Source of the DNA: Yuukianura sp. NJ FZ-2021
Taxonomy: Eukaryota
Assembly: GCA_046563655.1 (NCBI GenBank)
Contig: CM102285.1
Span: forward strand, 4,030,001-4,094,000
Direction of reading: 5' to 3'
DNA length: 64,000 nucleotides
Below are positions 1 to 64,000 of this stretch, one piece after another. Below the pieces are notes generated by a model that was not told where the DNA came from, ran no database searches, and saw only the letters and a program-made list of their open reading frames with translations. How positions within the stretch are numbered: the first letter of the stretch is position 1; each line of letters opens with the position of its first letter. Made by a program: the position numbers and the translations under genes.

Positions 1-118
1 CCAAAAAAAACAGCAAAATTTAAAAAAGCAAACGTGAAAAGCGCATGCTTGCTGGTTTTGCTTTAAAAGCAAAAAAGCAAGCAAAAAAGCATCTGCTTTA
101 AAGCACCGCGGAACATTG
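1..118. mobile_element. Right end of a probable hAT-like MITE, truncated by the window edge
   Basis: Ends in ...GCGGAACATTG (reverse complement CAATGTTCC), similar to the CAGTGTT termini of other MITEs here; internal AAAAGC repeats; abuts the tandem array. The other end is not visible. Confidence 0.4.
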
Positions 119-1381
119 ATTATGGTCTAGTTAAAGCACATCTGGGCACTGTCATGCAAAGGCATATTTAGGCATGGCGCGAGCCATATAAAATATTTAC
201 ATTCTAAGCAAAAGTAGAACTCGGATTCATTTTTTCTCATGCTCGGATTTCAGGTCACCTAGACTTCATTTCAATGGCGTCTCTAGTCCTCTAAATTGAC
301 GTTGCTAAAAGTATGGGTAAAAGCACGAGTCAACGAAGTCGAGTCAATTGTATTATGGTCTAGTTAAAGCACATCTGGGCACTGTCATGCAAAGGCATAT
401 TTAGGCATGGCGCGAGCCATATAAAATATTTACATTCTAAGCAAAAGTAGAACTCGGATTCATTTTTCTCATGCTCGGGTTTCAGGTCACCTAGACTTCA
501 TTTCAATGGCGTCTGTAGTCCTCTAAATTGACGTTGCTAAAAGTATGGGTAAAAGCACGAGTCAACGAAGTCGAGTCAATTGTATTATGGTCTAGTTAAA
601 GCACATCTGGGCACTGTCATGCAAAGGCATATTTAGGCATGGCGCGAGCCATATGAAATATTTACATTCTAAGCAAAAGTAGAACTCGGATTCATTTTTT
701 CTCATGCTCGGATTTCAGGTCACCTAGACTTCATTTCAATGGCGTCTCTAGTCCTCTAAATTGACGTTGCTAAAAGTATGGGTAAAAGCACGAGTCAACG
801 AAGTCGAGTCAATTGTATTATGGTCTAGTTAAAGCACATCTGGGCACTGTCATGCAAAGGCATATTTAGGCATGGCGCGAGCCATATAAAATATTTACAT
901 TCTAAGCAAAAGTAGAACTCGGATTCATTTTTTCTCATGCTCGGGTTTCAGGTCACCTAGACTTCATTTCAATGGCGTCTGTAGTCCTCTAAATTGACGT
1001 TGCTAAAAGTATGGGTAAAAGCACGAGTCAACGAAGTCGAGTCAATTGTATTATGGTCTAGTTAAAGCACATCTGGGCACTGTCATGCAAAGGCATATTT
1101 AGGCATGGCGCGAGCCATATAAAATATTTACATTCTAAGCAAAAGTAGAACTCGGATTCATTTTTTCTCATGCTCGGATTTCAGGTCACCTAGACTTCAT
1201 TTCAATGGCGTCTCTAGTCCTCTAAATTGACGTTGCTAAAAGTATGGGTAAAAGCACGAGTCAACGAAGTCGAGTCAATTGTATTATGGTCTAGTTAAAG
1301 CACATCTGGGCACTGTCATGCAAAGGCATATTTAGGCATGGCGCGAGCCATATAAAATATTTACATTCTAAGCAAAAGTAG
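119..1381. repeat. 233-bp tandem repeat array, left part (about 5.4 units)
   Basis: TATGGTCTAG recurs at 121, 354, 586, 819, 1052 and 1285; units are near-identical. Confidence 0.98.
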
Positions 1382-1717
1382 TGAATAGCTCAAAATGAGA
1401 TGTAGTGGGAGAGCTTGGTGTGGATCGTATTGAAAGTAGAAAGCGATGCTCAATAGACGGTGGATAATGAAACTATTAGTATGTTTATTTTGAAGTTAAC
1501 TGAAGAAGCTCAGAAATGGAACTGAATTGAGAAATGAACACTGAAATGAGTGTGGGGTTGACTCTGAATATAATGTAAAAACCCCCAGGAAAGATCTTTC
1601 CTTCCCGTCCCTATTGTAGGGTAAAAATACACTAACTGTAAAACTAGAATTGAAATGTGAATAAGTAAACCTAGGAAATAACCTAAAGAATTGAACTGAT
1701 CAGTTCACCCACCAACA
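1382..1717 (-). repeat. 3' LTR
   Basis: Identical to 7441-7776 except at 1696 (C) vs 7755 (T); preceded on the minus strand by PPT-like AGGGGGCCGGCA (1718-1730). Confidence 0.97.
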
Positions 1718-2153
1718 TGCCGGCCCCCCTGACACGATAGTGTCAGAAAATACTTTAAGATGACATTGGTGGGACTACCGAATCCGCAGCTAGAATTGTC
1801 AACTCCGCAGGTCGGTTGGGTCACTAGGGCAGCGCGAAGCTTAACCCTCTGCCTCCGTCAAAACTAAGAGGGGACCCTATTTGCTTGACCTCCTGTAGAA
1901 TCAAGCAATCCCATCTACGAAGTACCGGAAAATCGTAAACCAAGTCCAAGGAAACACAATTGCATGTTGTCAGGAGACATGATCAGAGTTAAGATCTTAA
2001 CTAAATTGAATTTAAAATGAAAATTGAAATTAAAATGAAAATTGAAATTAAAATGAAATTGGAAATTAAGTTATTATGAATAAGATATTGAAATGTATGA
2101 AGTACTTAACCTAATGGTATTGAAATGAAATTATTAAAATGAAAATGTTAAAA

Positions 2154-5100
2154 CTAGACACTAAAATTAACTTCGTTGCTTGGTAAAAGAGGGACTATCT
2201 TTACGATTGGCCGTTGAAGTTCTCCTGTAGCGGTACGTAGAGTGATCACTCTAGTAAGGCCATCTTTGCCTGGATGTAGCTTTAGAATACGACCGAGTTT
2301 CCATTTGAGAGGCGGTAGATCGTCGTCTTTGATGGCAACAAGATCACCGATGTTTGGATTGGCATTTGTTTTCGTCCATTTCACTCGTTGCTGAAGGGAC
2401 GTGAGATACTCCAAGGACCACGTTTTCCAAAACGTCTGGAAGAGCTTCTCTTGGAGCTGCCAGCGTGAGAGTCGATTGAGTTTGATATCCTCCAGATTTG
2501 GTTGAGGTACGGAAAGCAGTGGACGTCCGATCAGGAAGTGTCCTGGAGTGATCACTCCAAAGTCCGAATCGTCATCAGACATGGGTGACAGTGGACGTGA
2601 ATTTAAGGCTGCTTCCGTTTGACATAGAATTGATGCGAATTCCTCCAATGTTAGAGTGGTGGTTCCAATGATCCGAAGGAGGTGGTACTTTACTGATCGT
2701 ACTGCAGCCTCCCATATTCCACCTTGATGCGGAGCCGAGGGTGGATTGAAATGCCATTTGGCTCCAGACTCTGCAAGAAAAGAAGAAACATTAGAATTGA
2801 ATTTTGTTGATTGAATGAGCTCTTTCAGCTCATTATTAGCTCCTTTAAAATTAGAGCCGCAGTCTGAGTACATGTGGAACGGATGACCTCTACGCGAAAC
2901 AAAGCGCTTAAGGGCTCCCATAAAACCCTCAGTGGACAGATCTGTCCCAAACTCCACGTGGACTGCTTTGGTGGCTAGGCAAATGAAGACACAGAAGTAT
3001 CCCTTGAATTGCTTGTGTCCTCGCCCTTTGATTGTTTGGAGGACAAATGGCCCAGCATAGTCAACTCCCGTATGATGAAATGGAGGTGACGGAGTGACTC
3101 GTGGCTTAGGAAGAGTACCCATTAACTGGCTCATTGTCCTCTGACGCAGTAGTTTACACCGAATGCAACGGTTGCAAACAGACTTGATCAAGTCTCTGGC
3201 ATGTGTAATCCAGTACTGCTCACGAAGGAGAGAAAGAAGTAATCGGTTGCCAGCATGGTGATACTTGTTGTGAAAATGCTGGACAAGCAGTTTGGTAAAT
3301 GGAGATCTGCCGTTGAGGATCAATGGATGCTTGGCAGACTCTGGAAGTGACGACTGATGAAGCCGTCCACCGACTCGGAGAGATCTCTCCGTATCTAGAT
3401 ATGGGGAGAGACTTAGTAATGAACTTGTTTGTTTGACCTTACCATTTTTCTCCAAAGAATTAATTTCATCCGAAAAGTACTGTTGTTGTGAGAGTTGAGC
3501 AACCCTGGTTTTTGCCAAATCGTAAAACTCAACTGACCAAAGCGATGGGGCTTCCTTCTTCTGTAATTTCAATTTGTAGAGGAGGAGACACCCGACCACA
3601 CGAACCAATTTGTGGTATGACGAATACCTAGCTAAAATGGGAAATGAACATGTAACGGTTAAGATTTTAACCTTACGTTCCTCCTTGAGAATCAGTTCGG
3701 TGTTCTCCTTGGAACTGGTGAATGAAGGAAGTCCTGGTTGAGATAAAAATGCTGGTCCTTCCCACCACAACTGATTGTTAGTTAGATCCTTAAGAGGGAT
3801 CCCTCTTGTCCCACAGTCAGCTGGGTTGATCTCGCCTGGTATGAATTTCCAAGATTCTGTCGGGATCAATTCTTGGATTTTAGAGACCCTGTTTGCTACA
3901 AAGGTCACCCAGCGACGTGATGAGCAGGAGATCCATCGTAATGTAATCTCACTGTCTGTCCAACAGTAGATTGGACAGTTTAGATCTAAACTTGAAACAA
4001 GAGATGAAATTAATTTTGAAAGGAGCAATGCTCCACACAGTTCGAGACGTGGAAGGCTTTGAGCCTTAATCGGAGCCACTCTCGTTTTGGACGCAAGGAT
4101 CCTAGCGATTGGTGCGTTGTCCTTGAAAGTCCTGATGTACACGACCGCACAGTATGCCTTTTCAGAGGAATCGGCAAACCCATGAATCTCCATTTGGTTG
4201 AAGTTAGGCTGAATGACACAGCGTGGAATTGATATTTGATTCAATTCATTCAGTGATAGGCCAAGATGGATCCATCTTTCTTTCATGTCAGTTGGCAGTG
4301 GCTCGTCCCATCCAAGATTCAGATTCCACAACTGCTGAAAGAAGACTTTGCAAGAGATTACGAATGGAGCAAGCAGCCCCAATGGATCGAAGATTTTCGA
4401 TAAGTCCTGTAAGACTACTCGTTTTGTTATGTTATGCAAATGATTAAATTCAAACTTATTGAAATACAGTGAATCTGAACCTGGATTCCAACTTACGCCA
4501 AGAGCCTTGGTACTGGATCCTTCAGTCAAGGATTGAGGGGAGATCTCCACCTGACTTTGATCAATTTGTTTAATTACCTCCTTACTGTTGGAAGCCCACT
4601 TCGTAATTCCGAGTTGTCCCTTTGCCAGTAGTTGTGTCAATTGACGTTGGAGCTCCACCACTTGAGTGCTGGTGGATCCACCAGAGAGAAGATCATCCAC
4701 GTAGAAATCGTTCTGAATTGCGTATTTGGCTAATGGAAACTGATCCCCTTCGTCCTGGGCCAGTTGAACGAGGGCACGAACTGCGCAGAACGGAGCTGAG
4801 GACGTTCCATACGTGATGGTCTTCAATCTGTACTCCTTAACTGGAAGGTCAGGAGACTCTCGCCAAAGGATCCTTTGGTAGCGGGAGTCCTGATCAGGAA
4901 CTAAAAATTGTCTGTACATCTTGGTGATGTCAGACTTAATAGCAATCGGGTAAAATCGGAATTTTGATAAATGAGTAAAGACATCCGGTTGGATGGTAGG
5001 ACCCACCATGAGACATTTGTTCAACGTCAACCCGGATTCTAACTTACATGATCCGTCAAACACGACACGAAGTTTTGTGGTTGTGCTATCTTCCTTTAGA

Positions 5101-7277
5101 ACAAAATGATGAGGAAGGTAGCAAGAGAGGATGGATCCATCCTGAGTCCTCTCTCCAAGATCATCTGGTGTGACTTCTTCCATGTGACCCAATTGAATGT
5201 AATCAGCCATGAATTTATGATATTCACTTTTGTGCTCAGGGTGACGTTCCAGTCTACGTTCGGTGTGATGGAGCCTCCGCAGAGCGATTTCCCTGGATGG
5301 TCCAAGGTTGACAATGTTTGGTTTGAACGGAAGTGACACGACGTATCTCCCTTCCGCTGTTCTGGAATGATTCTGGACAAAATGTTTTTCTGCTTCAATC
5401 TCCTCTTCTGTCATTGGAGAACGATTCGGAACTGCATCAAGTTCCCAAAGTCGTTGGATGGATTCATCCAGAGAAGCCACGTTGCATTGTACAGTGTAGG
5501 ACTGGACTGATGGTGAACTGACAGGACCCATGACCAGCCATCCGAATTCGCTTGAGCATGCGATGGGTTGATCAACCCTGGAGAAGATCCGATTCCCAGT
5601 AAAAATTCTCTGAGTAACCTCCGCCCCAAGCAGAATGTCAATTTCTCTTGGTTCGAAGTATCTGGGATCAGCAAGGGTGAGGTTTTGAAGGTGACCCCAT
5701 TCCTTCCATGCATCTCCACACTTGAAAGAAGGTAAAGGAGCAGTGACCTGTGGAAGAACTAAGGCATTGACACACACTGAAAAATTACTAAATGCCGATT
5801 TGATTTTCAGATCAACTTGACCTTTGGCCTTACCGAGCTGTGCTCCCCCAACACCATTAATCATGACATTGGACTTACTCACTTTTAGTCCAAGTCGTTT
5901 GGAGCACAGATCTGTGCTGAAGGACACCTCAGCTCCTGGATCCAGAAGAACACGACAAGTTTGATAAGATCCAGTTGAGTCAAGGACTTTGACCTCAGCA
6001 GTTCCCAGTAAGACTCCATATCCACGGTTGTGATTAACTGATGCTGTAGGAAGGGAATTTAGACTAGGTTCATTTACCTTACCAACATTTGACTCCTTTG
6101 GTAAATGCAGAAGAGTGTTGTGAGCTTTTCCACAAGTTCTGCATCGGAACTTGGAATTACACTTGGAGCTCATGTGATTATCTCCAAGGCAGTTGAAACA
6201 TCGTTTGTGAGATCTCACAACCTCTACACGGTCCGAAGGGGTCATTGCCAGCAGCTTTTTACAACGGTAAATTGGATGGCCTTCCTCAGAACAGACTGGA
6301 CAGACTGCTGATGACCTTGCTGCATGGACATTTTTTCTTTCTTGTTTCCCCTCCTTTGGTTTGTTGGAGGTTGACGAACCTAGACTTTGGAGTCCACGAA
6401 TGTGACCTTCTAAGAATAAAGACAATTCATTAAAAGTAGGGACGATCGTCCCTTTGAGTTGCTTGACCCATTCGCGTTTGGTTTCATGGTCAAGCTTCTC
6501 CATCATCATGTAGACAAGGACATCATCCCACTGCTCTACATTTCTGCTCATGTTCTTTAGTTGACGGATGCATTGGTCAAACGAGTCAACTAGATTTCGC
6601 AACTGATTAGCATTTTCCTGAGATAATTTCTGCAAATGGAAAAGCTTACTGAGCAGGGAAAAGACAATCTCACGTGTGTTGTTGTACCGATCGGTGCATA
6701 GCTTCCACGCATCGTCGAAATTTGCATTCGTAATGGCAAATGGAAGAACAATCTTCAAGGCTTCGTCCTTGAGTGATGATTTGAGATACTGCAGTTTTTC
6801 ACAGCCAGACAATGATGCATTGGTCACGATCGTGGCTTCAAACTGGTCTCGGAAGGAAGGCCATTCTTCATACTTCCCAGAGAATGATGGAAGTTCAAGC
6901 TTTGGTAGCTTGACATTTGACCTCAGAGCTGAACCTGACCCAGAGGAGAGGGAGGATCCTCCCTGGGTAGCACCCGTAGCGGACGGAATGGCGACCAACG
7001 CTTCCTTGATTAGGGGACGAATGGTAGTGACCAAATCTTCAATGACCTCCATTGCTTCCACTTGCGGTGATGGATCGTCATTTTCCCCCATGTAACCCAA
7101 AATGGTGTCTTGAATGTTTTCAGCTTTGCTGTAGGCAGACTCTGTACTGGTTAAGAGCTCCTGCAGCTTGAACGATGTAAGTGGAGTGACCTGGTGTGAC
7201 TCCACGTCCTTCAGTAGCTTCAATAGTCTAGTCTTCTGAGCGTTACGCTTATGGACCAAGGCTAGAATCTCCGCCAT
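2154..7277 (-). CDS. BEL/Pao Gag-Pol polyprotein, 1707 aa
   Basis: DUF1759-like gag (KLPKLELPSFSG..W..F), three zinc knuckles, protease LLDPGA, RT (LPHH..., YVDD), Pao-type RNase H (FADSSEKAY), HHCC plus DDE integrase (GVDYAGP, SDCGSNF, GIWE); no internal stops. Confidence 0.97.
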   Translation of the reverse strand: MAEILALVHKRNAQKTRLLKLLKDVESHQVTPLTSFKLQELLTSTESAYSKAENIQDTILGYMGENDDPSPQVEAMEVIEDLVTTIRPLIKEALVAIPSATGATQGGSSLSSGSGSALRSNVKLPKLELPSFSGKYEEWPSFRDQFEATIVTNASLSGCEKLQYLKSSLKDEALKIVLPFAITNANFDDAWKLCTDRYNNTREIVFSLLSKLFHLQKLSQENANQLRNLVDSFDQCIRQLKNMSRNVEQWDDVLVYMMMEKLDHETKREWVKQLKGTIVPTFNELSLFLEGHIRGLQSLGSSTSNKPKEGKQERKNVHAARSSAVCPVCSEEGHPIYRCKKLLAMTPSDRVEVVRSHKRCFNCLGDNHMSSKCNSKFRCRTCGKAHNTLLHLPKESNVGKVNEPSLNSLPTASVNHNRGYGVLLGTAEVKVLDSTGSYQTCRVLLDPGAEVSFSTDLCSKRLGLKVSKSNVMINGVGGAQLGKAKGQVDLKIKSAFSNFSVCVNALVLPQVTAPLPSFKCGDAWKEWGHLQNLTLADPRYFEPREIDILLGAEVTQRIFTGNRIFSRVDQPIACSSEFGWLVMGPVSSPSVQSYTVQCNVASLDESIQRLWELDAVPNRSPMTEEEIEAEKHFVQNHSRTAEGRYVVSLPFKPNIVNLGPSREIALRRLHHTERRLERHPEHKSEYHKFMADYIQLGHMEEVTPDDLGERTQDGSILSCYLPHHFVLKEDSTTTKLRVVFDGSCKLESGLTLNKCLMVGPTIQPDVFTHLSKFRFYPIAIKSDITKMYRQFLVPDQDSRYQRILWRESPDLPVKEYRLKTITYGTSSAPFCAVRALVQLAQDEGDQFPLAKYAIQNDFYVDDLLSGGSTSTQVVELQRQLTQLLAKGQLGITKWASNSKEVIKQIDQSQVEISPQSLTEGSSTKALGVSWNPGSDSLYFNKFEFNHLHNITKRVVLQDLSKIFDPLGLLAPFVISCKVFFQQLWNLNLGWDEPLPTDMKERWIHLGLSLNELNQISIPRCVIQPNFNQMEIHGFADSSEKAYCAVVYIRTFKDNAPIARILASKTRVAPIKAQSLPRLELCGALLLSKLISSLVSSLDLNCPIYCWTDSEITLRWISCSSRRWVTFVANRVSKIQELIPTESWKFIPGEINPADCGTRGIPLKDLTNNQLWWEGPAFLSQPGLPSFTSSKENTELILKEERKVKILTVTCSFPILARYSSYHKLVRVVGCLLLYKLKLQKKEAPSLWSVEFYDLAKTRVAQLSQQQYFSDEINSLEKNGKVKQTSSLLSLSPYLDTERSLRVGGRLHQSSLPESAKHPLILNGRSPFTKLLVQHFHNKYHHAGNRLLLSLLREQYWITHARDLIKSVCNRCIRCKLLRQRTMSQLMGTLPKPRVTPSPPFHHTGVDYAGPFVLQTIKGRGHKQFKGYFCVFICLATKAVHVEFGTDLSTEGFMGALKRFVSRRGHPFHMYSDCGSNFKGANNELKELIQSTKFNSNVSSFLAESGAKWHFNPPSAPHQGGIWEAAVRSVKYHLLRIIGTTTLTLEEFASILCQTEAALNSRPLSPMSDDDSDFGVITPGHFLIGRPLLSVPQPNLEDIKLNRLSRWQLQEKLFQTFWKTWSLEYLTSLQQRVKWTKTNANPNIGDLVAIKDDDLPPLKWKLGRILKLHPGKDGLTRVITLRTATGELQRPIVKIVPLLPSNEVNFSV

Positions 7278-7419
7278 GCTGAACAGTAACTACAAAAATG
7301 TAACTAACTGGATGTAGCTTACAGTTTTTTGAAGAGATCTCTTCAGCGAAGTGGCGGAATCCACGAGTACTCAATTGGACGATGCTGGTGACCTCCAAGT
7401 TGACCTCTCGCTCCTTGGT

Positions 7420-7437
7420 CCCGGCTTTCGGCACCAA
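7420..7437 (-). promoter_or_regulatory. Primer binding site, tRNA-Phe-like
   Basis: TGGTGCCGAAAGCCGGGA just inside the 5' LTR; complementary, with about one mismatch, to the recalled 3' end of eukaryotic tRNA-Phe. Confidence 0.8.
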
Positions 7438-7440
7438 AAA

Positions 7441-7776
7441 TGAATAGCTCAAAATGAGATGTAGTGGGAGAGCTTGGTGTGGATCGTATTGAAAGTAGAA
7501 AGCGATGCTCAATAGACGGTGGATAATGAAACTATTAGTATGTTTATTTTGAAGTTAACTGAAGAAGCTCAGAAATGGAACTGAATTGAGAAATGAACAC
7601 TGAAATGAGTGTGGGGTTGACTCTGAATATAATGTAAAAACCCCCAGGAAAGATCTTTCCTTCCCGTCCCTATTGTAGGGTAAAAATACACTAACTGTAA
7701 AACTAGAATTGAAATGTGAATAAGTAAACCTAGGAAATAACCTAAAGAATTGAATTGATCAGTTCACCCACCAACA
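7441..7776 (-). repeat. 5' LTR
   Basis: 336 bp, TG...CA, adjacent to the PBS. Confidence 0.97.
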
Positions 7777-8881
7777 AGTAGAACTCGGATTCATTTTTTC
7801 TCATGCTCGGATTTCAGGTCACCTAGACTTCATTTCAATGGCGTCTCTAGTCCTCTAAATTGACGTTGCTAAAAGTATGGGTAAAAGCACGAGTCAACGA
7901 AGTCGAGTCAATTGTATTATGGTCTAGTTAAAGCACTTCTGGGCACTGTCATGCAAAGGCATATTTAGGCATGGCGCGAGCCATATAAAATATTTACATT
8001 CTAAGCAAAAGTAGAACTCGGATTCATTTTTTCTCATGCTCGGATTTCAGGTCACCTAGACTTCATTTCAATGGCGTCTCTAGTCCTCTAAATTGACGTT
8101 GCTAAAAGTATGGGTAAAAGCACGAGTCAACGAAGTCGAGTCAATTGTATTATGGTCTAGTTAAAGCACATCTGGGCACTGTCATGCAAAGGCATATTTA
8201 GGCATGGCGCGAGCCATATAAAATATTTACATTCTAAGCAAAAGTAGAACTCGGATTCATTTTTTCTCATGCTCGGATTTCAGGTCACCTAGACTTCATT
8301 TCAATGGCGTCTCTAGTCCTCTAAATTGACGTTGCTAAAAGTATGGGTAAAAGCACGAGTCAACGAAGTCGAGTCAATTGTATTATGGTCTAGTTAAAGC
8401 ACTTCTGGGCACTGTCATGCAAAGGCATATTTAGGCATGGCGCGAGCCATATAAAATATTTACATTCTAAGCAAAAGTAGAACTCGGATTCATTTTTTCT
8501 CATGCTCGGATTTCAGGTCACCTAGACTTCATTTCAATGGCGTCTCTAGTCCTCTAAATTGACGTTGCTAAAAGTATGGGTAAAAGCACGAGTCAACGAA
8601 GTCGAGTCAATTGTATTATGGTCTAGTTAAAGCACATCTGGGCACTGTCATGCAAAGGCATATTTAGGCATGGCGCGAGCCATATAAAATATTTGCATTC
8701 TAAGCAAAAGTAGAACTCGGATTCATTTTTTCTCATGCTCGGATTTCAGGTCACCTAGACTTCATTTCAATGGCGTCTGTAGTCCTCTAAATTGACGTTG
8801 CTAAAAGTATGGGAAAAAGCACGAGTCAACGAAGTCGAGTCAATTGTATTATGGTCTAGTTTAAGCACATCTGGGCACTGT
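7777..8881. repeat. 233-bp tandem repeat array, right part (about 4.7 units)
   Basis: Resumes in register after the TSD; unit starts near 7918, 8151, 8384, 8617 and 8850. Confidence 0.98.
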
Positions 8882-10070
8882 GGAATTTCGGTATCATCTC
8901 GGTCAGCATTGCAGATGGCGTCTTGGCCTTATTTTACTTTTTGGTGTTTTTGATGTCTACCACTGTACATAGTGGCATCTTCTTCACCAGAGACGACTAT
9001 GTCAGCGTATTCAACCAAATCCTGATTCTCTTGCGCAAAGTTGATGGTAAATATATTTTAAGTAATCAAATTTTTAAACAAATTATACTTCCTACGTTTA
9101 AATATTGTTGTGTATATGTTGAGCGTATGGGCAAATACCCATATCTACATAATATCTACATATTAGTCCCAAAGTGTGTGAAATTTTAAAAGTTCCTAAA
9201 TAGTCCCAATAAAGTTTATAACTGTTTGTACTGCAGCCATTTATCCCGGTAAACTGAGAACATTGTGGAAGCTAATTTCAGTTCTAGCAGTACCTCTGGG
9301 ACTAGGTGTAATTGTTACCTCTAGCTTCAATTTACCGATGGTCCTGCTATTCCCGCGCAAAATATTTCACTTGTACTATTTTGTTCCGGAGCTCATTAAA
9401 GACAATTCGTGCATAATTTTCTGGTTTGGCATTGGTGAAGCCTATGTTTTCTTTACTTATGTGGCGTTGGAATATTTTTGGTATATTTGAGTCTTGTGTA
9501 CGTGCTATATGAGGCTATATGAGCCTACTATTCTTACCATCAAAATGCTCAAGTATAATATACCCTATTTTATAGCCTATACCAAGTATACTTACCCTGA
9601 ATTTTCTAATGCTTGTAAACATTTGTTGTAGATTTCAAAGTGATTCTTTGGTTCCGTTATACCGACAATTTCAAGTGGTGAACCAACTGTACAGAAATTC
9701 CGTGTCGGCTGTTCCTGTTCCAACTCTCGTCTCACAACTCGGTGGTATTTGGGTGTTAGTTTGTTACATACTCATAACCAAGCATGGTTCACTGGGTATT
9801 CTGGTATACCCAGTGTTGGTAATCGGAATAATAATTATAACGTCTGTGTTACTGCTGTACATTTTAATGGCAACCAATTTGTTTACAGCTAGTGAAAATT
9901 TAATTTCAAAGTGGAAACGGCTTGCTGCAAACCGTGAGCTCAAAGTTTTGAAAAGTTTACAGCCTCTAAAAATCCATGTCGGTCCATTTTATTTCATTCG
10001 CAGATCAACACCTATGACTTACTTTCGACTTCTTTTTGACTGTCTCATTGACGTTTTGTTAGCAACGTAG
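8735..10070 (+). pseudogene. Chemoreceptor-like (GR/OR-superfamily-like multi-TM) pseudogene, 3 exons
   Basis: Hydrophobic exons at about 8860-9046, 9237-9551 and 9632-10070; C-terminus KSLQPLKIHVGPFYFIR...LIDVLL resembles the last helix of GR/OR-type receptors; in-frame stops at 8857-8859 and 9488-9490. Confidence 0.7.
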
Positions 10071-10647
10071 GTCAATCCACGGACTCTCACATCGCCCCAA
10101 AAGAATTTATTCAAATGTCAGAGACTAAGTATGTACAGAACTCAGAATTTCATCAAATCTGAATGGCTCTGGCCAAAGTCAAATTGAGAAATTTTCAACT
10201 TCAATGCATTTATCTTATTCATCTAGAGTGAAGTTGTACTAAAAATATTGCAAACTTAATTTCTTTAAGTATTTTTTAAATTTAATTTTGTTGCTGTCCG
10301 CAACTTTATTATTACCATACTAAAAAAAAAATTCACCAATTTTTATCAGGTTTCGCCACCAGATGTGTAGATGCAAATACAATTTAATGCCTATATCAGA
10401 ATCCATGTAAGTGTGTTATAAAAACAAAATGTAGAGTGCGATTAAGTGATGCACGCTTCTAACATCATTTCTAAAAAGAAAAGGGTGGAAAGATTTTTTT
10501 TATAGATTTGAATCAGTTTTCCGCAGATCGTGATCATTGGCGAAGATTTTGATATTGTGACAACTTTTTCATTTATTTCTGAATGAGACTTGGTCTGAAA
10601 CGATTTTATCCATGGGCGTTAATTAAAAATTAAATAATAAAACCTTA

Positions 10648-13600
10648 TTAAGCGTTTTTGTAGAGTTGGTAAGGAGCGATGATGTTAATGATTTCGTCAA
10701 ACGAAGGTCTTTCCTTGGGCTCTCGAGCCCAACAAGGTAAAACCAACTTCGCAAACCTGAAATTTAGTTCAATTTTTTTAAACCAAGTCATCGATCATGA
10801 AAATATTTTATAAAATTCCTGGTTTACAATGCTGGATTCATCAAAGCAGGACATTGCATGCGCAGTCCAGCCTTCAGAGTATTGACAAAGTCAATTGTCC
10901 AACTGCACCCGGGATATGGAACTTCACCCAGAGAAAATATTTCCCATAGAAGAATTCCGTACGACCAAACATCAGATTCAATTGAAAACGTAAGGTCAGC
11001 CAAGCTCTCGATACTCATCCAACGCCAAGGTAAAGGTTCCTATTACAAGACTGAAGTTAAATCGCTGTTGTAAGGTCATATACCTAATACACATTTAGTT
11101 GCTTAACTTCATTAAGTAATTAGATGACTTACTTCACTTTGTTTCACATACAGCGAATAATTATACAATTGCCTGCAAAATTTTCAGAAGATTTCAATTC
11201 AAATTTGTAATTGGAAAAATTTTGATATTTGAAAACTTGTAAACTTCAAACGTATACCTCGAAAGGCCAAAGTCTGTGATCTTAACGGTTCGATCCTTTG
11301 TCAACAGAACATTTCTTGCAGCCAAGTCGCCGTGAATTACCTTGGAAAGTAATTCAAATATGGCAAAGATTTTGAATTGAGGTTTAATTGATTATATTTT
11401 TTGCTTTTATATTATAATTGAATTGAACCTTCTTGGAAGCCAAATAGGAAAGCCCGTGCGCGATTTGAGAGCTCCAAGTGATCAGTAGTTCTACATTGAG
11501 CCCGCCACTTTGAACATTTGAATAACTAAGAATGCAGTAAGAATGTTGAGGTCAAAGGTTAAATTAGTTAATGTTTTTTTTTACACGTCAAATTACTTTG
11601 AAGCGAAGAACTGAGAACGATGTTGCTGAAGAAATCCAAGTAAGCTTCCCAAGTCACAGAATTCGACAAACGCATAGACAATTCCTTGATGTATAAAAAC
11701 TCAATTTAAAATTTTCGTTTGTGCTTTCTTTTTCAGTTGTATAATATTTTGCCTTGTTTTAAATTCGCCGTCGAGGCTCCAACTAATTGAATCAAGTACG
11801 GACTTTGGCCGAGGTGAATCAAAATTTTGATTTCGGACAGTAAAGCCTTGATGCTTGTCTTGTCCGCGTGTTGTTTTACAGTTTTAACAGCCACAGCAAC
11901 ATCCTTCACAAAACCTTTCATCACGCAACCAAATGCTCCAGAGCCAAGGATACTTTTGTCATCTAAAAAACATGAATTTTCAAAAGAGTTTTAAGATTTC
12001 AGAAAATAATGAGAAACTTTTTCATACCAATTGTGAATTCGCCAACAGGAATTTCATACTCCTTGGGATACGGCAGATTGAACGGCATAACCACTGCGCC
12101 GTCATTTGACTGCGGGATACCGTTTTTAAACTCGTAGATTTCTTGATTTGACAAAATCTAAACAAAAATCAAACCGTGATGACTTACCTTAATTTCATTC
12201 TTGGAAATTCAAACAAAACGCAATTGAGAAAACATGTGGAGAAAGTTGTCTTTTGTACCTGATTGAAGCGCATGCGAAAATAGACGTAAATGGAAGCCGT
12301 TGCGAAGAAGAAAAGAAGCAACAGTCCTACGATTAGCCAATAAAGGTATCCACCGCTGCTGGAAATTTCAACTTCAAATGACTTTTCACCTTGACCATAA
12401 GGATTTTGAAATCGACAAATGTATTCTCCGGCGGAGTCTTCTGTAACTTTTTCCAGTTCAAGTGTACTACTTCCACTTCCTGATGCACTAAAATTCTACA
12501 TTTCCAGCAAAAACGAAATTTTAGTCGTTGGCTTGCTTTCTTTTTAAAACGTCAAATTCAAATTATTTTGAGTTTACCTTCCCAAGTCGTTCCCACCAGA
12601 CAGTTGGCGGTGGTTTTCCTTCGGCGAAGCATCTGATGATTTGATGCTCCGAGTTCAATTGGAACGAGTACGTGAACACGGTAGATAGAGTGGGCGATAT
12701 TTTTGGTGGACTTCCATCTGTAAACACAAAAAGTCAAAGGTCACCAGGTTTAAGAAAAACTTTTGAAGGACATTTTATTACAGATTGTTATTGTACCAGT
12801 TATTGTTAAGTTGATTGAAGAAGTGATCCAATCCGTTGTGTCATGATACGACATTGAACAGGAGACTTGGACAATGTCAGAGGTCAGCGAGATTCTGAGG
12901 CTTGGAAAGGCGTAACTGTTGTATCGCTTGTAAGTTGAATCTTTATGAACTATGTCAGACCAAAAATAGGTTACTAAAAGTTAGGCTGGCGCGGAGTATT
13001 GGGCAGGTTCAAAATCTTACCAAGTTTAATTACTCCCTGTGAACTTTTTGTAAACCAGAGAATTGGGGGTGACAGACAATGCGGAGAATGTCGACAGATG
13101 AATTCGAACTGAGTAGATGTAAACATTGGTTCTGACGGCTTTGGTGACGCTAGTCGTAGTAGAAGGAACGTATCAATTGGAACATACGGTCGCGTTGGAA
13201 GATTACATGCAACTAGATCTTCAAAATTTGAAAATAGTAGTAAGTTAGATTTAAATTTTTTAGTTCCAGCTTTCAAAAAGTATTAAAATGACCTGTGCGC
13301 AGGGCGAACTGAAAAGTTCGTCCAGTGATCCCGGTTCCGTACTGCGTGTATTTGTAGCGATTTCCAGTTGTACAAAATATTACTCCATAAGATGACTCGT
13401 GGTGGATGTCAAACAAGAAAGTTTCACCTTGTGGGCGGACTACCGTTTGAGTATAGTAACTCAAATTTGCAAAATGCTGAAAATTACAAATTTAAACCTT
13501 GAAATAATAATTATTTCAAGTTACAGAGAACAATTATTGTTCTCTGTAGGTAAAAGTTCTAAAATAGTTACCGGAAGTACAAACTCCTTGGAATAGCTAA

Positions 13601-15090
13601 GTTGTTGGTACGAGGTCAACGGAGTTCCCCATGACAAGAACTTGGCTTCAGCGGTGGGTCGAGTGTTGAAGCCACAACTTAGCTTCAGGAACTGAGAAGA
13701 CGCATCTGAGAAGTCCTTGAACTCAAGGTACAACGCTTCCGTGTCTTGCGTCATGTTCAACTGCTTGGTCCCAAATATTTCAGGGGTAGCTGGGCCTGGA
13801 TCAAAATTATTTTTTCCATTTAATCAAACACAAAATATGTATTTTTTTAAATCTTTTGTGGATTTATAACATACGGTCTGAAGTATAGTCAAAATATACA
13901 TCTCGAGTCGATCCTGGCATCTTCACACGACATCGAAGTACAGTGCCCGACTGCCCTAGCACTAGTTTCAATTCATCCGTTCCCAATCCAACTTCAAAAC
14001 CAATTGTTGGGTCAAAAACTGCATACGAAGTGACATCTGTCTCCAATGCTTTGTGTTTCAGAATCAACGATACAACACCTCCAGCAGTAGTGTTTATGTA
14101 ATGCGACGGTCGACATGGAGCGATGTACTTCCGATCGCGGTGCGATATTTGCTTCAAAAAAGTCGTATGTTGATTCGACATGAAACTTTCTTGACCTGCC
14201 ATTAACGGCTCTGAAAGTGGAACAAAAATTATTATCGCTTAGTTTTATAACTAAATTGAAAGAATTTAAAAAATAATAACGAAACCTTCAAAAAAGAAGT
14301 AGAACGATTGTTTCCATTCCCAATTGGTTGGGTCAACATCTCGTACTGTGTAACGTCCTGTTCGAGAATACACGATTGGAGTTGTTCTGGGTTGAACTTG
14401 TAGTTTTTTTCTATCTTCATCGTTTTGAACTTGTTCAAACAGTGTTTGAATACTGGAAATTGATACAGAGATTCCAATGGTATCAATTGAGATTTTCGGA
14501 AAAGAAGGAAATTCTTCTGAAACCGAAACCTCTTTCCAGTAGCTGATCGTAACAGCTTCCGTTGGCTATCAACAAACAAACCAAGTTACCAGTTAGAACT
14601 TAAGTCTTTTAAGATTCCAAATTTAGCTTTGTTCATACACGAAATCCATCGTAGTGAAAATTCGTTGGATAGGAACTCAAACAGCGAATCGTCAAAACTG
14701 TACCAATCCAAAGCAAAAGTTAGTATGAAATTTTTGTAGCTTTATTTTTAAAAATTAAAACAATCAAGTAAAAGCAATTTAACTTTTTTAAATGTCATAA
14801 TTTTTTACGTTACCTCCATATTCTCCTATGATCCTGAATTGTTTCTCGAATGTTGGTGACCTCGGAGTGATCTCTGTGCAATTAAAATCTACGCCCTGTA
14901 CACCTGTAGTTTCAATAACACACTGTGGATTTGTATCCCGAGTCAGCCTGTCAGTGACTTTGTCATTGACAGAGGAGAAGCAATTGGATTGTGAGATGTC
15001 TTGAGAGGTCACGAAGTTCAACGCGTTATGAAATACGGCAGTGTATAAGAAAAATGATAGAGACTGTGGAAATGCTGTCAGTGTGGCCAT
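10648..15090 (-). CDS. PVR/VEGFR-like receptor tyrosine kinase, multi-exon
   Basis: Signal-like N-terminus, Ig-like exons, TM ([23 protein letters not shown]), [44 protein letters not shown]; stop at 10648-10650. Confidence 0.9.
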
Positions 15091-15762
15091 AGTGCGTCAA
15101 TATGGGTCAATGGGTTGCAGTCTCGAAGTATAATAAAATATTTCGTAGAACTAAGTTAGTTATTAAGTTGTGTTTAAAATTAAAACGGCAGAGCGTAATT
15201 GTAGCCGAAGTTGATTTCCTGCCAGAGCAAGTGTTAATTTTCCCGAAAACGAATAAAACTAACCTAAGAGTTTCCACATTTTGAAGTTTTTTGAAGTGTA
15301 ATTTTTGAATTTTTCTAACAAATTTTCACCACAAATCTCCACGCGGAGGTTACCACTTCCGATGACTCTTTGATTCTTCAACCTAATTCCGATCCTTTAT
15401 TTGATGTATTAAAATATTTAGTATGTATTACTGGAAAACTTGAAAAAGGAAAGTCAATCTTGTCTACTTCCTTTTTTTAATATAATTTTATTTTTAGAAA
15501 TCCGCTTCAATTTTACATGATTCCCGTTGATTTCAACTTGAAAACTTGAAAAGCTTTTGCAATTCCTATAAATTTCATTTCACCAAAACCTAAACTAACA
15601 CCTAGTCCCATCAAAACATTGATTGGCCAAACTATTTCATTCATGGAAAATTCCTTAAAGTTCTTGGCACATTAAAACGACAGTTTTTTAGTAACACAAT
15701 TAAATCATATTTTTTATTAAATTCGTAGGCACAATAAACTTTTGCGCTACACCATTTGCATG

Positions 15763-17018
15763 TTATGGAGATTTGGTCCCTCCGAATTGAATCAAAAGCT
15801 GACCCGGGTCAACTAACTCCAAAATTCTCTTCTTCCATTCGGTTTTGTCAACTCCAAAGATGTGATAATTGTTTTGCAAGTATTCCGACATAAATGGCCG
15901 CATAAGTTCGAAAAAGCGTGTAAACGCTTTTGGAGCTGAAATTTGGAAAACATGCACGATTTTTACAATAAAGTGTACAATTGTAGTAATTAATAAAGTG
16001 TATAATTATTCAAGTAAGGAAATAACTATTCCGTGGTAAGCAGGATTATGCTCGTCACTTACCATTTACACCAATGATTTTGTAGATAAGTCGTGGATAA
16101 TAGGCGTCATAGACAGTTAGGACCCGCGTGATGTGAGGAATACCTATATTTTTAAAGTTATATAGAGCATAAAACTGACACTTTTTTAAATGAGGTGCTT
16201 GAAATGTCATTTTATTCTGGCAATACATGAAACGCATCCGTGTTCTCTTAAATTGAATCCATTGTAGTCCGCTATAATAATAAAGTCCGAGATATTTTTT
16301 CCAGATTCCTGTTGTTCTTCAATAGCTCTGTAGGCTGCTTCCATGTAATAAAAGCTAAAACGGTGAAGCTCTTCGGCTTTTCCTCTTAGCACAATTTTAC
16401 GAACAGAGCATTTCCCAATATCAAATGTCATAACTGAAAATTCAAAAGCAATTCAAAACATTTTTACTTTTTAAAACTCACAAATTTATTGAATTAACCT
16501 ATACTCACCCGGCCTACCAATCTTGTCTATTCCATCTAACAAGAATGGACAGAGGTTTCGCAGGGTATCAGTATTGTCATTTGTCAGTGAATCAATATTG
16601 TTCACCTTTCTCCAATTCAAAGACTAAACAATATTTTCAATTCTTATTGCTTGTTTAAAGTAAGAAAGATGTAAAACATTATAAGATCGGTTTTCTTACA
16701 TTCACAAGCTTTTGTTTAGCGTGTTCCAAATTGAAGTTTTGATCAATCAGAAAGCGGTAAAGAAATTCATCTTTCTCCATAAATTTTTTGTACAATTGCG
16801 ATTGAACCATGGACCGAAACTAAAAAAAATAAATAAACATAGCCATATCTAATCACGTAATCACAAAGTATCTCAAGAAAAGTCATCTTGATTTTATTTT
16901 AAAGTACCCTGTTAAGTGCTTCTCTTTCCTGCGATGTGTAATTGAACACTCCAGATTGTTCATTTGTAGATCCAGCAGACAAGACAGACAAACTCAAAAC
17001 GAGTAGAGTAAAAAGCAT
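15763..17018 (-). CDS. SEC14/CRAL-TRIO lipid-binding protein with N-terminal signal peptide, 6 exons
   Basis: MLFTLLVLSLSVLSAG..., FLYRFL...FNL, WRKVNNID, DGIDKIGRPV, YYPRLI, VNAPKAF, QFGGT. Confidence 0.88.
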
Positions 17019-18924
17019 CGCAAATTGAAGTTATGCGATGTATGCCTTACGAATGCAAAATTTTCTAGCTTCAAATGTTGTCCTATTTTATTTTTTAAAA
17101 AAATTATTTTTTTATAAAAAGTTATTTTTATTACAGATGCATATATCTGGAGGCAAACCTAGTCCTATCTCAAAGCTCAACTGAATTAGTTAACAGAAAT
17201 TTCATTTGTCTTAAAGGTTCCAAAGAATGGAACGTGTTTGGTTTTTGATTTCGTTTACGCAGTTTACAGCAATGATAAAGATTGTAATTATAACAATTTA
17301 GAAGGCGATCAACACGTTTGGAACTTCTTTGCTCTTGCGTGTAACGAAACCTGTTAATCGACATTAAAAATTCAAATCATATCAAAACAAAAAAAAAACA
17401 GACAATTTTTTTCTGGCCGGATTTTAAGCAGGTAAGTAGGGGCGAAAGCTACTTCATATAATGTTGTCCGTCTGCCTCTGCACTGCAGTAGGGAACAACT
17501 TAAGGTTAGTGTAACATATTCTAGCACATGGGTTTAATACGTTTCAAAGATCAAGAACAAAAATGGTGTCGCCAAAATCAGAAGTTTTATTTAAAAAATA
17601 TCATAGCCTTTTGCTTGACAATTTTTAAAATAATTTCCATTTTATTCAAGTATACTTTTGAATAGAACATTATTTCAAACCGTAAGCTCTCAGACCGTAA
17701 AATCTAAAACAAAATTACTTTTCCCAATGCAATACATTTTCACTGAAAAGCTGTTCTGATCTGATTTGTGTGATCATTTATTCGAAATGAATAGGCAGGG
17801 AAAGATCAAATCTTTGAGACGCGTGTTTACACTTGTACATTTCGAAAGACCAAACTGGGTGTCCTTCAGCTTGCGAATGACGCATTGTTACTGGAAATTG
17901 CTTTTTTAATTTAACGCATCCCCTCCAATCAGCACGTTCAATCTAGTTTTTGTGTGTGAACATGATAATTAAAACCAGTGTAAGTTGGATTTGCAAAGAA
18001 AAGGAATTAAAGAATTTTAAATTGAAATCAAAATTTCAGTCAAAAGAAAAAAAAATTACGCTGGGTTGTGCCATGCCGCACAACTTGTGTGCGTACAGCA
18101 ATAAAGAGAAAAAAGGAATAAAGATAAAGAAAATAAAGAAAATAAAAATAAAGCAATAAAGAAAAAATTCTTCGCTAATTTGATTGAGTCTTGCTTACTT
18201 CCACCAAGATTTTGTAAAAGTCGATTTGTTAAAATTCTGTTTAAGTTTTCATGTTTTCTAGCAACCTTACTTTCTGTGTAACATATATCCTTTGACCTTC
18301 AATTTTTTGTACTGTGCCGCAAACCATCTTTCTTATGACGTCACAAAAAATTAAAAAAATTCTAGGCATAAAACTCGACTACCCTACAAAAAAAAAAACA
18401 CTAAACATAATAATTCGCATTAATTTATTGATCAATAATTTAATGTTCCATTTTCCAATACATATATAAAAAAAACTATTTAGACAATAAAAAAAATTTG
18501 TTGCCTCATATTTACATAATACTGTGACCAATCCATATTTCAGTTTCAATTTGGAGTTAGTTTGAACAAAATATGACTCATCTAAGCTTTTGTATGCGCA
18601 GCCCTACCACTTACCAATTAAACTCAATTTAAAAGCATAGCTACAATTTAAAGAGCAAAAAAAATGAATGGATTATCGCAATTTGAAGTTTTGTTTGACC
18701 GTTAGAGTTTTGTTAGTTTTAGATTCAACTTGAGAAACCCAGCAGCATAAACTTCAAAGAGCAGACTTAAACAGAAATATAAGTAACACACTTTTAGGAT
18801 TGATTTTATTCTGAGTTCTTCAAAATACTATGTAGAAAGTTCTAAATGCTTGCAAAGTTCAGAATTTAAAATAAAACTAAATTGGCAAGGTTCCAGTCTT
18901 TCAAAAAAAGTGAAGGTTAAGGAT

Positions 18925-20807
18925 ATGGAATCCCGTGAACATGACAGAACAAAAATGCCGCGAACATGTGATTTTGGTAAAGTGCAAAAATACATTGGAT
19001 TTTAAGATAACGTTTTATGAAGACTATTTTGATTGAAAATCTCAATCTTGGAAAGCGTTTTGTAATTTCTAAATTTTAACTTCTCGTTTTGATTTCAGTT
19101 CAACCGGAAAGATGTGCGTGGTGTTTTAATTTACGCGGAATCGCAATATCTAGTATCACCATCATCTTGGTTGTAGCAATTTTGCTTTTTGTTTTGGACT
19201 TTACTGTTTTGGAAGTTCATCGTCGCCAAAAAAATTATTATGAAAAGAAATTCGAAATGTTCCAAGTTGGCGGACAACTAGAAGTTCAGCCGACTTTTGA
19301 AAACGCATTCTACTTAAAAACAATTGACCTCAGTCAAGTTGAGGTCAACGTGTCCGTCCTATACCAGCTCATGACATATGGATTTAGAATAGAAACAATT
19401 CGTTTTCGGAATTTGAAATTTAGCGGAAAACTACCCAATGCACTCAAAGGTTGTTAATTTATTACATAATTTATTACTATTTATTAGTATTTATTGAGCT
19501 TATAATTTAAAAATTAAAAAAAAAACATAAAATTAAAACTTGTTTATTTTCCTATTAAAAATTCAGACTTTGCAGTCAGTCGTCCTAACTTGAAGGAATT
19601 TCTCTTGGAATTGGATCAACCAATCGGTCCAACCGACAATTTTCAAATTGACGATTGTGACGAATGCATTGTCGAAGGACAGAATTCAAGCTTCTTAGAA
19701 ATCCGGAGGTTACAATGCCTCCCTCCACTTTTATTCTATATAAATGCAAAAGCATTACAACCGTTACAACAGTTGGAATCACTGCGATTGACCATGTTGA
19801 CAATGAAAACGAATGTTACAGTAAACATCTACGGTCGCAACCTTTTGCGTGTCACGCACGAGAATTCCAGCACAGGCGCAGGCTCAGACGTCACCACTAT
19901 GTTCAGTGACTGTGAACCGATCGTCAAGTCTTACATGTTCAATGTCAAAAAATTGGCAATCAGCGGATGCACTTTAAGCACAAGCACATTAGCCGTAATC
20001 ATACGAGTTGGAAAACTGACGCACTTGAGCTTGGACCAGGTTCATCTGACAGGTTTCACCGATGGACAAAGGTTGTCCCAACTTTTTAAAAATGCCTTAA
20101 GTTTAGAATATTTGACTCTAAAAATGAGTTGGTTTACAAAAAATGAAAGTTCGATGACCTCTCCGAGCTATTCAGTTTTGATGACGGATTTTCCAAACTC
20201 GCTAAAAACGTTAGTTTTGATGGGAGTGTCCATCATTGCTCCTGTGTCTGACACAAGTAAGAACTACTTGACCTTGGACACTCTAAGACTCAGTGACATT
20301 ATTTTTGAAAGTCAACGTGCATTTGACCTATTTCCAAATGGAATCGACTTCAAAAAACTGGCTTTTCGGCAAATGAAAGTTCAAACTGGAGAGAAAATTG
20401 GCAATATTTTGGAGGAGTCAACAATCTGGATTTCATTTTTAAACAACGTCATGGGGAAAGCAAGTTGGATTTGGTTTGAAAATCCATTCCATCGTCCTTC
20501 CAAATTTTGGATGGAGAAGTACTTGGACAGAAATCCAGCAAATGTACAAATTCTGATACGAGGAATAGAAGTTGAGTTGAAAGCGTGGAAAACGTGGCTG
20601 CGGAAAAAAGGAATCGACGAGCAAGTGCTAAACGATGACCCGGCATTTACATTAATTAAATCCAACTCCAGAGGTCAAGGGTCATGGGACATGGAGTCAA
20701 GCCATGATGGTTCACCACCAAATACTCCAAATGCTGCAACTTGGTTTCACTTTCTACGTATGGGCACGTTCCTTCGAGAGAATCTGTGGAGTGTAGTGGA
20801 TTGGTAA
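18925..20807 (+). CDS. Uncharacterised type II membrane protein with leucine-rich-repeat-like ectodomain, 3 exons
   Basis: Exons at about 18925-18976, 19099-19449 and 19567-20807; TM GIAISSITIILVVAILLFVL; repeated LxxLxL (LESLRL, LTHLSL, LEYLTL, LKTLVL, LDTLRL). Confidence 0.65.
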
Positions 20808-21777
20808 TTGAAAAAAATAATGCTAATTTTAGCAAACATTAAATATCTAACCACCGAGCTTACGTTTATCCAAAATAGCACTTTAGCTACAGTTTGCCAA
20901 TGATAAACTAAATATATGTTAATTTAGGATAGAGTTGTTAAATTTAATATTAACTAGAGATGAATTTTTTCTACTTTCATTTCCTAATACTTTGCTGAGT
21001 CGTCACTTTTGTGCAAGTAAAGCAATTTAAATTCAAACAACACGAACCCTATTTAGACGTGCTCAAAAATTTAAATTTGCCCATTGACCTTAAGTCTAAT
21101 TTAAAAGTTAGCGCATGGTGTATTTTAAAGCATCTTTGACGTAATTTGAAAAATGCAGTTAACTGTACTGATGATTTAACTGTACTCATTTTTGGCTTGA
21201 CCAAAAAAAAAACGGGACCAGAAGTCATCTGATTTAAATGCTCAGAACAAACCGCCCAATTCGAATTTTGGAATTCGGACGATCACTGTCATAATTAATT
21301 TGTATAGATTGGGAGGAGGGTTTTTTGCAAAGACAGTTTAGTAGAATAATACATAAATTGGTGATCTTGAATAATGAATTTCAACGTATTCAACTACTTT
21401 CAATTTCAATTCCAAACGATTTTAGCAAAGTATAAAAAGAAGACATATTTCATAATTCCAGGAGTCCAGTAGGTTTTAAATACAAAAAAAGTCAGGGACT
21501 TTTTTTTCAAACATTTCTGAAAAAAAGCACAATTTAAAGAAAAAGAAAAACTTTCCACAATTCTTTAGTATACTTGTACTTGTGTTTTTTTTACATGAAC
21601 AGTAACAAGTTAATCATTGAAAACAGAAAGTTTACATAAAGATACTGGCACATTGCTGCACTAAATTATTGGATTTACCGAAGCTTGTGTCATACTTCTA
21701 CTGATATTTCAGACTTTGCTAATATATCAACAAACTTTAACAAAAGTGGGAAAATTTAAAAGTAAATCAATGATCAC

Positions 21778-24700
21778 CTAAAAATCAATCAAGCTGTGAT
21801 ACAATCCTCTCCGAGCCACCCAAGCCTCATGAGTCAAGAATTCTACAAGGCTTCCCTTTCGCAAAACTCCAATTGCATCTGAATTATTCAGAATGGAAAT
21901 ACGGTTGGAGATGATGAGGGTGGTCCGATCCTTCCGGGCAGCGTCAATTGAAATTTGAATTGCTTTCTAAAAGTTTCAAACAAAATTGGTTAAGTTCCAG
22001 AGAGCACTGTGGCGCCGTTTCAAACCTAACCTCATCTGCCACTGTTTTAACGTCATGTAGCGCTAAATCCTACAAAAATCAGAACAATTAAAACTTCAAA
22101 ATCGAAGTTTTTATAGCCATTGAAATACTTACAAGAAGAAGGACTTTTGGATTACGTATGAGAGCCCTTGCAATACCTGCAACAAAGATAAAAATTCATT
22201 TTTTCTAACAAAAACTTTTTTAAAACCGCTTGCAGTTAGATATAATTAATAACTATTAATGGTAACAGTTTAATGTAGTACTTTTTTACCTATCCTAATT
22301 TTTTCACTCCCTGAAAGTTCAAAGCCTCCTACGCCCAGCACTGTCTCGTATCCCTGAAATTGATGTACAACATGACTGGCTAGGGCATTTTTTTTAGTGT
22401 TTCATTTCTTCAAGCGTATTAGACTCCGTGCGCAAAAGATGAATTAAGCTACCTGAGGAAGTTTAGAGATGAAGTCGTGCGCATTTGCCATAACAGCAGA
22501 ATGCCTTACAGCTTCGAATGACGCATGTCCAGGAGCCCCGAATTCAATGTTTTCCAATATGGTGGCATTTATCATCTCCACGTCCTCACTCACCAATCCT
22601 AAAAATTTATTTAATCACAGTCCTCATTACTGTTCGTAGATGCTTTTATTGCTACAAAGAATTTGTAAAAGCCGAACCGATATTTGCTCTGAGGTATGAC
22701 ACATTTACGTCTCGTACATCCCATCCGTCGATCGTCTGTTACATTTGAAAAATTTAGATTTTAAATATATCATAACTTGTTTATGGTGAAAAAGTGTTTG
22801 GTTATACTCACAATTGCACCGTCATCCACGTCGTAAAGGCGTTTAATTAATTTGCACAACGTGGTTTTGCCTGATCCATCATCTGTAAAGAGACCGAGCG
22901 TCTTTTTTTCTTCGATGGACAAAGACAATCCTTTGAAGAGTGGGTTATGGTCGCCTGGGTACTTAAAGTACACGTTGTCCAGAACTAAGTGTCCAGTAAA
23001 GTTAGGTCTGGCACCACCATTACCCAGTGGATCAATTTTAGATTTAGTTTCTAGGATGCGGAATACAGTAGCCGCTGCTTCCCTGGCTTTGTGTTGACCC
23101 GGAAGCAGAGACAGAATTTGACCGACTGATCCCCCGGCAAAAACAACTGCTAAAAATGCCCTGAAAACAAATTAGATCAGCCCATAAACATACTAACCAT
23201 CAAATACAAACTAACGTTTGAGACTATTTTTCCAACTGAAAGCTTCAAACGCAATAAGTTCAAAATTAATAAGTTCGACGCAAAAACTCCGACGTTGAAC
23301 TTTAAAAAAAAATTAAAACCGCCGAACCTAAGTAAACAACGAAAAGTGGCTTTAAAGTTATTTTTGAACAAATACTTTGGATCGTTTGCTGTTGAACCAA
23401 TTCTGTTTGAACCAATGACTTGCAGCAATCAACGTCAGACTGAAGTCATTTATAAAACACCAAACTTTTACTAAAAGAACTTACTTGTACACACCAGGAA
23501 GTTGAATAAGATTGTCCTCCAGCCATAGTGTGCCAAAGTAGAATGTGACGCAATACACCAGGCACAGGGCGGATTCCGAAAAACCGAAGGTAATCCCATA
23601 AAAGAGAGATCGCCAAGAAGATTTTCTGTTAGAAAGAAAAATAGCCATAAAAAATCTGCTCAAATGAGACAAAGATTCGATTTTATACCTGAATTTTTTC
23701 AGTAATTGGCTTTTGCAATGTTCGAGCATGGTGCCTTCTGCCACTAATGATTGGACCGTTTGAACGTGATCAAGTGCATCTATTGCCACCTACCGGAATA
23801 ATAAAGGCGTTATTTGAAAATTGAACAGTTACCAGGCAGGAAAGCAGGAACTGTTGCGAAACGATGAAATAATATCGCATTAAGGAAGTTACCCGAAGTG
23901 CGGAATCAGGTTCGTGATGCTTCGAAGCTCTTAGTGTCATAGTTTCAAAGAAGGATCCAAAAACTAGAAGCGGCAATGCAAACGTAAGAAGTATTGCGAC
24001 ACGCCATGTTGAAGCGTACGCCAGCCCTAATGAACAAACGACAGTCACAATTGCGACGAAGGTGAAGAGAGTTCTTAGTGTGTAAGCTGATCGCAAAATT
24101 CCGACATCTCGCGATAGTTTGCGTTGAATGGATGCATAGTTGTCTGCGGCTTCAAACCAAGGCAACGGAAGTGACAAAATCTTGCGGATAATCTGGACTC
24201 TCAACGTTTTTCCAATCAGTTCGCTTGAACGACCCAAAAACCTTGTCTAGAAAAAAATAAACGTTTGCTCAAGGTTGGTAGACAAAAAAAAACTTTTTCT
24301 ACTTCAGGTTGTCCTATAAGTTTTAATATTTGCTTAAAAAAACTGCCTTTCTATGGGAATTTTTTACATGTAATATAAATGGGATTGGTGCATTGGTGCA
24401 CCAATTTGTTTGAAGTAAAAATTTTAAAAACCTTGAGGTATTGGACAACCTGTTGTAGCAAATACAATTTATTGTATTTCGGTTGTCAAGGAACCTTGCG
24501 TTTGTTATTCCGATTGGCCAAAAGAATTGGCAAAATGAAAAGAAATTGATTTTGAGTTATCCGTCTTTTTTCGTTTTACCGCCAAAGTTTTCACCTCAAT
24601 TGAAGGCGGGAGTAATTTTCAAAAACTTGAAACTCACTTGAAGAGCAGTAGCCATTGCAGCAAAAATTGCCAGAAGTAGAAAAGCCAGGGCCCAGTGAAT

Positions 24701-27700
24701 GCCACCAGAAGAAACTTGTTGTAACGGACCACTAAACACCTAGGAATCCATAAAGAAACAACAAGCTCCAAAACGTTATTTCAAAAATTCAAAACTGATT
24801 TCAAAAAATCTTTTCTGAAAAAGTATATTTTCCTTACTCTGATTGCTTCGCCATAGATGAGTGCACTGAAAGGTTGGACGGTACCCAACAATCCTGCTGC
24901 TGTAATGCCCAGAACAAGGGAGGGCCATTGCAGCCGCATCATTGTACACAATAGACGTAGCAAATCTCTTTCAGAAAATGTTTCGGGAGTTGAATATGAC
25001 TGATGCATTTTTGAGCCTGCGCTGTCGCCAGCCGTGTAGTCAGCCCTAAACGCATAAAAAGTCATTTTGATACTAGAGATTAACATATGAAGCTATAATG
25101 CTGTGACTATACTTTTCGATGTTCCTCTTCGTTTTCAGCTTCTGTGCAGTATCTTGAACGTATTGGAAATACAAACCTTTGCGCAGCATCAACTCTTCGT
25201 GCATTCCGGATTCCACAATTTGCCCGCCCTAAATGTTTTGGAACTTATTATTAAAACTTTGTTTTAAAAGCACCAATCATTTAAATTCCACACAAACAAA
25301 CATGGTTGTTATTTGTATTTCTTGGTACTTTTAAAAAATGGATGACATCAACTCCTTGAACCGCGACAGGGTTATCCGTTAGTGTGACTGTAGTTCGGCT
25401 TTTTCTGCATTCACGCAGTGCTACAATTGAATGTTGCTGAAATTTACCTCAAACGATCTCCGCAAAGCTTTTTTTTTTATTTCAGAACACATTTACTAAA
25501 ATCTTTACCTTGTAAGATGGTTTCTTCTTCTTGCGAATGAGGTTCGACATTGGCAGTGGGATTGTCTAAAATTAGAACCCTGTCCAAAGGTACACGATTT
25601 TAGCTTAAGCTTTTTGATAACTACGTTTTGGACAGATTTTTTTTAAACTGATAGTTGACCTCACCTTGGTTGACTAGCTAACGCTCTAGCGAGCGCTGAA
25701 ACAAAATTCCAAATAAATTGCTTTGTAAAGCACTTTTTCGGCAAAAATATTTTGTGAATAATTGTAAATAATACCAATTAGTTGTTTTCGACTAGTAGAA
25801 AATTCCATTCCGCGTTCACCGAGCTTTGTATCGTACTTCTACCAGGGAATTAGATTTTGTTAGTATTACATAAAGCTTTACATGAAAAAAATATTACATA
25901 AAATTGAATATGGATTTTACCTCCGGTAGAAGTGAAATAAATTCGTCTGCGTAAGCCTGTCGACCTGCTTCGAGTACACTGACAGCCTTCCCTCCCATTG
26001 CAATATTTTCCCGAATTGTTCCCGGGAAAAGTTTTGGGTGTTGTGCAACCACTCCGAATTGACTTCGAACGTAGTCGGGAGGGAACTCTTGCAGGTCCAT
26101 TCCATCAAGCAAAATCTTACCAATAGAGGGACTGTAGAAACGAAGAAGGAGCATCAGCAACGTAGTTTTTCCTGAACCATTTTCTCCTACAATTCCTACA
26201 TTGGTTCCGGGAGCCACATCCAACGCTACTCCAGTCAAAACCTAATCATACATCTGAGTTACGTTTGAAATATATTTTCAATTTTAAGTTAGGCTATCTC
26301 CGTTCTTATGTTGGCATAGTACGTGTACTTGCTTATGCGTTTTCGTGTGATGTGTAAAATGGACTTCCTTGAACTGTATTTTTCCCTTTAGCGTTGTGTT
26401 TGGAAGGGAACGAATCGGTAGTGAAATTTCCTTTGGAGATTCAATGACTTCGAAAACTGAAAAGGCGGACGTTTTCGCTTCGGTAACAGATGCTCTAAGC
26501 GTCAAGATGTTTCTCACGGCAGTGGCGCTTCCCATTCCAATAAATATTACCTAAATAATAAACAAAGTGATTAGTTTAAATAAAAATGATGAAAAAGTCT
26601 GCTAAAAATTGGCTACCGTGAAAATATAACCGGGCAATATAAGCCCACGAACAAACAAGACAGAGCCGACCCAGAGGATGAGGCCGTATGAAATGTACGT
26701 AACAAAGTTCACACTTCCATTCCCTATCGCCGCAAGGTCAATGCCCTTTTCATTTGACTTAGCCGCTTCTTCAAGTGTCCGCTCATAGTCCTTCATCACT
26801 CGATCTTCTCCACCTAGAAAGCAAAAATACATTGCTGATTAAACGATTTACTGTAAATCCGCTTGCGCAGAAGAGCGGGAAAGTTTACTGCCATACCGAA
26901 AGTAATTACAGCGGATAAAGCCGCCAGCCACTTTTGAAGTGTATGATTTGCCTTTGCAAGACGGTGTTGCTCACCACCTCCAGCAGAAACGCTTAACTTG
27001 CCACTCATATTTGCCATATACAGCAATACGGCTGTAAGTAAAACTGAAAGAAGAGATAGTTCCCAGCTGACGCTGAAACTTACTGCGCAGCCACAAACTA
27101 GAGCTGCTACGTTTTGAATAAGAAGCGACGCCTTCAGTCCAGTTCCAGCCTTTATTGCATCCATATTCCTGAAAATCAAAAAACAAGCATAACTATCAAC
27201 AGGTCAAGTTTCGGTTGAGAAATAGCTTGAAAATTAAATTGAATTACTCTGAAAATTTTAGAGTCAAACTTCCTTCTTTTTGCTTTTCATGCCAAGCAAA
27301 CTGTTGTACGAAGACACTTCGCAGAAACTTAAGCCTTAGACGATAGACAATCAAATCCGAAATGATTTCAAATGACACTGCCTAGAGAATAGCAAAATTG
27401 GCACAAGAGTTGAAGGCCAAGGGATCAATTCCAAATAAAACTGTAACAAATTACCTGAAATGTACTTAGAACAAAAGTGGCACAAGTTAACACAATGTAT
27501 GCTGCAAGGATGTCTTGAGCATGCGCAGGCAAGCGTCGATGACCAGTGAAATCCGTTGATACCAGGGAATTGGTCATCATTCCAAAAACAAGCGCCAAAA
27601 GAGGACCGACGCTTCCGTGACATATAGAGCTAAAAACTCCAAAAGTCAGATTTAATCGTCCACAAATCCCCAGCGAAGAAAACTGCAAATAAAATACAAA

Positions 27701-28098
27701 AGGAAAAAAAAACTCAAAAGAAGCAAAACACGACTGATAAAAAAACACTTTTTCTGAAAAAGTTTAAAATGAAAGTGTAACAAAATGACATTGACCAAAC
27801 TTGAGATGCCACAGCAGCCTCACGACGAGTATTGATTTGTGCTTGGCTTGACCTCCTTTCAAAAAAAAATCGTGACCGTGGATATTCCGAATTGCTGGGA
27901 CAATTTCGGTTACCGATCAGCATTTGAAGCGATTTTTTTCAAATTCACTGCTAACATTTCTATAAATTATAAATTAGAAAATACCAATTTCCAAAAGCTG
28001 ATTTTGTTCCTCTGCGGGAGTTGGATGGTGCCGTAAGAGGTGCGTTTGCCTTTGACATCAGCCTCCTTCAACAATGACCCCGATTGTCCAGCCTTCAT
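21778..28098 (-). CDS. ABCB / P-glycoprotein-like full transporter (TMD-NBD-TMD-NBD) with both NBDs degenerate
   Basis: About 20 exons splice in frame by eye; two TMDs; Walker A GENGSGKTT and TDDGSGKTT; ALARAL and IARALIRNPKVLLL; HEELM..KGLY. Confidence 0.9.
24305..24452. mobile_element. Small Tc1/mariner-like MITE in an ABCB intron
   Basis: TIR CAGGTTGTCC...GGACAACCTG. Confidence 0.55.
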
Positions 28099-29643
28099 AT
28101 TTTGATCTTTTTTTAATAAATTGAACCTTTGACTTTACACCCAGACCCAGTTCCTCATGAGCCTGTGCAAACTTCTACCTCACTCTTATTGTTGCTGACT
28201 TTCATTTTGCAATGTCAATCACGAGGAGGGTATTAAGTGTGGTTGGTAGACTACTGCTAAAACCGGTATGATCAGTTGAAAAACGCAAAGTGGCCGAGTC
28301 ACTGTCCTCAACCAGTCAACATTCAACAACAAAGGGGCACAAAACATGTTTCGCAGCATCAACCATATTGTCATCCGGTTCAAAGCACAACTAACTCTGA
28401 ACCTAATCTGACAACAAAAATAACAATGATAGAAGAACCAACTAACTGCAATTGTCTGTTCATTCGATAGGTTAAAATTAAAACCTACAAACCTTAAAAG
28501 TGTTAATACAGTTGTCGTATTTTAGTGACGCAAGCAACTGCGACGGTAGTACTTGCTGGAACAAATGTAACACATAGGGATACGAATAAGAGATTGTACA
28601 GTTGGAGTAAAATTGACCAATTGACAAATTGATTTAGCTAATGCCGAAAAATTGACTAACTTTTGAACTGAAAAAGAAAGCAAAACTGAAAATTTGGAAA
28701 AGGCGGGAAATTTGTTCCGAATGTGAACGAAACTTTTTGAATTTTGTGAATGAACTAAAAATACATTAGCAAAGGGGTCAGAGTATTAGAGGATTTGCTC
28801 AAGCCGTGCGGCTATGTTATGTTAGTGCGCACTAATAACATAGATGAATACAAAACCAAACGACTTGAGTCGTGCATGGCATGCAACGAAAAAGACGTTA
28901 GGCTATTTTGTAAATAGCAACCCCCCGAAAATTAAGCCGAGATTTTTTTGAAATACATTTGGCTAGAATTTGCAATAGTTATATTCTCGTATAAACACTG
29001 GGTCCATGTTATATAGTCAAAAACAATTTGCTCAGAGAGTGAAAAGGTCAAAAAGTAAAACGGCCATAAAGTGAGATCAAACATACAAAAACCTAGCCAT
29101 TTTGATCAAGTTATTTTGACCTTTTCACCTGCTAATTAAGTATCGAAGTCAACTGTGTGATCGGCTTAGGATGGGATTTTCCCCCATTTGGCCTTGTAAA
29201 TGAGCCAGTTAAAGTAAAATTAGGTTGCTAACTGGTATGGAATCCGCAGACATGCAGAAATTTTCAAATCCATACGTTATGGGATAGTGTTTTACATTTA
29301 GCGTGTTGTGGCTCACTGCCCAGCTAAAACAATCAATATCAATAAAAATATAAAAGCATTCTGTTCATATCGGCAATATTTTGAAATAATTATATACAAA
29401 AATGACTGTATTGATTCGTTTTTTTATTGATGGTGGATAAATTCACTTGGCAAAGAATTAATACTGAATTTTGAGTTGCTTTTCTCGTCGTCTCCTAAAT
29501 TCATAGATGTTTTAAAAGTTGAATTTATGATGATGCAAGCCTGTTTTATTCTTTGCCGTGAAACCTTTGGTTATTTTTTTCAACACTGAATATTATTTGG
29601 TACATATTATCCCAAGTGGCAATTACGTTATACTTTCTTAACA

Positions 29644-31139
29644 ATGGCTTTGGCCTCGTATTTAGAATCCGTAATTCCTACGTACAACGCTGGATTCTAC
29701 TGGCATTGTTACATAGTGGACGTCTGTAAGAAATCTGCTAATACGTATGGAATCGTAGAATCTAAATTGCCGTACAAGAGTTTACTTGTTAGAGGAATCA
29801 CAATCTCAGCTCTATTCGTTAACCTTACGGTAGTAATTTCTCTCTGTTGCATAACGGCAATTGAACAAAAACCACAACGTATTGTTTTGCTCATGGGCGT
29901 TGTATTTCTATTTATACTGCTGATTGTTCTACAAATTTGGCACCTGACAGTTATGGATGAACTCCCTGCCATGGTGACAACTTTCTATAAAAATGTCGGC
30001 GCGGTGGGTAAGACTGAAAAAAAAAAACAAAACAGGCGAAATCCTATTTGCCCTGTAAGCATTGACCTTACTGTAGAATAGAAAATCACAGCAAATTAGG
30101 AAATACTTTATTTTCTATAAATTAGTCTTTCTATAAATTCTATAACACGAATATTTAAAAATGTACTGAAATCTAACCCTTTTAACCTTCTGTTTTTAAC
30201 AGCAAATGAGCCGAAAGAAGAATTTTACGAGTATGAGAAAGGCCTAAGAGTTATCAATTTTATATTCACATTGTATCGCTACGTGATAACTCCGCTAACT
30301 CTAATTTTTATTTATTTCACAAAAAATTTTGTTTCACAACTTCCGTTTCAACTGTACAAAATCATTACTGGAGAGCAGCCAGAGCCAGTTGGACTACGGG
30401 GAATTTTTTGTTACGTTTTTTATCATTTTGGCATTATACACTTTCAACGGTTGTTGCATGCTTTGCATTCTTACAATCTCTTTTCTCGTTCTACTTGTTC
30501 ATCAACTACGCGCTCATGTACACAAATATCACGCGGATTCGAATGCGTCAATTACGGTAAAACAATGAGAATGTTGATAAATCTTAAATCCTTTCTTTAA
30601 AAAAGTGTGACTTGGGCAAAACTATAAAGCTTCCTTGATTTGTCAGTGATGCTGTCAAAGAAGCTACAACTTGGAAGGCAGTACACCAAGTACAGCGGAG
30701 ATATGTTGCAGAACAAGTGTACAGCATCTGCACTAACATTGTATTTTCCGAAGTTGTGGAATTTGCACTCTACGGCTGCGCCATTGTGGTTATTACATGT
30801 ATCTACGCAATGTTTAAACTAAGAAAGGACTCACTCGAGTCTATAGGAGTCTTGATGTTGCTCATAATTGGTTTTACCATTACAAATTCATACAGTCTGA
30901 AAATTGCTATTCAACTAGCGGTGTCATTTTATTTGCACTCTCAGGCCTGTTGCCAAGGCGGTGAAGACAAGCAAACCGTTGAAAACTGGGAATTGAGCAA
31001 TCGGTTGTTTTGGAAATCGAGGAGACCAATTGCCGTTCGTGTTGGAACTCATTTTTCATTGGAAACAAAACAGTATCTCCTCAGGCTCTTCGGAGAAATT
31101 ATTTTACAAAATGCAATTTTTCTGATTCTGACATTTTAA
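29644..31139 (+). pseudogene. Chemoreceptor-like multi-TM gene, paralog 1, frameshifted in exon 2
   Basis: Three exons collinear with 35350-36950; the frame matching the paralog switches near 30437-30444. Confidence 0.7.
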
Positions 31140-31556
31140 GTTTAGAAAAAGTTCAAAGCTTTACTAATTTACAGATCAAAGTATTGTTGATCATGTTGTT
31201 ATAAAGTATTATTATAGGTTCCTTGATAGTCAAGTTGTGCTTTGTACAACATGTTGTTAAATAATTCAGAGCTTTCAAGAATCTTGTTTTAAATAATTTT
31301 TTGGCACAAATTCCACTTGCATTATATAAAGAATTATCTAGCATAGACATGAAGATGGGCTATTTTCAAACAATTTTTTTTAACTTCGAGTTATTGCACA
31401 AACTTCAGACAACCTTATAGCAGAAAAAAATTTTTTTTTGCCTATGAGCCTTGATTGTAATCACACAAAAGCCTAACTATCAGTAGATACATAAAAGTGT
31501 GATTAAGATGTCTAACGGTAACTCCAAAACGACATAGATCAAACAAATTTTATGTC

Positions 31557-31842
31557 AATAAACCGTTCTAAACGCCGTACGTAAGTAGCGAAAGGAAGCT
31601 AGTGCACATCCCGCAAAGTGTCGACTTCCGGTCAAACCGGAGCCGTATTAATCACCCCAGGGCTATGATATACTGATTTGCGAAAACAGATTGGAAAGCG
31701 GTCCAGGGGTTTTGGAGGTATAGCTATAATGCAGACAGACATACAGACTCGGGGGAAAACATAAAGTAGGTCATACTTCTCCGAGTAGGACGAGGGACGC
31801 CATTTTGTAAATTCTATCGTCTGTATGTCTGGAACCGTAGAT
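31557..31842 (-). mobile_element. Truncated copy (3' end) of a Helentron-associated non-autonomous element (HINE/DINE-1-like)
   Basis: 286 bp, two mismatches versus 33547-33832; contains subTIR AAGTAGCGAAAG and a terminal stem-loop. Confidence 0.75.
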
Positions 31843-32274
31843 GTTTGTATGGAATACTTCTGGACAGAAGCACTTAGAGCTTCACATTTACATAGGATTC
31901 GGAGTCCACTTGAATTTGAAACTAACTTAAAATTTAGATAAAAAAAAGTTTAAACATTAAAGCCACTAATAAATTGTAACCCCTAACATTGTTTCCTTAA
32001 ACCCTGAATTGAGAGTAAATGGTTTAAACTTGCGTACTCTGCATTATTTACCCTGTGATAAGCACTATTACAAGCATCGTTGCTCCTCCATTACTTTGGC
32101 TCTAAGTACATTTTTGAACTAAGTTGTTTTAAAACTCGGATTCTTCAATAAAAGATGAATTGAGTACAACTTATTGCAAAGTTAATGCCAATTTAATTTC
32201 AATGTTCCAGAACAATTTCAATTTTGTTGACAAAAATGTTCATTGTCTAAGTTGTGGGGAAAAGAAACGTGGGC

Positions 32275-32827
32275 CTACCAAGGTAGTCCAAACACACACG
32301 TCCATTTGATGGGATTTGTGCCACCAGAGGCGCATCCGACGTTTGTATAATCCGGATATAAAATATTTCCCTTGTGTCCATCTGAACTCATCCAGTCACT
32401 CATTAGACGTGAGCAGTTCCCCTGTCCGTAGGCAATATTTTCCCCATATCTGTGAAACGGATAGGCTACTGCCTTCAATCGAGCACCAAGATCCGGTTCA
32501 TTCACTTCGGTGCACTGATGATTGAAGCATGGAGTATTCACCATGATGTCGTTATGGAATTTCGCCGCATTCGCCAACTAAAAAAAACATTTATAAATGA
32601 GAAAAAAATTTTTTTTTTGGAATTTAACAGAAAATTGAGGTTAAAGTTAAGTGTACTTTTGTATCCCATGTCAATGGTTTTAAGTTTCCGTTCTTTCTCC
32701 GCTCGTCGTTCGTCTCCGCAAGGCAAAGCGTTGCTGGAGCTTGAGCTGCTGCAACAGGTGAAGAGTCAGGAGATGAAAAACTGCTTCCAAAGCAGACAAG
32801 AACTGCCAAAACCAGCAAAGGGCTCAT
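32275..32827 (-). CDS. Secreted CAP/SCP-domain protein of bacterial YkwD-like type, 2 exons
   Basis: Signal peptide; N.ER...LKPL.W..|LANAAKFHNDIM; GENIAYG; WMSSDGHKGNIL; WTCVFG; 79-bp GT-AG intron at 32578-32656. Confidence 0.9.
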
Positions 32828-33546
32828 TTTAAAAAATAAGGTTCTTTTGGATAAATGAATTTTAAAATTCCAAAAGTCACAAATCTCGCTCTTACTCTGT
32901 CTCCTATTTAACGGAGAATTTCCTGACGTGGCTAAAAATTATTTTTGTACTTAATTGCACATCTGGTTTATAATTTTCTCAAAATTTGAATTTTTATTAT
33001 TCAAACCGACCTGTTCGTCTTTGACTAAAAATATATTTGCCACGCTTCCCACAAATTACATAACAATCGATTAAAATATTTCAAAATGCGCAATATATTG
33101 ACGTCAACATTTTTGCAAGCATAGACTGAAAATACGTTGTTTGAAATTGTATTCTTGATTTTTAATCGGTTTACGATTATAGCTTTTCAAATTTCAAGCA
33201 TTCCTAAATATTTTTTTATGATCTTTGATGAAAATCAATTTAATTTCTTTTTAACTTAATAATTTCCTAAGTGGTTAAAAATTGCTAGGTACTAATAGAC
33301 TAAGTTGGCCATGAATAACGATTTGGACCGAAATTTTTCAAAGAAAAAAAAACAGAAAAACAATTAGTAGCATTATTTAACCAAAATCAAGAGATATTAT
33401 AAATAAACTACCAGAGTTGCCATTTCGGTGTTTATGTGGATTGTTTCTGCACAGAAGAGAAGCTTGACATTTTCTTAGGATTCCGACGCCTCTTTAATTT
33501 TAAACTAATTGATAACTTGGATATTAACATTTTAGAATTCTTTGTA

Positions 33547-34353
33547 AATAAACCGTTCTAAACGCCGTACGTAAGTAGCGAAAGGAAGCTAGTGCACATC
33601 CCGCAAAGTGTCGACTTCCGGTCAAACCGGAGCCGTATTAATCACCCCAGGGCTATGATATACTGATTTGCGAAAACAGATTGGAAAGCGGTCCAGGGGT
33701 TTTGGAGGTATAGCTATAATGCAGACAGACATACAGACTCGGGGGAAAACATAAAGTAGGTCATACTTCCCCGAGTAGGACGAGGGACGCCATTTTGTAA
33801 ATTCTATCGTCGGTATGTCTGGAACCGTAGATCAAAGGTCAAGGTCACCTTCAAAAAAATTGTTGAGCACAATAAGATAAACAACTTTTGTAGAGGTCAT
33901 TTTTTCGATTACCGTCAACAAAGTACTTGACCTTGACCTTTGACCCAGGCCTGGACAACATCCGGTCAAACTGGACGCTGATTAGACACCCCTGGAACAT
34001 GTGAAGAGTAAATGTGAAGCCAGATTTAAAATCGCCCCAGTGGTTCTGGAGTTATAGACGCGAATATCATAAGTGACACCATTATGCAACTTCTAAGGTC
34101 TATATCTCCAGAATCCAAGGTCAAAGGTCAAGGTCACCTATACAAAAGTTGTTCAGTTCAATGAGATGAACAACTTTTGTAAAGGTCATTTTTCCGATTT
34201 CAGTCATAAATGTACTTGACCTTGACCTTTTACCCTTAAGGGGTCTACTTCCGGGCAAATGAGTCACTGATTGTTCACCCCCAGACCGTGTCAAGTTCAC
34301 CTGTGAAGACAGATTAAAAATCGGTCCAGCGGTTCCAGAGCTAGCTTGACCAG

Positions 34354-34386
<33 letters not shown>

Positions 34387-34430
34387 TCGGGGAAAAACAT
34401 AAAGTAGCTCATACTTTCGCTACTTAATAA
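33547..34430 (-). mobile_element. HINE/DINE-1-like non-autonomous Helentron
   Basis: Minus-strand 5' end TTAAGTAGCGAAAG...GCTACTTT (subTIR plus short IR), then a (GTCT)n microsatellite and internal TGACCT repeats; 3' subTIR CTTTCGCTACTT, stem-loop and T-tract. Confidence 0.8.
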
Positions 34431-34627
34431 TTGAATTTAAAATTAAAAAAAGTTATACTAAAACTGTGTTCTTGCAGCATAATTTTTGGCACGAGGCAAG
34501 CATTAAACGACTCGATAAACTATAAACTTTCTTAATTCATATTTGATACGCCGCGCCATCAAGTGGGTTAGGCAGGCGTAGGAAAAAAGTATACAACAGA
34601 AAGGAGTTTCCAGAAATTGAGAATTCC

Positions 34628-35100
34628 AGAATCGGAGAAACTGGACGTGAATTACAAACTCGCGTGGCAGAACACAAGAAAGATGTGTTTAAACACAATG
34701 AAAATTCACCATTTGTCAAGCATCTGAAAGATTTTCAAAACCACAACGTCTTATTCGACTCAGCAAGTCTCATGTTAAAAGAACCGAAAAACTTCCATAG
34801 GAAGTTCTACGAATCTCTTTTCATCGATTCTGAATCGGACAATTTAAATCAAGACAGCGGAATGAAAATTAACCCAATGTGGAAATCTTTACTGGTCCCT
34901 ATGGCAAGGAAATTACAAAAACGAAAATGTCCGCCGTCAACAAATACTATTTGAATTTTCACTCAAGTTATATTTTATAGTTTTTTCTTTTAAAATTTTT
35001 TGATCAGTTTTATCCCTGAAGAAGGACAAAGTAATTGTTCCGAAAGCTTGGGTTTTTTCTAAATAAATTATTAGATTCCACAACTGGTGTATATCCGAAA
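34628..35100 (+). mobile_element. Penelope-like element 3' fragment (GIY-YIG endonuclease C-terminus plus pLTR remnant)
   Basis: IGETGRELQTRVAEHK...HL...H...E.LFI...NLNQDSG...W, followed by a hammerhead motif and AATAAA. Confidence 0.85.
35014..35052 (+). ncRNA. Minimal type I hammerhead ribozyme motif (PLE-associated)
   Basis: CC-CTGAAGA-[AGGACAA AGTAA TTGTTCC]-GAAA-GC-TT-GGG: conserved core, stem II, palindromic AGCT stem III and closing stem I. Confidence 0.75.
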
Positions 35101-35349
35101 AATGCAAACTAAAAAGGAGTTTCCATTTTTGAAATTAGTTTTTAGAACCCAAGTTAATAATTTCCTGTCCTATAATGGCAAAGTGGGTAATGATAAGAGT
35201 TTGGGCTGTTTAATTATTAAATTGTCTAAAAACTAAAAGGCAAAACAAAATTGAAAAGTAATAAACGTCCTAATTTTTTTCAACCCCATTTGTATATAGT
35301 TTCGGAACCATAGTGAAGCAATATTCCGGAGTTTTTGTCCTGAGCAATC

Positions 35350-36950
35350 ATGGTTTCTTCAAAGATAATTGAATCTGTTGTTCCAACATTCAATGCTGCG
35401 TTCTACTGGCGCAGTGCAACATTCTATTTTGTTAAAGAGGCAGGAGTTTACCAAGTTGTGAAATCCAAACATCCTCACAATCGCTTAATTGTTAAGCTTG
35501 TAACAGCTTCATCTCTCTTTGTCAACTTTATTACGTGTCTTTTTTATTTATTTTCGATTCCCTTCGAAAAAAAGCAAGAGCTGGCTATTCTCCACATTGG
35601 TTGTGCTGCTGTAGAAATACTTGTCATGGGTCTTCAACTCTGGTATTTGGTTTTTATGGATGAATTCGTCGGAGTAGCAGTTGCATTCTATGGCACAATT
35701 GAATCCGTTGGTAAGTTACACTTGGTAAATTGGAAAAAGTATTAGCGGCAAAATGAACATTCTTAAACAATCTCTGTAGTGTAATCCCCGTTAACTAACG
35801 AAAGTCGTAAGTAACAGCACTTCCGATTCTTCCAAAAACGTTCTAAAAAGAGCTTAAGGCGTTAAACGTTGATGTAGCTGATGCTGATACAAATAAAGCA
35901 CGTCCCTATATGCAAAATATTGATTTATTGTGTGTCAGCCGAGTGTTTACATGTTCTGTTCTGATCATAATTAAGGTAACTGTTTTAATTGCTTGCAGAA
36001 GACAAGAACGACGGGTTTTCCTATTTCACACTGGCCCTACAAATAATAAATTTCGTATTCGTTATATTTCGCTATTTCATTATCCCGGTTCTTTTAATGT
36101 TGATCTACTGTACGGACAATTTTGTATCACAAGTCGTATTTGACACATTCTCATTTGTATTTGGACTGGAACCAAAAATCACAGAGACAGATGGGATTAC
36201 TGCATACTTTTTGTATCATGCAGTTATAATAATTTACGTGATTGTAGCCAGCATCACCTTCTTGCAAGCAATATTTCCTTTGTATCTATTCATCAACAGT
36301 GCGTTGGTATACACCCACACAACGTGTACTCGCTTGCACAAATTATGGTGAAACGTATTTAATTATTTACTTATTTATTTATTATGTATTATTATTTATT
36401 TATTTATTAACTTAGTTATTATAAGCTTTTGGTGTATTAATACTCCTCTTAATTTGTTAGTGAAAGTCTTCAGGGAGCTACAACATGGGAAGCAGTGTAC
36501 GATGTTCACCAGAAGTATGTTGTGGAGTACGTGTACAACATCTCTTGTAATCTCATGTTTTCTGGAGTCGTTGAATTTGCATTGTACGGAGGTTCTATTG
36601 TACTTACCAATTGCATCTACGGAGTAATTAAACTTTGCAAGTTACCATTACACTCAATTGGACTCATTCTATTTTTTGTCATCGGAGCTGGCATCGTGTG
36701 CACATACACTATAAAAATTGCTATTCAACTTGCTGTGTCATTATATGTAGCGTCAATAGATTGTTGCCAAATAGGATCACAGAAGCAGACAAAACAGAGC
36801 TGGGAACTGCACAACAGAAAGTTCTGGAAATCAAGGAAGCCCATTGTCATTCGTGTTGGTAGTCACTTTACATTGGAAACAAAGCATTACATTCTAACGC
36901 TTGGGGACGCTATCTTACAAAACGCAATTTCCCTTATTCTAGCATTTTAA
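35350..36950 (+). CDS. Chemoreceptor-like (GR/OR-superfamily-like) multi-TM protein, paralog 2, 3 exons
   Basis: Exons at about 35350-35710, 35998-36347 and 36461-36950; multiple TM helices; C-terminal FWKSRKPIVIRVG...ISLIL. Confidence 0.75.
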
Positions 36951-38942
36951 GGCTTGCGAGTACCCCATGGTGGGTCAAAATGGCGCCTTAACGCTTCAAT
37001 TCAAAAATAGTTTTGCTCAGCCTAGGAATGTTGTACACTAACCCACTATATATCAAACTTTAGGCAAAGACTTGATCTAATCAATCTAGAAATCCGGTCG
37101 ATTTGTTCCGTACATTTGTATTGAATTATCAAAATTGCCGTTAGCAACGAAATTAATTTATAAGAAATTTATGCTCCGAAATAAAAATCAAACTATAGGT
37201 GAGTTTAGGTTTTATTAGCGCCGCAATTAATTGATAGCAGAATGTCGGTCGCACGATTCCCAAAGAAGTTTGGCAAGTTTTCTCCCCTCATATTTTGTTC
37301 GGAGAAGGCGCTGCTACAACAACTGAAGGAAAGCGACCTCTCACTTGCAGAATTGGCTTATGCGGTACACAACACAGGGAGTTTCCCCACAGAACACAGA
37401 AGGGATTGTCAGTCACTTGGCGGGAGAGAATAGGATATACCCTCTACACACCCACAGTCCTCCCCATACGGGAAGTAGATCCGTTGCCCCGCCGCCACAA
37501 CGAACATCATCAACCGCTTATTCCCACCCTCTGTGGCACTCCCTAAAGCCCCTCAAACACTGCCAATTCCCCACCTAACCTACTCAAAGTTGCCGAGGGG
37601 GTAGTGGTCCCCAAATAGACGCACAAGGAAGCACACTGCTGCAGGAGGGGAAGGAGGAGGAGTACAGCATCTATTCGGAGTGCAGGCCACACCAGAAATA
37701 CAATGTAAAGCAAAAATCCATTTCTCTCCCCTCGAAGGAATCAGGGCCGTCCGCTGAACACTGCGCATAATTATTTGAGATTTAATAAAATATGATAAAA
37801 TGAAATAAAATTAAGAATAAAATAAAATAATAAAAATAAAGCCTGATGAGAAGCTGATAGGTAGCAAAAAGTTAGTCGCAGTTCAGCGTAAAAATACTAA
37901 GTCTACCGATAGGAGCAGTAGTTCACTCTGCAGAACAGTAGAACCATTGTGGAAAAGCTGAAGGATCAAGAGGTTCCATACCATGTAACTTTATTCACTT
38001 TCGGAGGAACTTGTCTTTCGGAGCAATTGGTTTCGTGGCAATTCATGTATATCATATGACCCCGTTCATATAATATGCACAAACGTTTTTCGTTTCGGTA
38101 AGATGAACATCTTTGTCCCAAAAAGAATTAACCACCCAACCCTATCCCCCTCAAAAGAAAGTATTTTTTATATTTAAATTACGTTTTAAACATTTTAGCA
38201 AATTTAAATTTAAACAAACATAATTATTTTAAAAAATTAATGATATTTTTCAAACGTTTCAATGCCCAGTTGTAAAAACTATTGCGTTCAAATTACTTAA
38301 TTTACAGTTTATTTCGAAGCTAAGTCGTTTCAATTTGCGCGAACGTAAATTCTTTTCACGACAAGCCATCGATTAAATTCACGCTGCCAAAGTCATGAAA
38401 AATAGGAAGGAAACAGTAGATTTAATCTTTGGTGATTTACTACAGAAAGTTCCTTTTGAATTCATTTGAAGTGGTGTTACGCCCAGAGTTGTTTGAATTT
38501 TTCTAACCGAAACTTCAAAAAACCATGGTTACGGCCCTGCTGCCTCGCAAGTTTTTGAGTTGAGTGGAATGTGTGTTGTATGTAGAGAGTCCACCTTTCA
38601 AGGTACTGTCTGTCCGCCTGGTACCCAGCCCTCTCCAAATTCCAAACTTCCTCTTTCAAATTAGAAGTAACGTAGAGGCAGTGCACTGCTGGACAGGTTT
38701 CTATTTCCGGAACTTCCTTCTGGATACGAGACAGTCCTACAAGGAATCAATCCAGTCCCTTCAAACATCCTCCATCTGCAGAAGGCACATCCGACTCCCG
38801 TGAACTCCAGGCGAAGTAATTAAAGGGGCGGAACAGAGGACGAATCTGCAAAGAATACAAAAATCGTAAGCCAACATTTAAAATACGTTTTTATCATTGT
38901 GAATTTTATTTTAATTTGAATACTGAATACTGATTCCAAAAA

Positions 38943-41900
38943 ATGGACAAAGAGTGAGATAGGCACTAGGCAGAATTACGAATAAGAGAAAGTGGAGAAC
39001 TCTCGTCCGTCAGTATGACATATGATGCTGGTATGGGGGCTGGATGATATAAGACGAACAAAGCTGACTAACATTGTTTTTCCTATGGATGGGGCTTTGA
39101 ACTTTCCGAGAAATGCTGAAACAAAAAACTCCAACTATTAATCACAATTAGAGTTTGTTGGTTCGAATTTTTATATCGTTACCCACGATAATCTGAAATT
39201 TGATTTCTGAAATTTTATGGAATTTTTTTTTTATGAAAAAGCGGAATGCGTTAAAAATTTTATTTCAGCATAGCAGTGGGCAATGCTGATTGTCGTCTTT
39301 CTACAAACGTCGTATCACACCCTGACCTTCGAAATATTTCTTTTTTGACACGGTCTCAAAAATTACGCATATTTAGAAAATTTTGAAACTTGAATTTCCC
39401 AATTATTGGCAAATATCAAGTTTTTCGAAAAATATGTTTTTGGCTACTTTTTGCCAGGTTAGGTTAAGGTTTTAGAGGCTTAAACAATGTTATTTAACAG
39501 TGTCTTTAGGGTAGATTTGATTAGCGTTTGAAAAACGCGATTGTTTTTGTTTTTTTAACATATGTCCTTTTGGAAAATTTCCAATTTTCAAAATTTTTTA
39601 GAAATTAGAGATTTTTGCGACCGGATGAAAAAAACATTTTTTTTTCATTGTTAGGAAGTACCTGGAAATACGGACCTGGAAATTTTCCTACTTAAGTTAA
39701 TTTTTTTTTCAATTTACTCTAGATCTTTGCTGGAACAAGACCTCGACACAAGAAACGCCACTCGAGTAGTTATGGCTCAACAAACTGTACAGATCACAAC
39801 GGCAGGACAGCCTACAATTATCGCGCCAGCCAACCAGTTGTTTCGGGCGCAAAATGTTATACAAGCAGCAAACTTGGTTACACAAAATGGGAACACCATA
39901 ATCACTGCGGGTAGGAAGCTCCATTTCACAATCTTGCCCATACACGTTGAGATTATAGCTTCAAACTCCTCAATGCAAAACTTAATTTTGAAGATGACGT
40001 ACAAAATGTCTGATATACGTCCTAAATGCACGCTTTCTTTTGGGAAATTCGGTAAAAAGTACCGAAGTTACTGACTTTTTTGCTGTTGCCAAGTATACGA
40101 TCAAACTTTGGTTTTTAGCAGTGTTGGTGGACGCTTAAACGGCCAGTGGCTTAGTTGCCACTTCCAGTGGATATCCACTGGAAGAAACGCACCCCAAATG
40201 GACGAAACTAAAAGTGGATGGAAGAAATCACAAATTTTGCGCGAAATTCAAATCAATTCAAATTTAAATTTACGAAATGTAATCGGAAAGCTTTACTTCC
40301 GACATTATAATTAATATATTATTTAAAACGTATTTAAAAACGATATATATAGTTTTTGGACTGTGTTTTCATGTTGTTTAGTTTTTTGAAGTGAATTTAA
40401 TTCAAATTCAGAGGGCAAGGCTCCGCCCCTTTGGATTCATCCATTTCGTCCATTTCTTCCACTGGGTATCCAGCCGTGGATGAAATGTCGAAAAAGTGGA
40501 TATCCACCAACACTGGTTTTTAGGGTATTGTAGTTTCTCCATTTTTTTTCGTCTGAATTTTAAAAATGCCTTTCCGTAACACAATACTACAGGGGCAATT
40601 TGGTTTGCTGGTTTCTTTCACAAGCATGTTGCATTGCATTATGTTAACAACACTTACACTCCGTCTTTTTCTACAACAGGTCAAAATGTTGTCCGCACCG
40701 CGATGCCACAAATGCTCCAGTTCCCAATTCAGCAAACCATTCCCGTCCAAATACCGATGCAGACGGCGAATGGACAAACAATTATACAAACCGTTCATAT
40801 ACCCGTGCAAACATTGGCCACCGCCATACCTAACTCCGGAGTAATACAAGGCGGTCAATTTCAAGTGATACAGCCACAGCTAACACAGGTAGCTATTAAC
40901 CTAAAAGTTATGTCGCAATTTGTTTTTAAATTGAATTCCAAAACCATTCTTACTTTATAGATTCCTCAACAGCAGTTAGCGCAGGTTATTACGCCTTCGG
41001 GGCAAATTCAGCTAGCACAAATTGCCTCTCCAGCAACAACAAGTCAGGCGGGAACAGTTACGAATTGGACACAGAATCCAAACGGCACAATAACTATTCA
41101 GGTAAACCCAAACTGGGTTGTACTTATTTATGTATATAAATAGTAATTTGTATTATTTCCTCCATAATTTGACCGAAATTAATGACATTTATGTTAAATG
41201 GTTATGCTTGCTTAGACTTCAGTTGGTAACGATCAGTCAAATGCAGTCACCACAGCGGCACAACCCCAAGTATCTTCGACAACGCAAGCTACTAACGGCG
41301 TTACATCTACAACGCCTACAGTTGTCACAGCTCAAACACAGCATCAACAACAACCTCAACAACTTGCACAACAGATTACAATTCAGGGTGCTGGTGGGCA
41401 ACAATTTACTGTCATTCCTCAAAATTTGAATCAACAATTTCAGGTAACTACCTGAAAACGTAGGAAAAAATGCTTTCGTTTCGTGTGCTGTATAATTTAA
41501 ACAAGTCCCAAATTAAACCATTTAAACAATCCCGGCCGTTACAAAGCAACAACTTTTTTTTTCGGTATTTTGTGCACATGAAAGGAACAACTATAATGAG
41601 ATGACAATTGACAATAAAAAAGTAACTCGACGTTTTTTTAATACTGTTTAGACCATGTCTATTCCCGGTCTCGGAAATGTACAACTGATACCAGCAGGAG
41701 TACTTCAAGGGCAACAAACCCTTACTCTACAGCAACAAGCTCCAAATAGTACGCAGCAGGCAATTTTACAAGCAATTCAGGCCACCACGTCTCCTTTAAT
41801 GGCTGGATTAGGTAAATGACAGAGTTGAAAAACAGATTGTAAATCGTTCCTGTTGCAAAAATCCAAAACTGCACTCTGTGAATGTTTTAGGTGCACAACA

Positions 41901-43186
41901 AATACAGCAAGATCCATTGGATCCGTCTAAATGGCAAGTCATTAACCCGTCAAATCTGGTTGTAACAACGTCACTTCCGAATGGCAGTACTGTGGCAACT
42001 ATTAAAACTGAACTGGAAAAGCCAAAGACACGTCTCAGAAGAGTCGCGTGTACTTGCCCCAACTGTACAGACATCGATGCGAGGTATTGTGTACTTGTAT
42101 ACAATACTCTAATTCTAATCCAACGTTTACGTGTACGTGTACGTTTTACGTGTAGATGAATGACATTTTACCTGTAATGTTTTAGGAACAATGGTGAAAA
42201 GAAGAAGCAACACATTTGCCATATAGTTGGATGCGGAAAAATTTATGGGAAAACGTCACATCTAAGAGCGCATTTGCGCTGGCACAACGGCGAAAAGTAA
42301 GTTGTTAGTAATGCTCAAATGATAATTTGAATTTGATCTAAGTACGAGTGTTAGCACTACTAAAGATTACTACACACAAAACGGTTGGTCATTTGTTTCT
42401 CAGGCCTTTCGTATGTCAATGGCTATTCTGTGGTAAACGTTTCACCCGTTCTGACGAGCTTCAGAGGCACCGTCGAACTCGTGAGTGCCTGAATGCTTTC
42501 CGTTTATTTGAAGTCCAATGCATCTTGTACCATAAGAGTCATTCATGATAGAATTATATTTTAGATACCGGTGAAAAGCGGTTCCAGTGTCATGAGTGCT
42601 TGAAGAAATTTATGAGGTCCGATCACCTATCGAAACATATCAAGACTCACACTAAGCACAGGATCGTTGGTGTTGACGTAGTGCCCGATTTAGCCGACGC
42701 AGACAGCAAACCAGGGACTATAAAATCTGTAAGTTCTACTCTTTTTGAATTAATTTTATACATGCAATTTTACAGTCACTTACTCCAGATCTTTGAAGTC
42801 AAATTAAACAAAACAAAAAGTGCACGAGAGGCATTTAGATTTTTTAGTTGCCAAATTAAAGCTAAACGTGCCAGAAGAAAGTTAGTTTGTAATTCGTGTG
42901 TGGGAATACAAAAATGAAACTTTTTTTTGCATTCTTACTCCTTATTCTAAAATGGGAATTCAAATAGAACAATGTATAAAATCGACTAAATTGTCAAATC
43001 AGAATCCTAATTGTACTTTTGAAATGTCTTCAGGAAATTTTGGGATCAGATTCAATGGAAGACGAGGAAGGACTAGACCAAGATCAGTTGGAAGATGACG
43101 AAGACGGTGAGAGTGAAATGATGATCACAATCAACACTGATGGAGATCAACCGGAACTGATTATAACGGAAGGGAATGCAGACTAA
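38943..43186 (+). CDS. Sp-family (Sp1-4-like) transcription factor
   Basis: Q-rich exons, buttonhead box [10 protein letters not shown], three C2H2 fingers ([52 protein letters not shown]), acidic tail; start exon MDKE (38943-38953) inferred from splice phase. Confidence 0.92.
40119..40515. mobile_element. hAT-type MITE in an Sp intron
   Basis: TIR CAGTGTTGGTGGA...TCCACCAACACTG; 8-bp TSD GTTTTTAG. Confidence 0.9.
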
Positions 43187-44308
43187 ATAGGAATTCTTTT
43201 CATTATTTTAATCAGCTAAGGAAGTACAAAAAATTTATTGACAAGAAAACTGAAGCCAGATATTTAAAGTTTCGCATATTCTGTATATCAATTTACAGAA
43301 AAAATACATATGTTTTTAAAATATGATTTCAACTGTCCAATATGACGTTTTGCCAATACTACTAATTTCTCATTACTAATTCACATTAATAGGTCACACA
43401 AGGTCAAACGGATCAATTTTAGCATACTCTGATTCTGTAAATTACTTATTATTAGTCTATTCGTGTTAAGCAGATACGAATCTCTCGAATTTGAAGTTTT
43501 GGCAGTTCTGATTCAGCGTCTGCGCACCTCTGTTGGGTTCTCGAATCTATTGAAACATCAACGCGTTTCTGTGTGCTACTTGGTTTTGTCGTCGTTTTTC
43601 TAGTGCTAACAGCATGCTTCTTTTTCATGTGCCATTTCATTGTGCTTGACTTTGTAAAATGCATTTCGTAAAACCGACACTCGAATTCTCTGCTAACATT
43701 GTGTAATTGCTTCTGATTTTCCAGATTCTGCTGAGAAAGAAGCTTTTTGAGGCAAATGTCGCATTCAAATGTCTTGGACTTTATTCCATGCGTTTTCAAA
43801 TGAACTCTAAGGTCCCCGGCAGATACAGTTGCATGACTACAGTGTGGACACTGATGAGTCGTCTCACCGACATGTAGCCTTATGTGATCATTCCTATTCT
43901 GTGGCATTCAAAAATTTAAATTTGCATTTTAATTTAATTGACTAGCACAAAAAATTTTTTTGCTTTGTTTCAGCATAACTTAAGGAGAGACAACAGGTCA
44001 ATAAAAATAACGCCAAATAACGTTTTGTAGACATGGCAACGACTGAGAATTGAGAAATCCCACATTACGTAATCATGCAAAACCCGGACGGGTGGATTCT
44101 TAACGATTGAAATTTTGCACAACTCATGCTAACTTGCGAATCACTGCGTTGGATTTCAAATTTGACGCTCCTTCGCGGGTTTTTCTAAATGGGTATGGCG
44201 AAGTGGATGAGCCACTTCTGAGACTCAATTCTCAAGTCGCCCCAACTCTTAGTGACGTAATGCGAAATAATAAATTGTAAACAAGAAATTCGTGAACTCT
44301 GACCCAAT

Positions 44309-44625
44309 CTTCTGGTGCACTTCCTGACTGATTGGTAAGACCCTCAGAAAACTACGACCACACTTTTCGCATTAGCACACGCTAATAAACAGCACATCTG
44401 ACGATTATTTGACGAAAACAGGACCCTTCGCCCAGAAAACTTAGGTTTTCTGGGTTTTCCCAGGATTTCAGAAACATCTTCCAGAAAACCTAAGTTTTCT
44501 GGGCGAAGGGTCCTGTTTTCGTCAAATAATCGTCAGATGTGCTGTTTATTAGCGTGTGCTAATGCGAAAAGTGTGGTCGTAGTTTTCTGAGGGTCTTACC
44601 AATCAGTCAGGAAGTGCACCAGAAG
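44309..44625. repeat. Long inverted repeat: 145-bp arms, 27-bp spacer
   Basis: 44309-44453 is the reverse complement of 44481-44625, with no mismatch seen by eye. Confidence 0.93.
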
Positions 44626-44832
44626 TCTTATGGGAAATTGGGTAATAAGCGAATCTGTCCATCGTAATCTTAAGTTTCAAAATATTTTAGTAGCGTCGTG
44701 GGTACAAAACTTCTAGAAACTAAGCTTACATGTTCGATATGAGTTTGGTAGTCGCAGAATCCGCAATGAAACTTCTTTTTCAAATGGCTGTTTTTGTGAC
44801 GCTTGAGACCAGATTTAGTTCCGTACGACTTC

Positions 44833-45538
44833 GGTTCCATGCCATTGCTCCGAATGAATTGGTCCGAAGCGCAATGCTACGAATGAATTGCTACGAAACC
44901 ATTTGCTCCGAAAGGCACTTTGCTCCGAATGGTACTTTGCTCCGAAACAGCATTGCCCCGAAACAAGTTGCTCCGAATGGTACACTGCTCCGAAAGATTA
45001 TTTTCTCCGAAAAATTATTTTCTCCGAAAAATTATTTTCTCCGAAAGATTATTTTCTCCGAAAAATTATTCTTAGGTTACTGTTAATTGGGTTTCTACTT
45101 GGGTTTGGTTAGGGTTTGCTCACTTCACTAATCCTCGAGACGTTATCAGTATTGAGAACTTTAAAAAACCTAACACCGCGCCTTCGGCGCGGGACCATAA
45201 AGGCGAATTCACTCATTTCAGTATTTCATTGAAATACTTTCCTCCTCCTGGCTTCACTGAAATACTTCCATTGAAATACTTCACTTTTCAACTCTGGACG
45301 GATAACTGCAATTCACCCAATAATCTTTTGGAGAAAATAATCTTTCGGAGAAAATAATTTTCGGAGAAAATAACCTTTCGGAGTAAATAATCTTTCGGAG
45401 CAATTGGTTTCGAGGCATTGCTGTTTCGGAGCAAAGTATCATTCGGAGCAAAATGCCTTTCGGAGCAAATGGATTCGTAGCAATTCATTCGTTGCATTGC
45501 GCTTCGGAGCAATTCATTCGGAGCAATGGCGTGCTACC
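44833..45538. mobile_element. Foldback/MULE-like non-autonomous element with long modular TIRs
   Basis: Inverted arms of about 200-240 bp built from ~15-bp TTGCTCCGAA/TTCTCCGAA subrepeats; GG...CC ends; 8-bp TSD ACGACTTC (44825-44832, 45539-45546); central hairpin CGCGCCTTCGGCGCG. Confidence 0.88.
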
Positions 45539-46787
45539 ACGACTTCTTACTGGAAAGCTCTTTCCTTCGTGTGCACAACCGTATGCCTCTCAAGATCTTT
45601 ACAACTTCCAGCGGGAAATTGACAAAACGTGCACATAAAATCGCTCACTCCAGTATGTATTCTGAGGTGGTCCTTGAGATCCCAGTCGCTTTTAAATTTC
45701 ATTGGACAATACTTGCAGCAGAGCAGCTCCTGCGTGCTGCGTGTGGTCGCGACGATGTGCCACAAGTGCGGAACTGGTTTGATAGGCATTCGGGCATTCC
45801 GAGCAGACGTAAGGTTTTTCCCCAGTATGTGTCCGAATATGCTTCGTTAGGTCACATTGCTCGTTAAAAGTTTTGGAACACAATTTGCATTTCAGTGGTA
45901 TGGATTCCGAGTGAGTGCGCATGTGCCTGGGGAGATGCCTAGCCCTCAGAACTCGGCTGCACTGTGGGCATGCGCGAGGATCAGCTTTTGTGTAAGCGAG
46001 GATATGGCTGCTAAGGGAACTGTGCTGCTTAAATTTCTTTGGACAACTTCTGCTAGAATACGGTAGCTCGGAACTGCTCATTATAGGTATTTAAATTTCT
46101 TGCAGTCGCAGTCGTAGAGTGTTTTGTCTGTACAATGTATGTGTAGTAGTGATCACTGTGCGATCAGATTTTCAGAATCACTTTTAGAATTTGTAAAAGA
46201 AAAAAACGGCTATTCATAAAGTCAGACACACCAATCCGTAACCGTTCGAGTCACAAAAACAAAAAAGCAAACTGAAGATGAGCTGTGGAAGAAGCGTGTT
46301 ATTATGCCTTTTTCAAAACAAAATTCTGTTTCTTCCCTTACATTTTCCTATGAGTGTTGAAAAGGTCAAATTTCTCGAACCATAGATATTATAATACTAA
46401 TGAGCACTGGTAATTCCGCGAATGCATACCAGCCGATTGGTTTGTTTATAGTTACCGATTGGCTTGCTTGTTCTGAAAATTTTAAAACTCAACAAACCAA
46501 AAAATTTCAAAATTTTCGAATTTGAATTTCTTTCCTTGTTATCTAACAATTTGTATTTCTCAACTTCAAGTGCTTTGGCTTTCGAATTTCACATGAACGC
46601 ACCAATGAAACCCACAAAAACGTGACCCCACCATTCGTGACAACATTTTGGTCTACGCCTGAATCAGCAGCAGCTCCTGGGAGAAAAATTTCGAGAGTCG
46701 CAATGCCGGAAAAAGTTAAAAAAAACATTCTTAATTGGATGTGTGTCTCCTTTAAAAGGGAAGGAAAAATAATACGCACAAATTTTA

Positions 46788-49243
<2,456 letters not shown>

Positions 49244-51293
49244 TCTTAAAAACTCAAAAAAAAAAGAGCAAAATTTGGGAATGACCTGACAGGTGAAGTA
49301 CAAACTCACGATTGAATTTCAACCTAAAGAACCGGGAGAATGAATTCTAAATAGAGTTTCCCTTTATTCCCCCGACCTTGAAAAACTCAAAAACCAAAAA
49401 CATTTCAAAAGTTCAAAATTGATCCTTCACTTAATTACTTTTGTCATTTTGAAAAAGTTTTAAAGAAATGTTGGAACATAATAACCTGAAAGATAGATGT
49501 GTGTTTTAAGTTATCCCGAAGGAAGTCTTCAACAATGTCCACGACCTTGCTAGGGTTAGAAACATGAATATAGTGACCTCCGTCAACCTCAACTCTCCTC
49601 TATAGAGTAGATTAACTTCAACATTTTCAAAGCGAATTCTAAAGATTATACTTTCTGACCTGCAGCTGCAATATGACCCCATGGAACAAGGATTTTGAAT
49701 TCCATTTGTAAAAAACTTGGGCCCGGAGTTCGAACACTTTTGACTGAAAAGTTTCAAATGTTGTCACCAATGCATTGGTGGCAACATTTTGGTATAAGCC
49801 CAAAGCGGCAGCAGCTTCGGGGAAAAATTTTTGAGAGGATCTGACATGTCGGAGAAAGTGAAAGGCATTTCTTTCAACCTCAAACGCTTCTGTTTTTGAA
49901 TTTCACGTGAACTCTCTAATGAAACTCACAAAACCGTGATCCCACCAGTGGTGGCAACATTTTGGTGTACGCTCCAGGCGCCAGGAGCTCGTAGTAGAAA
50001 ATTTCGAGATCTCGACTTTCACTTTTTCAAATTTTGGTGCATTTCCACTTCAAGCGCTTTTTGAACTTTACGAAAATGAATGTAAGGAACCCAGGCATGC
50101 GTTGCATGTGTTGAAGCCAATGGCATCAAACATTTTTGGGTGCTTTGATCTTAACAAAATGGTCAGACAAAGTCTAAATTGTGAGTACAGTATGGTTGAA
50201 CGTGTCTGGGGCGAAGCCGTAGCTAGAATACGAAGCATTCTTGTTTCTACTAAAAGTTATCATCCAGATCCAATGAATGGCTTCTTCATCGAATCTTATC
50301 AACAAGAGATTTTATAAATTACAGTTCTGCTATGAGAACCAAAATATTCAGGGAGAAGTTACCTAAGAACTAATTTACTTTAATACATATTTTAGCCTAG
50401 TATTAGGCATAATTAGGTTAGCAATTAATATTTAACATAACAACCAACATAATACCATCCCGAATTGCACTAGGCCACTTCAGTGGGGGCAGTTCAAATA
50501 TTACAATAATATTGCGTGAAAATGCAAAAACGAGTGTAAACTAAATCAAATTGAATTCTAAAAAAGCTACCACCTTTATCATACATATTTTTCAAAGTCT
50601 AATAGTATGCCAGAGCTTTGTGGTTTTAAATTCTCGATTCTAGGTATCTGGTATGGTATATCTCTAGGTACTACCTGTGTGCTTGAGATACTTGATACTT
50701 GATTTATGTTACTTTAGCATACTTTAACTATTTCTCTAAAGGTCAAGGTTACTCCAGGCAAGGTGTTTTTGTTTATGGTAAGGTATTTACTTGGCTCATG
50801 GGTGAAATAATGTAACTATAGACATTTATTAAGAACTAGGCCATGCCAAAGAACTAGTCAGATAAAAAGGTTGTAATAAATATGACAAAAACATTTTTAG
50901 TTTTTAAGCGAAGTAATGTAATGTATAACGACCAGAAATTATTTACATCGCAGGAAGTGACTTCCTTCATGGTGCCGTCCCACTTTTCAGAAAGCTTTCC
51001 ACCCATTTTATAAAAACATGGTTTTGGCATATGAAAAAAAAATAAAAGAAAGTCCTGTTTTCAATTCAAAACTTTCCTAAGATGAAATCAACATTCTATT
51101 AAAATTTCAACAAATTTGACTATTACCTTTTAGAAAAAGTTTGCTTTTGTTTGCAAAAGTGACAATTCTAGTACGCGTCATTTAAGTTTTTGGAGAGCCG
51201 TGTTAGGTATCTCTACGGGTCTAAAAATTTCAGAAACTTTGAGTCCGTCAAAAATTGGTATAAAATTTGCGTCTTGTATCTTATTTGGTCTCA

Positions 51294-54200
51294 ATGGGCT
51301 TTTTGAAGAAATTGCCATGGTTGATGATCGTATTTGGAGGTGGCAGCTTGCTTGTGCTTATACCCATGATGCTTGGTGGGTTTAACGCCATTTTGCACTT
51401 TGGTGTTGCATATGTAAGTCAACTATACTTTTCATGTAAAGAAACAGTGATCTTTTAAGTTCTGAACATTAGTTGTGATTTAAACAAAGTGATCAAAACT
51501 ATTAACCAACGCAGTACGGCTCTCCCTTGGGTTCAAAAACTAATATAAAATGTTACAATTTTTATGTTTTTAGGCAACTCGCATTGTGGAAGGCACGCCA
51601 ACTTGGCAAATGTGGCAGAAAATTCCAATTCCGGTAAATGACAATTATTTCTCTTAGATGTTAACTTCCATACACTTCTACGATGGTTTAAACTGTTAAT
51701 TACTTTGTAGGTGTACCTACGGGTTCGTGTTTTTAATATAACGAATCCAAAAGACATCATCACCGGAGCTAAACCCAGACTTCAAGAAGTTGGCCCTTAT
51801 GTATACAGGTATTTACCGCTACCTTGACCATTTAGTACCCCTATAAAAATTGTCCTAAAATATGATTAAACGAAATAATCGATCCTGAACATTAAAATTT
51901 CAATGCTGTTTTCAATCAATATAAGAAATACGAATAATCGATATCTTTTCCGCACCAGACATATGCCCAACATCAAAAAAATATTTATTTTTTCCAGGGA
52001 ATCGTTGGAAAAGGTTGACATTCAGGTCAACTCAGAAGATGATATCATACAGTACAGACAAGTCAGAGTTTACCATTTCCAGCCCGCCATGTCAAAGGGC
52101 AAAGAAAGCGACAAGGTCACATTCCTCAACATCGCCTTTGTGGTAATGTTTCATTCGGTTTCCATGCTACTTTTACATTTCCATCCTACTTCTCAAAAAA
52201 AAAAACTTTTCCAAACCCTAACCAACCCAACGCTGTTGAAGTTGGAACCAATAAATTTTTCAACATTAGTTTTCGTATTTTCGTACATGTCGATAAACCG
52301 CATTCCTGTTTTCCACGATTCAATAAAAAACTGAATTTAAGCGTTTTTGAATTAATTATAGGGTGTGGCTAAAATTGCGCATGATTTCACCGATGCGGAC
52401 TACCTTCATCAGACTCTGGATGAAATGTTAACAGCCAAAGGTGAGAAGTTGACACGGACACACACAGTCAGAGAACTACTGTTTGACGGCTTCACTGTCC
52501 AGTCATTCCTAGACTTGGCCAAGGATCCCCTCATTGAATCAGCAGGTAACAATGCCAATTAAATGAGAATGACAGGAAGTTGGGTTATGCTGTGCAAGGT
52601 TCCTTGACAACCGAATTGTATTCCCTACAACCGGTTGGGTTTTTCAAAAATTTTACTTCAAATAATTTTCCCCCCAATTTTTTCCTTAATTCCAATTTCT
52701 TTACATGAGAATGATTACCATAGGAAAAAGTTTATCAAAATTTTTAACAAAATAAAAAACATCGAGTTATTGTACAACCTGGTGTAGAAAAAAACGTTCT
52801 TTTTCAGTGTTGGTGGATATCCACTTTTTTAGCATTTCATCCAGGATATATCCACTGAATAAGTGGATAAATCCGGATGAAATCCAGTTTCCGATGGACG
52901 AAATTGAGTTTCGTCCGGAAGACACCAAAAAACCGGATATATCCACCACTTTCGAGGAAAGTGGAAGAAATATTTTAACCATCCACCAACACTGTTCTTT
53001 TTTGTTTCCGAACCTTGAGGCTATAGTTAGGTTTATTTTAAATTTGTAGATTTAGAAATAATATAATTTGCAATTTGGCATTTTTAGGGGACATCAATAT
53101 TCCATCCCAACTGCTTGATGGAAAGATGGGAATTCTGGAAGGCGTGAGTTTTCAAACATTTGTAATTCCTGCAAGTACTCAAAAGCTGTACTAAAATATG
53201 CTGTTTTTAGAGAAACGGAAGTGATGACGGGACATATCAAGTGCGAAGCGGAAAACATGACTCATACGACTTCGGACGTGTCGTTTCATGGAACGGATTC
53301 AGCATGCTAACAAAATGGAGGGGAGACCCATGCAATTCTGTGAACGGAACAGACGGAATCCTGTATCAACCGTTCCTAGAACGTGACACGGTCCTACAAG
53401 CATTCGTTCCGGACGTATGTCGCTCGTTGACATTTAAAGTAGAAAAGGAAGTGAGGACCAGTGGACTTGACTGCTATCGTTACCGCATGGACGAAAACAT
53501 GTTTGCCAGCGTGGATAAGAACCCGGATAACTGGTGCTTCTGTCATAGTGAAAACTTGACACATTGTTCAATTAATGGAATTACGAGTGTTGCTGCATGT
53601 TTCGAAGGTAATATTTAGTTTTGTGACACTTTATTCGACAATTTAATTTCATGCGTTCGACGTTAAAATTTTTGGTTGACATTGTAGGAGCTCCACTATT
53701 CTTGTCTCTGCCGCATTTCTTGGGCGGTGACCCAATCCTTCGCGAAAATGTGATTGGGCTGAATCCGAATTTTGAAGCCCACTGTGGCTATTTGGATCTT
53801 CATCCGGTGAGCCACATCACAACAGAAGTTCATTTGATCACAAATTTATTCATACCTTTTTGGCCAACATTACTAACAACGTTACTCCTACTTTAAAACT
53901 TGATCTTACGTTTGCAGTTGACTGGAGCTTCAATTCAAGTACGACAGCGGATGCAGTTCAACATTGAGCTCACACCGTATTTGTCTATGCCAACTTTCGC
54001 AGACACTTCGCCTGCAATAGTTCCTATATTGTGGGTTGAGGAAGTAAGTTCAAAACCTAATTTTATGTTAGTTAGGTGTTAGTTAGTTGTCGCATCGGTA
54101 TCACACCAAAATATTGGCAAATAATACTTTTGAATTAATAGGGCGGTGACCTCGATAGTCTTACTCGGACTTTGCTAAAGGTTCTGGACATTGGACTTAA

Positions 54201-54420
54201 AATTTGGGCCATTGGGAAATGGTTCCAACTTGTATTTCTGACGCTCGTTCTTGGTGGTGGCATTGCTCTGTTATACCAACGATGGAAAGCTACCAAAGTT
54301 GAATTGCTGGGGCCACGCCCTGAGGACGACGAGGACGAAGAAGATGATGAGGAATACACTTCAGAGAAAGCCATCAACGAGAAGGAAGAACCTCCGCCGG
54401 AATACGTTCCGTACAATTAG
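51294..54420 (+). CDS. CD36 / scavenger receptor class B family protein
   Basis: N- and C-terminal TMs, [50 protein letters not shown]; acidic cytoplasmic tail. Confidence 0.93.
52805..52994. mobile_element. hAT-type MITE in a CD36 intron (same TIR family as 40119)
   Basis: TIR CAGTGTTGGTGGAT; 8-bp TSD TTCTTTTT. Confidence 0.9.
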
Positions 54421-54971
54421 AGCGGTGTCGCACGTCATATATACATAGGTGATATAATGTAAGGTATACGGTAGGCATCGTGCAATCCTTTAGTTTCGTG
54501 GGTGTCTGTGTAGGCTCCTGTAGCATTACGAACGATTCAACCAACTGAAGCCTCTTATTCTCACCCACGCGCTATGTCGTCTTTACTTAAATAATGTGAA
54601 GACAAGAAGTAACCACTTTCGCTTATTAGTTAGTACATAGTACATGTTGAGTAGTATTAACCAGATCTCTAATAAATAGTAGAACAACAATTTCGGGTGC
54701 ATTCTAATGAAATTGGGTTTGCCCAATCTAAGAATCCGAAGATCTTACCTTATTGACAGAAAAGCTGAAAAAATATAAAACTTGTTAATTTTAATTTTCG
54801 TTTGTAGTCACACAGTTAGCTGTGAAGCTTTTCGCTTAAATCCTGCAAACTAACCTAACTATTGCACAAGCGCATCAATTGGAATATTTGCCAGTTAACT
54901 ACAAACATCAATTACATAAAATGCATGTACTTCTGAAAATGTAACGTAATAATACGCATTTTCGTGGAATA

Positions 54972-55201
54972 CCGTGTTGTTCAGCGAAAAGTAGACACCT
55001 ACTGAAACACAAACTCAAACGTTTGTTTATTTTCAAAATTGTGGGGGGAGATGGGTACCAAATTCCAGAAAATACCAAAATGAATACAAATTCAAACTTC
55101 TACACTCTCTTGTTGGTCAAAATCTCCCCCAGAAATCATAAATTTTCCAAAAAAAATGGCATGGGGATTTTGGGGTGTCTACTTTTCGCTGAACAACACT
55201 A
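54972..55201. mobile_element. Tc1/mariner-like MITE
   Basis: TIR GTGTTGTTCAGCGAAAAGTAGACACC; flanked by TA. Confidence 0.85.
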
Positions 55202-55274
55202 TACACTTTACAAGTTTTAATAGCTTTATGCAGCGATGAAGTTAACATTTATTTCAATTATATTGATTATGCGT

Positions 55275-56257
55275 TTACTCATCAATTCGAGTCAAGTAAA
55301 TTCGAAGTTCTCGGGTTTCCCCGCATAACTGTTGACCATTATCAGTCGCAGTTGGGTGTTGCGTTTTCACATGATGGTTCCTCTTATATACATTCGTAAA
55401 ACGCTTTTGGGAGAATTGACATTGTTCCATGTGCCCACTATGGAGTCGTTTGTAGTACACAAAAGAACAATTAGAAGTCAATTGTTTCGAACAAATATCG
55501 CAGTCAAACTTCTTTCTCCCGACTTCGTGTTGTTTAAAATGATGTTGTAGCCCGGTGCGTGTTACAGTTGCATGGGGGCATTGCGGACATTGAAACGTCT
55601 TCTCCCTAATATGTCGCCTAATGTGATCATCCATTTCCTAAGAATCAGTAAATTAGTAATTAAATAATTATTTCTAATTTAAAAATTAAAGAATAAACTT
55701 ACATGCCTGATGTGAATTTGGTAGTCACAGAATGCACACTGGAAATTATTTGCACTTTTCAGATGCCTCTTTGTGTGCACTGCAAGCCTTGATTTGGTTC
55801 CAAAACTCTTTGGGCATTTGTTGCAATGGAAAGCTGCCTCCTTCGTATGTGTCACCAAATGTTGGTTAAGTGCCAAAGCACTTGAAGCAGCAAATTTACA
55901 AAAACTGCACATAAAGTTACTTACGCCTGTATGGGTGATCAAGTGACACCTAAGATTTTGTTTTGTTTTGAATTTCTTTGGGCAATTGCTGCATTGAAAC
56001 AATTCTTGAGTGTGTTCACGATTGTGAATTCGTAGCTGCTCATTCCGTGCGTAGGCCTTACCGCACACAGAGCAGAGGAAAGGCTTTTCACCGCTGTGGA
56101 TGCGCATATGGCGCGTTAAATGACTCTTTTGGTGAAACTTTTTGGAGCACGTTATACATTCAAATTCTCCAATCTTCGAATGATATTTTAAATGTCTTGG
56201 ATGGTATTCTCCTTTGACGCTTTTCCCGCATTCGGCGACGTTCGTGTTTGTTTCCAT
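55275..56257 (-). CDS. C2H2 zinc-finger array protein, possibly decaying
   Basis: Two finger-coding exons (intron at about 55638-55702); some fingers lack ligands (YYKRLH, CQFSQ); ends ELRIYLTRIDE; 5' end uncertain. Confidence 0.75.
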
Positions 56258-56862
56258 GTGACCATCAAATTGTTGGCAATTAGAATTCCAGCTTCTATAA
56301 AAAAAATTTAGTTGATTTTTTTTCTAAATTCAACGTGTGGTTTTAAAATAAGAAAATATACGTTATATAAATATTATATAAAATAGACACGTTAAGAGTA
56401 GACCTCCGTTTGCTTGTAGTATTAGAACTGCTTATGCTTGCAAAAATTCCACAAGCACTGTTGGCAGATTTCAAATTTGTGTTTATAATGTTTCGAATGT
56501 GAAAACTTTTATTGTTGTATAGAAGTTGGCTTTTCAGCACAGTAAAAGTATACTATGTACTGATAATTGTTTTCCCACATTTCTGTTCGAATTTTATTGA
56601 AAAGGACCTTTCGTTGTACAAAAATAGCTACCGTCCCTTATATTTTTTTAGACAAAGACAATGAGCCAGTTTTGAAATATTTTGTGTCAAGGTGTTTGAA
56701 AATTTTCAGTTGAAAGTATATTTATTGAAGAAAAATGGTACATATGTTTAAGTAACGATAGTTTCCGGCAAAAGTTGTAAACATCCATTTGGCAGTACCT
56801 CAACGTGGTAGCTAAACTAATCACACCTTATGAAAAATCAATTCGATTCGATTCGATTCAAT

Positions 56863-56908
56863 TACTCATCAATTCGAGTTAAAAAAATTCGAAGTTCCCG
56901 GGCTTCTT
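56863..56908 (-). pseudogene. Relic C-terminus of a fourth zinc-finger paralog
   Basis: Minus strand reads EARELRIFLTRIDE*, closely matching 55275-55315 at the DNA level. Confidence 0.75.
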
Positions 56909-57408
56909 ACATTTCGTGACGTCAAGGACTAAGGTTCCGAATGTTGTTTGACCTCAAATGACCTCCTACAATAACAGAGGTCTAGATCATCAATATCCTA
57001 CCCTCTATAATTCATCTGACGATTATTTCTAATTCGTACCTTTTCGAGGAAAAAAATTCAAAAGTATTTTAATTAAACTGTTTTTCGTAAGGCCTAACGG
57101 CGGATTTAGACTGTTTTGAACAAGGTTCACTAGCAGGTAGTGTTGATTAAACATTCATTGAATTTGGTTGTTTTGTGCACCGGAACTGAGCGTTTAATTA
57201 GGACAAGGAAAGAATAGATTGGGTTCATTAGCGTGACAAAATAAAAAAAATGTTTCGCATTTTTTCTAATTTTGACTAGTCACTTCTATATAAAACGAGA
57301 TGAGTTGACCGCCATCTTGAAAACAGTTAAAAAGAAATTGAAAAGTCGACAGAGAAAATTAAAATCTACTTCTTTTTAGAGATCAAAAACTACATCTAGG
57401 CGTCCAAA

Positions 57409-58182
57409 ATGAGGAACAGGACTGTTGTTCTTGTTTTTGTTGTTGCAACTATTGTAAGTTATTTTTTCCATAAATCACAAAGTTTTAAACAATTTTGAAG
57501 TATTTTACATTTCATTTTCTTTTTACATTTTTTTGAAAGGCAATGATACGAGCCCCTGCCCCAGAAATGCCTTGTAAAGAATTTGTGGCAATGTTAACAA
57601 AAAAGCAACTGGGAGGAATCTCCGCTTGTTCCAAATCAATGAAATTCAAAAATCCAAAGGAAAAAGCATCTAAAATGAACTGTATAGTTAACGTTTTAAA
57701 CGACAAAAATCCTTTGGTCACGTGAATTTATGTTTATCCTGTTTGTGCAGGTATTCTTAAATGCGTACTAACGAAAGAGGGTATGCTAGATGCTGATGGG
57801 CAATTTGTGTCTGATGAAAAGCTTGATGGATTCATAGATGAAATTGTGCCGATTAATTTAATGGACAAAGTTCCTCCCAAATTCAAACATTGCAAAGAAA
57901 CCGCTGGTAAGCTATCTATGATATGCAATTTCTAAACCAACGACGAGTATAACAGTTGGATAATTAGAAAATTTAATTTTGTTTCAATTTCATACCTATT
58001 ATTTAGGCAAAAATTTGGACACAACCGGGGATGAATTTTGCAAAAGTTTTGACCCCTTGATAAAGTGCATGCTCGATGTCATTGGAACGGTACCTTAACA
58101 AACACAAAAAATTACTTTGTTTTCTTAGTATCTTCAAGATTCTTACATGAATTTATGTGTTTTGCAGCTCTGCAAAGCCTAA
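57409..58182 (+). CDS. Odorant-binding-protein-like secreted protein 1, 5 exons
   Basis: Signal peptide; C-X3-C (CILKC) and C-X8-C (CKSFDPLIKC); 8 Cys in the mature protein. Confidence 0.82.
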
Positions 58183-58832
58183 TCCCGTGCAAAACGCCTT
58201 CTTGTATCTGAAATGCGTATAACTCGGTCCTACTTCGTAACATATTAATCAACAATGCCAGCCACTTAATTTCAATATTTTTGAATAATCCATAATTGTA
58301 AAGTAAACAGTTAAGTGATTAGCCGAATTAGGTATCTCAAGTAAACGATATTTATTGACCAACTGAATGTGTTTTACTTTCACAAAATTTGAAGTTGAAC
58401 ATCAATTGCCAAAGTTGAGGAATTTTGAACAAAATTACACGTTCAATTCCTGTTTTCTACATATAATGAAATCTTTAATGAAATTATAATGTAAAAATTT
58501 ATAATAATAAAACCTAAAAAATTGCATCTTGTGCTTAGTATGTCCATATAATGTGAAAAACGTTTTTCATCATGTGAAAATCTTACTAGTAAGCCCTTCC
58601 GTACGTCTTAAATTGATGTTAAACAATGTTATCGGATAATGACCGAGGTCAACTTGGACGGCACTGAAAAATTTTATACAAGAAGTATTACGCAAGTTAT
58701 TGATGTATCTTATATTATTTTTATGTTGTTATATTATTGTGGGATGTTATATTGTTTAGGCTTTAAAGTTGTCTAAACAGTATGATGTGGGTCTAATTGA
58801 AGTACTCGATGAAATACTAACATATAAGTATA

Positions 58833-59694
58833 CCGTAAATGCTCTAATGCAAGCGCGTATTCTAATAGAAGCGCATACTCTAATACAAGCGCGGTTTCAG
58901 AGGCGGTAAACTGCGATATAAGCGCGGTAACCAACTTGAGTTTAAAACAGAACCTAGAGCAAACAGACATCATCTGTTGGAATTAATATCTTTACTAATT
59001 TGACTCAAATCAAACTATAGCGTTTACATTTTGCCGTTTCCTTTTGAAAATGGTGGAACCAAAAATACGACCGTTCGACATCAGTCGTAATGTTAGTTTA
59101 GTGCGCTCTACTAATACCGCCGCTGGTACCGCGGCTCACTTCGGACACAAGTCTTTAGTTGTCTGAAGCAAAAAGATAAACTTGGTAACAACTTAACTAA
59201 CTTTAAGGTTATTTGGAATGAATTTTATTTTATTGTGAAATGGAATTTCAAATTACCAAATCAAAAGTCGTTCCAACTCTTCTGTACAAATCTACATACT
59301 GAGGGAACGTAGATGAAAAGATTAACTTCATCTTAAAAGCAGTGTTGCTGGATATCCTCTTTGACGTTTCGTCCAGTGGATATCCACTGGATAATTAAAT
59401 TAATTATATCTTATCCGATTTCATCCGGAAGAAATGAATAGAATTGGATAGTAATTTCCACCTAATTTGATTTAGGTGGAAGAAATATTTTATCCATACA
59501 ACCACACTGCTTCAAAAGCTTTGAAAAAAGCAACAGTGACATAAACTTAATTATTAATTAACCCAAAGTATTAATTAAATTTATCCTCACTTAAACTTGT
59601 TAATTATTCCGGTAATAAATAGTATTCCAATAGAAGCGCGCCCGAAAGGCCGAGAATTCTTATAAGCGGCGCGCTTATATTAGAGCATTTACGG
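58833..59694. mobile_element. pogo/Tigger-like MITE containing a nested hAT MITE
   Basis: TIR CCGTAAATGCTCTAAT..AAGCGCG; TA TSD. Confidence 0.85.
59340..59509. mobile_element. Older hAT-type MITE of the CAGTGTTG family, nested
   Basis: CAGTGTTGCTGGATATCC...CCACACTG; degenerate TSD CTTAAAAG / CTTCAAAAG. Confidence 0.7.
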
Positions 59695-60323
59695 TACTAC
59701 AACTGCTACTACTTCGCCTTATTAGTAGAATAATATGGTCAAGGTTAAGTTAGCCTAGGTCGAAAGTATAAAATCAACGGTACCTAACGTGCGCCAAAGA
59801 CTCAAAAAAATTGGGTAAGAACTTTCAGCACTTTTCAACAACCTTGACCTATGACCTGAAACATTCAATTGCAAGAAGCCAATGTACAGCTTCACAGAAA
59901 TGTGATACATTTCTGTGTATCACAGAAGGTGATACAAGCATTGCTGTTTGAAATCTGTGTTTATTGTCAATTTCTAAAGTCCTCTGCATTTTACTTCATA
60001 AATCCAAAAGTTTTTCTCCCATTATAATGAAGCAAACCACAGCGTGAGTCAATTGTTTAGCGCTACGCAATGAAGTATGTAGAAAATTTTATGCAATCAT
60101 CTGAAAAGTAATGTGAAGAATAATGGGAAGGCTGTAATTGGAGGTAAATAATAATTATTTAAATCAATTAAAACATTTGGAGCCGGAAATCATGATGGGC
60201 CCAACGCTTTCCTTTGTGCCCAAACATCGCTTAAGCAATTAAAGCTTAACTGCGCTAAGTTTATAAATAACCCTGATGTGTCTAATATCATGCCAGTTGC
60301 ACATTCCTTTTTTCGTTTTCAAA

Positions 60324-61124
60324 ATGAAGGTCTTTCTACTTTGCACAGTTTTAGCGACTTTTTGTACGGTAAGGCCACCTTATTCCAATGTTTCCACAAA
60401 ACTTGCAAATTTTAAATTCACAACATTTTTTTCTGTGTTGATGCAGTTTGTCTGGGCTGAGAAATCATGCAAAGAGTTTATCACTGATACAATTGATAAG
60501 ACGATGCAGTCATTTTTCTCATGTAAAAAGGAAATGACATTTAAGTCTGAAGAGGACAAGCTATCTAAAATGACTGTGAGGACAATACTAATATTTTTTA
60601 GAACATGGTTTGAAAAGCAATCAGCCAACTATTTTTAAGTTCTCTGTATAAGTTTTCAAAATTATGAAGAAAAATTATTGGTATTTTGCTTTGATGATGT
60701 AGTGTATCTTGGTATGTGCGATGAAGAAACAGAAATTTTTGTCTCCAGAAGGATATGTAGATGAAACGTCGTTACTAGCATATGTTGAAAAAGAGATTCC
60801 GTCGTCCGTACAAAACAGGGCCATAGAATTGATGCTCAAATGCCAAGAATTCGGAGGTAACTGGCTTCAATTTTTTTTTAAAACGAGTTTATTGTTTATA
60901 GTTCTCTATCTAAACGCCAATAATATTTCCAATTGGAAAAATTAAATTTCAGCTGCCCTTGACGCGGATGAAGAGAGGTGTTTGTCCTATGGTGGATTGC
61001 TCAAATGTGCACTTAGTGTCGTGTTTAAGGTATTTACAAGTTGTCATCTATTATCCAAATTGCATTGCTCAAACAGTGTTTCCAAAAAAAATATTTTTTT
61101 CTGGGAATTTAGGTGTGTAACTAA
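60324..61124 (+). CDS. Odorant-binding-protein-like secreted protein 2, 5 exons
   Basis: Signal peptide; CILVC and CLSYGGLLKC; same exon layout and Cys pattern as 57409-58182. Confidence 0.82.
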
Positions 61125-61786
61125 CCGAAGAGGGCGTGGATTTTGGATTCATACTGTGTCTTACTGTTGCTATAAGATTTATACAAGGCAGTATATTAAA
61201 GAAGTTCAGTCGACAATTGTCCACTGAACAAAATATTTTAGCGCTTTTTAAATGTTCCTTCCATTACTTCTGATAGCTAAACCTAACGTGTGGTGCCTAA
61301 AATTCCGTCGTTAGCAGTTCCGTGAATCTAATCGGGATAAATGCGCCAAAAGTTTTCGGGGTACTATTTGCAACTTTCTGATGGAATTAATCCACACAAT
61401 CAAATTTCGTATGGATGTAAAAAGTAGTTGGTTATTGCGAACATATTTGTCTGTCTTAATAACTCCACTTTTAAGGGTTTTTTTTCGAAAAATTTTCATT
61501 ACTGAGTTCACTTAGTTTTAATCGCGGTTGGTATGGTAAACGGAATTGAAAAATTTGGAGAGATTGGCAAGTACAAAATAGAAAAGGAGTTAAAAGGTAG
61601 AAAAAACAAAAAGGTTAGAAAAAAAGTAAGAAAAAATTGTTTGACTTAAGATTTTTCGATAACAGGACTTATTGTCGAACCTGTTAAGGGAAAAGTATTT
61701 CGTTGCTATAGCAACCTTGGGCTGGGCTAAATAAACTAGCAAGAATCAAAAGAGGTCCCAATTTTGAGCTGCTTTTACTTCAGTTT

Positions 61787-63211
61787 TCAGTCATCAATTC
61801 GTTTAAGGCAAATACGAAGTTCTTGAGTTGGCAGTCTGGACAATGTACATTCTCCTGATTTTTGGTGTTGTAGCAATTTGGACCGTGAGGTGAAAACTGC
61901 GTCTTTGCAGATACACTTGCTGCATTTGATTTTCAAGTTTCCATTTTTCATCGGCAGTACTTTTGACGTGCGATTAGTATGCATTTGTTTCAGATGTCGC
62001 CTATAGGTACTTGGATGCGTAAATTTTGCTTGACAAAACGGACATTGATGTTCCTTGTATCCGCTGTGAGTTCGTTTGTGATAGACGAGAGAATTCTTAT
62101 GACGAAGTTTCCTAAAGCAAATGTCGCACTCGAACGTCCGTCTTTTTATTCCATGTGTTTCCAAATGACTTTTGAGCCCTCCAACTGTAGTAGCTGAATA
62201 TGGGCAATGTGGACATTGCAGAATCGTCTCACCGACGTGTCGCCTTATGTGTGAATCCAATCTCTACACAAAATGTAAAAACTGTGTTTAAACATCAACA
62301 GAAACTTTTTCGCTTAAAAAATTCACTTCAGTTCCTAATTTTAAATTCTGGAACTAAATGTTCTTATTCTTTACTAGCGACTAAAACTTGTAGAACTAAA
62401 TTCTAACCTGCTCAATGAGACTCTTATAGTCGCAGTAAGGGCAGTGAAATTTTTTTTTCAAATGGCGTCTGCTGTGGAGTGTGAGGCCGCCTTTAGTAGT
62501 AAACGTTTTATCACACACTTCGCACTTAAACGCTCTCTCCTTTGTATGAATAGTCATATGAATCTGGAGTGATTTAGAACTGTGTGCAGCATGTGGACAT
62601 AGGGTACACATGAACCTGCTTCTGCCAGTGTGAAGTCTGACGTGTCCCTTAAGGTTATGCTTGGTGTTGAATACTTTTGGACAGTGATTACAACGAAACA
62701 TTTCACGTGTGTGCTTTTCGCGTCGGTGGGCATCAAGGTATGCCGATTGCCTGAAACTTTCTGGGCATTCAGCGCAGACAAACGGTTTCTCGCCTGTGTG
62801 AATTCTCATATGCGTTGTTAGACTGCACTTGTAGCTAAACAACTTGTAGCAAATGGTACACTCAAACTCTAGTGGTAACGGGCCCGTGTGTCTTCGTACG
62901 TGCAGAGGAAGATATTTCGCCCTGAAGAGTTTCCCACATTCTGGACAAGGCTTCATGTCCGCCTTTGAATGTGTCAATAAGTGACTGGTGACTCCATTCT
63001 TCTGTCCAAACCTTTTGGGACATTGAGGGCATTGGTATGGCAATTCAGTGCTGTGTACTACCCGGATGTGACTTGTCAAAATAGTCCTCAGTTTAAACTT
63101 TTTTGGGCATAATGTACACGTAAATGGCCTCTCTGTTGAATGTACCGCCAAGTGAGACTTCAAATACTTTTTACTTTTTAACTCTTTTCCGCAATCCTGG
63201 AATGTTGCCAT
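61787..63211 (-). CDS. C2H2 zinc-finger array protein, about 12 complete fingers, apparently intact
   Basis: Exons at about 62409-63211 and 61787-62263 join in frame through a split finger (CPYC...EQ|RLDSHIRRH); ends ELRICLKRIDD. Confidence 0.9.
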
Positions 63212-63590
63212 TTTTCATACCTGTGAAAGTAATATAGTTGAAAAAGTGCAAACACGGAATAAAATATTTATAATATTTATAATACAAATACAATGCAAGT
63301 ACTAAATTTGCTAAATCGCAATTAGTGGTTGATAATTCAATAGCTTGCTTCAAAACAAATTCGCTTAATAATAATGAAGAATTTTTTACAAACCCAAATT
63401 AGTAAATAGTTTTAGTTTGTTTGGTTTCTCAATCTCTTTTTCACAACAATGCACTCAATTCAAAAAACAAATCGCAACAGCACAAAGTATTAAAGTAATT
63501 TTCTTTCTTTTTATTCATATTATATTCGTGCGAAGCATCAACTAAATATAGTAGGCAGATTGGTTCCCTCCCAATGTTTCAAAATTGTTT

Positions 63591-64000
63591 AAATAAACCG
63601 GCACTAAACCGGAGTGTTCAAAAGTAGCGAACGATGGCGATGCGTTGTCGATGCTCACGCAGATACATAGTTGAGAAATAATGCACTTGAATGGCAAAAG
63701 GGCGAATAGCTGGCCTGTGACCGAGAAAGAGGTCAGGTAGGGTCACGTGGAGTACATAAATATTTGTCTCGGTGAAATTAACAACTTTTGTGCAAGTCAT
63801 TTTCCCCGCATCTGGTTGACGATGACCTATGACCCAAGAGGGAGTTGATCCACAGGGATGATATTCAATGGTATGGACATCTTGGTGTTGAGCAGTCATC
63901 CCTAAAATTTTGACGCGTTTCCGAGAAAATTGCCGCTGACAGACGGCCAGCCAGACAGACAAACAAGGTCAACGCATAAAGTAGCTTTCGCTACTTAGTA
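63591..64000 (-). mobile_element. Second HINE/DINE-1-like element, related subfamily
   Basis: Same subTIR AAGTAGCGAA at both ends, AAGTAGC-TTTC-GCTACTT palindrome, CAGA microsatellite, terminal CCGG...CCGG stem-loop. Confidence 0.75.

Follow-up and report, generated by a model that had tools for sequence, protein, structure and literature searches.

To our knowledge, ABC exporters are thought to require at least one hydrolysing site. According to passages of PMC7756269, a degenerate site whose Walker A is intact holds ATP stably but does not turn it over, and serves as a hinge. As described in the same passages, the degenerate site of human full-length ABC proteins is always NBS1, and the natural exceptions reviewed there have only one degraded site. 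These passages also report that ABCB1 with both Walker B glutamates changed to Gln, Asp or Ala has residual ATPase activity, and that such double mutants bind and retain ATP but perform no transport. Excerpts of PMC7544095 add that ABCB1 is locked when the catalytic Glu is the only residue lost, and that further changes to that site make ATP binding weaker and release the lock. A search of main texts in the open full-text literature found no naturally occurring full-length ABC exporter in which the two sites are both degenerate.

The ABCB-type gene analysed here occupies positions 21778..28098 on the minus strand of a 64-kb window (the whole stretch of DNA that was analysed), with a start ATG at 28098..28096 and a stop codon at 21780..21778. 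The model is based on GT-AG introns, tblastn matches and colinear alignment. Its 24 exons are spliced into a 3657-nt CDS of 1218 codons plus stop, which encodes 1218 aa with 0 internal stops, versus 69 and 55 stops in the remaining two frames of the spliced CDS. All exons are on the minus strand. Exons 1-6 lie at 28098-27985, 27682-27455, 27381-27248, 27168-26897, 26813-26617 and 26550-26329; exons 7-12 at 26241-25921, 25838-25775, 25695-25665, 25579-25509, 25420-25329 and 25228-25113; exons 13-18 at 25045-24838, 24739-24638, 24246-23893, 23789-23689, 23625-23485 and 23160-22812; and exons 19-24 at 22735-22678, 22598-22453, 22353-22290, 22176-22133, 22069-22031 and 21966-21778. No single exon spans a whole NBD. 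The original prediction had counted about 20 exons, a number that has to be raised to 24, and had described them as splicing without stops, which our manual model bears out with GT-AG borders throughout. All 23 introns run from GT to AG, and 46 of 46 splice dinucleotides are canonical. The GC content is 0.45 in the CDS versus 0.31 in the introns. By splice-site reading, two of the 23 donors are weak, with T at +3, and both lie within the NBD2-coding part: GTTCGG of intron 19 (22672..22677, minus strand) and GTTAGG of intron 23 (22025..22030, minus strand). If intron 19 is left unspliced, the frame ends 9 codons on, within NBD2. When the sequence at introns 19 and 23 was inspected visually for other junctions, each candidate led to a stop or broke the homologous alignment, and all were rejected. 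An Rfam scan of the window returned 0 matches.

The predicted protein has the TMD-NBD-TMD-NBD architecture of the ABCB/P-glycoprotein type in a single chain and is colinear with the family in the alignment. TMD1 (exons 2-5, approximately residues 39-315; 26617..27682, minus strand) and TMD2 (exons 13-17; 23485..25045, minus strand) were assigned by PF00664, alignment and hydropathy peaks, with ABC_membrane (PF00664) scores of 37.9 bits for exon 4 and 57.8 bits for exon 15 (cut-off 28). ABC_tran (PF00005) scores 71.1 bits on exon 7 of NBD1 (cut-off 25). The single-exon piece of NBD2 scores 22.4 bits, under the cut-off of 25, because this exon carries only the first 33 profile positions; NBD2 was identified from a phmmer alignment that scores 57 bits against ABCB1 residues 944-1056, together with tblastn matches in exons 18-22 and 24. 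Of the 1133 core columns of the family, 1087 are occupied, and the largest deletion spans 6 aa. The alignment gives an N-terminal stretch of ~40 residues before TM1 and a linker of ~45 aa. Identity to known homologs is at most 33% across the full length. The top solved-structure matches are ABCB1, ABCB4, ABCB11, C. elegans PGP-1 and plant ABCB1/19, and the structure matches include PDB entry 6C0V, which we take to be the double-Glu ABCB1 mutant in an ATP-bound, outward-facing state. Judged by its alignment to the family, the gene is structurally complete and evolves fast within the animal ABCB1/P-glycoprotein clade.

The motifs were compared in alignments with 13 homologs and with 170 full-length homologs; all motif coordinates below are on the minus strand. 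In NBD1, the Walker A GENGSGKT (26164..26187) is canonical by comparison with the homologs and retains Lys414, and Q456 of the Q-loop is retained as well. The other motifs are altered. The A-loop carries His382 (26350..26352) in place of the family Tyr (Y in 165/170 homologs, F in 5/170), and the signature reads FSTSR (25788..25802) instead of the LSGGQ found in 130/170. In Walker B, Asp533-Asn534 (25561..25566) shows the catalytic Glu changed to Asn, where 164/170 homologs have E. The aligned D-loop is ANVE versus SALD (25543..25554), and the H-loop His is lost to Asp567 (25374..25376), a position occupied by H in 148 homologs, R in 13, Q in 5, S in 1 and a gap in 3.

NBD2 retains Y990 of the A-loop and Lys1021 of Walker A. 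Its Walker A is TDDGSGKT (22863..22886), with the first Gly, present in 170/170 homologs, replaced by Thr. The Q-loop Gln, present in 166/170, is replaced by Glu1063 (22585..22587), and the signature aligned to the homologs is LSGSE versus LSGGQ (22303..22317). The catalytic Glu of Walker B is changed to Leu in Asp1144-Leu1145 (22064..22069), where the homologs have E in 157/170 and gaps in 13. These two residues are the opening two codons of exon 23. The H-loop His, found in 157/170 homologs, is lost to Asn1177 (21904..21906), and the D-loop is altered, as in NBD1.

Neither composite site combines Glu, His and LSGGQ. The degeneracy of both ATPase sites had been proposed in the original prediction, and every motif quoted there was located in the spliced protein and compared with the two homolog sets; the two Walker A lysines it had listed as kept are indeed Lys414 and Lys1021. 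The retained binding residues comprise the Walker A Gly/Lys/Thr positions and the Walker B Asp of both NBDs, with the exception of the first NBD2 Gly, together with the NBD1 Q-loop. Both Walker B glutamates are substituted in 0/170 full-length homologs; two homologs first scored as lacking both proved to have gaps in truncated gene models. Substitution of the Walker B Glu in NBD1 only occurs in 3/170 homologs (D, Q and M), versus 0/170 for NBD2.

The protein resembles ABCB1/P-glycoprotein full transporters in its TMD-NBD-TMD-NBD order, its size (1218 aa) and its PF00664 and PF00005 domains. However, both catalytic glutamates, both H-loop histidines, the signatures and the D-loops are replaced here, and the terminal branch is more than 2 times the median. 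With the asymmetric exporters (ABCB11, TAP1/2, ABCC proteins with CFTR and SUR, TM287/288 and TmrAB) it shares the loss of the Walker B Glu and H-loop His, an altered facing signature and a kept Walker A. Those exporters have one consensus site, whereas none is present here, so the contrast with single-site-degenerate ABC proteins drawn in the original prediction holds. In this protein the erosion is greater at NBS2, which combines the Walker A, Walker B, Q-loop and H-loop of NBD2 with the FSTSR signature of NBD1, whereas the degenerate site of human full-length proteins is NBS1 according to the passages of PMC7756269. ABCC proteins (CFTR/SUR) carry a TMD0/lasso, and CFTR an R domain; the protein here is without these, and its best matches are ABCB. 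It is like the engineered double Walker B Glu ABCB1 in that both catalytic bases are absent and the Walker A lysines are kept, but in the natural protein the changes extend to both signatures, the D-loops and H-loops, and one of the Q-loops. Plant proteins of the ABCB20/ABCB6 type also have non-canonical motifs in both halves, with an NBD1 signature LTEEQ/LTEKQ in 13/170 homologs, an NBD2 signature LTPGQ in 13/170 and an NBD1 H-loop Arg in 13/170. Unlike the protein here, they retain the Walker B Glu in each NBD and the His of NBD2, and the trees do not place them as its closest clade.

In the IQ-TREE phylogeny the protein falls within the animal P-glycoprotein clade (SH-aLRT 100), whereas in FastTree it branches off basally among the eukaryotic proteins, which leaves its exact sister group uncertain. 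A specific sister is absent among the ten top matches, which include a barnacle, nematodes, a glaucophyte, Fonticula, an ichthyosporean and a contamination-flagged sturgeon record. A word-based search with a TMD2 exon found 0 relatives among 344 candidates at E <= 0.001. A search with an NBD1 exon gave 1109 matches, and the 120 of them that were listed reach 54% identity at most. Exhaustive HMMER comparison of exon 18 with 1.84 billion representatives gave 7855 matches with a best identity of 43% among the 150 listed, and the matches at 43% are two short fragments with a canonical Walker A. A metagenome scan yielded 9 loci at 32-42% identity. Since an exon of the neighbouring CD36 gene likewise has 0 relatives among 110 candidates, the lineage looks poorly sampled, and the missing ortholog says little.

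We propose that the gene, a fast-evolving P-glycoprotein paralog of an animal, has been retained and encodes a protein that binds ATP but does not hydrolyse it, a reading to which we give a probability of about one half. On its motif pattern, the protein probably binds ATP without pumping. ATP would be bound at each NBD, most convincingly at NBD1; binding at NBD2 is uncertain because the invariant first Walker A Gly is replaced by Thr. Neither site is predicted to hydrolyse ATP fast enough to drive a transport cycle. One possible mechanism is that the protein has two “hinge-type” degenerate sites and zero motor sites. With altered signatures and D-loops, the ATP sandwich would be less stable, so that ATP could bind reversibly without locking, and the inward/outward equilibrium of the TMDs would shift with ATP/ADP occupancy. 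The ABCB11-like quadruple mutant described in excerpts of PMC7544095 suggests, by analogy, that the extra motif changes loosen ATP occlusion and do not lock it. The protein would then likely serve as a gated pathway that senses ATP, either a facilitator or a channel, or as a regulatory/receptor subunit, and not as a primary pump, and the “receptor, regulator or channel” role suggested in the original prediction may be read in these terms. More tentatively, this may be an animal exporter-fold ABC protein in which both sites bind ATP and neither hydrolyses it, with the TMD pathway gated by ATP as a reversibly bound ligand. It would then be nature's equivalent of the engineered double Walker B mutants. 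If true, it would be a second, independent “broken pump” besides CFTR and SUR, within subfamily B, and NBS2, usually canonical, would be the more eroded site. If the gene is under selection, it would provide a natural test of what ATP binding alone does in an exporter fold, which bears on the power-stroke debate of ATP binding versus hydrolysis, and a case for how a pump becomes a sensor, channel or regulator. It would also call for caution with ABC gene inventories, which tally such members as drug pumps, probably wrongly.

The motif losses could instead reflect a dying or recently dead P-glycoprotein duplicate, in which constraint relaxed first in the NBDs and the frame is still open shortly before the first disabling mutation; we consider this rather unlikely. 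Such decay would fit the terminal branch, which is the longest in all trees (1.73 versus a median of 0.86 in FastTree; 1.61 versus 0.71 in IQ-TREE). The surplus of ~0.8 substitutions per site on this branch is about equal in TMDs (0.82) and NBDs (0.80), as uniform relaxation also gives. Decay would also fit the retention of just 77% of conserved non-motif columns, versus a median of 96% and a 5th percentile of 87% among homologs, as well as the two weak GTT donors, the truncation of NBD2 if the intron 19 donor is unused, the absence of an AATAAA-type hexamer from the 600 nt downstream of the stop, and the identity of at most 54% to relatives for all exons searched, among the matches listed. 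However, no stops, frameshifts or lost splice sites were found across the 24 exons, in which the two weak donors still carry canonical dinucleotides. In a drift simulation on this CDS (1000 replicates per level, indels not counted), stop-free replicates numbered 40/1000 at 5% amino acid divergence, 3/1000 at 10% and 0/1000 at both 16% and 27%, and most of the divergence therefore arose under frame-preserving selection. This divergence includes multi-nucleotide motif changes such as Glu to Asn, Glu to Leu and Gly to Thr. The losses also cluster at catalytic positions, with binding positions spared. At columns conserved in at least 90% of homologs, 14/31 ATP-site residues are retained versus 66/86 others (Fisher p = 0.003); when the ATP-site residues are divided further, 11/12 positions that bind the nucleotide (G/G/G/K/[ST] of Walker A, Asp of Walker B) are retained versus 6/26 for catalysis and dimer positions (p = 1e-4), a partition chosen post hoc. 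Only a very recent death would fit these results, and nothing indicates one. The open frame, the splice dinucleotides, the selective residue retention and the drift simulation lend only indirect support to a gene kept by selection. The NBDs have a terminal branch of 1.26, double the next longest (0.64), and the TMDs one of 1.50, near the next longest (1.23), which also speaks for the proposed reading. If it is a dying duplicate after all, it would be an ordinary outcome of the birth-and-death turnover of P-glycoprotein genes.

A retained protein could still be an ATP-driven pump with non-canonical catalysis, for instance with Asp567 or Glu540 taking over the part of the Walker B Glu, or with a slow residual hydrolysis that suffices. 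Its NBD1 has a canonical Walker A, Walker B Asp and Q-loop and has new acidic residues at the H-loop and D-loop positions, and the residual ATPase of double Walker B Glu mutants of ABCB1 (passages of PMC7756269) points the same way. We nevertheless regard a pump as unlikely: the catalytic Glu, H-loop His and facing signature are changed in both sites and the Q-loop also in NBD2, this combination is seen in 0/170 homologs, and the substitute base is our own suggestion. Mutation of either catalytic Glu blocks transport by ABCB1, according to the parts of PMC7756269 and PMC7544095 that treat these mutants. The non-hydrolysing reading could also be mistaken through a gene-model artefact or misassembly, with transcripts using other exons and a canonical true protein. 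Exons 1, 9, 10 and 23, the shortest, were missed by tblastn because they are too short, and are supported by frame and splice logic alone. This explanation is nonetheless very improbable. The degenerate signatures, H-loops and Q-loop lie within exons recovered by tblastn (8, 11, 20, 21 and 24), and the introns beside the motif exons are 63-113 nt long and thus have no space for alternative exons. Translated in all six frames, the 64-kb window contains no LSGGQ-type signature, no hhhDE Walker B and no SALD. With three homologs (P0124, P0008 and P0123) as tblastn queries, the matches are colinear and confined to the modelled exons, with just two matches elsewhere in the window (E 0.5-0.7). Other exons that restore DE, LSGGQ and His, which the original prediction had named as the outcome that would overturn it, are ruled out within the window by this six-frame motif search and tblastn. 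The GC content is 0.45 in the CDS versus 0.31 in the introns.

The window is animal DNA with a GC content of 33-45%. Its ABCB-type gene was spliced by reading the sequence along the minus strand from 28098 to 21778, and a script check afterwards recovered 24 exons with GT..AG at 23 of 23 introns, 20 of them 63-113 nt and three 302-391 nt long. The coding sequence of 3657 nt encodes 1218 residues with no internal stop (the remaining two frames contain 69 and 55), and its GC content is 0.45 versus 0.31 in the introns, so that the original prediction of an intact gene is borne out. In a tblastn search of the window, three independent homologs (nematode, fly and barnacle P-glycoproteins) matched the modelled exons only, in colinear order; no match outside them was credible, the two found having E values of 0.5-0.7. 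Exons 1, 9, 10 and 23 (13-38 codons), not matched by tblastn, are placed by frame and splice logic. The two signature exons, exon 8 (25838-25775, minus strand) in the first nucleotide-binding domain (NBD1) and exon 21 (22353-22290, minus strand) in NBD2, are both 64 nt long with equal phase, which indicates that the two halves still share an intron pair dating from the ancient internal duplication.

The ATP-site motifs were compared with 170 full-length homologs, namely the proteins of 1050-1700 aa among 270 retrieved with the NBD1 exon and exon 18, and all motif substitutions described previously stood. NBD1 has the Walker A GENGSGKT and retains Gln456 in the Q-loop; its A-loop residue is His382 (Tyr in 165 homologs, Phe in 5), its signature FSTSR, its Walker B Asp533-Asn534, its D-loop ANVE and its H-loop residue Asp567. 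NBD2 has Tyr990 in the A-loop, the Walker A TDDGSGKT, whose first position is Gly in 170/170 homologs, Glu1063 in the Q-loop, the signature LSGSE, Asp1144-Leu1145 in Walker B, an altered D-loop and Asn1177 in the H-loop. None of the 170 homologs has both Walker B glutamates substituted, two flagged cases being gaps in truncated models; the glutamate is substituted in NBD1 only in three (D, Q, M) and in NBD2 in none.

Excerpts of PMC7756269 describe degenerate sites with a kept Walker A as binding ATP for minutes and acting as a hinge during turnover at the consensus site. CFTR and SUR, both named there, are precedents for pump-to-channel and pump-to-regulator transitions. In ABCB1, according to excerpts of PMC7544095, loss of one catalytic Glu led to occluded ATP and an arrested cycle, while three more changes in the same site weakened ATP binding and released the arrest. 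The two sites of the ABCB protein both resemble hinge sites, with signature and D-loop residues lost in both; NBS2, the composite site combining the Walker A/B, Q- and H-loops of NBD2 with FSTSR of NBD1, is the more eroded. We propose that ATP would bind reversibly without turnover, most securely at NBD1, and that nucleotide occupancy would bias the conformation of the transmembrane domains (TMDs). Judged from its residues, the protein may be an ATP-sensing gate, a facilitator or a regulatory subunit of a putative partner, and not a pump. Precedents exist for exporter TMDs operating without ATP hydrolysis.

It is highly improbable that the degenerate sites are an artefact of the gene model. 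In a six-frame scan of the 64 kb window, no LSGGQ-type signature, hhhDE Walker B or SALD is encoded, and NBD1 supplies the sole canonical Walker A. The short introns flanking the motif exons could not accommodate alternatives, and none of the alternative junctions of exons 22 and 23, which the NBD2 Walker B spans, yields Asp-Glu when read by eye. Thus, alternative exons cannot restore a canonical protein, and the escape named in the original prediction is ruled out at the locus. A pump with non-canonical or residual catalysis is unlikely; in its favour, double Walker B mutants are reported in excerpts of PMC7756269 to keep residual ATPase activity.

Support for retention of the gene by selection is indirect. 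Of the family columns conserved at 90% or more, the ABCB protein keeps 66/86 outside the ATP sites versus 14/31 inside (p = 0.003), and within the ATP-site set, in a partition chosen post hoc, it keeps 11/12 nucleotide- or Mg-binding positions versus 6/26 for catalysis or dimerization (p = 1e-4). When the coding sequence was drifted in simulation by random substitutions only, the frame stayed open in 40/1000 cases when 5% of the amino acids had diverged, in 3/1000 when 10% had, and in 0/1000 when 16% or 27% had; the terminal branch of the gene carries ~0.8 extra substitutions per site. Together, the loss pattern, the simulation and the extra divergence suggest that the ATP sites eroded with the reading frame still preserved. 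Several of the motif changes require two nucleotide changes each. A recently dead duplicate, a possible but doubtful reading, would fit the branch length, which exceeds all others in every tree (1.73 versus a median of 0.86 in FastTree; 1.61 versus 0.71 in IQ-TREE), and the 77% of conserved non-motif columns kept, under the homologs' 5th percentile (87%). The extra branch length is 0.82 for the TMDs and 0.80 for the NBDs, as uniform relaxation would give; however, at 1.26 the NBD branch is double the next longest in that partition (0.64), whereas the TMD branch, at 1.50, comes close to its next longest (1.23). T at +3 in 2 of 23 donors also favours recent death: they belong to introns 19 and 23, each within the NBD2 part, and failure of the intron 19 donor would truncate NBD2. 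So does the lack of a poly(A) hexamer within 600 nt 3' of the stop.

Pfam assigns ABC_membrane to exons 4 and 15 and ABC_tran to exon 7, and the solved structures closest to the NBD1 and TM12/NBD2 exons are ABCB1, ABCB4, ABCB11, C. elegans PGP-1 and plant ABCB1/19. The protein aligns colinearly with the family (1087/1133 core alignment columns filled; longest deletion 6 residues), and the alignment reveals neither an ABCC-type N-terminal extension nor an R domain. IQ-TREE (LG+G4, 23 rows) places it within the animal P-glycoprotein clade (SH-aLRT 100) beside two nematode P-glycoproteins (support 99), and FastTree (38 rows) in a basal position among the eukaryotic proteins. The clade placement is credible; the sister group does not, because the branch is so long. 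Full-length identity to homologs reaches 33%. Among the matches listed, identity is at most 54% for the NBD1 exon and at most 43% for exon 18 in an exhaustive HMMER search; the TMD2 exon found no relative at E <= 0.001 among 344 candidates, a metagenome scan gave nine related loci (32-42% identity), and no ortholog was found with these queries or among these loci. Ten top matches looked up came from scattered taxa, and a neighbouring CD36 exon likewise had no relative among 110 candidates. Sampling of the source lineage thus seems poor, and nothing can be concluded from the lack of orthologs.

In the open-access full texts searched, excerpts of PMC7756269 among them, no natural exporter of full length was found in which the two sites are both degenerate; the present case is one sequence from one genome. 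In plant ABCB20-type proteins (the retrieved homolog P0002 and its relatives), neither NBD has a canonical signature: LTEEQ or LTEKQ stands in NBD1 and LTPGQ in NBD2 (13/170 each). Their NBD1 H-loop carries Arg (13/170), but unlike the ABCB protein they retain both catalytic glutamates.

The window also holds a Pao/BEL retroelement and C2H2 zinc-finger, CAP, GH1, CD36 and Ig-domain genes. The retroelement (119-9026) has an uninterrupted Gag-Pol frame of 1711 aa (2154-7289, minus strand) with Peptidase_A17, DUF1759, DUF5641 and integrase zinc finger domains, and looks like a young insertion. On both sides lie arrays of a 233-nt tandem repeat (~119-1461 and 7776-9026), mutually 99-100% identical, and an identical 300-nt pair (1382-1681 and 7441-7740), in an order unlike simple LTRs. 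Adjoining the ABCB gene, tandem paralogous multi-pass membrane-protein genes (29590-31139 and 35344-36950, possibly also 8860-10070, plus strand; last exons 58% identical, E 4e-69) match no Pfam family at threshold and may be a lineage-specific receptor-like family. A CD36-family gene has exon(s) at 53211-54420 (plus strand, Pfam 2.7e-39), for which no protein at E <= 0.001 emerged among 110 word-sharing candidates from a large protein collection. Minus-strand exon(s) represent a glycosyl hydrolase family 1 gene (47917-49318), a CAP/SCP-domain gene (32275-32938) and an Ig-domain gene (12184-12495). A glutamine-rich gene with C2H2 fingers occupies 39655-42917 (plus strand), and C2H2 zinc-finger genes lie at 43452-46090, 55275-56323 and 61787-63214 (minus strand; Pfam run on 62396-63214 only). 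The first exons of these minus-strand genes share a similar short C-terminal motif at their end.

What the first reader, a model, noticed from the sequence alone, without database searches (positions are those of the whole stretch)
43452..63211. Birth-and-death C2H2 zinc-finger family with a conserved C-terminal E[LI]RIxLxRID motif: possible KRAB-ZFP-like silencing system
Seen: four minus-strand paralogs in graded decay (intact 61787, partly degenerate 55275, TE-disrupted 43452, 45-bp relic 56863). The three longer copies share an intron position. Fingers and the preceding linker diverge, but all four end in ELRICLKRIDD, ELRIYLTRIDE, EIRICLTRID or ELRIFLTRIDE. Known: HP1 chromoshadow domains bind PxVxL-type motifs, including LxVxL variants, and fast-turnover ZF arrays with an effector module (KRAB, ZAD) often repress TEs. 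Inference: a lineage-specific family pairing a variable DNA reader with a constant short co-repressor hook.
Basis: partly seen in the sequence, partly recalled or inferred. Interest (0 to 1): 0.72.

Follow-up and report, generated by a model that had tools for sequence, protein, structure and literature searches.

The report
Zinc-finger gene family with conserved tail peptide
A small, old cluster of zinc-finger transcription-factor genes in an arthropod-like genome keeps one ten-residue peptide unchanged at the very end of each protein, which probably docks an unknown partner protein; nothing yet shows that the partner is the silencing protein HP1.

Summary
Exactly four minus-strand copies of E[LI]RIxLxRID followed by a stop codon lie in the window, against none in 100 shuffles.

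- **Copy A (61787-63211):** an intact 426-aa protein with about 12 fingers. One RNA contig shows a spliced 5' leader.
- **Copy B (55275-56257):** an intact 305-aa reading frame whose last two fingers have lost zinc ligands.
- **Copy C (43452-46090):** a pseudogene with a 7-nt duplication, an 11-nt deletion with a stop, and a 706-bp inverted-repeat transposon.
- **Fourth copy:** a 69-nt fragment of a B-like 3' end.

A, B and C share a phase-0 intron inside the same finger.

The paralogs are old, with synonymous sites saturated. The tail's non-synonymous divergence is 0.09-0.17, against 0.46-0.50 for the rest of the exon, and its synonymous divergence is just as high. Selection therefore acts on the peptide itself.

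No KRAB, ZAD or other effector domain is present. The tail is predicted to be disordered. I found no relatives of the tail in public proteins or metagenomes.

HP1 binding is untested. The core fits hydrophobic-x-[VI]-x-hydrophobic, but all four copies fail the published Drosophila HP1a consensus at an invariant Glu. Nothing supports fast turnover or transposon silencing. The own genome could not be searched.

The parts
61787..63211 (-). Gene A coding region. It encodes an intact 426-aa protein with 11 canonical C2H2 fingers, near-canonical ones, and the C-terminal tail. Coding exons are 62408-63211 and 61787-62263 (stop 61787-61789).
   Evidence: Spliced translation has no stop. Fingers are listed. 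Pfam finds zinc-finger families only.
62264..62407 (-). Gene A intron, 144 nt, GT-AG, phase 0, inside a finger.
   Evidence: Sequence read. The finger C-x2-C-x12-H is restored only after splicing.
63221..63393 (-). Gene A 5'-UTR intron, 173 nt, GT-AG. The leader exon ends at 63394 and reaches at least 63424.
   Evidence: One RNA contig of run X7 (266 nt, depth 2, 7 differences in 184 nt) lies on 63038-63221. It then continues with letters identical to window 63395-63424.
61790..61822 (-). Tail peptide of A: ELRICLKRIDD.
55275..56257 (-). Gene B coding region. It has an intact 305-aa reading frame with 7 canonical fingers and two terminal fingers that lost a zinc ligand. Exons are 55703-56257 and 55275-55637; the 65-nt GT-AG intron is 55638-55702.
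55278..55310 (-). Tail peptide of B: ELRIYLTRIDE.
56838..56906 (-). Fragment of a B-like 3' end, encoding ..EARELRIFLTRIDE*. In-frame stops lie just upstream, and no fingers are nearby.
   Evidence: blastn gives 69 nt at 81% identity to 55254-55319, the only match of 56400-57500 elsewhere in the window. Translation.
43452..46090 (-). Copy C, a pseudogene collinear with A. Its last exon (43452-43898) is still open and ends in EIRICLTRID*.
   Evidence: tblastn collinearity, alignments, lesions read.
44833..45538 (.). Non-autonomous transposon inserted in a finger of copy C. It has 188-nt inverted ends (88% complementary) and is flanked by the 8-bp direct duplication GAAGTCGT.
   Evidence: It is high-copy in the DNA runs: mean word depth 27190 in X5 against about 4-9 in most single-copy bins.
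44309..44625 (.). Palindromic repeat element (two 145-nt arms, 100% complementary) inside the intron of copy C (43899-44729).
   Evidence: Raised depth.
45738..45744 (-). Approximate site of a 7-nt tandem duplication (CACGCAG) that shifts the frame of copy C.
   Evidence: Read. Two overlapping frames appear.
45547..45549 (-). In-frame stop in copy C where A and B have the first Cys of a finger. It sits beside an 11-nt deletion that removed the CxxC.

Best explanation
This is a small, ancient tandem family of multi-finger C2H2 transcription-factor genes. Two copies are apparently intact, one is a pseudogene, and one is a 3' fragment. The proteins have no N-terminal effector domain.

Their only conserved non-finger element is a 10-11-residue short linear motif, E-[LI]-R-I-x-L-x-R-I-D-(D/E), at the extreme C-terminus of a disordered tail.

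The most likely mechanism has two parts. The finger array reads DNA and differs between paralogs. The constant tail docks a nuclear partner protein, a co-regulator, most plausibly by laying its alternating hydrophobic residues (L, I, L) and two arginines into a groove of the partner.

What is shown: the family, its anatomy, and peptide-level purifying selection on the tail. What is inferred: that the tail is a docking site. What is unknown: the partner's identity.
For: - There are four copies of the motif plus a stop, and none in shuffles.
- Seven of the 10 motif columns are invariant among A, B and C, against 2 invariant columns in the linker just before the motif.
- Six of the 7 invariant residues use different synonymous codons among the copies.
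- By Nei-Gojobori, motif dN is 0.17, 0.14 and 0.09, against 0.46, 0.50 and 0.49 for the rest of exon 2. Motif pS is 0.34-0.96, as saturated as the rest at 0.66-0.69. This excludes recent gene conversion.
- B and C lost zinc ligands in the last two fingers yet kept the tail.
- Pfam finds only zinc-finger families in the 8 pieces scanned.
- An in-frame TGA lies two codons before A's ATG, and an RNA contig splices a non-coding leader onto it. There is therefore no hidden N-terminal domain.
- AlphaFold2 leaves residues 140-158 as coil with block-mean pLDDT 41-52, as expected for a linear motif.
- Precedents of finger proteins with short effector peptides: KLF11 (PMC3339955, abstract and passages), Oddjob (PMC7655104, passages), plant EAR-motif C2H2 proteins (PMC9956375, abstract in the search listing only).
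Against: - No partner is known.
- The sample is three sequences and a fragment from one locus, and one of the three is now a pseudogene.
- No orthologue or further family member was found, so conservation across species is unshown.
- The structure model is of low confidence overall (mean pLDDT 55).
- A degron, an export signal or a self-association strand would leave the same sequence signature.
- Expression evidence is one low-depth environmental RNA contig covering only the 5' end of A.
Confidence: 0.5

Rival explanations
1. One reading: the tail is a PxVxL-type ligand of the HP1 chromoshadow dimer, so the proteins tether HP1 directly to their DNA sites and silence them. This would be a KAP1-independent analogue of KRAB zinc-finger proteins.
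For: - The core [LI]-R-I-x-L is hydrophobic-x-[VI]-x-hydrophobic, with Arg at -1 and +4.
- The published Drosophila HP1a 'access code' allows Ile at position 0, L/I at -2, L at +2 and [KRLN] at +4, and favours basic residues around the core (PMC12526061, passages read).
- A and C pass 13 of 14 positions.
- The motif lies in a region predicted to be disordered.
- KLF11 and Oddjob show that finger proteins can carry such hooks (PMC3339955, PMC7655104).
Against: - 0 of 4 copies pass the full 14-position consensus. All fail at -3, where Glu is invariant here and excluded there.
- B and the fragment also fail at -6 (Glu) and +1 (Tyr, Phe).
- The consensus is itself loose: 21 of 120 unrelated finger proteins match it somewhere.
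- The classical motif (Pro at -2, Val at 0) is not met.
- The invariant Ile at +5 and Asp at +6 are not explained by that consensus.
- No binding test was possible.
Confidence: 0.13
2. The tail is a degradation signal, for example an APC/C destruction-box-like R-x-x-L-x-x-I element or a C-terminal degron, that limits the proteins to a cell-cycle or developmental window.
For: - 4 of 4 copies match .R..L..[LIVM]., with R, L and I invariant and an acidic residue after them. The regex is recalled from the ELM resource, not from a call.
- The strictly terminal position is kept in all copies.
Against: - The regex is unspecific: 22 of 120 unrelated finger proteins match it.
- It leaves the invariant Glu, the [LI] before the Arg, the Ile after it and the second Arg unexplained.
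- No stability data exist.
Confidence: 0.12
3. The tail is a localisation or self-association element, such as a nuclear export signal, or a strand or helix that pairs two molecules.
For: The pattern of L, I, L, I is leucine-rich and amphipathic. Many arthropod finger proteins dimerise through added domains (general knowledge).
Against: The spacing does not fit the common export-signal classes (my own comparison from memory). Nothing in the sequence points to pairing.
Confidence: 0.1
4. The similarity is not functional. It is left over from recent duplication or gene conversion of the 3' ends, or reflects a DNA or RNA element rather than a peptide.
For: The 69-nt fragment is simply a young copy of B's end, with similar identity in coding and non-coding parts, so by itself it says nothing about selection.
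Against: Among A, B and C the synonymous sites inside the motif are as saturated as elsewhere (pS 0.34-0.96). Six of 7 invariant residues use different codons, while amino-acid change is 3-5 times lower than in the rest of the exon. Flanking DNA is unalignable.
Confidence: 0.04

Closest known systems
Human KLF11, with a C-terminal PxVx(L/M) HP1-binding site at residues 487-491 of 495 (PMC3339955)
   Same: A C2H2 finger DNA-binding domain is followed, at the extreme C-terminus, by a short alternating-hydrophobic peptide that acts as the effector hook. DNA binding is independent of the hook.
   Different: KLF11 has three conserved fingers, N-terminal repression domains, and a canonical Pro/Val motif with proven HP1 binding. 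Here there are 9-12 divergent fingers and no other domain. The core is L-R-I-x-L with an invariant Glu at -3, and binding is untested.
Drosophila ZAD zinc-finger protein Oddjob and the HP1a 'access code' motifs (PMC7655104, PMC12526061)
   Same: A lineage-restricted arthropod finger protein carries a conserved short motif in a disordered segment. That motif, with hydrophobic-x-[VI]-x-hydrophobic and basic neighbours, governs heterochromatin association.
   Different: Oddjob has an N-terminal ZAD domain and its motif lies in the linker. The present proteins lack ZAD, carry the motif at the C-terminus, and fail the published consensus at -3 in 4 of 4 copies.
KRAB, ZAD and FiNZ zinc-finger subfamilies (PMC10547256, abstract; PMC4592553, search listing only)
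   Same: Tandemly duplicated finger genes combine diverging DNA-contact residues with one constant non-finger module.
   Different: Those modules are folded N-terminal domains of 40-90 residues, in families of tens to hundreds of young genes. Here the module is a 10-residue C-terminal peptide, with 2 intact genes seen and paralogs whose synonymous sites are saturated.
Plant C2H2 repressors with a C-terminal EAR motif, LxLxL (PMC9956375, abstract in the search listing only)
   Same: C2H2 fingers are joined to a very short C-terminal alternating-Leu repression peptide.
   Different: The partner, TOPLESS, is a plant protein. Here the centre is Ile, the motif is longer, and it is flanked by conserved Arg, Asp and Glu.

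Membership tests
C2H2 zinc-finger proteins (Pfam PF00096, PF13465, PF13894) | Tandem C-x2-4-C-x12-H-x3-5-H units | tested here: met
   All 8 pieces scanned hit zinc-finger families, for example zf-H2C2_2 at E 2.7e-48 for A exon 1. The regex finds 11 canonical fingers in A and 7 in B.
KRAB zinc-finger proteins | N-terminal KRAB domain (PF01352) | tested here: not met
   No KRAB hit in 8 pieces at E <= 0.01. In A an in-frame TGA lies two codons before the ATG, and the upstream exon is a spliced non-coding leader.
ZAD zinc-finger proteins | N-terminal ZAD domain (PF07776) | tested here: not met
   No PF07776 hit. The N-terminus of A starts directly in a finger-like unit.
HP1 chromoshadow ligands (PxVxL / HP1a access code) | Core of hydrophobic-x-[V/I]-x-hydrophobic in a disordered region | tested here: met
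   L/I at -2, I at 0 and L at +2 in 4 of 4 copies. The tail is coil with pLDDT 41-52 (low-confidence model).
HP1 chromoshadow ligands (PxVxL / HP1a access code) | Full 14-position consensus of PMC12526061, positions -7 to +6 | tested here: not met
   0 of 4 copies match. All fail at -3 (Glu). B and the fragment also fail at -6 and +1. A and C pass 13 of 14.
HP1 chromoshadow ligands (PxVxL / HP1a access code) | Physical binding to the chromoshadow dimer, lost on mutating position 0 | not testable with these tools
   No HP1 sequence from the window, a search result or an allowed reference was at hand. The own genome is not held.
APC/C destruction box | R-x-x-L-x-x-[LIVM] (regex recalled from ELM) | tested here: inconclusive
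   4 of 4 copies match, but so do 22 of 120 unrelated finger proteins. Degradation is not testable here.
EAR repression motif | LxLxL or DLNxxP | tested here: not met
   The centre is Ile in 4 of 4 copies and the first position is Ile in C. The known partner is plant-specific (PMC9956375, abstract listing).
Transposon-silencing finger-gene families (KRAB- or FiNZ-like) | A large, young, rapidly turning-over family with transposon targets | tested here: inconclusive
   Only 2 intact genes, 1 pseudogene and 1 fragment are seen in 64 kb. Paralogs have pS 0.63-0.72, so they are old. Family size and targets cannot be tested without the genome.

The most novel reading that the evidence does not exclude
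The ten-residue tail is a self-sufficient silencing hook. It would bind the HP1 chromoshadow dimer or another heterochromatin co-repressor directly, and would mark a larger, springtail-lineage-specific zinc-finger subfamily. That would be a minimal, peptide-sized counterpart of the KRAB, ZAD and FiNZ modules, working without an adaptor such as KAP1.
Probability: 0.1. Interest if true: 0.6.

Novelty: new variant of a known kind. Interest (0 to 1): 0.35.

Why it matters
Finger-gene families are usually classified by a folded N-terminal module such as KRAB, ZAD, SCAN or FiNZ. Here the constant module is a ten-residue C-terminal peptide that is held more tightly than some of the fingers themselves.

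If the peptide proves to be an effector hook, it gives a compact handle, usable as a peptide bait or a tethering tag, for finding the co-regulator used by a non-insect hexapod lineage. It would also show that finger families can be defined by linear motifs that domain scans miss.

On present evidence this is a modest finding. It rests on one locus, two intact genes, old paralogs and an unknown partner. The general architecture already has a precedent in KLF11.

Tried and rejected
**Own genome**
- Not held, so no genome-wide count was possible.

**Public proteins**
- A exon 2, residues 60-158, against longer proteins: 2 word-sharing candidates, none at E <= 0.01.
- A exon 1 against proteins of 149-476 aa: 383 generic finger proteins at E <= 1e-10, with identity at most 44% among the 120 listed. 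0 of those 120 carry the motif anywhere.
- Tail profile of 4 sequences against 1.84 billion representatives: 1 protein at E <= 0.001 (9.2e-4). It is an 845-aa reverse-transcriptase-like protein with an internal repeat '..LPIRETRICELLI..', with no fingers and not C-terminal. I rejected it as chance.
- Same profile, word-indexed, against proteins of 112-2000 aa: 524 candidates, none at E <= 10.
- A ten-residue motif is near the detection limit of all these searches, so absence is weak evidence.

**Metagenome contigs**
- The degenerate DNA pattern matched 116 loci, nearly all of high G+C and bacterial in look. 0 of 116 have a finger in the upstream frame.
- 6 have a stop within 13 codons. Of the 5 loci I read in all three frames (3 of those 6, plus L076 and L102), including the two low-G+C ones L087 and L104, none shows fingers.

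**ESM Atlas**
- With the last 34 residues, the best score is 0.83, below the 0.9 lead threshold, and the neighbours are generic finger clusters.

**Structure and complex prediction**
- Two-copy co-fold of the 63-residue tail: no verdict (score 0.01). I do not use it either way.
- AlphaFold2 of exon 2 gives mean pLDDT 55. I use it only for 'tail not predicted to fold'.

**Other look-ups**
- Earlier-findings look-ups by sequence and place: nothing on this family.
- Literature searches found no description of this tail. One search (springtail, C2H2, zinc finger, gene family expansion) listed no springtail paper among the 10 shown. One search gave KLF11 as a precedent.

**Sequencing runs**
- RNA run X7 and metagenome X6 cover only small parts. 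Nothing was laid on B or on the tails in RNA.
- I draw no conclusion from uncovered parts.

Full report
**What is in the sequence**

A six-frame regex search of the whole 64-kb window finds the peptide [LIVM]R[IVL].L.R[ILV]D four times. All four are on the minus strand, and each runs into a stop codon at once or after one more acidic residue:
- ELRICLKRIDD* at the end of the reading frame 61787-62263.
- ELRIYLTRIDE* at the end of 55275-55637.
- EIRICLTRID* at the end of 43452-43907.
- ELRIFLTRIDE* at about 56865-56897, where in-frame stops lie just upstream.

A back-translated 32-nt pattern hits the same four places. It hit none in each of 100 dinucleotide-preserving shuffles.

**Gene anatomy: copy A**

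Copy A is intact. Joining 62408-63211 to 61787-62263 across a 144-nt GT-AG intron gives a 426-aa protein without stops. It has 11 canonical C2H2 fingers plus near-canonical ones.

The intron sits in phase 0, ten residues after the second Cys of a finger. Only splicing restores the C-x2-C-x12-H spacing.

One contig from an environmental RNA library (run X7; 266 nt, depth 2, 7 differences in 184 nt) lies on 63038-63221. It then continues with letters that are identical to window 63395-63424. On the minus strand this is a 173-nt GT-AG intron (63393 down to 63221) in the 5' UTR.

In the finger frame a TGA lies two codons before the ATG at 63211. The protein therefore starts directly in finger-like sequence and has no hidden N-terminal exon. 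This is weak but direct evidence that A, or a 96%-identical relative, is transcribed and spliced.

**Gene anatomy: copy B**

Copy B also has an intact frame: ATG 56257, a 65-nt GT-AG intron at the same finger position, stop 55275, 305 aa. It lacks the first fingers of A. In its last two finger units a zinc ligand is replaced (His to Tyr, Cys to Ser).

**Gene anatomy: copy C**

Copy C is collinear with A but dead. It carries these lesions:
- A 7-nt tandem duplication that shifts the frame near 45738-45744.
- An 11-nt deletion that removed the CxxC of one finger and leaves a stop at 45547-45549.
- A 706-bp element with 188-nt inverted ends (44833-45538), flanked by the 8-bp duplication GAAGTCGT, inside the same finger.

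An 8-bp duplication is typical of hAT-type elements; this is recalled knowledge, not a tool result. The element is highly repeated in the DNA runs (depth 27190 against single digits).

C's intron (43899-44729) holds a perfect palindromic repeat. Its last exon is still open.

**Gene anatomy: the fragment**

The fourth copy is only a fragment. Positions 56838-56906 are 81% identical to B's last 13 codons plus about 24 nt of 3' flank. Nothing else in 56400-57500 matches anything in the window. It is a young leftover and says nothing about selection.

**Is the tail more conserved than its surroundings, and at which level?**

Exon 2 of B and C is 48% and 42% identical to A at the protein level. The linker before the motif is barely alignable, with 2 invariant columns. 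The motif has 7 invariant columns out of 10.

At the DNA level, 6 of the 7 invariant residues use different synonymous codons among A, B and C.

| Pair | Rest of exon 2, pS | Rest of exon 2, dN | Motif, pS | Motif, dN |
|---|---|---|---|---|
| A-B | 0.66 | 0.46 | 0.34 | 0.17 |
| A-C | 0.67 | 0.50 | 0.71 | 0.14 |
| B-C | 0.69 | 0.49 | 0.96 | 0.09 |

These are Nei-Gojobori values for the 10 motif codons against the rest of exon 2. The motif counts are small, but the direction is the same in all three pairs.

Two conclusions follow:
- The paralogs are old. Synonymous sites are saturated (dS above 1.3), so this cluster does not show fast turnover.
- The tail is held by purifying selection on the peptide, not by recent gene conversion or a nucleotide-level element.

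B and C let two terminal fingers decay but kept the tail.

**What else is in the proteins**

Pfam finds only zinc-finger families in all 8 pieces scanned. There is no KRAB, ZAD, BTB or SCAN domain.

DNA-contact positions (-1, 2, 3, 6) differ at every corresponding finger between A, B and C.

An AlphaFold2 model of A's exon 2 is poor overall (mean pLDDT 55). It folds the fingers and an extra finger-like unit at residues 101-136, and leaves residues 140-158 as coil with block-mean pLDDT 41-52. The tail is thus the only constant non-finger element, and it behaves like a short linear motif in a disordered end.

**Search for relatives**

The own genome is not held, so the key genome-wide count could not be made.
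- Word-indexed and profile searches of public proteins found no protein with this tail.
- A degenerate DNA pattern scan of metagenome contigs gave 116 loci, none with fingers upstream.
- The Atlas gave only sub-threshold generic finger clusters.

A ten-residue motif is near the detection limit of these tools, and this organism's proteins are evidently not in the collections: the best hit to A was 44% identical. Absence is therefore weak evidence. Notes by other agents call this genome springtail-like; I did not check that.

**How it most likely works**

I commit to a docking motif. Each paralog's finger array reads its own DNA sites. The constant C-terminal peptide presents L/I, I and L on one side, with two invariant arginines and flanking acidic residues, to a groove of a nuclear partner, probably a co-regulator.

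The family, its anatomy and selection on the peptide are shown. That the tail is a docking site is inferred. The partner is unknown.

**The HP1 idea**

The HP1 idea is reasonable but unproven. The expanded Drosophila HP1a motif allows Ile at the centre and L/I at -2, and it favours basic residues around the core, with [KRLN] at +4 (PMC12526061, passages). The invariant L-R-I-x-L-x-R fits that description.

Against it:
- None of the four copies passes the published 14-position consensus. The invariant Glu at -3 is excluded there.
- B and the fragment also fail at -6 and +1.
- The consensus matches 21 of 120 unrelated finger proteins somewhere.

**Other readings**

An APC/C destruction-box-like reading (R-x-x-L-x-x-I; regex recalled) fits all four copies. 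It is equally unspecific, matching 22 of 120 unrelated finger proteins.

A two-copy co-fold of the tail gave no verdict, and I do not count it.

**Comparison with what is known**

The architecture has clear precedents:
- Human KLF11 has a functional HP1-binding pentapeptide among its last nine residues, right after its fingers (PMC3339955, abstract and passages).
- Drosophila Oddjob uses a conserved PxVxL in its linker (PMC7655104, passages).
- Plant C2H2 repressors end in an EAR motif (PMC9956375, listing abstract only).

The subfamily-defining modules KRAB, ZAD and FiNZ are folded N-terminal domains of large, young families (PMC10547256, abstract).

The present family differs in three ways. 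Its module is a ten-residue C-terminal peptide of a sequence that meets none of the catalogued definitions I could test. It has no other domain. Its paralogs are few and old. I file it as a new variant of a known kind.

**Verdict**

The reading 'variable reader plus constant hook' is supported. 'HP1 hook' and 'KRAB-like transposon silencing' are untested, and parts of them are contradicted: the consensus failure at -3, the old paralogs, and the small number of copies seen.

Interest is moderate to low. The finding would rise sharply only if a genome-wide scan showed many finger genes with this tail, or if a partner were found.

Noticed in passing
window 2157-7289 (-): One uninterrupted 1711-aa reading frame of a Pao/BEL-type LTR retrotransposon (Peptidase_A17, DUF1759, DUF5641, integrase zinc-binding domain). 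It looks like a young, possibly active copy.
   Followed up: no
window 39655-43186 (+): A Q-rich gene with a CTCPNC box and three KLF/Sp-type fingers, split by introns, lies head-to-tail next to copy C. It looks like an Sp1-4-type factor. This is recognised by eye; Pfam gave no hit at 1e-4 on the two pieces I scanned.
   Followed up: partly
window 63209-63218 and 56257-56267 (-): In both A and B an out-of-frame ATG lies 7-8 nt before the main ATG. In A it opens a 15-codon overlapping frame, MKNGNIPGLRKRVKK*. This may be a conserved translational brake.
   Followed up: no
window 44309-44625: A perfect palindrome of two 145-nt arms with a 27-nt loop sits in the intron of copy C. It belongs to a repeated family, since depth is raised in both DNA runs.
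   Followed up: partly
window 43453 and 43476: Contigs of DNA runs X1 and X5 differ from the window inside copy C's tail. One change turns the stop TAA into TTA, adding a Leu before the next TAA. The other is synonymous in the first Arg codon.
   Followed up: no
window 47077-49318 (-), 52362-54417 (+), 57726-57935 (+), 22773-27203 (-): The neighbouring genes are a glycoside hydrolase family 1 gene, a CD36-family gene, a small Sol_i_2/odorant-binding-like exon and an ABC transporter. The finger cluster is therefore interleaved with ordinary single-copy genes.
   Followed up: no
window 52072-53405 and 58742-60075: These stretches have 10-100 times the single-copy depth in the DNA runs, with many joints and loose ends. 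They are further repeat insertions, one of them within the CD36-family gene region.
   Followed up: no
window 61868-61987 (-), residues 101-136 of A exon 2: Between the last canonical finger and the tail, A has an extra C..C...H.....C unit. The model folds it as strand-strand-helix (pLDDT 62-75). B has deleted most of it and C keeps only remnants.
   Followed up: partly
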